Assembly (NCBI RefSeq): GCF_000189295.2
Contig: NC_016803.1
Location: 720,001-752,000 of the forward strand
Direction of reading: 5' to 3'
DNA length: 32,000 nt
Origin: Pseudodesulfovibrio mercurii
GTDB taxonomy: Bacteria; Desulfobacterota; Desulfovibrionia; Desulfovibrionales; Desulfovibrionaceae
Shown here: piece after piece, positions 1-32,000 of the stretch
How positions within the stretch are numbered: position 1 is the stretch's first letter
How the letters are laid out: the number at the start of each line of letters is the position of its first letter
The notes under the pieces: generated by a model
Seen by the model: only the letters and a program-made list of their open reading frames with translations
Told to the model about the DNA's origin: nothing
The model's database searches: none
Position numbers and translations under genes: made by a program

Positions 1-467
1 TCCTCAAGCACTACGCCGAACTGAGCGGCCTGGCCTTCCGCGAGATCATCACCAAGGACGACTTCGCCCTGCTCCGCGACGAGGCCCGGCAATTCGACAT
101 GATCCTCATCGACCTGCCCGGCCTGTCCGGGAGGACCACCCTGGAGGAATGGTCGCGCCTCTACGGCCTGCACGAATGCCCGGACCTGTCCATTCACCTG
201 GTCCTGAATCCCTACTACAGCAAGGGCCAGTTCGAGCGTTTCGTGGACAAATACAAAAGTGAACAACTAGCCAGCGTTATCTGGACGAAACTCGATGAAG
301 CCTGTACATTCGGGGCAATATTGAACATGGCTTTCGCCGGCGGACTGCCGGTCTCGGCCCTGTCCTACGGCCCCGGCCTGAAGAACAGCATCAGCCCGGC
401 CACGGAAGAGATGATCTGGCGACTCATGTTCATGCGCAGGCTGCCCGACGGCACAACCCAACCCTAA
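1..467 (+). CDS. flhF: Flagellar biosynthesis GTPase FlhF, C-terminal part (5' end outside the window)
   Basis: The frame is open from the window edge (LKHYAELSGLAFREIITKDDF...DMILIDLPG...WTKLDEACTFG) to TAA at 465-467. It has SRP-type GTPase C-terminal motifs and is followed by flhG and fliA, as in flagellar loci. Confidence 0.85.
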   Translation, partial: LKHYAELSGLAFREIITKDDFALLRDEARQFDMILIDLPGLSGRTTLEEWSRLYGLHECPDLSIHLVLNPYYSKGQFERFVDKYKSEQLASVIWTKLDEACTFGAILNMAFAGGLPVSALSYGPGLKNSISPATEEMIWRLMFMRRLPDGTTQP

Positions 468-484
468 GGAGCGCGTCACCCGTC

Positions 485-1312
485 ATGAGCTCGAATCTTC
501 CCCTGGTCCTCTCCGTCACTTCCGGCAAGGGAGGGGTCGGCAAGACCAACATGTCGGTCAACCTGGCCTATTCCCTCAGCGCCGCGGGCAAGAACGTGGT
601 CCTGCTCGACGCGGACCTGGGGCTGGCCAACGTGGACGTCATTCTCGGGGTCACGCCCAAACACAATCTCTTCCACCTGTTCCACGAGGACATGACCCTG
701 GACAAGATCCTCTTCGACACCCCCTACGGCTTCCGCATCCTCCCGGCCTCGTCGGGCGTGAGCGACATGGTCAACCTGGACAAGGGCCAGAAGCTCGAAC
801 TCCTGGATGCCATGGACTCCCTGGAGGACAACGTGGACTACCTCATCGTGGACACGGGCGCGGGCATCAACGACAACGTGCTCTACTTCAACCTGGCCGT
901 GCAGGAACGACTGCTGATCATCACCCCGGAGCCCACTTCCCTGACCGACGCCTACGCCCTGATAAAGGTCCTCAAGCTGCACCACGGGGTGGAGAAGTTC
1001 CGCGTGCTGGTGAACATGGTCAAGGACGTGAACATGGCCCGCGAGGTCTACCTCAAGCTCCTGAACGCCTGCGACCACTTCCTGGACGGCATCTCGCTGG
1101 ACCTGGTCGGCTTCGTGCCCTACGACCAGAACGTGCGCAACGCGGTCATCGCCCAGACCCCGTTCTGCCACAAATTTCCCAAGACCCCGGCCAGCGTCGC
1201 TGTCCGGCAGACGGCCCAGAAGGTCAAAAACTGGCAGGTAACCCCCAACACCGATGACAATATTAAATTCTTCTGGAAAAAGCTCCTCTTCCAGGAACGA
1301 TCCGTGGCTTGA
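485..1312 (+). CDS. flhG: MinD/ParA-type ATPase FlhG (FleN/YlxH), regulator of flagellar number
   Basis: Deviant Walker A motif SGKGGVGKTN and LLDADLGLANVD. It lies between flhF and fliA, and an AAGGAG RBS sits about 12 nt upstream. Confidence 0.9.
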   Translation: MSSNLPLVLSVTSGKGGVGKTNMSVNLAYSLSAAGKNVVLLDADLGLANVDVILGVTPKHNLFHLFHEDMTLDKILFDTPYGFRILPASSGVSDMVNLDKGQKLELLDAMDSLEDNVDYLIVDTGAGINDNVLYFNLAVQERLLIITPEPTSLTDAYALIKVLKLHHGVEKFRVLVNMVKDVNMAREVYLKLLNACDHFLDGISLDLVGFVPYDQNVRNAVIAQTPFCHKFPKTPASVAVRQTAQKVKNWQVTPNTDDNIKFFWKKLLFQERSVA

Positions 1313-2039
1313 GCTGGAACAGGGCGTCAGGCATTGGGACGATTTTTCGCCGAGGGACCGGGAAAACATCGTCCGCTACTACGCGCCCAAAATCCGGATC
1401 CTGGCGCTGCGGCTCAAGGCCAAGCTGCCCCAGAGCGTGGAGCTCAACGAGCTCATCAGCGCGGGCAGCCTCGGTCTTCTCGATGCCTTGGGAAAGTTCA
1501 ACCCGGAGCTGGGGATCAAGTTCGACACCTACTCGGAGAACCGCATCAAGGGGGCCATGCTCGACGAGCTGCGGCGCATGGACTGGTTCTCCCGGGGGCT
1601 CCGGCAGAAGGTCAAGGTGCTCGAGGACTCCATGCGCCAGATCGAGCACGAGACCGGCTCCCCGGCCACCACGGAACAGCTCTGCGCCCACACCGGCATG
1701 TCGGACCGGGAGGTCCAGCAGGGACTCGAAGCCCTGAACAACCAGGTCTGCCTCAGCCTGGACTCCTTCCAGGAGAACCTCGTCGGCCAGAAAAAAATGA
1801 CCGACAACGAACCGTTCCAGTCGGCCGCCTTCCAGGAGATTGTTGACAAAGTAGCCAATCTCATTGAAGAATTGACGCCAAGAGAAAAATTGGTCATATC
1901 TCTGTATTACGGAGAGGAGCTGAACATGAAGGAGACTGCGGAGGTTATGGACATAACCGAGGGCCGCGTCTCGCAACTCCACTCCCAAGCATTGAATAAA
2001 TTGAGAAAAACGTTCAGAGCTCGTTACGAAAACGAGTAG
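1254..2039 (+). CDS. fliA: Flagellar sigma factor FliA (sigma-28)
   Basis: Sigma-70 region 2 (LISAGSLGLLDALGKFNP..FDTYSENRIKGAMLDELRRMDW) and region 4 HTH (LNMKETAEVMDITEGRVSQLHSQAL). The ATG at 1254 overlaps flhG by 59 nt, so the true start may be further downstream. Confidence 0.9.
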   Translation: MTILNSSGKSSSSRNDPWLELEQGVRHWDDFSPRDRENIVRYYAPKIRILALRLKAKLPQSVELNELISAGSLGLLDALGKFNPELGIKFDTYSENRIKGAMLDELRRMDWFSRGLRQKVKVLEDSMRQIEHETGSPATTEQLCAHTGMSDREVQQGLEALNNQVCLSLDSFQENLVGQKKMTDNEPFQSAAFQEIVDKVANLIEELTPREKLVISLYYGEELNMKETAEVMDITEGRVSQLHSQALNKLRKTFRARYENE

Positions 2040-2062
2040 CATCCACGTAAAGGAGACTTTCG

Positions 2063-2443
2063 ATGGCTTACAACACCAACATGCGCGTCCTGGTTGTAGA
2101 CGATTTCTCCACCATGCGTAAAATCATCAAGAACATCCTGCGCCAGCTGGGTTTCAACAACATCGTCGAGGCCGATGACGGCTCCACCGCCTGGGAAGTG
2201 CTCAACAAGGACAACATCGACTTCATCGTCTCCGACTGGAACATGCCGACCATGTCCGGCATCGAACTGCTCCGCAAGGTGCGCGCCAGCGAGGAGTACT
2301 CGGACATCCCCTTCCTGATGGTCACGGCCGAGGCTCAGCAGGAGAACATCATCGAGGCCGTGCAGGCCAAGGTGTCCAACTACATCGTCAAGCCGTTCAC
2401 CCCCGAAACCCTGGGCCAGAAGATCGAAAAAATCTTCGGCTAG
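2063..2443 (+). CDS. cheY: Chemotaxis response regulator CheY (single receiver domain)
   Basis: The 126-aa product has VVDDFSTMR, the phosphoacceptor context FIVSDWNMP, and VTAE...KPF. An AAAGGAG RBS precedes it. Confidence 0.9.
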   Translation: MAYNTNMRVLVVDDFSTMRKIIKNILRQLGFNNIVEADDGSTAWEVLNKDNIDFIVSDWNMPTMSGIELLRKVRASEEYSDIPFLMVTAEAQQENIIEAVQAKVSNYIVKPFTPETLGQKIEKIFG

Positions 2444-2470
2444 GCGACCTCTGCCCGATAGGCGTGTGCC

Positions 2471-3169
2471 ATGGTCCTGCTCGTCCCGGATGATGCCGAT
2501 GATGTAACCGACGCTCCCGCGCAGCGGAAAGCGGAGTTGGACGATGCCGCGGCGAGCCGGGCCACCCAGAAGGTCGATCTCGACCTCGACGACGCCCCGT
2601 TCCTCGAAGACGAGGACGAGGACGAGGAGATCGAGGAAGTCCCGGTCGAGACCCCGCTCCTGACCGAGGACGGCGGCAAGCCCAGGCTCGGGCTGGTCGC
2701 CCTGCTCAAGAACAAGTTCGTGCTCATGGGACTGGGCGTCATCCTGGTCCTGCTGGCCGTCATCGTCATCCTCCTGCTGCGCGAACCCGAAACGCCGCCT
2801 CCGCCCCCGCCGCCCGTCGAGGAGACGGCCATCCCGCAACCGGAACCCGAGGCCCCGGAGACGCCGCAGATCATCGTCAAGCTCGACCCGTTCCTCATCG
2901 AGCAAGTGGACGAGGCGGGCAAGATACGCTTCCTCGAGGTCAGCATCCTCCTGTCCACCGAGGACGAGGGACTGGCCCGGCAGTTCAAGCAGGAGACGTA
3001 TGCCGTGCGCAACGCCCTGTACTACTATCTCAAGAATAAGGATCTCGAATTTCTGTCCGATAAGGAAAACAGCGAGAAACTGAAAAAGGAACTGCTGGTC
3101 ATCATCAACCAGTACATGGGGTTCGGCCAGTTCGACACGCTGATGTTCGAACAATATCTTGTGAGGTGA
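2471..3169 (+). CDS. fliL: FliL-family flagellar basal-body-associated protein with a long acidic/Pro-rich N-terminal extension
   Basis: A single TM helix (FVLMGLGVILVLLAVIVILLL) is followed by the FliL-type pattern KLDPFLIEQVDEAGKIRFLEVSILLST...LKKELLVIINQY. Confidence 0.75.
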   Translation: MVLLVPDDADDVTDAPAQRKAELDDAAASRATQKVDLDLDDAPFLEDEDEDEEIEEVPVETPLLTEDGGKPRLGLVALLKNKFVLMGLGVILVLLAVIVILLLREPETPPPPPPPVEETAIPQPEPEAPETPQIIVKLDPFLIEQVDEAGKIRFLEVSILLSTEDEGLARQFKQETYAVRNALYYYLKNKDLEFLSDKENSEKLKKELLVIINQYMGFGQFDTLMFEQYLVR

Positions 3170-3172
3170 TCC

Positions 3173-3499
3173 ATGAGCACCACGCCGTTGGACCTGCCCA
3201 TACTCATTTCCCAGCTGCCCTTCGTGCAGAAGATCGCCCATGCGGAAAAGGCCACGCCCGAGATCAACCAGCAACTCTTCGGCCCGCTGATCCAGGAACA
3301 GCTCCGCAAGCGCGAGGGCACGGTCCAACAGGTCCAGAAGAACGCCGCCACCGATCCCGTGGACCGCGACGGCCACAACGACCGGCAGCAGGAGGCCGCC
3401 CCGGAACGCCGGGGACGCGAACCAGAAGAGGAGGACCCGGACACCGGGGCCTCGGACGGCTCACCCTGGTCCGGCAACATCGTCAACGTCAAGATATGA
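3173..3499 (+). CDS. Hypothetical protein (108 aa) in the flagellar operon
   Basis: A GAGGTGA RBS sits upstream and the start lies 3 nt after the fliL stop. GC3-rich codon usage supports coding. I recognise no family; the C-terminal half is charged and looks disordered. Confidence 0.5.
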   Translation: MSTTPLDLPILISQLPFVQKIAHAEKATPEINQQLFGPLIQEQLRKREGTVQQVQKNAATDPVDRDGHNDRQQEAAPERRGREPEEEDPDTGASDGSPWSGNIVNVKI

Positions 3500-3522
3500 C
3501 CCCTTGAGGGGGCAACCCAGCC

Positions 3523-3930
3523 ATGTCCAACCTGCTCATCATCCTGTTCACCCTCAGCGAGGTCGTCCTGCTCGGCGTGGTCATCGTCTTCTTCCTCCGC
3601 CTGCGCAAGTCCGAGACCCTGCTCTCCGGCCTGCACGCCAAGCAGGAGGAGTTCATCAAACGGTTACAGTTCAACACCCAGCTGGAAAACGAACTGGTGG
3701 CCACCTTCGAACAGCGCCAGCAGGAGCTGGTCGCCCTGAACACCCAGCTCGAAAACAAGGCCGCCGAACTCAGAAAGCTGGTCAAGCTCGCCAACGAATA
3801 CGCCAAGTCCCCGCAATTCATGCGTGAAATCATTATCCAGGGGCACCGCTCCGGCAAGACCGCGATGCAGCTCGCCAAGTCCACCGGCCTCGGGCTGGAG
3901 GAAGTCGAACTGATCATCGACCAGGCCTAG
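3523..3930 (+). CDS. Membrane-anchored coiled-coil protein with a C-terminal HTH-like tail (possibly DUF2802-like)
   Basis: N-terminal TM helix (LLIILFTLSEVVLLGVVIVFFL), a coiled-coil region, and the tail GHRSGKTAMQLAKSTGLGLEEVELII. A GAGGGGG RBS precedes it. Confidence 0.55.
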   Translation: MSNLLIILFTLSEVVLLGVVIVFFLRLRKSETLLSGLHAKQEEFIKRLQFNTQLENELVATFEQRQQELVALNTQLENKAAELRKLVKLANEYAKSPQFMREIIIQGHRSGKTAMQLAKSTGLGLEEVELIIDQA

Positions 3931-3938
3931 GTGTCGCC

Positions 3939-4766
3939 GTGCGCATCTCGGGTTCAGGCTCCGGCGGCTCGTCCTTCGGCGGCAGCCGGTCCGACCGGTT
4001 CCGCAACCGTCACCGGCCCGGCCAGAAGGTCCGGGGCGTGTTGCTCAAGAATCTCCCGGACGCAATGGCCTGGGTGGACATCGACGGTGAACGGCTCCTG
4101 GCCCAGCTTGAAACCGTTCACCCCGAGGGCAGTCGCCTGCTCTTCCTTATCCAGCAGCTCGCGCCGCGCATCGTGCTCAAGGAACTGTCCGGCGGCGCTC
4201 CCCACGGCCAAACCGCCACCACCCTGTCCCGCATCGGCGACTTCGACTCCGCCCGCACCCTGTTCGAAAACCGCTTCCGGACCGCGCTCCGCCAGGCCGA
4301 CCGCTTCGGCCGTCCCCTGCCCCTGCCCGATTTCCTGGCCCTGCTGGCCGCCACACCGCCGCTCCACGCCGCCTACCAGGACGCGGCCAACTGCGCCGAC
4401 GCCCTGTCCGCGATCCTGCACACCTCGGCCAGGGTCACCCTCGCCTACCAGCCCTGGCTCGCGCCCGCCGCCCTGCGCCAGACGACCATCGTGCGCACCG
4501 CCGACACCGGGACCGGCCTGACCGAAACCGTGGTCGAATTCGACCATCCGCGCATGGGCCTGACCCGCGTCCAGTTCCTCCACAAGGCCGACGCCCTGTC
4601 CTGCCGCGTGCAACTGCAACACCCCGAACACGCCGACACCCTGGCCCGCTACCTCGATACCCGCAAACACCCCCAGGCCCCGTTCCAAATCCAACTCCTC
4701 GGCGTGACCAAACTCCCCCGCACCCAACACAGCGGCCTCCTCGCCGAATTGCTGTTGAAGAAGTAA
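3939..4766 (+). CDS. Hypothetical protein, weakly FliK/hook-length-control-like at the C-terminus
   Basis: GTG start 8 nt after the previous stop, with GC3-rich codons. The Gly/Ser-rich N-terminus and the segment FDHPRMGLTRVQFLHKADALSCRVQLQHPEHADTLARYL resemble a Flg_hook-type pattern. The functional call is tentative. Confidence 0.5.
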   Translation: MRISGSGSGGSSFGGSRSDRFRNRHRPGQKVRGVLLKNLPDAMAWVDIDGERLLAQLETVHPEGSRLLFLIQQLAPRIVLKELSGGAPHGQTATTLSRIGDFDSARTLFENRFRTALRQADRFGRPLPLPDFLALLAATPPLHAAYQDAANCADALSAILHTSARVTLAYQPWLAPAALRQTTIVRTADTGTGLTETVVEFDHPRMGLTRVQFLHKADALSCRVQLQHPEHADTLARYLDTRKHPQAPFQIQLLGVTKLPRTQHSGLLAELLLKK

Positions 4767-4942
4767 GACGCCCCCGGCCCCCCATCCCCATCCTTTTCCA
4801 AAGCTTTTTACCGCCGCTGAGCGGTGTGGGGCGCAGGGAGGCGTGTTCTTGTACTAAGTGGATAGGACATTGAACCAGAACGAGGCACGAAAAGTGCTTC
4901 CGCACGGTTACCGCGAAGCGGCGCCAAAAAGTTTTGGAGAGT

Positions 4943-4994
4943 CCAGAGAACCTTTTTCAAAAGTTTCTCTGGCGGGTCCAGGGCAGCGCCCTGG
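4943..4994. repeat. Two adjacent palindromic hairpin units in a convergent intergenic region (REP/MITE-like)
   Basis: CCAGAGAAcCTTTT-tc-AAAAGtTTCTCTGG spans 4943-4972 and has one mismatch. CCAGGGC-agc-GCCCTGG spans 4978-4994 and is perfect. Confidence 0.35.
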
Positions 4995-5023
4995 CCGCCG
5001 GAGGCGCCCGGCCGGCGAGGCCC

Positions 5024-5054
5024 AAAAAAAAGCCCGCCGGGTGGCGGGCTTTTG
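5024..5054. terminator. Bidirectional rho-independent terminator between the flagellar operon and lpxC
   Basis: An 8-bp GC stem, AGCCCGCC (5031-5038) with GGCGGGCT (5043-5050). It is flanked by A8 upstream and TTTT downstream, so on the - strand it reads as stem plus T8. Confidence 0.75.
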
Positions 5055-5075
5055 CGTGATGCGTGATTGGATCGC

Positions 5076-5993
5076 CTAAGCGACGGCCGGGGCAGGGCGG
5101 AGCTGTTCGCGGGCCGGGGCCTTTTCCATGGCGGGGACGGATTCGACCTTTTCCTCAAGGTAGAGGTCGCGGTTCTCGTCCAGGTGCCGCAGGAAGGCGT
5201 TGTTCAGGGCGTGTCCCGAGGCGAAGACCTCGAAGTGACCCTGGAGCCGCGCGCCGAAGGTGGCGATGTCGCCGACGAAGTCGAGCATCTTGTGGCGCAC
5301 GAACTCGTCGTCGAAGCGCAGTCCCTCGGCATTGAGGATGTTGTACTCGTCCAGGACGACCGCGTTGTCCAGGGACCCGCCCAGGGCCAGGCCGTTGGCG
5401 TGCAGGTAATCGACTTCCTTCAGGAAACCGAAGGTACGCGCCTTGGCGAGATGCTGGGCGAAGTTCTCGGGCGTGATCTCCAGGGACATGTGCTGGCGGC
5501 CGATGAGCGGATGCGCGAACTCGATGGTGTAGTCCAGGCGCAGGCCGTCGTACGGGCGGGCCTTGATGTACTTGCCGTCCTGTTCGAACTCCATGGCCTT
5601 CTTGACGGCCATGACCTTGCGGGGCTTGTTCAGCTTGCGCACGCCCGCCTGCTTGAGCAGGTAGACGAAGGAGGCGGCGCTGCCGTCCATGATGGGCACT
5701 TCCTTGCCCGAGACCTCGATGTGGATGTTGTCGATGCCCATGCCGTTGATGGTGGCGAGCAGGTGTTCGACGGTGGCCACGGTCTCGCGGCCGTCCCCCA
5801 GCACCGTGGCCAGGCTGGTCTCCACGACCAGGGACGGGGCGGGGGTCAGGAACGTGGAACCGGACCCGTTCCGCAGGGAGAACAGGATGCCGGTATCTTC
5901 CGCTGCGGGCCGAAGGACCATTTCCACCTGCTTGCCGCTGTGGAGTCCGATTCCGGTGCAACGTACTGATCTATGTATAGTCGTCTGAGACAT
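5076..5993 (-). CDS. lpxC: UDP-3-O-acyl-N-acetylglucosamine deacetylase LpxC
   Basis: The 305-aa product has TGIGLHSGK..., TVEHLLATINGMGIDN, GSAASFV and HKMLDFVGD. A GGAGGAATA RBS precedes the ATG. Confidence 0.95.
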   Translation of the reverse strand: MSQTTIHRSVRCTGIGLHSGKQVEMVLRPAAEDTGILFSLRNGSGSTFLTPAPSLVVETSLATVLGDGRETVATVEHLLATINGMGIDNIHIEVSGKEVPIMDGSAASFVYLLKQAGVRKLNKPRKVMAVKKAMEFEQDGKYIKARPYDGLRLDYTIEFAHPLIGRQHMSLEITPENFAQHLAKARTFGFLKEVDYLHANGLALGGSLDNAVVLDEYNILNAEGLRFDDEFVRHKMLDFVGDIATFGARLQGHFEVFASGHALNNAFLRHLDENRDLYLEEKVESVPAMEKAPAREQLRPAPAVA

Positions 5994-6174
5994 TATTCCT
6001 CCGGTTGATTAACCGATCATCCATAAGCAAGAACAATGCCATAAAGACGAAAAGCTATAACTACACGTTTTGTATTGATTTTTAGTCAAGCAAACGATCC
6101 AAACACGTGTTGCATTCAAGCAACTCTTTGTTTTTTTACCACAAGGTACGGCTGAAGGTGTTGCATTTGTACGA

Positions 6175-7026
6175 TTAGTTTCGCCGCGCACAGACCACGC
6201 GATCCAGCCCGGCGAGGTCCTTTCGCACCCCAACCGCTTCGAATGATGGATATTCGCCAGCAAGGATATTCATTACCGCGCACCCCTGTTCCCAGCCGAT
6301 TTCCATGAACATCCAGCCGCCAGGCCGGAGCATGTCGGCCACGCGGGGGAGCATGGCCCGGATGTGGTCCAGGCCGTCCGGGCCGCTGACCAGCGCGCCG
6401 GTGGGCTCGAAGCCGGTGACCTCTCGGCTGGCCGCCTCGAATTCGGCCTCGGTGACGTACGGCGGGTTGGAGACGACCAGGTCGTACGGTCCTTCCGGGG
6501 TTTGGCTAGTGAAATCCGCCTGAAGAAAGTCCAGCCGGTCCGCCACGTTGTGGGTCCGGGCATTGGCGCGGGCCACATCCAGGGCATCAGGGCTGATGTC
6601 CACGGCCACGCCCCTGGCCTGGGGAAAGAGCACGGCGATGGTCACGGCCAGGATGCCGGAGCCGGTGCCGAGGTCGGCGAAACGGAAGGGCTGGTCCTTG
6701 GAAAAGCGCTCCTCCACGGCCTCGACGATGTGTTCGGTCTCGGGCCGGGGGATGAGCACGGCGGGCGAGACCGCGAAGTCGAGGCCGTAGAACTCCCGGT
6801 TGCCCAGGATGTAGGCCACGGGTTCGCCCGCCTCGCGGCGCGCGACCAGGGTTTCCACGGCGGCCAGTTCCTCGTCGGTCAGGACCCTGCCCCGGTCCAG
6901 GTTCAAGGCCGGGCGCGAGCAGCCCAGGGCGTGGGCGGCCAGGAGTTCGGCGCTCAAACGAGGCGAGTCCACGCCGGACAGGCGGGACTCGCACCGTTTC
7001 AGCACGTCCTGAATATTGCGGGGCAC
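6175..7026 (-). CDS. prmC: Release-factor glutamine N5-methyltransferase PrmC (HemK)
   Basis: SAM motif DLGTGSGILAV and catalytic motif VSNPPYV. It lies directly downstream of prfA. Confidence 0.93.
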   Translation of the reverse strand: MPRNIQDVLKRCESRLSGVDSPRLSAELLAAHALGCSRPALNLDRGRVLTDEELAAVETLVARREAGEPVAYILGNREFYGLDFAVSPAVLIPRPETEHIVEAVEERFSKDQPFRFADLGTGSGILAVTIAVLFPQARGVAVDISPDALDVARANARTHNVADRLDFLQADFTSQTPEGPYDLVVSNPPYVTEAEFEAASREVTGFEPTGALVSGPDGLDHIRAMLPRVADMLRPGGWMFMEIGWEQGCAVMNILAGEYPSFEAVGVRKDLAGLDRVVCARRN

Positions 7027-7045
7027 AGGGGCTCCTCGGGGGCGG

Positions 7046-8113
7046 CTAGTCGCCCTGCCGCTTGAGGGCTTCGGCCTGGAAGTAGCTGATCAGGGCGTCG
7101 GTCAGATCCTGCAATTCACCCTCCATGATCTGGGGAAGCTGGTGCAGGGTCAGGTTGATGCGGTGATCGGACACGCGGCCCTGGGGATAGTTGTAGGTGC
7201 GGATGCGCTCGGACCGGTCGCCGGAGCCCACCTGGCTGCGACGGTTGGCCTCCTGCTCCGCCTTGGCCTTGTCCTGCTCGATCTGGAGCAGACGGGAGCG
7301 CAGGACCTTGAGGGCCTTGGCCTTGTTCTTGTGCTGGGACTTCTCGTCCTGGCAGATGACGATCATGCCCGAGGGGATGTGGGTCACGCGGATGGCCGAG
7401 TCCGTGGTGTTGACCGACTGGCCGCCGGGACCCGAGGAGCGGAACACGTCCACGCGCAGGTCCTCGGGGCGGAGATCGATATCCACCTCCTCGGCCTCGG
7501 GCATGATGGCCACGGTCACGGCCGAGGTGTGGATGCGGCCCTGGGACTCGGTGGCCGGGACGCGTTGCACGCGGTGGGTGCCGGACTCGTACTTGAGCTT
7601 GCTGTAGACCTTGTCGCCGGAGATGGAGGCGATGACTTCCTTGTAACCGCCGGAACCGGTGTGGTTGGCGCTCATCTCCTCGACCTTCCAGTGGTTGATC
7701 TCGGCGTAGCGGGTGTACATGCGGTACAGGTCGGCCGCGAACAGGGCCGCCTCGTCGCCGCCGGTACCGGCGCGGATTTCGAGGATGATGTTCTTCTCAT
7801 CCATGGGGTCCTTGGGCAGGAGCAGGACCTTGAGCTGTTCCTCGATCTCGGGCAGTTCGCCCTCGAGGTCGTCGATCTCGGCCTTGGCCATCTCCCGGAT
7901 CTCCGGGTCGGCGTCGTTGAGCATCTCGCGGTTGTCGTCCAGCTCCTGGGAAAGCTGCTTGTACCGACGGAAGGCCTCGACCACCTCGCTCAGGTCGGCA
8001 TGGGCCTTGGAGACCTTCTTGTACCGTTCCTGATCGTTGAAAATATCGGGCTCGGCCAGTTCCTGCTCCAAAAGGACGTATTTTTCCTCAATCTCTTCAA
8101 GCTTGCCAAACAT
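7046..8113 (-). CDS. prfA: Peptide chain release factor 1
   Basis: GGQ motif ([25 protein letters not shown]) and an RF1-type length of 355 aa. There is no in-frame stop or frameshift. Confidence 0.97.
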
Positions 8114-8116
8114 GGT

Positions 8117-9043
8117 CTAGCACTCCTCGGCGTTAACGGCGCAGCGCAGGGCGGCGATGGCCACCTCAAGCTGGCTGTCGTCGGGTTCCTTGGTGGTCAG
8201 CAACTGCATCATCAGACCGGGCCAGCACAACAGCTTGCACAGCCAGTTCCGGCTGTATTTCCCGGCGAACTTGATCATCTCATAGGCCACGCAACTGACC
8301 GGAATCATGAGAAAGAGCTTCATACCGACGATGTACAGGTGTTTGACGGCGAAATGTTCCGGCGAATAGAAGGTCAACAGCCATGGCACGAGCACGGCGT
8401 AGAGCACGATGGACACCGCCAGGACGAAGAGCAGGAAGGCGGTGCCGCAGCGCGGGTGCAGGCGGCTGTAGAAACGGCTGGACGCCGGGGAGAGCTCCTT
8501 GCCCTCCTCCCAGGTCCAGATGACCTTGTGCTCGGCCCCGTGGTACTGGAAGACCCGGCGAATGTCCGGGATGTACGAGATGGCCAGGATGTAGCCGACG
8601 AAGACGATCATCTTGATCAGCCCGTCCCAGGCGTGGAAACTCAGGGAGTCCACGTCGCCGCCCAGGCCGAGCAGCTCCATGCCCAGGGACAGGAAATGGG
8701 GCACGACCACGAACAGGCCGAGCGCCGCGCCCAACGCCACGACCATGGTCAGGACCAGGTGCCACGTGGTCAGCTCGCCGCCCTCCTCCTCGGAGTCCTC
8801 GGCGGCCTGCATGGCGGAATAATTGAGGGCCTTGATGCCGTTGACCATGGTCTCCATGAGCACCGGGAAGCCGCGCAGGAAGGGTTTCTTGAGCAAGGGA
8901 TGCCTGACCATGGTGAACCACGGACGGACCTCGGTGACGATCTCGCCGTCCGCCTTGCGGACGGCAATGGCGAGATTGTCCCGGGCGCGCATCATCACGC
9001 CCTCGATCACCGCCTGGCCGCCCACGGCCTGGGGTGCGGCCAT
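8117..9043 (-). CDS. DUF1385-family membrane protein (YqhQ-like)
   Basis: The motif GGQAVIEGVMMR, the HGAEHK motif and several TM helices, in the common rpmE-DUF1385-prfA-prmC arrangement. I prefer the ATG at 9043 (GAGGAA RBS) over the TTG at 9067. Confidence 0.85.
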   Translation of the reverse strand: MAAPQAVGGQAVIEGVMMRARDNLAIAVRKADGEIVTEVRPWFTMVRHPLLKKPFLRGFPVLMETMVNGIKALNYSAMQAAEDSEEEGGELTTWHLVLTMVVALGAALGLFVVVPHFLSLGMELLGLGGDVDSLSFHAWDGLIKMIVFVGYILAISYIPDIRRVFQYHGAEHKVIWTWEEGKELSPASSRFYSRLHPRCGTAFLLFVLAVSIVLYAVLVPWLLTFYSPEHFAVKHLYIVGMKLFLMIPVSCVAYEMIKFAGKYSRNWLCKLLCWPGLMMQLLTTKEPDDSQLEVAIAALRCAVNAEEC

Positions 9044-9165
9044 CGTCAGAATTCCTCGCAGTCTCAAGCAGATACCCTCCGGTAAAGGAAACGGTCCCCG
9101 GGTCGGCCCGCGCCATGTCCCGTGTACGGAGAATCATGGATTCCCCGTCGATTGTAAAGCGCCGG

Positions 9166-9213
9166 ATAAAACAATATGCCTCCGAAGGGTACGCGACCCC
9201 ACCGAAGGCATAT
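9166..9213 (-). terminator. Candidate intrinsic terminator or attenuator after rpmE
   Basis: On the - strand: ATATGCCTTCG...CGGAGGCATAT, an 11-bp stem with one G-U pair and an internal GGGT/ACCC pairing, followed by TGTTTTAT. Confidence 0.45.
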
Positions 9214-9241
9214 GGTCTCGGCTTGCGCCGAAAAAACGAAG

Positions 9242-9469
9242 CTACTTGGACTTGGCGGCCAGGGTGCTCAGATCGCCGTACTTCTTGCGGAAGCGGTCGA
9301 TGCGGCCGGCGGTGTCCACGAAGCGCTGCTTGCCGGTGTAGAACGGATGGCAGTTGGCGCAGATTTCCACCTCGAACTCCTCACCCTTGGTGGTCAGCAG
9401 CTCGGCCTCGTAACCGCAGTGGCAGCGGACCTTGGCCTTGTAAGTCTTGGGATGAATATCGTTTTTCAT
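9242..9469 (-). CDS. rpmE: 50S ribosomal protein L31 (Zn-ribbon type)
   Basis: [10 protein letters not shown]...CHCG...[12 protein letters not shown], 75 aa. Confidence 0.97.
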
Positions 9470-9506
9470 GACTATCTCCTGTCATTCTTTTTGCGTGGAA
9501 CTCGGT

Positions 9507-9535
9507 CTTATACGCACTGCCCCACCGCTTGGCAA
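9507..9535 (-). promoter_or_regulatory. Sigma-70-like promoter for rpmE
   Basis: On the - strand: TTGCCA (9535-9530), a 17-nt spacer, then TATAAG (9512-9507), about 40 nt upstream of the rpmE ATG. Confidence 0.45.
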
Positions 9536-9606
9536 GGAAAATTTCCGGGATTTTCCCGGTTTTCGCGGTCTTGCGCCCTCGCCCCGCCCCACGGCCGCCA
9601 AAGGCG

Positions 9607-9637
9607 CAAAAAAGGCGGGGGCCGAAGCTCCCGCCTT
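9607..9637 (-). terminator. Rho-independent terminator of dsrC
   Basis: On the - strand: GGCGGG-agcttcggcc-CCCGCC followed by TTTTTT, about 25 nt after the dsrC stop. Confidence 0.75.
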
Positions 9638-9660
9638 TGTCAGTCGAGTTCGGTTGAGAA

Positions 9661-9978
9661 CTAGACGCAGCCGGTGGGCTTGGGCAGGCCGGCCATCTTA
9701 CAGGCTCCCTTGCCGGGTCCGGACGGGAACAGTTCGTAGATCTGCTTCAGCTTGAAGCCGGTGACCTTGGAGAGGATACGGACCATCGGAGCGATACCGT
9801 TCTTCTTGTAGTAGTCCTGCAGGAAGTCGATGACTTTCTGGTGATCCTCGGAGATCTCCTTGATGCCCTCGGATTCCTTCACGTATTCGACCCAAACAGG
9901 GGTCCAGTCTTCAAATTTCTGCAGGAAGCCGTCTTCGTCAACTTCGAAAGAAGAGCCCTGGAATTCAACAACAGCCAT
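9661..9978 (-). CDS. dsrC: Dissimilatory sulfite reductase subunit DsrC (TusE/DsrC family)
   Basis: The 105-aa product carries the diagnostic C-terminal arm CKMAGLPKPTGCV with two conserved Cys. A TAGGAGGA RBS precedes it. Confidence 0.95.
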   Translation of the reverse strand: MAVVEFQGSSFEVDEDGFLQKFEDWTPVWVEYVKESEGIKEISEDHQKVIDFLQDYYKKNGIAPMVRILSKVTGFKLKQIYELFPSGPGKGACKMAGLPKPTGCV

Positions 9979-10103
9979 TGTATCCTCCTAAGTGGATGTT
10001 TGTCTTGCTGTAGCTCCGAGGGTTCCCGGAGCGACCTTATCCATTTAAACAGCGATCCGCTGCTTAGCTGCGATCCAAAAGACCGGTGTAAAACCGTGGA
10101 GGG

Positions 10104-10132
10104 ACATTACGTCGCCTCCCCAACCTTGTCAA
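10104..10132 (-). promoter_or_regulatory. Strong sigma-70-like promoter for dsrC
   Basis: On the - strand: TTGACA (10132-10127), a 17-nt spacer, then TAATGT (10109-10104). This predicts a leader of about 115-120 nt. Confidence 0.55.
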
Positions 10133-10188
10133 GTACTCGCCACAATTCAATGGAACAAAAAGCGGTCCGAAAAGGCACCCGTAACGAA

Positions 10189-11916
10189 CTAGGATTCCAT
10201 GAGTTCGGACAGATGATCGCGAGCATACTCCAAGGACGGGTCCATGTCGAGGGCCGCCCGCAGGTAATCCTCCGCCTCCTGCCGGTTGCCCAGGAACTTG
10301 TGGCACAGGCCGAGATTGGCCAGGTCGTGGGGCGAGCCGCTGTCGATGTCCAGCGAGGCCTTGAAGTCCTCGGCGGCCAACTCGTACCGGCCGCCCTTGA
10401 AGTGGGCCACGCCGCGCAGGTTGAAGAACTCCCGGCACTCGCGGTCCAGCGACACGGCCCGGTCCAGAAGTTCGACGGTCTCCTCCCACGCCTCCATCTG
10501 GGACAGGGCGTAGGCCTGGTAGAAGACCGCCAGGCCGCGCTCGGCGTCGGCCGGTTGCAGGTCCACGGATTCCTCGAAGCAGGCCGCCGCGTAAAGCGGA
10601 TCGCCCATGCGCAGGGCCAGCAGTCCCCGGAAGAACGGAAGGAAGTACGCGCCGGGGTAAATCTCCTCAAGCACGTCCAGCCCCTCCAGGGCCTCGTCGA
10701 AGTCCGCGTCCTCGGCCAGGATGCGGCCCACGAACAGGCCAATGGACCGGTGCGGGGTGCGCTCCCGGAAGTCGAAGCCGGGCACGAAGTTATAGTTGGC
10801 CGTGACCATCAGCTCCGGGTGCCGGGTGTCCACGGCGTAGAGCGTGTCGCCCTTGTCCGCCAGCCCTCGGGCCAGGGCGGTCAATTCATTATATATGTCC
10901 CCGTCCTCCACCGTGGGCAGGGAATCGAGGGGGACCACGCCGCCCCGCTTCAGCCACTCGATCTGATCGAGTTCGGTGAACTTGGGCAGCCCCGAGGCCT
11001 CGTACACGCGGCTGGTCTCGAAGTCGCCCGCCAGTTGGGCCACCTCGGTCACGGCGCGGATGGCCGCCTTGACCGGCGAGGCCGCGGTCCCGGCGGTGAA
11101 GACGATCTCGCTCAGGGCCGGGAAGGTCTTGCGGTCCCAGGCCACGGCGGCCACGGTGGGCACGGGATAGCCGAGGCTGAAGTCCTTGAGAATTATGGTC
11201 ACGCCGTTGCGCGCGAAGCAATCGAGCAGACGGCGCAGGACCGGATCGCCGCAGGTGGCCGGGTCAATGGTCGGGGTGACCTGCCGGGAGCGGTCGATGA
11301 GCGCGCAGACGTGCCGCTCCACCAGCTCGCAGGCCCCCTGTGCGATGGACTCCTCGAAGGTGTTCCCGGCGGAGGAGCCGTTGAATTCGTTGAGCTTCTT
11401 GAACCAGTCCAGGGGGACGTACTCCTCCCGCCCGGCGGCCACGTTGAGGGCCGGGTGGAACCTCCAGCGGATCAGGTCCAGGAGCCGGACGGCCTTGTCC
11501 GGCCCGATGTTCTCGCCCACCGAGCGGATCACCTGGCCGACGTCCATGACCCGGCCCGGCCAGCGGGCCTGGGCCTCGGACCAGGTCAGTTCGGTGAAAT
11601 TCTCCGGGTCGGCCCAGAAGCTGAAATAGGAGAAGCGCTCCACCAGCTCCATGAGGGCCGAGGCCTCGGCCTGCTCCGGGGACGCGCCCTTGCCCATCTG
11701 CTTGCGGGTGGGCATGACCTCGCGGGCCTCGGGGCCGCACTCGCTGACGAACACCGGGATGCCGAGACGGCCGGTGTCCACCCGGTCGGTCCGGGCCAGG
11801 ACGCCGCTGCACTTTTCGGCCAGGGCGGCCTTGACGCGGGCCACGGTCTCCACCGGGCTGCACGCCTTGTCCTGGTCCGTGGTGAAGGATTTGGGACAGT
11901 TTCCGAGTTCGATCAC
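10189..11916 (-). CDS. ycaO: YcaO-domain protein with a C-terminal TPR domain (standalone, E. coli-YcaO-like architecture)
   Basis: YcaO core pattern: RVDTGRLGIPVFVSE...KGASPEQAEASALMELVERFS...NGSSAGNTFEESIAQGACELVERH. The C-terminal region of about 170 aa has TPR repeats. The start is set at GTG 11916 (RBS AGGAAGG), overlapping the upstream gene's stop as GTGA. The upstream part of the 842-aa track ORF is out-of-frame overlap. Confidence 0.85.
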   Translation of the reverse strand: MIELGNCPKSFTTDQDKACSPVETVARVKAALAEKCSGVLARTDRVDTGRLGIPVFVSECGPEAREVMPTRKQMGKGASPEQAEASALMELVERFSYFSFWADPENFTELTWSEAQARWPGRVMDVGQVIRSVGENIGPDKAVRLLDLIRWRFHPALNVAAGREEYVPLDWFKKLNEFNGSSAGNTFEESIAQGACELVERHVCALIDRSRQVTPTIDPATCGDPVLRRLLDCFARNGVTIILKDFSLGYPVPTVAAVAWDRKTFPALSEIVFTAGTAASPVKAAIRAVTEVAQLAGDFETSRVYEASGLPKFTELDQIEWLKRGGVVPLDSLPTVEDGDIYNELTALARGLADKGDTLYAVDTRHPELMVTANYNFVPGFDFRERTPHRSIGLFVGRILAEDADFDEALEGLDVLEEIYPGAYFLPFFRGLLALRMGDPLYAAACFEESVDLQPADAERGLAVFYQAYALSQMEAWEETVELLDRAVSLDRECREFFNLRGVAHFKGGRYELAAEDFKASLDIDSGSPHDLANLGLCHKFLGNRQEAEDYLRAALDMDPSLEYARDHLSELMES

Positions 11917-12638
11917 GCGGCCTTCCTCTTCATGCGGAACAGGTTGATGACGTTTTCCTCGCCGGTCTCGTTGTCCTTGTAGTTGGCCGCCGACTTCATC
12001 ATGGCGAAGGTTTCGGCCGCCTTGTCGAAAAACTTCCGGCCCTGCCGCTTGCGGTCCATGGCCATGAAGACCTCGGCGGACGGGGTCTCGGCCAGATGGG
12101 CGCCGAGGAAGTCCGCCAGAGGCTCGTAGACAGCCTCCTCGTACAGGACCTCGCAGCCGATGATGTAGTCGAAGCGGCACCCCAGGGAGTCCCTGGTGAA
12201 GTCCACCCGCCGGATGTCCACCAGGCCGTCCAGGCCGTTCTTCAGCACGTTGATGCGGCTGAACAGCAGGGCGTAGGGTTCCACGTCGCTGACGGTCACG
12301 TGGTGGCCGAGCTTGGCCATGACCATGCCGTTCACGGCGCAGCCCGTGCCCACTTCGAGGACCGAGCAGCCGGGCGTGAACGGAAACCGGGTCAGGGTGT
12401 AGCCCAGGACCAGGCAGGAGGGCCAGACCTTGGCCCACAGGGGCAGGGAAATCTTCTTGCCCGACCGAGTCCGGTCCACCAGCTTGTCGAGATACTTGGG
12501 CATCTGTTTGACCTGGAGGATCTCCAGGGTCTGGTCGCCGATGGTCACGGGCTCGAACCCGACCTCGCCGAACTCCCGCACGGCGAGGTCGATGAGCGCA
12601 CCGATGGGCTGTTCCAGGTTGAAAACGGTATCCGCCAT
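11913..12638 (-). CDS. Class I SAM-dependent methyltransferase, protein-(lysine)-methyltransferase-like (Methyltransf_16/METTL21-like pattern)
   Basis: LPLWAKVWPSCLVLGYTL...VLEVGTGCAVNGMVMAKLG.HVTVSDVEP...DYIIGCEVLY, with a GGAGGG RBS. Its stop overlaps the YcaO start. Confidence 0.8.
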   Translation of the reverse strand: MADTVFNLEQPIGALIDLAVREFGEVGFEPVTIGDQTLEILQVKQMPKYLDKLVDRTRSGKKISLPLWAKVWPSCLVLGYTLTRFPFTPGCSVLEVGTGCAVNGMVMAKLGHHVTVSDVEPYALLFSRINVLKNGLDGLVDIRRVDFTRDSLGCRFDYIIGCEVLYEEAVYEPLADFLGAHLAETPSAEVFMAMDRKRQGRKFFDKAAETFAMMKSAANYKDNETGEENVINLFRMKRKAA

Positions 12639-12658
12639 TCTTCCCTCCGGAATACGAA

Positions 12659-12675
12659 GGCCTCTCGAAGAGGCC
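12659..12675 (-). terminator. Short hairpin between the Tim44-like gene and the methyltransferase gene (weak terminator or processing signal)
   Basis: GGCCTCT-cga-AGAGGCC, a 7-bp stem. The - strand has only a weak T tract (TTCGTATT) before the methyltransferase RBS. Confidence 0.3.
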
Positions 12676-12680
12676 GTGTT

Positions 12681-13529
12681 TTATTGGTCTATCGAATTGA
12701 TCCTTTCCAGGACCCACAGTCCGCCGGGCGTGGTGTCGTCGCGGTCGAACTCCCAGACGGCGCGGTATCGGACCGGACGGCCCTCCTCGCCCACGCGCAA
12801 CTGCGCGTCGTAGTGCACGGAGGCCGTGGTGCGGCCGTTGTCCGAATGCAGCTCCGTAAGCAGGGCCGAGACGAGCATGACCTCGGTGCGGGGGCGTTCC
12901 CCGGCGGCCACGGCATCGCTGTAGACCCCGTCGGACAGAAAGTCGCGGAGATCGTCGTAGTCTTCCTTGTCGCGGGCCTGCTGGAAGCGGGAAAAGAGGA
13001 CCTTGGCCCCTTCCAGGAACTCGGCCTCGTCGAACCCGTCGGCGCGCAGGGACGAACCCGTGGGCGTCCCCGTGGGGGTCGTGGGCTCGGGCCGCTGGCC
13101 GGGTTCCCTGGAACCGAGCATGTCCCAGGTGCGGCGGGCCGCCTCGTGGCGGTCCATGGTCCGGGCCTCGGGCCGTTGGGCGGTGCCGTCGTCGGACCGT
13201 ACGTCGGGCCGGGTCTCGCCGGAGCCGTCCTCGTCGCCGGGCTTGTCCGGGTAGTCGGGCCGGGACCAGCGACCGGGCCGGGTCCGGTCGTCGTCATTGC
13301 CGCCGGAACGACGCCGGAAGGCGCGGACCAGGAAATAGGCGATGAGCACCAGCAGGAGGATGTTCAGGATGGAGCCGGTGCGGCTCGGGGCCGCGGCCTG
13401 GGCAAGGGCCGGGGTGGCCGTGAGCAGGACCAGGACGGACGCGGTCAGCAGCCTGCCCAGGCAACGTGCCCGGCGGTGCGCCGAACGGCCGGACGCACCG
13501 GCCGCGATTGCATGGATGACGTTGTGCAT
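12681..13529 (-). CDS. Membrane protein with a C-terminal Tim44-like domain
   Basis: Signal or TM region (LLTASVLVLLTATPALA, ILNILLLVLIAYFLV), a long charged disordered linker, then a Tim44-like pattern (FDEAEFLEGAKVLFSRFQQA...WEFDRD...WVLERI). The start is taken at ATG 13529 because the upstream part of the track ORF overlaps the response regulator gene out of frame. Confidence 0.7.
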   Translation of the reverse strand: MHNVIHAIAAGASGRSAHRRARCLGRLLTASVLVLLTATPALAQAAAPSRTGSILNILLLVLIAYFLVRAFRRRSGGNDDDRTRPGRWSRPDYPDKPGDEDGSGETRPDVRSDDGTAQRPEARTMDRHEAARRTWDMLGSREPGQRPEPTTPTGTPTGSSLRADGFDEAEFLEGAKVLFSRFQQARDKEDYDDLRDFLSDGVYSDAVAAGERPRTEVMLVSALLTELHSDNGRTTASVHYDAQLRVGEEGRPVRYRAVWEFDRDDTTPGGLWVLERINSIDQ

Positions 13530-13564
13530 GGGTGTTTCGTAAAACAAAGTCGGCGGACAGGCAA

Positions 13565-13963
13565 TCAATCGATGAGCGCGAGGTTGCGCAGGATGGCGTA
13601 GAGGCTCTCCACCTCGATGGGTTTGGGCAGATAGGCCGCGGCCCCGCCCTTGTAGTAGGCCCGGACCACGGTCTTTGGGTCGTTCAGGGCGGTGATCATG
13701 ATGACCTTGGCCTCGTCGGCGGCGGAAACGCCCGCCTCCTGCTCCATGGCCCGGATGTCCTTGAGGGCCTGGTGGCCGTCCTTGTTGGGCATCATGATGT
13801 CCATGCAGACCAGATCGTAGGGACGACCTTCGGCAATGGCCCGGCGGAAGGCGTCCACGCACTCCACGCCGTCGGAGGCCGTGTCGCATTCGCCGAAATC
13901 GGACAGCAGCGCGGTCAACAGCTTGCGGCTGGTGAATTCGTCTTCAACTATAAGAATACGCAT
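13565..13963 (-). CDS. Single-domain response regulator (receiver only)
   Basis: MRILIVEDE..., phosphoacceptor context LVCMDIMMPNKDG, and ITAL...KPI. An AAGGAG RBS precedes it. Confidence 0.9.
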   Translation of the reverse strand: MRILIVEDEFTSRKLLTALLSDFGECDTASDGVECVDAFRRAIAEGRPYDLVCMDIMMPNKDGHQALKDIRAMEQEAGVSAADEAKVIMITALNDPKTVVRAYYKGGAAAYLPKPIEVESLYAILRNLALID

Positions 13964-14151
13964 TGATTCTCCTTATCGGAAACAAAAGTACACCACTCCA
14001 GGAAGGAAGACAACGGGCCGGGCAGACTTCGGACGCAATATATAACGCCTTCACATGCCGCCCGCCCGTACGGCCGGGACTTGCCCTGGAGGCGATTGCC
14101 ACGTAGGAACAGGGCCACGGCGAACCACGCCGCCCCGGAGGAAACCTGATC

Positions 14152-14481
14152 ATGGACCTTTCGCACATCCCCGCCCTGCTCGGCGGCTTCTTCGACTTCC
14201 TGGACAGCCCGCAGTGGCGCGCCTGGCCGTTCAACGCCGGGTACGGGGAACACATCCTGCCCGCCCTGGCCCGGCTGCTCTTCGTCACCCTGATCATGGG
14301 CGTGATCCTGCTCTTCCTCCGCCTGCTCTTCGGACCGGGCGGCCCCCTGCGCGACAAGGAACTCGACGAGGAGGCCCGCCGTGAGACCGAACGGGAGCGC
14401 GCCGAGCTCAAGGAGCAGTTCGACAAGGGCGAAATCTCCGAGATGGAATACAAGGCCCGGCTGAAGCGCCTCGAGGATTGA
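14152..14481 (+). CDS. Small membrane protein with a C-terminal SHOCT-like motif
   Basis: One TM helix (LARLLFVTLIMGVILLFLRLLF) and the tail LKEQFDKGEISEMEYKARLKRL. A GGAGGA RBS precedes it. Confidence 0.6.
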   Translation: MDLSHIPALLGGFFDFLDSPQWRAWPFNAGYGEHILPALARLLFVTLIMGVILLFLRLLFGPGGPLRDKELDEEARRETERERAELKEQFDKGEISEMEYKARLKRLED

Positions 14482-14483
14482 TC

Positions 14484-15266
14484 ATGTCGCTGGCCACCCA
14501 CACGCAACTGGTCCGGGAATTCGCCGAGAGCCACCTCACCGGCGAGGAGAACAACGACTACCACATCCGCCTGAAGCTCGACCACACCATGCGGGTCCTG
14601 GACAACGGCCTGGCCATCGTCGCGGACGAGCGGATCACCGGGCGCACCGGGGAACTGGCGGCCATGGCCGCCCTGTACCACGACATCGGCCGGTTCCCGC
14701 AGTTCACCCGCTACCGGACCTTCAAGGATGCGGACTCCGTGAACCACGGGCGCATGGGCGTGCTGACCCTGCGCCGCCTGGACCTGCCCGGCGGGTTCAC
14801 GACCGAGGAATGGCGCCTGATCCGGGCCGCCGTGGGGCTGCACAACGTGAAGGACCTCAACCCGGCCCTGACCAACCCTCTGGCCGCCATGGTCAACGTC
14901 ACCCGCGACGCGGACAAGATCGACATCTTCACCGTGATCCTGGACTACCTGGCCAGCCCTCGATCCCCGGACCGGGTGGTCCTGCTGCAACTCGAGGAAG
15001 ACCCAGCGCGCTACACCCCGGCCGTCATGGACGCGGTCCTGTCCGGCGGGTCCTGCGACTATTCCCTGCTGCGCTTCGAAAAGGACTTCCTGCTGCTCAT
15101 GACCGGCTGGCTCTTCTCCCTGACCTACGCAACCTCGGCCCGACTGCTCCTCGAACGCGGCCTGGTGGCCCGGACCTTCGGCATGCTGCCCTCGACCCCC
15201 GAGGTGGAGGCCCTGGAGGCCAAGGTCATGGACCACCTGCGCGCCCGGGGCGCGGTCCGGTCCTGA
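14484..15266 (+). CDS. HD-domain phosphohydrolase
   Basis: H...HD metal motif (KLDHTMRV...AALYHDIGR), with NHG and DADKID further on. I prefer the ATG at 14484 (GAGGA RBS 6 nt upstream) over the TTG at 14478. The start region overlaps the previous stop. Confidence 0.8.
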   Translation: MSLATHTQLVREFAESHLTGEENNDYHIRLKLDHTMRVLDNGLAIVADERITGRTGELAAMAALYHDIGRFPQFTRYRTFKDADSVNHGRMGVLTLRRLDLPGGFTTEEWRLIRAAVGLHNVKDLNPALTNPLAAMVNVTRDADKIDIFTVILDYLASPRSPDRVVLLQLEEDPARYTPAVMDAVLSGGSCDYSLLRFEKDFLLLMTGWLFSLTYATSARLLLERGLVARTFGMLPSTPEVEALEAKVMDHLRARGAVRS

Positions 15267-15357
15267 CGACCCCGTCCGGGGACGACGCTTTACATCCTCC
15301 GGCGAGTGCTTATTATTTCCGGTAACGCACTCTCATCCGAACACAGGAGGACCCCTC

Positions 15358-16260
15358 ATGTCCGATACACTCTACGACGTCGTCATTCTCGGCTCCGGCC
15401 CCGGCGGCCTGCAGGCCGCCATCCACGCCTCGCGCAGGAAGGCCAAAACCCTCATGCTCGGCCGCATAGACAACTCCAGCCTGTACTGGGCCCACGTTGA
15501 GAACTACTGCTGCCAGATCAAGATATCCGGCGAGGAAATCCTGAAGAAGGGCCGCGAACAGGCCGAGAGCTTCGGGACCGAATTCCGCAACGAGGACGTC
15601 CTGGCCATCGAGCCGGACGGCAGGCTCTTCTCCCTCAAGCTCGAATCCGGCGACGCGGTCCGGGCCAAGACCATCATTCTGGCCACCGGGTCCAGCCGCA
15701 ACAAGCTGGGCGTGCCCGGCGAAAAGGCGCTGCTCGGCAAGGGCGTGAGCTACTGCGTGGACTGCGACGCGGGCTTCTACAGAAACGAGGTGGTGGCCGT
15801 GGCCGGGTGCCGCAGCGCCGCCGCGGGCGGGGCCGTGGCCCTGACCCACTTCGCCAGCGAGGTGCACCTCTATTGCCAGGAGCTGGACGTCAACGAGGGA
15901 CTGCGCAGGCAACTCGCCGAGACCGGCGTGCACGTCCACGAGGGCGTGTCCATCCAGGAGATCCGGGGGGAGAACGCGGTCGAATCCGTGCTCCTGGACG
16001 ACGGCTCCACCCAGGCCGTCAGCGGCGTGTTCATCGAACTGGGCGCCAAGGGCGTGCTGGAGCTGACCGCCATGCTCGGCGTGCGGCTGGACGAGAACAT
16101 GAAGTACATCGAGGCGGACAAGAAGCAGCGCACCAACGTGGAGGGCGTCTACGCCGCGGGCGACATCTGCGGGCCGCCCCTCCAGATGGCCAAGGCCGTG
16201 GGCGAGGGCTGCGTGGCGGGCATCGAAGCCGCCACCTACGCCAAGAAGCTCGAAGCCTAG
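15358..16260 (+). CDS. Thioredoxin-reductase-like FAD-dependent oxidoreductase (atypical)
   Basis: FAD motif VVILGSGPGGLQAA, redox motif CVDC in the position of CATC, and the terminal GVYAAGD. The second dinucleotide motif is degenerate (VAVAGCRSAAAGGA). Confidence 0.85.
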   Translation: MSDTLYDVVILGSGPGGLQAAIHASRRKAKTLMLGRIDNSSLYWAHVENYCCQIKISGEEILKKGREQAESFGTEFRNEDVLAIEPDGRLFSLKLESGDAVRAKTIILATGSSRNKLGVPGEKALLGKGVSYCVDCDAGFYRNEVVAVAGCRSAAAGGAVALTHFASEVHLYCQELDVNEGLRRQLAETGVHVHEGVSIQEIRGENAVESVLLDDGSTQAVSGVFIELGAKGVLELTAMLGVRLDENMKYIEADKKQRTNVEGVYAAGDICGPPLQMAKAVGEGCVAGIEAATYAKKLEA

Positions 16261-16270
16261 ACCGAAACGG

Positions 16271-16900
16271 CTAGGTTCCCGGGATGCGGCAGCAGACCTG
16301 GGCCTCGATGAAACCGGATATCCGCTTGCGGGCATCCGGTTCGTCGTTGTTGAAGCGCAGGACCGCGTAGTGGGCGTGGTTCCGCATGAAGGTCTTGACC
16401 ACGGTGCAGCCCACGCCGATGCCCTCCCCGGCCATGTCGAAGGGATGGAAGGTCAGGCGCACGCGCCCGCCCTTTTCCGCCGGGCAGCCGTCCGGGCCGT
16501 CGTCCACGAAACGAACGCGGGCGCAGCTGTCGGACATGTCCTCCAGAACCCCCCGGACGGCCCCCTTCCCGTTGGCCACGAAGGCCGGGAAGGTGCAGCA
16601 ACAGCGCGGTTCGCAACGCTCCTCGGCGTCGAAGACCCTCTGGGGGGCGGCCAGTTCGAACAGGGTGCCCGGCGTGTCCAGGGTTTGCAGGACGCGGGTG
16701 GTAAAGCCGAGCAGCCTGCCGTCGTAGGCGTAGCGGACCAAGGCGAAGGTGTCGGTGGCAAGGCGCTTGACGACCGCGTCGGGCACGTCGGCGAAGACCG
16801 TCAGGCGGCCGTCCTCGCCGAGCCCGGCGACCAGCCCGAGGAAGCGGTCCTCAAAGGTGGAAACCTCCAGAATGATGCTGTCTCCCACGGCGATGTCCAT
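16271..16900 (-). CDS. PilZ-domain protein (YcgR-like two-domain layout)
   Basis: RxxxR-like RCEPR and a D-x-S-x-x-G-like motif (EDMSDSCARV) in the C-terminal half. A GGAGG RBS precedes it. Confidence 0.65.
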   Translation of the reverse strand: MDIAVGDSIILEVSTFEDRFLGLVAGLGEDGRLTVFADVPDAVVKRLATDTFALVRYAYDGRLLGFTTRVLQTLDTPGTLFELAAPQRVFDAEERCEPRCCCTFPAFVANGKGAVRGVLEDMSDSCARVRFVDDGPDGCPAEKGGRVRLTFHPFDMAGEGIGVGCTVVKTFMRNHAHYAVLRFNNDEPDARKRISGFIEAQVCCRIPGT

Positions 16901-16966
16901 GCCGACCTCCCCCTATGCTTGCGGTAAACTATGGCCTTTCGGACCGCAATTATATATACGCCTTGC

Positions 16967-17254
16967 ATGCTCAAAACGCTCGGAATGATCGCCTGGATCG
17001 GATGCCTGATGACCCTGGCCTGGCAGGGCGCGGCCTGGGCCGTGACCGGGTCCTGGCCCTCCATAACCCTCATGACCGTGCTCGGCAAACTGCTCGGCAT
17101 GGACCTGCTGACCCTGGCCGGGAACCTCCCCCTGGACGTGGCCGCCAAGGCGGCATACGTGCTCGTGACCACGGAAGTGGCTGTTTTCCTGTGGTGGTCC
17201 GGAGTGGCCCTGTTTGGTCTGATGTTCGCCCTCGGCCTCCTTGGCCGAAAGTAA
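16967..17254 (+). CDS. Small hydrophobic membrane or secreted protein upstream of the rnf-associated cytochrome
   Basis: GC3-rich codons and a signal-like N-terminus (MLKTLGMIAWIGCLMTLAWQGAAWA) plus further TM helices. The start is uncertain among 16931, 16967 and 16985. Confidence 0.45.
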   Translation: MLKTLGMIAWIGCLMTLAWQGAAWAVTGSWPSITLMTVLGKLLGMDLLTLAGNLPLDVAAKAAYVLVTTEVAVFLWWSGVALFGLMFALGLLGRK

Positions 17255-17381
17255 ATTCTGCATAATCCCGATTCTTCCGGACGACGCTCGTCGTAACCCG
17301 AAAACCCCTTTAGGGTATGGACTAAACCCCACGGTTTCAGCTACAAGTTTGTATTCCGCTCTAACCCATGAGGTCGCTCCA

Positions 17382-18122
17382 TTGCAGAAACGGTATCTTC
17401 CCATCGCCATCGTGACCGGCATCCTCTTTCTTGTCGCCGCAGGCGGCTATCTGGCCCCTGCCGGCTCCGAGGGACCGCCCGTGCGCGTGCTCCTGGAGAA
17501 CAAGGGGGGCAAGGTCATCCTGAACCATGCGCAACACATCGGCGACATGGACGGCCGATGCGTCGACTGCCACCACACCTCGGACGCGGACCGGGATCCG
17601 GTCGCCTGCTCCACCTGCCACGTGGCCAAGTTCGACGAGAACTTCAAGGTCGCGCACCAGGACGCCATGGACGAAAAACAGTGCGGGGCCTGCCACCACG
17701 CCGGGGCGACCATCGCCAGGTTCAACCACGACGAGCACGCCGAGAACTACGCCTCCGGCGACTGCCTCTCCTGCCACCACGGCAAGGACATCGAGCCCGA
17801 ACCCCAGGCCTGCTCCAACTGCCACAAGGACGGAGCCGAATCCCGGCCGAGCCTGCGCGACGCGGCCCACGCCCGGTGCGCGGACTGCCACGACGACTTC
17901 TACAAGGAAGGGGCCGTGGGCTGCACCCGCTGCCACGAGCGCAAGGCCGAACCGGCCGACCAGACGGACTACCAGGCCTGCGCCGACTGCCACACCGGGA
18001 CCGTGGACAGGCTGATCCCCACCACCATGACGGCCTACCACGACCAGTGCCGGGGCTGCCACGAAAAGAACGGCAGCGGCCCGTTCAGCGACGACGCCTG
18101 CTACCAATGCCATATGAAATAA
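17382..18122 (+). CDS. Decaheme cytochrome c (rnf-associated)
   Basis: Ten CxxCH motifs: CVDCH, CSTCH, CGACH, CLSCH, CSNCH, CADCH, CTRCH, CADCH, CRGCH and CYQCH. An N-terminal anchor (QKRYLPIAIVTGILFLVAAGG) follows. I prefer the TTG at 17382 (GAGG 7 nt upstream); the track ORF's TTG at 17241 adds an AT-rich segment that looks non-coding. Confidence 0.85.
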   Translation: MQKRYLPIAIVTGILFLVAAGGYLAPAGSEGPPVRVLLENKGGKVILNHAQHIGDMDGRCVDCHHTSDADRDPVACSTCHVAKFDENFKVAHQDAMDEKQCGACHHAGATIARFNHDEHAENYASGDCLSCHHGKDIEPEPQACSNCHKDGAESRPSLRDAAHARCADCHDDFYKEGAVGCTRCHERKAEPADQTDYQACADCHTGTVDRLIPTTMTAYHDQCRGCHEKNGSGPFSDDACYQCHMK

Positions 18123-18136
18123 GGGACCGAAGCACC

Positions 18137-19342
18137 ATGAGCGATTTCAACTTCAGCCTGCTGTGCGGCGAGACCGGGCCTTTGACCACGGCCTCCCGGC
18201 CCGACATGCTGCGCCTTCCCATGGAGGGCATGACCCCGGTCCTGGCCGTGGGCGAGCAGGTCCTGGCGGGCGCCAGGGTGGCCGTAGGCAACGGCCCGGA
18301 CAAGGGCGACCTGCACGCCCCCCTGGCCGGAACCATCCTTGAACTGGAGCCCCACTCCATGCTCATCGAGGCGGACGCCGGGGGCAGGACCGAACCCGTC
18401 TCCCCCTGCGCCGAGGGCGGCGAGCCGCTCAGGCGTTGGCTCAAATCCATGGGCGTGGACGTGGGCCTGATGTACAAGGCCCCCACCCTGATCATCAACG
18501 CGGTTCCGCCCGAGCCCGGCATCTCGGTCTACGAGCCCCTGCTGCGCGACTACCGCAAGACCCTGCAACTGGGCCTGGACACGGTCCAGAAGGTCGTCGA
18601 GCCGGGCAGGATGTTTCTGGTGGCGGCCAAGGGCAACCAATCCACGGCCTTTGCCAACTGCACCGTGGTCCACGTCACCCCGGTCTACCCCAACGGGCTC
18701 GACCCCCTGGTCTTCAAGGCGGTCCTCAAGGAGGAGGTCCTGCCCGGCTCCCGGCCGGACAAGGCCACCATCCTGTCGGTCAAGGACCTGTACGCCGTGG
18801 GCCGGGTCATGGAGACGGGCCGTCCCGTGACCGAGACGCCCATGACCATCGGCGGGCAAAACCTGCTGGTCCGCGTGGGCACGCCCGTGGGCTTCCTGGC
18901 CGTCGAGGCCGGGGCCCGGCTCCAGCCCGGCGACCGCGCCGTCCTGGGCGGCCCCCTGCGCGGCCTGGCCGCGGTCAACCTGGAACAGGGCGTGGACAAG
19001 GACACCAGCGGCCTGACCCTCATGCGCCAAGACGCCAGCCTCGAGACCACGGACAACTTCTGCCTGGGTTGCGGGGCATGCGAGCGCCACTGTCCGGCCC
19101 GGATCATGCCCGGCATGATCAGCCGATGCGCCGAATTCAAGCAGTTCCAGCGGGCCGAGGCCTACCACATCCACTCCTGCATGGAGTGCGGCCTGTGCGG
19201 CTACTGGTGCACGGCAAGGCGCCCGCTGCTGCAATACATCCGCCTGGCCAAGTACGAGCTGGCCCTGCTGGCCGGCGCCCACGCCCCGACCGGGCCCACG
19301 GACGAAGAACTCAAGGAGCGGACAGGAGACTCGCAATGCTGA
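18137..19342 (+). CDS. rnfC: Rnf complex subunit C, short form lacking recognisable NADH/FMN-binding motifs
   Basis: RnfC_N-like segment (LHAPLAGTILELEP), SLBB-like region (VRVGTPVGFL...LGGPLRG), and two 4Fe-4S motifs (CLGCGACERHCP, CMECGLCGYWC). The ATG at 18137 lies just after the cytochrome stop. Confidence 0.85.
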   Translation: MSDFNFSLLCGETGPLTTASRPDMLRLPMEGMTPVLAVGEQVLAGARVAVGNGPDKGDLHAPLAGTILELEPHSMLIEADAGGRTEPVSPCAEGGEPLRRWLKSMGVDVGLMYKAPTLIINAVPPEPGISVYEPLLRDYRKTLQLGLDTVQKVVEPGRMFLVAAKGNQSTAFANCTVVHVTPVYPNGLDPLVFKAVLKEEVLPGSRPDKATILSVKDLYAVGRVMETGRPVTETPMTIGGQNLLVRVGTPVGFLAVEAGARLQPGDRAVLGGPLRGLAAVNLEQGVDKDTSGLTLMRQDASLETTDNFCLGCGACERHCPARIMPGMISRCAEFKQFQRAEAYHIHSCMECGLCGYWCTARRPLLQYIRLAKYELALLAGAHAPTGPTDEELKERTGDSQC

Positions 19343-20316
19343 AGCCGCTGAATCCCATCCTGACCGTGGCCGTCGCGCCCCACGTGCACTGCGGACGGAC
19401 CATCCGGCGCCACATGATCGACACCCTCGTCGCGCTCTTGCCCGCGGCCCTCATGGCCGTGGTCGTCTTCGGCATGGGGGCGCTCAGGGTCATGGCCCTG
19501 TCCTGCGCCGTGGCCGTGACCACCGAGGCCCTGCTCAACCGGATCATGAAACGCGAACAGTCCGTGGACGACTACAGCGCCCCGGTCACCGGCCTGCTCT
19601 TCGCCTTCCTGCTCCCGGCCTCAAGCCCGTGGTGGCTGGTGACCATCGGGTCGTCCGCCTCCATCACCCTGGGCAAGATGATTTTCGGCGGCCTGGGCGG
19701 CAGCCCGCTCTGCCCGCCCCTGGTAGGCTGGGCCATGTGCCGCATCTCCTGGGGGAGCTGGATGGACACCAACGCGACCATGCTCTCCTCCCAGCTGGCC
19801 GCGCCCCTGCAACAGCTCAAGTATTTCGGCGTGGAGTCCATCGCCTCCATCCACTACCAGGACCTGTTCCTGGGCAACCAGCTCGGCGGCCTGGGGGCCG
19901 TCCACGTGGGCGCCCTGCTGGTGGGCGCCGCCTACCTCCTGCTGCGTGGGCACATCTCCTGGGAGATCCCGGCCGGGTTCCTCGGCGGACTGCTGCTGAC
20001 GGCCTGGATCTACCGCTTCATGGACCCCGCGGCCTACGCCCCGCCCCTGTTCCACCTGCTGGCGGGCGGCGCGGTCTTCGGAGCCTTCTTCCTGGCCACG
20101 GACCCGTCGTCCAGCCCCATCGGCAGGCTGCCCGACGTGATCTTCGGGCTCATGGCCGGGGCCATGGTCATCGTCATCCGGGTGTACGGCACGTACCCCG
20201 ACGGCGTGCCTTTCGCCATCCTCCTGGCCAACCTGTTCACCCCGCTTCTGGACCGCATCCGGCCCCGCCCCTTCGGCGGCCCCTACTCCTTCCTAAACGG
20301 CAGGGAGGGCGCATAG
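19336..20316 (+). CDS. rnfD: Rnf complex subunit D
   Basis: Polytopic membrane protein with the NqrB/RnfD signatures GKMIFGGLGGSPLCPPLVGW, TNATML and FLATDPSSSP...YPDGVPFAILLANLFTPLLD. It overlaps the rnfC stop (ATGCTGA). Confidence 0.92.
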   Translation: MLKPLNPILTVAVAPHVHCGRTIRRHMIDTLVALLPAALMAVVVFGMGALRVMALSCAVAVTTEALLNRIMKREQSVDDYSAPVTGLLFAFLLPASSPWWLVTIGSSASITLGKMIFGGLGGSPLCPPLVGWAMCRISWGSWMDTNATMLSSQLAAPLQQLKYFGVESIASIHYQDLFLGNQLGGLGAVHVGALLVGAAYLLLRGHISWEIPAGFLGGLLLTAWIYRFMDPAAYAPPLFHLLAGGAVFGAFFLATDPSSSPIGRLPDVIFGLMAGAMVIVIRVYGTYPDGVPFAILLANLFTPLLDRIRPRPFGGPYSFLNGREGA

Positions 20317-20892
20317 ATGAAGGATATGATCAAGATGGTCCTGGTCCTGTCGCTCATCTGCGGGCTGTCCGGACTGACCCTGGCCTCGGTGCGCCACGCC
20401 ACCTCCGCGCGCATCGAGGAGCAGGTCATGACCTACGTGCAGGGCCCGGCCCTGAAGGACATCTTCTCGAACTACGACAACAACCCGATCAAGGACCGCA
20501 AGACCTTCGACCTGCCGACCGGGACAGTGACCGTGTTCCCGGCCATGAAGGACGGCAAGCTCCTGGGCGTGGCGCTGGAGACCTTCGGCAAGGGGTTCGG
20601 CGGCCCGGTGGGCATCATGGTCGGCTTCAACACCGACGGCAGCGAGTTGGTCGGCATCGGCACGACCACCCTCAAGGAGACGCCCGGCCTGGGCATGCGC
20701 CTGACCGAGCCGGACTACCGCGACCAGTTCCGGGGCCACAGCACCAAGTCCGTGGAGCTGACCAAGAACGGCGGCGACATCGCGGCCATCGCCGGGGCGA
20801 CCATCTCGTCCACGGGCAGCGTGGCCGCGGTCAACGAAGCGATCCGGATTTTCAACCAGATCAAGGACAAGATCCACGCCACGTGGTCCTGA
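20317..20892 (+). CDS. rnfG: Rnf complex subunit G (FMN-binding)
   Basis: N-terminal TM helix, ETPGLG, and the flavinylation-site context AIAGATISSTGS. Confidence 0.9.
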   Translation: MKDMIKMVLVLSLICGLSGLTLASVRHATSARIEEQVMTYVQGPALKDIFSNYDNNPIKDRKTFDLPTGTVTVFPAMKDGKLLGVALETFGKGFGGPVGIMVGFNTDGSELVGIGTTTLKETPGLGMRLTEPDYRDQFRGHSTKSVELTKNGGDIAAIAGATISSTGSVAAVNEAIRIFNQIKDKIHATWS

Positions 20893-20905
20893 CAAGGAAA
20901 GCGCC

Positions 20906-21583
20906 ATGAGCACATTGTGGAAGGAATTCTCCAAGGGACTGTGGACGGACCTGCCGCCGTTCAAACTGGTCCTGGGGCTGTGCCCCACCCTGGCCGTGAC
21001 CAAGACGGCCTACAACGGCTTCGGTATGGGCGTGGCCGTCATCTTCGTCCTGGCCCTGTCCAACATGCTGGTCTCCATGCTCAGCCGGATCATCCCCTCC
21101 AAGGTGCGCATCGCCTGCTTCATCGTGGTGGCGGCCTCCCTGGTGGTCTGCGTCGAGCTGCTCATGCAGGCCTACGCCTACCCCCTGTACCAGCAGCTCG
21201 GCATCTTCGTGCCCCTCATCGTGGTCAACTGCATCATCCTGGGACGGGCCGAGGCCTTCGCCTCCAAGAACCCGGTGCTGCTGTCCATCGCCGACGGCCT
21301 GGGCATGGGGTTGGGCTACACCCTGTCGCTGACCTTCCTGGGCTCCCTGCGCGAGCTGTTCGGCTACGGGACCTGGTTCGGCATGCAGGTCATGGGCGGC
21401 TGGTTCAAACCCTTCGGCTTCATGGTCGAGGCGCCGGGCGCCTTTGTCTGCCTGGGCGTACTCCTGGCGGGGATGAACGCCCTGACCAATTGGCAACGGA
21501 AAACCAAGGGACTCGAGGCCATCCAGGGCCCGGTCCACGATTGTAAAACCTGCGGCATGTGTGCCAGCAAACCGAGGATGTAA
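20906..21583 (+). CDS. rnfE: Rnf complex subunit E
   Basis: LVLGLCPTLAVT...GIFVPLIVVNCIILGRAEAFA, which is the NqrD/RnfE pattern. The C-terminal tail ends HDCKTCGMCASKPRM. Confidence 0.93.
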   Translation: MSTLWKEFSKGLWTDLPPFKLVLGLCPTLAVTKTAYNGFGMGVAVIFVLALSNMLVSMLSRIIPSKVRIACFIVVAASLVVCVELLMQAYAYPLYQQLGIFVPLIVVNCIILGRAEAFASKNPVLLSIADGLGMGLGYTLSLTFLGSLRELFGYGTWFGMQVMGGWFKPFGFMVEAPGAFVCLGVLLAGMNALTNWQRKTKGLEAIQGPVHDCKTCGMCASKPRM

Positions 21584-21585
21584 TC

Positions 21586-22083
21586 ATGAAACGACTGCTC
21601 ATATTCCCCCTGCTCCTTCTGACCCTGGCCCTGTGCGCCTCCCCGGCCCTGGCCGAACGGCCCACCGACCAGAGCCTGATGACCATGTTCGAGGCCTCCG
21701 GAACCGTGGATACCGTGCAGACGATGATGGCCAAGCTCCTTGCCGTGGCCCAGATCCAGCTGAAAAAGAAGCTGCCCAACCTGCCGGAAGAGGCGGGCCA
21801 GATCATCAACGAGGAAATGCACAACGCCGTGCAGAAGACCATGAACGACGTGCTCGCCAAACAGACGGCCTACTACGCCGAGCGTCTGACCCAGCAGGAC
21901 GTGGACGACCTCATCGCCCTCTACGACACACCGGTCTGGAAGAAGCAGTTCGAGGTCACCCAGCAGTACGCCCGGGAGGAGTACGGCAAGATGCTGCGGG
22001 AGGACATCCCGAAAATGACCAACGACATGATGGCCCGCATCGCCACCCGCCTGAAGGAAGCCGGATACATCAAGGACAAGTAG
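21586..22083 (+). CDS. Secreted DUF2059-like protein encoded inside the rnf operon
   Basis: Sec signal MKRLLIFPLLLLTLALCASPALA and a DUF2059-like segment (LTQQDVDDLIALYDTPVWKKQFEV). The ATG at 21586 follows the rnfE stop by 2 nt. Confidence 0.65.
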   Translation: MKRLLIFPLLLLTLALCASPALAERPTDQSLMTMFEASGTVDTVQTMMAKLLAVAQIQLKKKLPNLPEEAGQIINEEMHNAVQKTMNDVLAKQTAYYAERLTQQDVDDLIALYDTPVWKKQFEVTQQYAREEYGKMLREDIPKMTNDMMARIATRLKEAGYIKDK

Positions 22084-22084
22084 C

Positions 22085-22660
22085 ATGGATTACTTCGTAC
22101 TCGTCATCGCCGCCATCTTCGTCAACAACATCGTGTTGGCGCAGTACCTGGGCAACTGCCCGTTCATCGGCACGTCCAAGAACTCGGGCGTGGCCATGGG
22201 CATGGGCATGGCCGTGGTCTTCGTGGCCACCATGGCCGCGGTCATCACCTGGTGCGTCCAGAAATTCCTGCTCACGCCCAACGACCTGGACTATCTCCAG
22301 ACCATCGCCTTCATCCTGGTCATCGCCGCCCTGGTCCAGTTCGTGGAGATGTTCCTGAAAAAGGCCGTGCCGCCGCTGTACAAGTCGCTCGGCATCTTCC
22401 TGCCGCTGATCACGACCAACTGCGCGGTGCTCGGCATCGCCATCATCTGCCAGCGCGAGGAATACTCCCTGCTCGAGACCCTGATCTTCTCGGTGGCCTC
22501 GGGCGCGGGCTTCCTCCTCGCCCTGGTCCTGCTGGCGGGCATCCGCGAGCGGCTGGACCTGTCCAGGGTGCCCATGGCCATGCGCGGCACCCCGCTGGCC
22601 CTGATCATGGCGGGCCTCATGTCGCTGGCCTTCTTCGCCTTCAAGGGCATGGCCTCCTAG
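22085..22660 (+). CDS. rnfA: Rnf complex subunit A
   Basis: FVNNIVLAQYLGNCPFIG...GIFLPLITTNCAVLG, which is the NqrE/RnfA pattern. The product is 191 aa. Confidence 0.95.
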   Translation: MDYFVLVIAAIFVNNIVLAQYLGNCPFIGTSKNSGVAMGMGMAVVFVATMAAVITWCVQKFLLTPNDLDYLQTIAFILVIAALVQFVEMFLKKAVPPLYKSLGIFLPLITTNCAVLGIAIICQREEYSLLETLIFSVASGAGFLLALVLLAGIRERLDLSRVPMAMRGTPLALIMAGLMSLAFFAFKGMAS

Positions 22661-22672
22661 GAGTTTGACGCT

Positions 22673-24775
22673 ATGATCACCGCTTCCGTACTGATCCTGC
22701 TCGGCATCGGCTTCACGTCCGCCGTCATCCTGGCCGTGGCCTCCAAGCTGCTCTACGTCTACGAGGACCCGCGCATCGCCCAGGTGGAAGGGGTGCTGGC
22801 CGGGGCCAACTGTGGCGGGTGCGGTTTCCCCGGCTGCTCCGGTGCGGCCCAGGGCGTGGTCGAGGGCAAGGCCGGGGCCACGGTCTGCGTCATCGGCGGC
22901 GACGCCGTGGCCGCCAAGGTGGCCGCCATCATGGGGCTGGAATTTTCCTCCATGGAAAAGCAGATCGCCTTTGTGGACTGCACCGGCGGCGTGCGCGCCG
23001 AGGAGGTCTACCGCTACGCCGGGGTCAAGGACTGCCGCGCCCAGCACATGCTCTACTCCGGCTCCAAGATGTGCCCCGAGGGATGCCTCGGCTTCGGCAC
23101 CTGCGTCACGGCCTGCCAGTTCGGGGCCATCGAGATGGGCCCCAACGGCTATCCCGTGGTGGACCCCAACCTGTGCACGGCCTGCGGCGGCTGCGCCCAG
23201 GTCTGCCCGCGCGGCGTGATCACCATCTGGGGCATGACCGCGCGCATCACCCACCTGAACCTGGAGACCGACTGCCTGGCCCCGTGCCGCCAGCGCTGTC
23301 CGGGACAGATCAACATCCCCCGGTACATCGAACAGGTCTCGCACGGCGACTACGCCGGGGCGCTGGAGACCATCCGCGAGCGCATCCCCATGCCCCTGTC
23401 CATCGGCCGGGTCTGCCCCCACCCCTGCGAGGGTGTCTGCCGCCGCGGCAACGTGGACGAGCCTGTGGGCATCAACATGATCAAGCGGTTCGCGGCGGAC
23501 TGGGAGATGAACTCCGGCGTCCGCCTGCCCATCACCTGCGCCCCGGACACCGGACGCAAGGTGGCCGTGGTCGGCGGCGGCCCGGCCGGGTTGTCCTGCG
23601 CCTTTTTCCTGCGCCGCCTGGGCCACCGCCCGACCATCTTCGAGTCCATGCCCAAGCTCGGCGGCCAGCTGCGCTACGGCATCCCGGAATACCGGCTGCC
23701 CAAGGCCGTGCTCGACTGGGAGATCCAGGGCATCCTGGACCTGGGCATCGACGTCAGATACGGGCAGTTCTTCGGCAAGGACTTTTCCCTGAACACCCTG
23801 CATGAGGACGGCTTCGAGGCCGTGTTCCTGGGCATCGGCGCGTGGATGAACCTGAACCTGCGCATCGACAACGAGGACGCCGAGGGCGTATCCACGGGCA
23901 CCGAGTTCCTGACCAAGGTGGGCCTGGGCATCGACACCGGCACGGGCCGGAAGGTCGTGGTCGTGGGCGGCGGCAACACCGCCATCGACGCGGCCCGGAC
24001 GAGCCTGCGCCTGGGCGCGGACGTGACCCTCATGTACCGCCGCACCCGGGACGAGATGCCCGCCAACATGGAGGAGATCGTCGGGGCCGAGGAGGAAGGC
24101 GTCAAATACCTCTTCCTGGCCGCACCCACGCGCATCGTCAAGGACGACGCGGGCCACGTGACCCACATCGAATACATCAAGATGGAGCTCGGCGAGCCCG
24201 ACCAGTCCGGCCGCCGCCGTCCCGTGCCCATCGAGGGGTCCGAGACCCTGATCGAGGCGGACACCGTGTACACGGCCATCGGCCAGAAGCCCGAACTCTC
24301 CTGCCTGTACGAAAACGGCGTCTGCCAGCTGGAGGAGACGCGCTGGCGCACCCTGGCCGCCGATTCCGACACCCTGCGCACGGCCATGCCCAACGTCTTC
24401 ACCGGCGGCGACATGCACACCGGCCCGGCCCTGGTCATCACCGCCCTGGGCGAAGGCCGCAAGGCGGCGCGGTCCATCCACCAGTACCTCAACGGCGAGA
24501 CGCCCCACGTGGACGCCCGCACCCAGCGCGACCTGCTGCCCTACACCATGTTCACCGACGTGCCGGACGTGGGCTTCCGCGAGCGGTCCAAGATGCCCCA
24601 CCTGGTGGAGTGCGACGAACGCGCCTGCACCTTCGACGAGATCGAGGGCGCCCTGAGCGAGGCCCAGGCCAAGCACGAGACCTGCCGCTGCCTGCGTTGC
24701 GGCCTGACCTGCTACAACCGGGACATGATCGACGGCCAGACCTGCACCAGCGGGGACTGTGTTAAAAATCAGTAA
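22673..24775 (+). CDS. rnfB: RnfB fused to a GltD/NfnB-like NAD(P)H-dependent FAD/Fe-S oxidoreductase module (700 aa)
   Basis: The N-terminus matches RnfB: TM helix, CGGCGFPGC cluster site and ferredoxin motif CTACGGCAQVCP. From about nt 23270 it becomes GltD-type: Fe-S region (CLAPCRQRCPGQINIP...GRVCPHPCEGVC), FAD motif VAVVGGGPAGLS, NAD(P)H motif VVVVGGGNTAIDAA and VFTGGD. A Cys-containing tail (ETCRCLRCGLTC) follows. Confidence 0.85.
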   Translation: MITASVLILLGIGFTSAVILAVASKLLYVYEDPRIAQVEGVLAGANCGGCGFPGCSGAAQGVVEGKAGATVCVIGGDAVAAKVAAIMGLEFSSMEKQIAFVDCTGGVRAEEVYRYAGVKDCRAQHMLYSGSKMCPEGCLGFGTCVTACQFGAIEMGPNGYPVVDPNLCTACGGCAQVCPRGVITIWGMTARITHLNLETDCLAPCRQRCPGQINIPRYIEQVSHGDYAGALETIRERIPMPLSIGRVCPHPCEGVCRRGNVDEPVGINMIKRFAADWEMNSGVRLPITCAPDTGRKVAVVGGGPAGLSCAFFLRRLGHRPTIFESMPKLGGQLRYGIPEYRLPKAVLDWEIQGILDLGIDVRYGQFFGKDFSLNTLHEDGFEAVFLGIGAWMNLNLRIDNEDAEGVSTGTEFLTKVGLGIDTGTGRKVVVVGGGNTAIDAARTSLRLGADVTLMYRRTRDEMPANMEEIVGAEEEGVKYLFLAAPTRIVKDDAGHVTHIEYIKMELGEPDQSGRRRPVPIEGSETLIEADTVYTAIGQKPELSCLYENGVCQLEETRWRTLAADSDTLRTAMPNVFTGGDMHTGPALVITALGEGRKAARSIHQYLNGETPHVDARTQRDLLPYTMFTDVPDVGFRERSKMPHLVECDERACTFDEIEGALSEAQAKHETCRCLRCGLTCYNRDMIDGQTCTSGDCVKNQ

Positions 24776-24782
24776 AAAAGGG

Positions 24783-24811
24783 TTGCAAAGCGCAGGACCA
24801 GGCGATATACA
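24783..24811 (+). promoter_or_regulatory. Sigma-70-like promoter for tRNA-Val
   Basis: TTGCAA (24783-24788), a 17-nt spacer, then TATACA (24806-24811), about 40 nt upstream of the tRNA 5' end. Confidence 0.5.
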
Positions 24812-24852
24812 GTTTCTCCCTTGAGGCGATGTCCCCGAGGAAAGACCAAAGT

Positions 24853-24929
24853 GGGCGATTAACTCAGCTGGTCAGAGTGCCATCTTCACACGGTGGAAGT
24901 CACAGGTTCAAATCCCGTATCGCCCACCA
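24853..24929 (+). tRNA. tRNA-Val (anticodon CAC), CCA encoded
   Basis: Cloverleaf folded by hand. The acceptor stem GGGCGAT/ATCGCCC is perfect. D arm is ACTC/GAGT, anticodon stem is CCATC/GGTGG with loop TTCACAC, and the T arm is ACAGG-TTCAAAT-CCCGT with one A-C mismatch. It ends ACCA. Confidence 0.9.
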
Positions 24930-24943
24930 CTTTGACAGAAAAA

Positions 24944-24976
24944 ACGGACGGTTGTCGCAAGCGTCCGTTTTTTTTC
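24944..24976 (+). terminator. Rho-independent terminator after tRNA-Val
   Basis: ACGGACG-gttgtcgcaag-CGTCCGT followed by T8. An A-run upstream may let it also act on the convergent - strand gene. Confidence 0.8.
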
Positions 24977-24992
24977 GCGTGAGCCTGGGCGC

Positions 24993-25355
24993 TCAGGCCA
25001 CGATCCATTCCAGGGCCTGATCGAGCTTTTCCGGCGGATAGAGCTTGACCTCGCAGTCCATGAGCAGTTCGCCCAGGCGGACGCCCCAGCGGACCCAGTC
25101 CGGACCGCCGACTACGGCCAGCCTGCGGAAATCCTTGCGGTGGGCCAGGCCGAACTTGGCGTCGTCCCACATGGCCTTGAACTCCCACCCCTTGAAGTCC
25201 GCGTCCATGAACAGCAGGGCGTCGGCCTTGCCGCCATCCCCAATGGCCTTTTCCAGGGCCGGAATCCAAACGTCCCTGTAGTCCGCGTCCGTCAGCTTGT
25301 CCGTGGCCCTGACCGCGACCATGGTCGGCGTGGATTGTTCCATAACGGTGATCAT
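24993..25355 (-). CDS. SpoIIAA-like/STAS-fold protein (DUF3478-type)
   Basis: VRATDKLTDADYRD...LLFMDADFKGWEFKAMWDDAKFGLAHRKDFRRLAVVGGPDW. The ATG at 25355 has an AAGGAGGA RBS 5 nt upstream. Confidence 0.7.
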   Translation of the reverse strand: MITVMEQSTPTMVAVRATDKLTDADYRDVWIPALEKAIGDGGKADALLFMDADFKGWEFKAMWDDAKFGLAHRKDFRRLAVVGGPDWVRWGVRLGELLMDCEVKLYPPEKLDQALEWIVA

Positions 25356-25430
25356 GCGAATCCTCCTTGTTCGGATACGACGATTCAGGGGGAACATACC
25401 CCATTTGCGGAGTTTTGGGAATGTCCGGGG

Positions 25431-27707
25431 CTAGCGGCCGAGGTGCCGGAGCAGTTCCGTTGCGGCCGTATCGCCGGGCGAGCGCTCCAGGATGCGCAGG
25501 GCCAGGTCGCGGGCCTTGTCCGGCCTGCCCGAGGCCAGGTAGAAATTGGCCAGGGCCACGAAATAGGCCTGGTTGTGCGGTGCGGCATCGAGCGCCCTCT
25601 TCATGGCCGCCTCGGCCTCGACCGGCCGCTTCAGGGCGAGCAGGACCTGGCCGTAGTTGTACTGGGCGCGCGCGTTTTCCGGCAGGTGCTCGGCGGCCCG
25701 GCCCAGGTAGGTCTCGGCGTCCGTGTAGCGCCCCATCTCGGCCAGGAGCAGCCCCAGGGAATAGGCCACTTCATACAGGTCCGGGCGCTGCACCGTGACC
25801 TCGCGCAGGAGCCGTTCGGCCCGGACGTTGTCGCCCTGCCGGTTGTAGAGCATGGCCAGGTTGACCTTGGCCGGATAGAAATGGTCGTCGATGGCGATGG
25901 CCTTGCGGTAGTCGCGCTCGGCCGCCGGGTCGTCGCCCCGGTTGACCGCCAGGTTGCCCAGGTTGTAGCGCTGGGCCGCGAAGTCGGCGTTGTAGCGCAG
26001 GCTCTGCCGATAGTCCTCGAGGTCCGCGCGGAAGGCTTCGCGGTCCGCCTCGCGCAGGTCGGACTCGGGCAGGGAGCTGAGCAGGGCCGCGGCCTCCATG
26101 CGCACGCCCTTGACCGGGTCGTACAGCTTGGGCGCGATGCGCCTGAGCCGGGTCTCGGCGTCGAAATAGGCCAGGCTGCGGATGGCGGTGTAGCGGATCA
26201 GGGCATCCGCGTCCTCCAGCCCACGAGCCAGGGCCGCGCGGCTCGCCTCCGAGGGGTAGTCGCGCAGCAGCTCCAGGGCCGTGGCCCGGACGATGGACGG
26301 CGACAGACCGTCCCCGGCCAGCCGGATGAGCTCCCCTTCGGCCTCGGGCCGGCCGGCCCGCCCCGCCGCGATGACCGTGCCGTAGTGCGGCTTGCGCTTC
26401 TCGCCGTACCACTTGGTCACGGCCTGGACGTTCCACGCCAGGGACTTGTCGTCGTGGCACCCCTTGGCCGAGCAGGCGTTGGGCGTGCCCAGGGTCACAC
26501 TCAGGTCCGGGCGCGGCACGCGCAGGCTGTGGTCGGCCCGCCGGTCGATGCCCATGTAGGTGCGCTCGGGCATGTGACAGCGGATGCACAGGTACCCTTC
26601 GCTCGGCTTGCCCTTGTCCTCCCTCTTGTGAAAATGGTGGCCCGGCGTGTCGTAGACCTCGGCCCGGTGGCACTGGGTGCACAGGTCGTTGCCCTCCTTG
26701 TGCCGCTTGAGGCCGTGCACGTCGTGGCAGTCGCCGCAGCGCACCCCGCGCGCGTACATCTTGCTCTGGACGAAGGAGCCGTAAACGTAGTCCTCGGCCT
26801 CGATCTGGCCGTCCGGGAAATACATGTCCCGGCCGAGAAGCTGCGGGACCATCAGGTCCAGAAGCTCGCCCTCCCCGTGCGAGTTGTCGCCCAGCTGGAA
26901 ACGCCGCGCATGGCACGGGGCGCAGATGCGGACCTGTTCCTCGTTGCCGATGCCCGAGGTGCACACGGTCAGGGCGTAGTTCGGGACATCGGCCCGGGCC
27001 AGGGGCGGCAGGTCGGCCCAGGCCACGTGTCTGGAGCCCGGCCCGTGGCAGGCCTCGCAGCCCACGTCGATCTCGGCCCAGGTGGTGTGGTAGGCGTCGG
27101 CCTCGGGGTCGTACCCCTTGCGCACGCGGGTGGAGTGGCACTCCGCGCACATGACGTTCCAGGTCTGGCCGCCGTTGGTCCAGTGAAGCCAGTCGCCGGG
27201 CCCCTGCACGTCGTAGGGCGGGAGCCGGTACCAGGCCCTGCGCTCCACGTCCCAGGCGATGTTCAGGCATTGCAGCCTGCCGCCGGGGAACGGGACCAGA
27301 TACTGTTGCAGGGGATAGACCCCGAAGGTGTAGGTGACCTCGAACTGGCCGGGCTTGCCGTCCGGTCCCTCGGTCTCGACGAAGAACCGTTTGTCGCGGC
27401 GGTAGAAACGCGAGACCACGCCGGAGTGGGGATCGGTGTAGGTCACGTTGTTGAAGTCGCCGAGCACCGTGTCCTCGGCGGCCGGTTCCATGGCCCGGTC
27501 GTGGTCGGAGCCACGCCACTTGTCGTAGGCCGCCTTGTGACATCGGGCGCAGGCCTCGGAGCCCACGAACCGGGCGGGTTCCTCCTGGGGGACGCCGGTG
27601 CGGGGCGGATGGAGATACAGGGCCGCCGCAGGAGAAAGCAGGATGAGCACGGCCGCGACCAGCGCGATGCGCTCCCAAACGGCCGATTCGTGAAATGGCG
27701 TGCTCAT
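25431..27707 (-). CDS. Membrane-anchored multiheme (about 8 hemes) cytochrome c with a C-terminal HEAT/TPR repeat domain
   Basis: Seven CxxCH motifs (CARCH, CAECH, CEACH, CAPCH, CGDCH, CTQCH, CIRCH) plus one CxxxxCH (CSAKGCH), with an N-terminal TM anchor. The last 290 aa or so (nt 25434-26300) are HEAT/TPR-like repeats. Confidence 0.85.
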   Translation of the reverse strand: MSTPFHESAVWERIALVAAVLILLSPAAALYLHPPRTGVPQEEPARFVGSEACARCHKAAYDKWRGSDHDRAMEPAAEDTVLGDFNNVTYTDPHSGVVSRFYRRDKRFFVETEGPDGKPGQFEVTYTFGVYPLQQYLVPFPGGRLQCLNIAWDVERRAWYRLPPYDVQGPGDWLHWTNGGQTWNVMCAECHSTRVRKGYDPEADAYHTTWAEIDVGCEACHGPGSRHVAWADLPPLARADVPNYALTVCTSGIGNEEQVRICAPCHARRFQLGDNSHGEGELLDLMVPQLLGRDMYFPDGQIEAEDYVYGSFVQSKMYARGVRCGDCHDVHGLKRHKEGNDLCTQCHRAEVYDTPGHHFHKREDKGKPSEGYLCIRCHMPERTYMGIDRRADHSLRVPRPDLSVTLGTPNACSAKGCHDDKSLAWNVQAVTKWYGEKRKPHYGTVIAAGRAGRPEAEGELIRLAGDGLSPSIVRATALELLRDYPSEASRAALARGLEDADALIRYTAIRSLAYFDAETRLRRIAPKLYDPVKGVRMEAAALLSSLPESDLREADREAFRADLEDYRQSLRYNADFAAQRYNLGNLAVNRGDDPAAERDYRKAIAIDDHFYPAKVNLAMLYNRQGDNVRAERLLREVTVQRPDLYEVAYSLGLLLAEMGRYTDAETYLGRAAEHLPENARAQYNYGQVLLALKRPVEAEAAMKRALDAAPHNQAYFVALANFYLASGRPDKARDLALRILERSPGDTAATELLRHLGR

Positions 27708-27726
27708 GGCGTTCCCCGTTCCCGTC

Positions 27727-28236
27727 CTAGAGCCGCACGGCCTGTTCCGCCCGGAAGCGGTCCCGGCGGCGGGGTGTGGCGCAGTCGACCTTGACCACGC
27801 CGTCCTCGATGCGCACGGCGAAGGTGTCCAGGGGCCGGGGCGCGGGGCCGGTCAGGACCTCGCCGGTCAGGCTGAAGGAGGAGCCGTGACAGGGGCAGAC
27901 GAACAGGTGCTTGTCCTCGTCCCAGGGCACGGAACAGCCCAGGTGGGTGCAGGTCCGCGACAGGGCCAGGAACCCGCCGTCCGCCAGACGGGCCAGGTAG
28001 AACCGCCCCTGGGGCACGGGCGTGACCGTGCCGGGCTTGAACGAGGCGGCCTCGCCCACGGTGACGATGCGCTCCGCCGCTTCGGGCCGGTCGCGGTCCC
28101 GACGGGCGCCCAGGAAGGACACGCCGAGCCAGGCGAATTCGGCCAGGCCGGCCAGGCCGAGAAATATCCAGAGCCGGTTGAGGAAGGTCCGGCGGGTCGT
28201 CAGTCCCGCGCCGTTCTTTTGCTCCCACTTGCTCAC
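27727..28236 (-). CDS. Rieske [2Fe-2S] protein with a Tat signal
   Basis: CTHLGC...CPCHGS cluster motifs and the twin-arginine motif TRRTFLNRL. The GTG at 28236 (GGGAGGG RBS) overlaps the cytochrome b stop as GTGA. Confidence 0.9.
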   Translation of the reverse strand: MSKWEQKNGAGLTTRRTFLNRLWIFLGLAGLAEFAWLGVSFLGARRDRDRPEAAERIVTVGEAASFKPGTVTPVPQGRFYLARLADGGFLALSRTCTHLGCSVPWDEDKHLFVCPCHGSSFSLTGEVLTGPAPRPLDTFAVRIEDGVVKVDCATPRRRDRFRAEQAVRL

Positions 28237-29540
28237 GACAACCCTCCCGCTGCGGCCGCCCCCTGCGCCCAGGGCGCGACCAGATGCATCTCCGCGCCCC
28301 GGAACCAGACGCCGACCACGGTCAGGGCGGCCAGGGCGGCGAAGCCCAGGACCAGCCCGGCCATGACCGCCTCGGCCCGGGTGCAGCCAAGGACCCTGAC
28401 CACCAGCCAGTACGCCCCGGCGGCCAGAACAAGCACGGCTGCCGTGGGGACCATCCCGCGCGTGACCAGGGTGTCCGTAAGCGGCGCGCCCGCCTGCGCA
28501 AGCGCGTTGTCCGCCAGGACCACGGCCAGGGCCAGACCAGCGCCCGTCAGGGCGGCGGCCAGGGCCAGCTCGCGCCCGCGCTCCGAGCCGAACCAGACCC
28601 CGCCGGGCAGAGCGCTGTCCGGCAGAAAGGGAACGAGCAGGAGCGTCACACCGGCCAAAAGCGGCCAGACAAAGACCGCGAACAAGGGATGGAGGTGCAG
28701 GAGCAACTCCTGGAACCCCTGGAAGTACCACGGGGCCTTGGTCGGGTTGGGGCTCATGCCCGGATTGGCCTGGGCCAGGAGCGGCGCGTTCCAGACCAGG
28801 GCCAGGAGCAGGACCAGGGCGATGAGGCCGAGCCCCACGGCGGCCTCGCGGGCCACCAGGTCCGGGACCACCGGCACGCGGCGCACGGGCTGGTCCCCTT
28901 CGGGCGCGCCGATGAGCCCGTGGGCCTTGCGCACCAGCCAGAAGTGCCAGACCAGCAGGACCAGCAGGCAGCCGGGAATGACGGCCACATGCAGGACGTG
29001 GAAGTTGGCCAGGGTGGCCGGGCCGATCTCCGCCCCGCCCCGGAAGAAAGTGCGCAGCCAGTCGCCGCACAGGGGGATGTAGCCGAGCATGGCCGTGGAG
29101 ATGGTCACGGCCCAGTAGGCCAGCTGGTCCCAGGGCAGCAGGTAGCCGGTGAAGTTGGCGGCCAGGACGAGGAAGAGCAGAAACAGGCCGATGACCCAGT
29201 TCAGGCGGCGGCCCGGCCCGAAGGCCCCGGTCAGGACCACGCGCAGCAGGTGGAGCACGGCCACGACCACCAGCAGGTTGGCCCCGGCGTGGTGGATGTT
29301 GCGCACCCAGTAGCCCAGGGGGACCTCGCGGCCCAGGGTCTGGACCGAGGCGTAGGCCCCGCCCGGGGTCGGCTCATAGGCCAGGAGCAGGAGTACGCCG
29401 GTCAGGAAGAGCAGCCCGATCAGGGTCACGGCCATGCCGCCCAATCCAAAGCTCAGGGAGAACCGGATCGTGGACAGCGGCACGGTGCGGGGGTGCAGAT
29501 GGAGGATGAGGTCGGTGATGGACTGTCTCGAGGGCCGCAT
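28233..29540 (-). CDS. Cytochrome b (fused b6-like and subunit-IV-like parts, with extra C-terminal TM helices)
   Basis: Helix-B His pair (IHHAGANLLVVVAVLH) and helix-D His pair with b6-type spacing (HVAVIPGCLLVLLVWH). It also has YLLPWDQ and a PEWY-equivalent APWYFQGFQELL. The product is 435 aa. Confidence 0.9.
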   Translation of the reverse strand: MRPSRQSITDLILHLHPRTVPLSTIRFSLSFGLGGMAVTLIGLLFLTGVLLLLAYEPTPGGAYASVQTLGREVPLGYWVRNIHHAGANLLVVVAVLHLLRVVLTGAFGPGRRLNWVIGLFLLFLVLAANFTGYLLPWDQLAYWAVTISTAMLGYIPLCGDWLRTFFRGGAEIGPATLANFHVLHVAVIPGCLLVLLVWHFWLVRKAHGLIGAPEGDQPVRRVPVVPDLVAREAAVGLGLIALVLLLALVWNAPLLAQANPGMSPNPTKAPWYFQGFQELLLHLHPLFAVFVWPLLAGVTLLLVPFLPDSALPGGVWFGSERGRELALAAALTGAGLALAVVLADNALAQAGAPLTDTLVTRGMVPTAAVLVLAAGAYWLVVRVLGCTRAEAVMAGLVLGFAALAALTVVGVWFRGAEMHLVAPWAQGAAAAGGLS

Positions 29541-29603
29541 GCGATATCCTTTGCCGGAGCGCCGCCCCCGCGACGCCCCGGTATGTTCCCGTGTCGGACG
29601 CCG

Positions 29604-30584
29604 CTACTTGGCGGCGGGGTAAATGGTCTTCCAGTCCTTTTTCATGTCCACCACGGTCCAGCCCGCCTGGGCGGCCGCGGCCAGGGCCTTCTCGGCCCCC
29701 TTGTCGTAGGCGAACTCGCGCTGGCCGTCCGTGTGGTGGACCAGCAGGGCAAAGCGCGCACCCTGTCCGGCGGTGGCGTACTGCAACATCTGCAGGTCCC
29801 CGTCGGAGTTGCCGAAGGCGGCCACGGGACGGCGGCCGATGTGCAGGTTGATGCCCACGGGCTTGCCTTCCTTGTCGTCAATGAAGTCCAGCTGGGCCTC
29901 ACGGAGGATGGCCGGCTTGCCGTCGCGCAACTCGAACTTCGTCTTGATCGAGCTGCCCACCACCTGCTCGGGCGGGACGCCGTACACCTTCTCGGTCCAG
30001 GGGCGCATGAACTCGATGCCGCCGCCGGACACGATGAAGGTCTTGAAGCCGTTGGCCCGCATGTAGTCCAGCAGCTCGAGCATGGGCTGATAGACCATCC
30101 CGGTGAAGAGCATCTTGGTCTGCGGGTGCCGGGCCGTGGCGATCCACTCCCGGACCAGGGCCTCGAACTCGTCAGTGGTCATGCCCGCGTGGGTGGCCAT
30201 GACCACTTCGAGCAGGGCCTTCATCCCGCCCTTCTCCACGCCCTTCATATCACCTTTGAGCAGCGATGCGAAGGGCTCCTGCGTCTTCCATTCCGGATGA
30301 TCCGGAGCGAGCTGCCGGACCCGGTCCAGGGCGAAGAACAGCTGGGCGTAGAGGGGTTTTTCCGCCCACAGGGTGCCGTCGTTGTCGAAGGTCGCGATCC
30401 GCTCGGGGACCGGGATGAAATCCGGCCCGCCCTCAAGGGTGGTCCGGGTGACGAAATCCATGACCGCCCGTTTGGCCGGGCCGTCGTTCCAGGAAGGCAG
30501 CGGGTCCGCCGCAAGGGCCGGCAGGCCGAAGGCGATGACGAAAATCAGGATGAGCAGGCTGGAGGCATATCGACGCAGGCGCAT
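29604..30584 (-). CDS. Secreted HAD-superfamily hydrolase
   Basis: Signal peptide (LLILIFVIAFGLPALA), HAD motif I FDNDGTLW, and later motifs VSGG and GNSDGD. Confidence 0.8.
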   Translation of the reverse strand: MRLRRYASSLLILIFVIAFGLPALAADPLPSWNDGPAKRAVMDFVTRTTLEGGPDFIPVPERIATFDNDGTLWAEKPLYAQLFFALDRVRQLAPDHPEWKTQEPFASLLKGDMKGVEKGGMKALLEVVMATHAGMTTDEFEALVREWIATARHPQTKMLFTGMVYQPMLELLDYMRANGFKTFIVSGGGIEFMRPWTEKVYGVPPEQVVGSSIKTKFELRDGKPAILREAQLDFIDDKEGKPVGINLHIGRRPVAAFGNSDGDLQMLQYATAGQGARFALLVHHTDGQREFAYDKGAEKALAAAAQAGWTVVDMKKDWKTIYPAAK

Positions 30585-30606
30585 TCTTTCTCTCCTTCGG
30601 GAATGG

Positions 30607-30641
30607 CCCGCCCCCGGAGGCCTGGGACCTCCGGGGGCGGG
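30607..30641 (-). terminator. Strong GC hairpin after the sulfatase gene (possible terminator)
   Basis: A perfect 14-bp stem, CCCGCCCCCGGAGG with CCTCCGGGGGCGGG, and a 7-nt loop. There is no clear T tract. Confidence 0.45.
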
Positions 30642-30667
30642 TGTTCATGGTGTATCCGGTACGCTCC

Positions 30668-32000
30668 CTAGTTGCCCGAGGGCAGGGTCAGGCTGATGCC
30701 GTCCTTCGCAAGGGAGTCGCGAATGTACTTGAAGTGCTGATACTTGGTCAGCGTAATGGGACCGGTGTAGGTCTCGCTCTGCAGCTTGCGCGGAGGATAC
30801 TGCACGTAGGTCTTCATCAGTTCCTGGATCGCCGCGTTGATGGTCACCACGGTCCAGGTCCGTTCGGTGTAGTTGTTCATGAAGATGTCGTAGCGTTCCT
30901 GCGGATCCGCCCAGAGGTCGAAGATCTGCGGGATGGTAGCGACATACTTGCTCTGGCCCTTCCAACCGAGGTTGGAGTCCACGGCCAGTCCGCCGGTGGC
31001 CTGGCCGTTGTCGCCGCGCAGGTTGAACACGGCCTTGTAGTTGCCGACGCGGGCCGCGCCGGGGGTCAGCTCGTCCTCGGTGAAGTAGAACCAGCTGGTG
31101 CGGGCGCACTTGCCCTTGCCGAACAGGACCGGGGACATGTCATAGCTGTCGAAGATGATCGGCTCTCCGGCACGGTCCTTGGCGGGCAGCTTCACGCCCG
31201 CGACGGAGGCGAAGGTGGCCATGAAGTCCAGGCCGCCGACGATGTCGCTGTTGCGCACGCCGGCCTTGATCTTGCCGGGCATCCAGGCGATGGCGGGAAC
31301 GCGGTTGCCGCCTTCACGCACGGTGCCCTTGGTGCCGCGGAACGGGGTGTAGCCCGCATCGGGGTACACGTCCTGCCAGGCGCCGTTGTCCGTGGTCCAG
31401 AAGACCAGGGTGTTCTTGTCCAGGCCGAGCTTGCGCAGCTTGTCCATGATGCGGCCGACACGGGTGTCGAGCTCGACGATGGAGTCCGCATACTTGGACT
31501 TGGACATCGACTTGTGCTCGAACTCCGGGGCCGGCATGTTCGGCTGGTGAACCTTCATGAAGTTCACGTTGATGAAGAAGGGCTTGCCCTCCTTGGCGTC
31601 CTTGGCGCCCTGCTCCAGGAACTCCAGGGCCGCCTTTTCCACGTAGCTGTCCAGGAAGGGAATGCCGACCACGCCCTTTTCCGGGGTGTTCACGTATTCG
31701 CCGTTGACCGTCCAGTCCTGCTTGGCCTTTTCCCCGGCCTTGCCGGACAGGGAGCCCTTGGTCACCTTCTGGAACATTTCCCGCAGCTTGGGATCCATGT
31801 CCGGGAACCACTTGGGATCGCCGTAGGTGTAGGCGTTGAGGTGGTAGAGGAAGCAGTACTTCATGTCGTCGTAGCCCTGGGCGTTGGGCAGGGCGTAGTC
31901 GTCCTCGCCCAGGTGCCACTTGCCGGTGAAGTAGGTGGCGTAGCCGGCCTGTTTGAGGACCGAGGCCAGCGTCCACTCGGCCGCGGGCAGGCCGCCGCCC
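30668..32000 (-). CDS. Arylsulfatase-family (type I sulfatase) protein, N-terminus outside the window
   Basis: The frame stays open upstream of Met 31864 to the window edge (…GGLPAAEWTLASVLKQAGYATYFTGKWHLGEDDY…). Sulfatase patterns are present (FTGKWHLG, FWTTDNGAW, RGTKGTVREGGNRVP). The formylglycine motif would lie beyond the window. Confidence 0.85.
   Translation of the reverse strand, partial: GGGLPAAEWTLASVLKQAGYATYFTGKWHLGEDDYALPNAQGYDDMKYCFLYHLNAYTYGDPKWFPDMDPKLREMFQKVTKGSLSGKAGEKAKQDWTVNGEYVNTPEKGVVGIPFLDSYVEKAALEFLEQGAKDAKEGKPFFINVNFMKVHQPNMPAPEFEHKSMSKSKYADSIVELDTRVGRIMDKLRKLGLDKNTLVFWTTDNGAWQDVYPDAGYTPFRGTKGTVREGGNRVPAIAWMPGKIKAGVRNSDIVGGLDFMATFASVAGVKLPAKDRAGEPIIFDSYDMSPVLFGKGKCARTSWFYFTEDELTPGAARVGNYKAVFNLRGDNGQATGGLAVDSNLGWKGQSKYVATIPQIFDLWADPQERYDIFMNNYTERTWTVVTINAAIQELMKTYVQYPPRKLQSETYTGPITLTKYQHFKYIRDSLAKDGISLTLPSGN

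Follow-up and report, generated by a model that had tools for sequence, protein, structure and literature searches.

A METTL21-type methyltransferase gene overlapping a YcaO-TPR gene next to dsrC in Pseudodesulfovibrio mercurii

Described relatives of the two proteins

In E. coli, YcaO is the thioamidase of Met82 in ribosomal protein uL16, and its sulfur donor is still unknown (Biochemistry 2026, PMC13063428). The same study ties slow divergence of YcaO proteins to a fixed protein substrate as opposed to RiPP enzymes, and describes a match in charge between the enzyme and uL16 (PMC13063428). The McrA-glycine thioamidation YcaO of methanogens (TIGR03266, 'methan_mark_1'; MJ1094, 6pe3/6peu; M. 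kandleri, 6ci7) also acts on a folded protein and not on a RiPP. The M. jannaschii enzyme needs no TfuA and operates in cells rich in sulfide. METTL21/family-16 lysine methyltransferases (METTL21A-D, VCP-KMT, CaM-KMT, EEF2-KMT/FAM86A) usually produce a single trimethylated lysine on an abundant non-histone protein.

For sulfate reducers, a 'YcaO-like TPR protein', DVU2210, has been described in Desulfovibrio vulgaris (Zane, Wall & De Leon 2020, PMC7774982). Molybdate resistance arose when deletion of sat was combined with loss of DVU2210 or with the change S195R in its ATP motif; E. coli carrying DVU2210 was not sensitized to molybdate (PMC7774982). The paper reports the molybdate phenotype only and proposes molybdate activation, without mention of a methyltransferase or DsrC (PMC7774982). 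DVU2210 is also recurrently mutated in lines evolved under syntrophy, and the list of mutated genes in these lines is likewise headed by genes of sulfate respiration (sat, aps, dsrC) (PMC8319347).

The window analyzed here is a stretch of 32,000 nucleotides of the Pseudodesulfovibrio mercurii genome, to which all coordinates refer. Its YcaO protein is the orthologue of DVU2210, a protein whose function is unknown and whose molybdate-sensitivity phenotype had escaped the initial annotation of the locus. Both share the YcaO-plus-TPR architecture, and the YcaO proteins from the genus of DVU2210 (L073, L077, L078, L080) are 60-61% identical to ours over the full length, with a nearly identical ATP motif (SAGNTEEESILQG.CELVER versus SAGNTFEESIAQGACELVER here). 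By residue count on Nitratidesulfovibrio sequences, without an alignment of DVU2210 itself, the serine exchanged in S195R corresponds to S190 here. A Methyltransf_16 gene precedes ycaO in that genus, too, but it is separated from ycaO by 87-150 nt instead of overlapping it, and dsrC resides elsewhere in the genome and not next to ycaO.

Several features are shared with E. coli YcaO. Both proteins are stand-alone, of comparable size (~580 aa in E. coli) and equipped with a C-terminal helical-repeat (TPR) domain; both are strongly acidic (pI 4.4 in E. coli, 4.7 here), TfuA-independent and slowly diverging, the E. coli substrate being a protein. Their fold alignment extends over 550-630 columns and includes the C-terminal repeats. 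On the other hand, sequence identity amounts to only 17-20%, the equivalog model for the uL16 enzyme, which is described as a Pseudomonadota group, yields 51 bits where 700 are required (NF040716), and E. coli YcaO has neither a methyltransferase partner nor a link to dsrC. The initial annotation had connected the E. coli enzyme with RimO and S12, a view outdated by the uL16 work, and had tentatively placed a methyltransferase gene near the archaeal ycaO-tfuA locus.

Gene anatomy and family assignment

The methyltransferase gene (12638..11913, minus strand) encodes 241 aa from an ATG start preceded by GGAGGGAAGA. Its product (11913..12638, minus strand) belongs to the Methyltransf_16/METTL21-like family-16 seven-beta-strand SAM methyltransferases, as borne out by Pfam (PF10294, E 1.9e-12, 47.8 bits versus a cut-off of 21), a PDB sequence search in which METTL21A and METTL21B are the top solved relatives, sequence motifs, an AF2 model (pLDDT 90.7) and Foldseek. 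Motif I reads LEVGTGCAV, a segment LPLWAKxW is invariant among homologues, and the (D/E)xxY post-II motif that is shared, like motif I, with the METTL21/family-16 enzymes reads GCEVLYEE; in 20 homologues its glutamate (E163) is invariant, while Tyr or Phe occupies the tyrosine position. Foldseek ranks 1-13 are held exclusively by chains of METTL21A-D, VCP-KMT and CaM-KMT, rank 15 by FAM86A, likewise a lysine methyltransferase, and the predicted fold matches these enzymes with TM scores of 0.66-0.78. The bacterial protein nevertheless differs from them in its low sequence identity (~20%), an additional N-terminal helix/beta-hairpin module (residues 12-56), its translational coupling to YcaO and its unknown substrate. 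In some sources homologues carry the automatic annotations 'nicotinamide N-methylase' or 'ubiquinone methylase'.

The ycaO gene (11916..10189, minus strand) starts with GTG and encodes 575 aa, comprising a YcaO domain (residues ~1-390; 10747..11916, minus strand) defined by Pfam, NCBIfam, Foldseek and invariant residues, and a C-terminal TPR domain of 11 helices (residues ~391-575; 10189..10746, minus strand). Pfam YcaO matches residues 74-381 with 192 bits, residues ~395-572 match several TPR families (TPR_1, TPR_2, TPR_16 and related ones), and the TPR helices are visible in the AF2 model (pLDDT 94). The ATP/Mg-binding motif is intact (E90, E93-R94, S182-A-G-N185, E188-E189-S190, Q193, E197, E200-R201), and across an alignment of 31 sequences its core Glu and Arg residues do not vary. 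A regular expression written for the motif matched Desulfovibrionales sequences only and found no match in the two distant members tried (L090, L108). The TPR domain is even more acidic than the whole protein (pI 4.28, net charge about -23), and we presume that it serves to dock a basic surface on another protein.

By sequence and fold, the nearest relatives of YcaO are the TfuA-independent, protein-thioamidating enzymes of methanogens and E. coli. In both sequence and fold, the thioamide-forming enzymes of M. jannaschii and M. kandleri match best: the McrA-glycine model is the top NCBIfam match (104 bits), and the M. jannaschii entries 6peu and 6pe3 lead the Foldseek list, with TM scores for this group of 0.72-0.77 on the target. 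However, the equivalog cut-off of 365 is missed by a wide margin, methanogen YcaOs are ~380 aa long and lack the TPR domain, our host lacks methyl-coenzyme M reductase, and the present YcaO is partnered by a lysine methyltransferase and has dsrC as its neighbor. Since the protein scores far below the cut-offs of all characterized YcaO subfamilies in NCBIfam, its chemistry is itself inferred. With the azoline-forming cyclodehydratases (LynD, TruD, McbD, SagD; TIGR03604) it shares the ATP-grasp-like YcaO fold and the ATP motif, but it lacks an E1-like/RRE partner, whether fused or separate, as well as a dehydrogenase and a precursor, reaches 64 bits with the TOMM model against a cut-off of 219 and continues into TPR repeats after the YcaO domain. 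In TOMM YcaOs the C-terminal end is rich in proline.

The two genes overlap by GTGA (11913..11916, minus strand; ...AAGAGGAAGGCCGC-GTGA-TC), the GTG start of ycaO (11916..11914) lying over the TGA stop of the methyltransferase gene (11915..11913). The start codon is correct, since all homologues retain M1, L4, C7 and K9. A Shine-Dalgarno-like AGGAAGG is located 5 nt upstream of the GTG within the end of the methyltransferase gene, and judging from the sequence and its conservation, overlap and AGGAAGG constitute a translational coupling signal. No genes for TfuA, ThiS/MoaD, E1-like/Ocin-ThiF or FMN-dehydrogenase proteins were found among the window genes scanned, nor does the ycaO-dsrC spacer of 66 loci contain a conserved small open reading frame of ≥20 aa. 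Several earlier claims were hereby upheld: the METTL21-type assignment by sequence, motif and predicted fold, the GTGA overlap with a 575-aa YcaO bearing C-terminal TPRs, and the absence of a TfuA, E1-like or dehydrogenase partner and of a precursor ORF. Profile and structure searches placed both proteins, one as METTL21-type and the other among the thioamidating YcaOs, and the proposal of a protein-modifying pair instead of an azoline RiPP system is supported.

Conservation of the gene pair and its link to dsrC

Among 56 related loci that contain the methyltransferase gene, 51 show a stop/start distance of -8, -7, -4, -1 or 0 to +5 nt. With an overlap or a gap of at most 5 nt in so many loci, the arrangement is not due to chance. 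The coupling of the two genes is conserved across the Desulfovibrionales, the opposite of the loss of synteny that would have spoken against a functional pair, and next to a methyltransferase orthologue of 43% identity the gene order is again Tim44-methyltransferase-YcaO-DsrC. The methyltransferase is confined to the Desulfovibrionales (0 of 75 evaluable distant loci); it is missing from the Humidesulfovibrio/Desulfocurvus clade, from Desulfomicrobium and from every distant locus, and it is a lineage-specific addition. All named members of the YcaO-TPR family reside in sulfate- or sulfur-metabolizing lineages (Desulfovibrionales, Desulfobulbus, Desulfatiglandales, Thermodesulfobacterium).

The neighboring dsrC gene (9978..9661, minus strand) encodes a bona fide DsrC of 105 aa, the sulfur carrier in dissimilatory sulfite reduction (Pfam DsrC, 121.7 bits; TIGR03342, 117 bits) with the C-terminus ...CKMAGLPKPTGCV and both cysteines, CysB93 and CysA104. 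Among 73 evaluable Desulfovibrionales loci, 59 have dsrC directly downstream of ycaO, including loci that differ in the rpmE/prfA genes on its far side, and it adjoins ycaO in eight distant loci with YcaO proteins of only 33-40% identity, contig GC contents of 0.33-0.60 and unrelated flanks; in one of them (L086) the order is swapped, dsrC preceding ycaO. The link is thus deeply conserved and broader than the initial annotation had it. The adjacency is absent from Nitratidesulfovibrio (to which D. vulgaris Hildenborough belongs), Desulfomicrobium and most distant loci. A neighbor-joining tree places the dsrC-linked distant loci beside the Desulfovibrionales clade.

Other genes recur next to ycaO. 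Of 75 evaluable distant loci, 23 encode a sulfur transferase of the LarE family (TIGR00268, 324 bits) directly upstream of ycaO, and none combines it with an adjacent dsrC. A MoaE-like gene directly follows ycaO in eight Desulfomicrobium loci and comes after dsrC in Desulfonauticus, dsrE genes are found near L085, and mnmA adjoins ycaO in a Thermodesulfobacterium-like locus (L089). Several distant ycaO loci have no sulfur-related neighbor.

Transcription of dsrC has its own signals. A sigma-70-like promoter (10104..10132, minus strand) consists of TTGACA (10132..10127), a 17-nt spacer and TAATGT (10109..10104); the latter agrees with the consensus in three of six positions, so that a consensus scan left it unlisted. 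An alignment of 12 loci from several genera shows no variation in its TTGACAA box. From the ycaO stop codon (10191..10189) to TTGACA we measured 56 nt, in keeping with the 60 nt previously given. The conserved 5' leader (10013..10062, minus strand), identified by motif scan and RNAalifold, forms two hairpins, CAGCG-GAT-CGCTG (10062..10050) and GCTCCGGGAACCCTCGGAGC (10032..10013), the second of which exhibits compensatory changes in five pairs. The element is present exactly or with one mismatch in 24 loci and matches no Rfam family.

DsrC as candidate substrate or partner

In D. vulgaris, DsrC is reported to carry di/trimethylated K48, mono/dimethylated K58, trimethylated K78 and monomethylated K90, and its peptide LK*EVYELFPSGPGK was scored as "Trimethylation+Oxidation" in three independent pull-downs; no enzyme has been assigned to either modification (PMC3125180; PMC4023394 supplement). 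All four lysines are present in the protein studied here. The peptide contains no Met, Trp or Cys, and its +16 shift is nearly isobaric with a thioamide (+15.977 for O-to-S versus +15.995 for oxidation). The instrument could not resolve trimethylation from acetylation (0.036 Da) and therefore could not have resolved O-to-S exchange from oxidation. The shift may also stem from common oxidation of a side chain or from a hydroxylated Tyr, Phe or Pro. The large-scale methylation calls of 2008 are of low confidence, and ApsA/ApsB were found trimethylated as well (PMC3125180; PMC4023394 supplement). As K78 is invariant also in clades without the methyltransferase, its conservation does not track the enzyme.

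Because the pair stays beside dsrC across very distant relatives, DsrC is a likely but unproven target. The reading we regard as best, albeit one that falls a little short of being probable, is that the pair matures DsrC by lysine trimethylation and backbone thioamidation. The overlapping genes would give rise to a co-translated protein-modifying enzyme pair acting on, or with, DsrC. The YcaO domain would use ATP to activate a backbone amide, and sulfide would replace the carbonyl oxygen, yielding a thioamide; free HS- in the sulfide-rich cytoplasm would render a TfuA/ThiS helper dispensable, consistent with the closest structural relative, the McrA-thioglycine YcaO of M. jannaschii. The acidic TPR domain would dock the substrate by its basic C-terminal half (residues 61-105 of DsrC, pI 9.9), following the charge logic of E. 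coli YcaO and uL16, and the methyltransferase would trimethylate a lysine of the same protein. The likeliest site would be the conserved LK78-x-(I/V)-YELFPSGPGK90 at the base of the catalytic Cys arm. The earlier suggestion of DsrC as a speculative target thereby gains support from the lysine trimethylation and the unexplained +16 on one peptide, yet it is still an inference, and direct evidence for DsrC as substrate or as sulfur-delivering partner is lacking for both enzymes. Against this reading stand the separate promoter of dsrC, which is not co-translated with the pair, the suitability of an acidic YcaO for a basic ribosomal protein, and the LarE, MoaE-like and DsrE neighbors, which are sulfur donors and not substrates, so that DsrC may be a donor, too.

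The main rival, which is possible, takes up this last point: DsrC would be the sulfur donor, and YcaO-TPR would thioamidate another protein such as uL16 or a sulfate-reduction enzyme. A persulfide or trisulfide of DsrC would supply the sulfur, just as the DsrC paralogue TusE supplies it to MnmA, LarE-type, MoaE-like or DsrE proteins would be donors in other lineages, and the methyltransferase would modify that other target or ApsA/ApsB. This is favored by the alternation of DsrC, LarE, MoaE-like and DsrE as YcaO neighbors, the last three of which handle sulfur and are implausible substrates, by mnmA beside ycaO in L089, by a YcaO as acidic as the uL16-modifying enzyme, by the still unidentified donor of the latter and by trimethylation of ApsA and ApsB. 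The TusE-MnmA relay is a conceptual parallel, combining a DsrC-family carrier with an ATP-dependent carbonyl-to-thiocarbonyl enzyme; MnmA, however, is a PP-loop enzyme acting on tRNA, our DsrC is a true respiratory protein with both cysteines, and there is no evidence for sulfur transfer from DsrC to YcaO. Furthermore, a dedicated donor appears superfluous in a sulfide-rich cytoplasm, the M. jannaschii enzyme manages without TfuA, the trimethyl+16 DsrC peptide is left unexplained, and the score with the uL16 model is poor. The roles of substrate and donor are not mutually exclusive. That dsrC is a mere bystander through inherited gene order, the pair having an unrelated target or modifying each other, is unlikely. 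The invariant promoter and structured leader of dsrC, the retention of the pair without the adjacency in several genera (L042, L055, L059, L073, L078, L080), the tree position of the dsrC-linked distant loci, for which one ancestral arrangement could suffice, and the distant loci without sulfur-related neighbors speak for it. Yet the adjacency outlasts replaced surroundings (YcaOs 33-40% identical, contig GC from 0.33 to 0.65) and survives the order swap in L086, the remaining recurrent neighbors are all sulfur-transfer proteins, and the published DVU2210 phenotypes arise in sulfate-respiration contexts.

Zane et al. proposed that DVU2210 adenylates or phosphorylates molybdate or, physiologically, a sulfur oxyanion (PMC7774982). 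That YcaO-TPR is such a small-molecule- or oxyanion-activating ATPase and the methyltransferase acts on small molecules is very unlikely in our view, even though the molybdate resistance of the sat/DVU2210 double deletion and the ATP-motif mutant and the small-molecule methylase labels of some homologues point that way. To our knowledge, no characterized YcaO acts on anything other than peptide or protein backbone amides, TPR domains bind proteins and peptides, the methyltransferase has the (D/E)xxY signature and protein lysine methyltransferases as top fold matches, DVU2210 did not sensitize E. coli, and the labels are merely automatic. A cryptic azoline or amidine system, its precursor encoded elsewhere or too small to be noticed, is extremely unlikely. 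YcaO proteins owe their renown to RiPP pathways, and the fold matches include LynD, TruD and McbD; but there is no E1-like/RRE partner, dehydrogenase, protease, transporter or conserved small ORF, the TOMM score is low, YcaO identity of 60-90% across genera indicates the slow divergence that fits a fixed protein substrate (PMC13063428), and the locus belongs to the core chromosome, amid housekeeping genes.

Returning to DsrC maturation as the preferred reading, the union of literature and locus facts, the thioamide chemistry and the molybdate mechanism that follows are all inferred and no more than possible. Molybdate or thiomolybdate taking the place of sulfide would cause futile ATP hydrolysis and thereby DVU2210-dependent molybdate toxicity. 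Modification of DsrC would tune sulfite reduction, and it would be non-essential for this process, given that sulfate respiration persists in the mutant lacking DVU2210.

A conserved, co-translated methyltransferase-YcaO pair

The gene for the 241-aa methyltransferase (12638..11913, minus strand) shares the tetranucleotide GTGA, which contains its own stop and the start of the following gene, with that for the 575-aa YcaO-TPR protein (11916..10189, minus strand), and a ribosome-binding sequence, AGGAAGG, is located inside the end of the methyltransferase gene. On the same strand, genes for a response regulator (13963..13565) and a Tim44-like protein (ending at 12681) precede the pair, while dsrC (9978..9661) follows it and is itself succeeded by rpmE, a DUF1385 gene, prfA and prmC in this order (6175..9469). 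The window proteins are 89-91% identical to Pseudodesulfovibrio proteins. For a broader comparison, one genome per species was scanned by alignment with YcaO-TPR, which yielded 529 relatives; the best 80 loci, all from Desulfovibrionales, were analyzed. The methyltransferase gene lies immediately 5' of the YcaO gene in 56 of the 80, and in 51 of these 56 the stop of the former and the start of the latter overlap or are separated by no more than 5 nt, the exceptions being Nitratidesulfovibrio and one Solidesulfovibrio contig. What emerges is a conserved co-translated pair, made up of a family-16 lysine methyltransferase together with a stand-alone YcaO that carries TPR repeats. The translational coupling put forward in the initial annotation is confirmed, and instead of the loss of synteny in related genomes that would have spoken against it, conservation across Desulfovibrionales is observed.

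A gene for DsrC, the sulfur carrier of dissimilatory sulfite reduction, is present immediately 3' of YcaO in 59 of the 73 loci with enough flanking sequence, even in genera in which the genes past dsrC differ entirely. Humidesulfovibrio and Desulfocurvus retain YcaO-dsrC and are missing the methyltransferase, Nitratidesulfovibrio and Halodesulfovibrio retain methyltransferase-YcaO without an adjacent dsrC, and in Desulfomicrobium YcaO has neither neighbor. The two links are therefore separable, with YcaO as their hub, and within the same loci YcaO is conserved far better (60-90% identity) than the methyltransferase (36-87%).

Several features of the surroundings deserve mention. The response regulator and the Tim44-like protein (12681..13963) are found upstream of the methyltransferase in many Desulfovibrionaceae loci, and in Humidesulfovibrio the Tim44-like gene immediately abuts YcaO. 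As the 42-nt Tim44/methyltransferase spacer is filled by a GC-rich hairpin, GGCCTCTTCGAGAGGCC (12659..12675), the pair may be subject to transcriptional attenuation or have a transcription start of its own. The gene order past dsrC is kept in Pseudodesulfovibrio and Maridesulfovibrio; it includes a second protein methyltransferase, PrmC, which acts on a release-factor glutamine, and the DUF1385 membrane protein, a constant companion of prfA/prmC. Genes for energy metabolism occupy 17241..24775 and 25431..29540 and encode multihaem cytochrome c, Rnf subunits, a large Fe-S/flavin oxidoreductase, cytochrome b and a 758-aa multihaem cytochrome fused to TPR repeats. No recognizable partner of the pair was found among these energy-metabolism genes.

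The methyltransferase matches Pfam family PF10294 (Methyltransf_16) with 47.8 bits, well above the gathering cut-off of 21, and nearly all of its 108 homologues carry the same annotation in precomputed form. Among solved structures, METTL21A and METTL21B are closest to it in sequence. In 20 aligned homologues there is an invariant LPLWAKxW segment, a motif I (ExGxGxG) reading LE95-VG97-TG99 in which E95, G97 and G99 are invariant, and a post-II motif, GCE163-VL-Y166, with invariant E163 and either Tyr or Phe at position 166. A post-II motif of the type (D/E)xx(Y/F) defines the family-16 seven-beta-strand lysine methyltransferases. When the AlphaFold2 model (pLDDT 90.7) was submitted to Foldseek, ranks 1-13 were taken by METTL21A/B/C/D, VCP-KMT and CaM-KMT chains (E values from 3e-13 to 4e-10), and FAM86A appeared at rank 15. 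On the grounds of Pfam profile, motifs, solved relatives and fold, and by all tests applied, the protein is very likely a seven-beta-strand protein-lysine methyltransferase. The original Methyltransf_16/METTL21-type assignment consequently holds; enzymatic activity is only inferred, and neither lysine methylation nor the substrate can be read from the sequence. A paralogue sharing 31% identity (P0105) was ruled out as a member of the system as it has no adjoining YcaO.

A stand-alone YcaO of the DVU2210 family

The YcaO domain of YcaO-TPR (residues 74-381; Pfam PF02624, 192.4 bits, cut-off 25.7) is followed by TPR repeats. Following the motif definition Sx6-7Ex3Qx3ExxER plus an N-terminal ExxER (PMC7774982), the ATP/Mg motif is represented by S182-AGNTF-E188-E189-SIA-Q193-GAC-E197-LV-E200-R201 and E90-LV-E93-R94, and alignments of 12-31 homologues show little or no variation in its residues. 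Judged by curated NCBIfam cut-offs, the protein falls in no characterized YcaO subfamily. The best model, that for McrA-glycine thioamidation (TIGR03266), gives 104.3 bits against a cut-off of 365, followed by the azoline TOMM model (TIGR03604) with 64 against 219 and the E. coli-type model (NF040716, 'YcaO_for_S12') with 51 against 700. With the AlphaFold2 model (pLDDT 94) as query, Foldseek retrieved the thioglycine-forming YcaO from M. jannaschii, then E. coli YcaO, then LynD and M. kandleri YcaO; the E. coli structures (4q84-4q86) align over 550-630 columns with a TM score of about 0.5.

Although TIGR03266 is its top model, the relationship of the window protein to the McrA-type enzymes is only distant, and whereas most of these adjoin tfuA in hosts with methyl-coenzyme M reductase, the window locus belongs to a sulfate reducer and no TfuA was found in it. 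Of the companions of azoline TOMM YcaOs, no E1-like/Ocin-ThiF partner or FMN dehydrogenase was found among the window genes scanned, and no conserved small ORF that could encode a precursor peptide. With E. coli YcaO, whose TfuA-independent thioamidation of ribosomal protein uL16 was demonstrated in 2026 and which possesses a TPR domain of 150 residues (PMC13063428), it shares the stand-alone architecture, a domain of helical repeats at the C terminus and an acidic pI, which is 4.4 for the E. coli protein (PMC13063428), 4.7 for YcaO-TPR and 4.3 for its TPR domain. Genes for TfuA, ThiS, E1-like proteins or dehydrogenases were not detected among the window genes scanned, and no conserved precursor-peptide ORF emerged when ORFs of at least 20 aa were sought in the YcaO-dsrC spacers of 66 loci. 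The absence of such partners and of a precursor, already stated in the initial annotation, is thereby upheld. A recurring spacer peptide, 'KQRIAV', was rejected as a precursor; it arises from in-frame reading of a conserved RNA/DNA element. Homologues of LarE, MoaE-like proteins and DsrE are likewise lacking in the window. Because of its relatives in fold and profile searches, the lack of partner genes and the lack of a small ORF, YcaO-TPR likely resembles the thioamide-type YcaOs that modify protein backbones rather than the RiPP cyclodehydratases. The chemistry is inferred from distant similarity only.

The protein belongs to the same family as DVU2210 from Desulfovibrio vulgaris Hildenborough. 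It is collinear and 60-61% identical over residues 1-573 with the YcaO-TPR proteins of four Nitratidesulfovibrio loci (L073, L077, L078, L080), and the ATP motif of the Nitratidesulfovibrio loci is the same as in the window and matches that printed for DVU2210; the assignment rests on these loci and the printed motif, not on a direct alignment with DVU2210. DVU2210 has been described as a 'YcaO-like TPR protein' of unknown function, the deletion of which, or a change in its ATP motif (S195R), renders a sat deletion strain resistant to molybdate (PMC7774982). This sensitivity phenotype is known for proteins of the DVU2210 type only from D. vulgaris, and the 2020 study mentions neither a methyltransferase nor DsrC (PMC7774982). 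DVU2210 is also recurrently mutated in lines evolved for syntrophy, where sat, aps and dsrC likewise top the mutated genes (PMC8319347).

YcaO-TPR proteins among sulfur-carrier and sulfur-transfer genes

In an exhaustive profile search, the most distant full-length YcaO-TPR proteins retrieved shared about 33% identity. From contig look-ups and scanning of metagenomes, 89 distinct distant loci were assembled, of which 75 were evaluable. Named members originate from a Desulfobulbus MAG, Desulfatiglandales, Thermodesulfobacterium and 'Deltaproteobacteria', and every named member of the DVU2210 family stems from a sulfate- or sulfur-metabolizing lineage. The methyltransferase was not encountered in any of the 75 evaluable distant loci. 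A bona fide dsrC adjoins YcaO in eight of the 89, either 3' (L088, L090, L092, L094, L095, L098, L099) or 5' (L086), and residues 81-105 of its product are identical to those of window DsrC. These eight contigs range in GC content from 0.33 to 0.60 and their flanking genes are unrelated. In a neighbor-joining tree they are placed beside the Desulfovibrionales clade, while the LarE-linked loci described below form the other large clade. The simplest history is an old YcaO-dsrC linkage retained under selection rather than repeated gains. The seven loci with dsrC at the 3' side (L088, L090, L092, L094, L095, L098 and L099) contain a larger unit, with a DUF2934 protein of about 165 aa encoded 5' of YcaO and a conserved protein of ~530 aa without assigned family after dsrC, followed by a MiaB-like radical SAM protein.

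In 23 of the 75 evaluable distant loci, the gene immediately 5' of YcaO on the same strand encodes a LarE-family ATP-dependent sulfur transferase (TIGR00268, 324 bits, cut-off 150; L085, L108, L110, L113, L115, L128, L131, L137-L140, L142, L144, L145, L147, L150, L153, L154, L156, L157, L159, L160 and L167). No genes for LarB or LarC were seen in these LarE-linked loci. It is conceivable that this PP-loop protein is an undescribed sulfur-delivery partner of a YcaO. A CxxC...C pattern is present in the two LarE-family sequences examined. Within the Desulfovibrionales, Desulfomicrobium carries a gene for a 120-aa MoaE-like protein 12 nt after YcaO (Pfam MoaE, E 5e-9; L065 9738-10100, also L043, L046, L048, L051, L057, L069 and L075), and in Desulfonauticus such a gene follows dsrC (L060 10233-10586). 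In roughly a dozen further genera it is situated 3-4 kb downstream; whether in these or in the preceding cases, it may simply be housekeeping MoaE. The MoaE-like neighbor is intriguing beside the molybdate phenotype of DVU2210. DsrE genes occur near YcaO in one distant locus and mnmA at a Thermodesulfobacterium-like locus. YcaO-TPR is thus genomically embedded among sulfur-carrier and sulfur-transfer genes. Many distant loci, including L081, L083, L084, L087 and L173, offer no informative neighbors. At L084 (locus GC 0.35), a gene for a PrmA-like protein of the ribosomal protein L11 lysine methyltransferase family (4044-4880, minus strand) is divergent from YcaO-TPR; this may be chance or an alternative methyltransferase partner.

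DsrC as a putative substrate

Methylation of D. vulgaris DsrC at K48 (di/tri), K58 (mono/di), K78 (tri) and K90 (mono) has been recorded (Gaucher et al., 2008, via the supplementary table of a review). In three independent pull-downs, the DsrC peptide LK*EVYELFPSGPGK was listed as 'Trimethylation+Oxidation', and trimethyl-lysines were found in ApsA and ApsB as well (Chhabra et al., 2011). [quoted passage not shown] Residues 77-90 of DsrC read LKEVYELFPSGPGK. The peptide LK*EVYELFPSGPGK is devoid of Met, Trp and Cys, and the corresponding segment is invariant in 67 of 67 aligned DsrC sequences. Chhabra et al. (2011) stated that their mass accuracy was insufficient to resolve trimethylation from acetylation, which are 0.036 Da apart. 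It is our inference, not theirs, that an exchange of O for S (+15.977) could therefore not be distinguished from oxidation (+15.995) either. The additional 16 Da may be trivial oxidation.

The C-terminal half of DsrC is basic (pI 9.9) and YcaO-TPR is acidic; charge complementarity has served to tie enzyme to substrate in the study of E. coli YcaO (PMC13063428). As K48, K58, K78 and K90 are invariant in the 67 DsrC sequences whether or not the methyltransferase is present, asking which lysine tracks with the enzyme is uninformative. The sole position correlating with it is residue 40 (9861..9859): Lys occupies this position in 40 of the 46 loci that have the methyltransferase and in none of the 21 that do not. 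Phylogeny confounds the correlation, and in D. vulgaris the residue is Ser despite the presence of the methyltransferase. The dsrC gene is outside the translation unit of the pair and has its own, invariant promoter. Its leader (10132..9979, minus strand) is conserved past the promoter, at the same place in L001-L026, L063, L072 and other loci, and comprises an invariant TTGACAA box, an invariant hairpin, CAGCG-GAT-CGCTG (10062..10050), and a second hairpin (10032..10013) whose pairing is kept by compensatory changes in five pairs. An Rfam scan of the leader returned no real match. The leader may serve this very highly expressed gene as a regulatory RNA element or as a site for protein binding.

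Of the readings offered, we consider best that the pair matures DsrC, while holding it slightly more likely to be wrong than right, with target and chemistry both inferred. YcaO-TPR would introduce a backbone thioamide near the base of the C-terminal catalytic Cys arm of DsrC and the methyltransferase would trimethylate Lys78. A bolder version, which can be entertained as a possibility, places the thioamide in the invariant segment before the Cys arm and confines Lys78 trimethylation by the coupled METTL21-type enzyme to the Desulfovibrionales. The DsrC link is limited by the fact that dsrC is not adjacent in several genera. The main rival is possible as well: DsrC would supply sulfur, like LarE, MoaE-like proteins and DsrE elsewhere, and the target of thioamidation would be encoded at another site. 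Maturation of DsrC and a donor role are not mutually exclusive. That adjacency to dsrC is without function is unlikely in view of its persistence among otherwise dissimilar flanking genes; the genera lacking it fit this view. Activation of an oxyanion, as first proposed for DVU2210, accommodates the molybdate phenotype and is very unlikely. A cryptic RiPP system is the least likely reading, no precursor or partner genes having been found.

Both enzyme classes and protein thioamidation by stand-alone YcaOs were already known. New are a YcaO partnered with a putative lysine methyltransferase, a link to dsrC that runs deep and associations with LarE and MoaE-like proteins. No paper joining YcaO with DsrC, or DsrC with a thioamide, turned up in the literature searched; queries for YcaO with dissimilatory sulfite reductase and for LarE with YcaO gave one match each, both irrelevant. 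To our knowledge, no protein thioamides have been reported beyond two, both at catalytic centers of ancient machines, methyl-coenzyme M reductase and the ribosome. If the reading is true, DsrC would join McrA and uL16 as the third protein known to be thioamidated, the first such case in a respiratory pathway of bacteria; the long-missing DsrC methyltransferase would be identified and the DVU2210-dependent sensitivity to molybdate explained. The main biological route to sulfide depends on DsrC, a protein for which the tuning of the catalytic arm is not understood. LarE-type sulfur transferases and the MoaE-like protein may represent new partners that deliver sulfur to YcaO enzymes. The locus is also relevant to the practice of applying molybdate as an inhibitor supposed to be specific for sulfate reducers, and it links three unexplained published facts in one hypothesis: the function and molybdate phenotype of DVU2210, the trimethyl-lysines and the recurrent +16 on DsrC.

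Follow-up and report, generated by a model that had tools for sequence, protein, structure and literature searches.

A membrane-anchored RnfB fused to a GltD-type flavoprotein in the cytochrome-linked Rnf operon of Pseudodesulfovibrio mercurii: a candidate NAD(P)H input module

The stretch of DNA analysed here (the window, 32,000 nucleotides of the 3.86-Mb genome of Pseudodesulfovibrio mercurii) carries an rnf operon on its forward strand in which the rnfB gene is fused to a gltD-like sequence. The first operon gene (17241..18122, +) encodes a DhcA/CbcC-like decahaem cytochrome c with an N-terminal membrane segment and ten CxxCH motifs (Pfam Cytochrom_CIII, 2.7e-20, and Cytochrome_C7; NCBIfam TmcA/HmcA-like), the true start codon within the ORF being uncertain. 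It ends 14 nt ahead of rnfC (18137..19342, +; 401 aa), placing a multihaem cytochrome c gene immediately 5' of rnfC as in other cytochrome-linked Rnf operons, and a homologue of this cytochrome precedes rnfC in every related locus with the upstream region present. Downstream lie rnfD (19339..20316, +; Pfam NQR2_RnfD_RnfE, 1.7e-96; TIGR01946, 267 bits, cutoff 207), an rnfG of the Desulfovibrio DVU2794 type (20317..20892, +; NF045876 RnfG_DVU2794, 2e-89, 298 bits, cutoff 205), rnfE (20906..21583, +; Pfam Rnf-Nqr, 5.3e-64; NF009070, 277 bits, cutoff 184) and rnfA (22085..22660, +; TIGR01943, 259 bits, cutoff 229). RnfG carries the FMN-attachment motif GATISS, RnfE has candidate cluster ligands at Cys26 and Cys109 together with a conserved C-terminal CxxCxxC extension, and RnfA has candidate cluster ligands at Cys25 and Cys113; the four proteins of the Rnf membrane core all score above the curated cutoffs with their flavin-attachment or cysteine motifs present. 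Between rnfE and rnfA is a 165-aa ORF with a signal peptide (21586..22083, +; Pfam DUF2059, 1.8e-4, below cutoff), which is found only in the closest relatives, rnfE being directly followed by rnfA in other fused operons; this ORF probably lies outside the core machine.

The rnfB::gltD fusion gene (22673..24775, +), with a Shine-Dalgarno sequence AGGAG 8 nt upstream, is one stop-free frame of 700 codons, and its product is 100% identical to the deposited protein WP_014321334.1/EGB13906.1. An earlier note on this DNA had described a single ORF in which RnfB continues without a stop into a GltD-like module from about nt 23270, and frame, profiles and homologues agree with that description. The RnfB half is matched by NCBIfam rnfB_Methano (1.3e-50, aa 2-185) and the GltD half by PRK12771 (1.7e-148, aa 197-684) and by the gltA/GltD families (1e-113 to 1e-71); in the PDB, the RnfB chains 9eri_B and 7zc6_B match aa 6-192 and the GltD-type chains match aa 198-681, so that the boundary falls at about aa 195-200. 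The short junction (aa 186-200, WGMTARITHLNLETD; 23228..23272, +) stands where the canonical linker and FdIII would be, and is conserved, H194 and D200 being near-invariant in 37 homologues.

Could the fusion reflect two genes, rnfB and one resembling gltD, run together by a missed stop or frameshift, or could its GltD part be a non-functional remnant? Several database entries (P0242, P0245, P0252, P0263 and P0264) are indeed truncated or frameshifted fusions, and a variant (P0249) is without the NAD(P)H domain. The frame is open, however, across nt 23200-23300 and is likewise unbroken in over 115 independent homologues of full length, complete genomes included: among the 120 best database clusters, which include many independent complete genomes and metagenomes, 118 are 690-716 aa long, cover at least 97% of the fusion and are 60-93% identical to it. 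The cofactor motifs are invariant over the 37 homologues, down to 60% identity, and the junction is conserved too. We therefore give the artefact or decay reading practically no credence and regard it as effectively refuted. The five broken entries had come up as shorter top matches in the 50%-cluster search, as candidates for unfused RnfB; being broken fusions, they were not used as evidence for an unfused form.

The RnfB part (aa 1-185; 22673..23227, +) comprises a TM helix (aa 2-26 in the AF2 model), the FdI [4Fe-4S] site C47/C50/C55/C72 (CxxCx4Cx16C; Pfam FeS PF04060, 2e-8, aa 42-73), the RnfC-interface segment with C103 and C121, and the FdII dicluster with C134/138/144/148 and C168/171/174/178 followed by P (C168-x2-C171-x2-C174-x3-C178-P), the domain names FdI, FdII and FdIII being those of PMC9588780. 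All of the FdI, interface and FdII cysteines are invariant in the 37 homologues. This half aligns to residues 11-189 of A. woodii RnfB (9eri_B, 2.8e-48) and to residues 8-195 of C. tetanomorphum RnfB (7zc6_B, 3.3e-43), with which it shares the anchor, FdI, the interface cysteine pair, FdII and the position of the gene after rnfA in the operon; the membrane anchor, CGGCGFPGC and CxxCxxCxxxCP motifs thus lie where the earlier note had placed them. RnfB homology stops at aa 192, where canonical RnfB runs into FdIII. Unlike canonical RnfB, the fusion has no linker cysteine pair, no FdIII and no later ferredoxin modules, including the outermost, ferredoxin-accepting cluster, and a 500-aa flavoprotein stands in their place. 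The NCBIfam RnfB models are all missed at their cutoffs (TIGR01944, 65.4 vs 68.7; NF005503, 167.8 vs 252; NF041836, 172 vs 445).

The remainder, aa 198-681, is a GltD/NfnL-type FAD/NADPH/2x[4Fe-4S] module, complete with the Fe-S region and the GxGxxG, GxGxxA and VFTGGD motifs at the places previously reported. Its Fe-S domain (Fer4_20, aa 201-282; 23273..23518, +; Pfam PF14691, 1e-20) carries the motifs CLAPCRQRCP (aa 201-210) and RVCPHPCEGVC (aa 246-256), with C201/205/209, C248/252/256 and a candidate Lys ligand, K271, all invariant in the 37 homologues. The FAD and NAD(P)H Rossmann domains follow (aa 296-595; 23558..24457, +; Pfam Pyr_redox_2, 1.6e-31), with the FAD motif VAVVGGGPAG (aa 296-306, nt 23558-23590; GGGPAG 301-306), the NAD(P)H motif VVVVGGGNTA (aa 427-437, nt 23951-23983; GGGNTA 432-437), R341, Y455-R456-R457 and VFTGGD (575-580). 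These Rossmann motifs are likewise invariant in the 37 homologues and match the NADPH enzymes StnC, NfnA and NfnL residue for residue, from which we infer that the module would prefer NADPH over NADH.

The earlier note had set apart a Cys-rich tail of about 80 aa as a further stretch, and readings of it as a sensor or as an additional, third cluster module were considered; neither can be upheld. The segment (aa 610-681; 24500..24715, +) aligns over its whole length to StnC, until residue 570 (RCLECGC), and to 9bov_A, until residue 571, while the alignments of NfnL and canonical GltD end at aa 609. It terminates in E669-x2-R672-C673-x2-C676-G677-x2-C680 (ETCRCLRCGLTC, aa 669-680), in which E669, R672, C673, C676, G677 and C680 are invariant in the 37 homologues; the AF2 model of the tail has pLDDT <50. 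Because the segment is common to StnC and NfnA and ends in RCLxCG, the tail belongs to the GltD domain itself and is conserved with it.

The nearest relatives by sequence, and also the top Foldseek matches, are 9bov_A (1e-130), 9n5u_A and StnC (8oh5_C, 2e-117), that is, NfnA of the Bfu-type NfnABC (9BOV, 9N5U) and StnC of Sporomusa ovata StnABC (8OH5), with about 40% identity over aa 198-681. The module has the features of the StnC/NfnABC type: Fer4_20 with the FAD GxGxxG and NADPH GxGxxA/YRR motifs, the cluster motifs C-x3-C-x3-CP and CPxPCExxC, the Lys ligand position and the C-terminal E..RCLxCG extension. K271 stands opposite StnC K170, the type of Lys whose role at the FAD-proximal [4Fe-4S] cluster has been described (PMC10482914, PMC12018979); NfnL has Glu there. 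StnC C114 is Ile in the fusion. StnC and NfnA belong to soluble bifurcating complexes, in which a [2Fe-2S] domain and a NuoG/Fdh-like domain flank the GltD domain, whereas here it is fused behind FdII of a membrane-anchored RnfB. In those complexes the domain is a non-bifurcating NADPH entry that feeds a single linear chain of clusters (PMC10482914, PMC12018979).

This relationship bears on the bifurcating input that the earlier note had raised as one possibility. In a scheme modelled on NfnL, the two electrons of NADPH would part at the GltD FAD, one passing to the Rnf/cytochrome branch and the other to a low-potential acceptor, for instance ferredoxin or the orphan RnfC clusters. The module shares a homologous fold with the bifurcating NfnL (5jca_L, 2e-94), the counterpart of NfnL R201, R341, is invariant, and the retained RnfC clusters have no obvious partner. 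The same Arg is, however, too far from N5 in StnC and NfnA, where the FAD has one exit path (PMC10482914, PMC12018979). We consider membrane-coupled bifurcation very improbable, because the nearest relatives are non-bifurcating and share the Stn-type C-terminal segment, the ligand is Lys as in StnC and not the Glu of bifurcating NfnSL, and no NfnS/NfnA-like [2Fe-2S]/FAD partner gene occurs in the window or in the related loci examined. NfnL/NfnB (P. furiosus 5JCA_L, T. maritima 4YLF_B) and GltD do share the fold and the FAD/NADPH motifs with the fusion (2e-94 to 2e-62; Foldseek). They differ from it in that NfnL has Glu as ligand of the proximal cluster, the EAxRCxxC helix is N-terminal in both, the corresponding motif of the fusion being apparently the C-terminal one, and NfnSL and GltD systems have an NfnS or GltB partner gene, which the fusion locus lacks.

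The canonical ferredoxin:NAD+ Rnf has an RnfC whose NuoF-like FMN/NADH site shows a GxGGxxFP loop and NGxECEP, and neither is present here. RnfC retains both C-terminal [4Fe-4S] motifs, C309-C319 and C348-C358, with all eight cluster cysteines, and the NuoF-type FMN/NADH glycine loop is absent: no Complex1_51K domain is found by Pfam, only positions 154-431 of TIGR01945 are matched (155 bits vs a cutoff of 246), leaving the N-terminal 153 unmatched, and relative to A. woodii RnfC (9ERI_C) GLGGATFPTHVKL... is deleted and NGAECEPYLT is replaced by NAVPPEPGIS. The canonical FMN/NADH motif occurs in 0 of 64 RnfC ORFs of related loci. We considered whether this degeneration is limited to fused operons and rejected the idea, as unfused cytochrome-linked operons show the same deletion; these comparators are metagenomic Desulfovibrionaceae from gut and environmental samples (L033-L083, L082, L086), collected by a metagenome scan with RnfG alignment. 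The loop loss thus extends over the whole cytochrome-linked Desulfovibrionaceae Rnf clade, a new finding, and it arose either before the fusion or apart from it. The suggestion that the nicotinamide site has moved from RnfC to RnfB gains support of its own from an RnfC without the FMN/NADH loop, though a loss shared with unfused operons is not fusion-specific and is no proof, alone, of relocation.

The operon organisation decahaem cytochrome c-rnfCDGEA-rnfB::gltD was found in 26 of the 26 fused loci examined. In Pseudodesulfovibrio, Maridesulfovibrio and their relatives the fusion is the common form of RnfB; Desulfocurvibacter and others also carry it. Scanning of genome contigs with RnfD as the single query returned at least three loci. 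Fused operons have no adjacent apbE, whereas the unfused relatives have apbE and an RnfB with FdIII. In P. tunisiensis a second fused operon adjoins malic enzyme, fumarase and pta-ack-por genes, a neighbourhood that counts weakly for the oxidoreductase proposed below.

RnfC having lost its FMN/NADH loop, the sole pyridine-nucleotide site of the complex would be on RnfB, and with the usual NADH site gone the likely role of the pump is to connect NAD(P)H with periplasmic cytochromes. We lean, by a little more than an even balance, towards an ion-coupled NAD(P)H:cytochrome c oxidoreductase, able to run in both directions, in which a StnC/NfnA-type NADPH module replaces RnfB FdIII; the coupling of NAD(P)H to periplasmic cytochrome c offered in the earlier note fits the decahaem cytochrome c gene that heads the operon. 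In such an enzyme the distal polyferredoxin FdIII, the ferredoxin-docking end of RnfB, would have been swapped for an NADPH:FAD:2x[4Fe-4S] entry module, assuming that the predicted cofactor sites are occupied. In the putative physiological direction, a hydride would pass from NAD(P)H to the FAD of the GltD module, and single electrons would then travel through the two GltD clusters to the FdII and FdI clusters of RnfB, through the RnfA/E metal centre to the periplasmic FMN of RnfG, and from RnfG to the co-encoded decahaem cytochrome c, the predicted partner, and the periplasmic cytochrome network, with ion translocation presumably coupled to this path and no return of electrons via RnfD/RnfC to NAD+. 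Several points count against this oxidoreductase. NAD(P)H, at about -320 mV, leaves a small redox gap to c3-type haems; RnfC keeps both [4Fe-4S] motifs, so that an RnfD/RnfC route to another acceptor is conceivable; and FdII is kept, so that ferredoxin docking is still possible.

The last point leads to a different arrangement, a three-way junction or tethered ferredoxin:NADP+ oxidoreductase, in which ferredoxin docks on FdII, GltD brings ferredoxin and NADP(H) into equilibrium at the membrane, and the Rnf core with its cytochrome makes up an ion-coupled third branch; through the fusion, ferredoxin would then be joined by a further substrate, not displaced. FdI and FdII are retained with all cysteines invariant, the unfused relatives are presumably ferredoxin-using, and stand-alone NfnB-like proteins, even StnC, have some Fd:NADP+ activity in vitro, although that of StnC was judged non-specific (PMC12221290). 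With FdIII gone, however, the FdII+III domain with its outermost ferredoxin-facing cluster (cluster 6 of C. tetanomorphum) is incomplete, and the operon contains no ferredoxin gene. We rate this arrangement as unlikely, but with enough in its favour to be taken seriously.

How sulfate reducers conserve energy and link NAD(P)H and ferredoxin in the cytoplasm to the periplasmic cytochromes is a long-standing question, and the Desulfovibrio Rnf is routinely depicted as an enzyme of ferredoxin:NAD+ oxidoreduction. The clade-wide RnfC loop loss, and a large sub-clade with an NADPH-flavoprotein on RnfB, point away from that role; the prediction is that the unfused form has no NADH activity and that the fused form has NAD(P)H:cytochrome c activity. 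In the unfused D. alaskensis Rnf, Fd:NAD+ activity in vesicles was attempted and not demonstrated (PMC4841214). The earlier note had allowed that the fusion might prove to be the common, already characterised RnfB of its clade: common it is, but the literature yielded no explicit description of an RnfB-GltD fusion beyond passing mentions in two papers, in one of which the gene was taken for a "loss of rnfB"; the present analysis corrects that published reading of the fused strains. No description of the degenerate Desulfovibrio RnfC was found in the literature either.

Among the closest known systems are M. acetivorans MmcA-Rnf and Desulfovibrio DhcA-rnfCDGEAB-rnfF, which have a multihaem cytochrome c gene upstream of rnfC; they differ from the fused operons in that RnfB is a polyferredoxin and that the Desulfovibrio operon has apbE next to it. 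A degenerate RnfC, the RnfG type and the RnfE C-terminal CxxCxxC motif are common to the fused and the unfused Desulfovibrionaceae operons. Co-transcribed with its cytochrome c, the M. acetivorans Rnf is unreactive towards NAD(P); its RnfG has been proposed as electron donor to the cytochrome (PMC4023990); the fused form differs from it by the added, predicted NAD(P)H site. With Na+-NQR the analogy is functional only, RnfB::GltD corresponding to NqrF and the degenerate RnfC to NqrA. NqrF sits near the RnfA/E counterpart, like RnfB, and NqrA is a cofactor-stripped relative of RnfC (PMC9588780). NqrF is a [2Fe-2S] ferredoxin joined to an FNR-like domain that bears no relation to GltD, in NqrA the Fe-S clusters have gone too while the RnfC described here keeps its eight cluster cysteines, and the acceptor is ubiquinone there and presumably the multihaem cytochrome here. 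Both systems nevertheless place a membrane-anchored Fe-S, flavin and NAD(P)H input subunit on the RnfA/E (NqrD/E) side, and both have an RnfC homologue without nucleotide function. The fusion is thus a second, independent case of input-module swapping in Rnf-type pumps, after NqrF in Na+-NQR. We tentatively propose, as a possibility to which we attach somewhat less than even weight, an independent, NQR-like re-invention within Rnf, in which the RnfC site was lost first and a Stn-type NADPH dehydrogenase was then grafted onto RnfB, giving a Na+/H+-translocating NAD(P)H:cytochrome c oxidoreductase. If so, this lineage of mostly marine sulfate reducers would possess a respiratory NAD(P)H entry point into sulfate respiration and, in the reverse direction, an ion-gradient-driven path by which electrons of H2 or formate in the periplasm reach NADPH; for the unfused Desulfovibrio Rnf, a ferredoxin:cytochrome c reaction would take the place of the ferredoxin:NAD+ one usually assumed.

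The fusion gene rnfB::gltD of Pseudodesulfovibrio mercurii (formerly Desulfovibrio sp. ND132) occupies positions 22673-24775 on the + strand, its reading frame is uninterrupted, and its 700-aa product is 100% identical to EGB13906.1/WP_014321334.1 from a 3.86-Mb contig, which is named "FAD-dependent oxidoreductase" at NCBI and "Ion-translocating oxidoreductase complex subunit B" in UniRef. In profile searches, amino acids 1-190 match RnfB models (rnfB_Methano, 1.3e-50; Pfam FeS, aa 42-73; Fer4 dicluster, aa 136-184) and amino acids 197-684 match GltD-type models (PRK12771, 1.7e-148; Fer4_20, aa 201-282; Pyr_redox_2, aa 296-595). The continuous frame and this clean two-part match bear out the earlier note, which had read the ORF as an RnfB fused to a GltD-type module and had asked for the domain boundaries and for any missed stop or frameshift to be checked; every motif that it listed is found in its place in the translation. 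Among the 120 best database clusters, 118 carry the fusion at full length (690-716 aa, at least 97% of the query covered, 60-93% identity), with sources in Pseudodesulfovibrio, Maridesulfovibrio, Desulfocurvibacter africanus, D. inopinatus and other Thermodesulfobacteriota. Many of these are complete genomes. An assembly artefact is excluded, and we regard the broader suspicion of an artefact or pseudogene as negligible. In an alignment of 37 sequences the cofactor motifs and even the RnfB/GltD junction are invariant or nearly so. When the RnfB domain alone was used as query, the best 150 representatives of 50%-identity clusters comprised six full-length fusions of ~700 aa, at least six fragments of fusions and about 135 RnfBs of the ordinary kind (190-390 aa); overall, the fusion is thus in the minority, but in its own clade it is the standard form. 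The fusion gene has already been touched on in two papers, and the published reading that fusion carriers have lost rnfB is wrong, since rnfB is the N-terminal 190 residues of the fusion gene. In the literature we found no account of its function or structure and no bioinformatic study devoted to it; the protein, real and widespread, is uncharacterised, with a clear and testable mechanistic implication.

The fusion gene closes an operon on the + strand that starts with a decahaem cytochrome c gene (17241-18122, ten CxxCH motifs) and continues with rnfC (18137-19342), rnfD (19339-20316), rnfG of the DVU2794 type (20317-20892), rnfE (20906-21583), an inserted ORF for a 165-aa secreted protein (21586-22083; signal peptide and a weak DUF2059 match below cutoff) and rnfA (22085-22660). 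The inserted ORF is confined to the closest relatives (loci L001, L003, L010 and L015), and in the remaining fused operons rnfA directly follows rnfE. The RnfE C-terminus has a conserved CxxCxxC (HDCKTCGMC, aa 213-219, at about 21542-21562) common to fused and unfused cytochrome-linked operons. Just upstream of the operon, a divergent gene (16271-16900, - strand) codes for a PilZ-domain protein. Downstream, a bc-like gene set on the - strand (25431-29540) converges on the rnf operon; it consists of genes for cytochrome b (28233-29540), for a Rieske protein (about 27727-28230) and for a multihaem cytochrome c of 758 aa that contains TPR repeats (25431-27707), and an unassigned 172-aa ORF (24886-25404) lies between it and the fusion gene. 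This neighbourhood is not kept beside the fused rnf operons of loci L004-L008.

Among 88 related loci gathered, the fused gene is terminal in a cyt c-rnfCDGEA operon in all 26 that carry it. Another 29 loci, mostly from human-gut Desulfovibrionaceae, have the same cytochrome and core with an unfused rnfB, whose product is a polyferredoxin of 280-340 aa (FdI + FdII + FdIII). The flavin transferase gene apbE/rnfF lies directly 3' of rnfB in every unfused operon extending past rnfB (L033-L083, L082, L086), and no apbE was found within the flanks of any fused locus. When RnfD, G, E and A were concatenated for a crude neighbour-joining tree, the fused operons and the gut-type unfused operons fell into two separate clades, with an unfused environmental locus (L086) close to the base of the fused one; such a topology fits what is essentially a single fusion event. 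P. tunisiensis has two fused operons in one genome, the second of which (CP094380.1, 1629802-1649898) is flanked upstream by fumarase, malic enzyme and Na+/dicarboxylate symporter genes and downstream by pta, ackA and pyruvate:ferredoxin oxidoreductase (por), and Pseudodesulfovibrio sp. JC047 has three paralogues (P0036, P0088 and P0109). In the fused operon of a Thermodesulfobacteriota MAG (L008, 9256-11038), there is no rnfG among the gene calls between rnfD and rnfE.

In canonical RnfC, a NuoF-like region embeds FMN, and NAD+ binds in front of the FMN (PMC9588780). The RnfC of the present operon (401 aa) matches the RnfC model from model position 154 on only, with a score below cutoff, and Pfam finds no Complex1_51K domain in it. 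When aligned with A. woodii RnfC, it lacks the segment GLGGATFPTHVKLAIPPDKK and has NAVPPEPGIS in place of NGAECEPYLT, while both C-terminal CxxCxxCxxxC ([4Fe-4S]) motifs are kept. The canonical motifs were found in none of 64 RnfC ORFs of related loci, among them 24 that belong to fused operons and 24 that belong to unfused ones. Loss of the loop thus characterises the entire clade of cytochrome-linked Desulfovibrionaceae Rnf and, as judged from these ORFs, is not a consequence of the fusion. The same pattern, NuoF-type FMN/NADH loop missing and both [4Fe-4S] motifs kept, is seen in RnfC throughout the cytochrome-linked Desulfovibrionaceae rnf operons, the fused ones and the unfused ones (L033-L083, L082, L086) alike. 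With this loop lost, RnfB carries the sole recognisable pyridine-nucleotide site of the complex, so that of the two possibilities in the earlier note, a nicotinamide site moved or duplicated, relocation stands and duplication does not. We found no literature statement of this loss in cytochrome-linked Desulfovibrionaceae Rnf. The loss casts doubt on the ferredoxin:NAD+ oxidoreductase function with which Desulfovibrio Rnf is usually annotated. A study of D. alaskensis reports that Fd:NAD+-coupled ion transport could not be demonstrated in vesicles (PMC4841214).

By sequence, the nearest relatives of the GltD half are the GltD-like domains of NfnA from Bfu-type NfnABC (9BOV_A, 1e-130; 9N5U_A) and of StnC (8OH5_C, 2e-117, residues 97-570), followed by NfnL (5JCA_L, 2e-94), GltD and DPD, and Foldseek ranks them in the same order (AF2 model, pLDDT 76, pTM 0.74). 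Three features place it in the Stn/NfnABC sub-type: the alignment with StnC spans the "Cys tail" up to StnC residue 570 (RCLECGC), whereas those with NfnL and GltD end at aa 609 of the fusion protein; invariant K271 falls opposite StnC K170, a Lys that, unusually, ligates the FAD-proximal cluster and in whose place NfnL has Glu; and the N-terminal motif is C-x3-C-x3-CP instead of the canonical RCxxC...C-x3-CP. The C-terminal E..RCLxCG is probably the counterpart, in a displaced position, of the canonical N-terminal EAxRCLxC, and the tail accordingly belongs to the two-cluster domain and does not form the further stretch previously supposed. From cryo-EM and mutagenesis it has been concluded that in StnC and NfnA this domain is a non-bifurcating NADPH entry whose FAD heads one single chain of clusters (PMC10482914, PMC12018979). 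The fusion has the GGGNTA...YRR motif in common with these NADPH enzymes, and a preference for NADPH is therefore likely. Nfn-like bifurcation, the other input proposed in the earlier note besides NAD(P)H to cytochrome c, is very improbable in view of these Stn-type features and of the lack of any NfnS-like partner gene in the window or the related loci; the cytochrome route is favoured. One fused representative (P0249, 577 aa) keeps its RCLRCG tail, Fe-S motifs and FAD domain but has the NAD(P)H Rossmann domain deleted; this copy may be decaying, or it may be a natural variant that uses a different donor.

The RnfB half aligns to residues 11-189 of A. woodii 9ERI_B and 8-195 of C. tetanomorphum 7ZC6_B, and no further. 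It keeps the TM helix, the mobile FdI cluster, FdII (C. tetanomorphum nomenclature, PMC9588780) and the RnfC-interface segment with two Cys (C103 and C121), and it is missing the linker Cys pair and FdIII. In C. tetanomorphum RnfB, FdIII belongs to the globular domain, the outermost cluster of which is thought to take the electrons of ferredoxin (PMC9588780). Ferredoxin might still dock on the retained FdII, the GltD module adding a substrate and replacing none, but we consider this rather unlikely. The most economical reading, to which we incline with some reserve, is a module swap at the Rnf input, in which the ferredoxin-facing FdIII has been exchanged for an NADPH:FAD:2x[4Fe-4S] dehydrogenase module.

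Under such a module swap, for which we infer cofactor occupancy, electron path, partner and ion coupling alike, NAD(P)H would reduce the FAD, and electrons would pass through the two GltD clusters to FdII and FdI, then by the RnfA/E centre to the periplasmic FMN of RnfG, and finally to the decahaem cytochrome and the periplasmic cytochrome pool. A last step of this kind, from RnfG to cytochrome, has been proposed for the Rnf of M. acetivorans, which contains a cytochrome and does not react with NAD(P) (PMC4023990). Since c3-type haems offer only a small redox span, neither a direction nor an ion stoichiometry would be fixed, and the enzyme may serve sulfate respiration as an NAD(P)H dehydrogenase or, in the opposite sense, carry electrons from cytochrome to NADP+. 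The fused layout mirrors that of Na+-NQR, where NqrF (anchor, Fe-S, flavin and NADH site) occupies the side on which RnfB lies in Rnf, and NqrA, a relative of RnfC, has no cofactors (PMC9588780).
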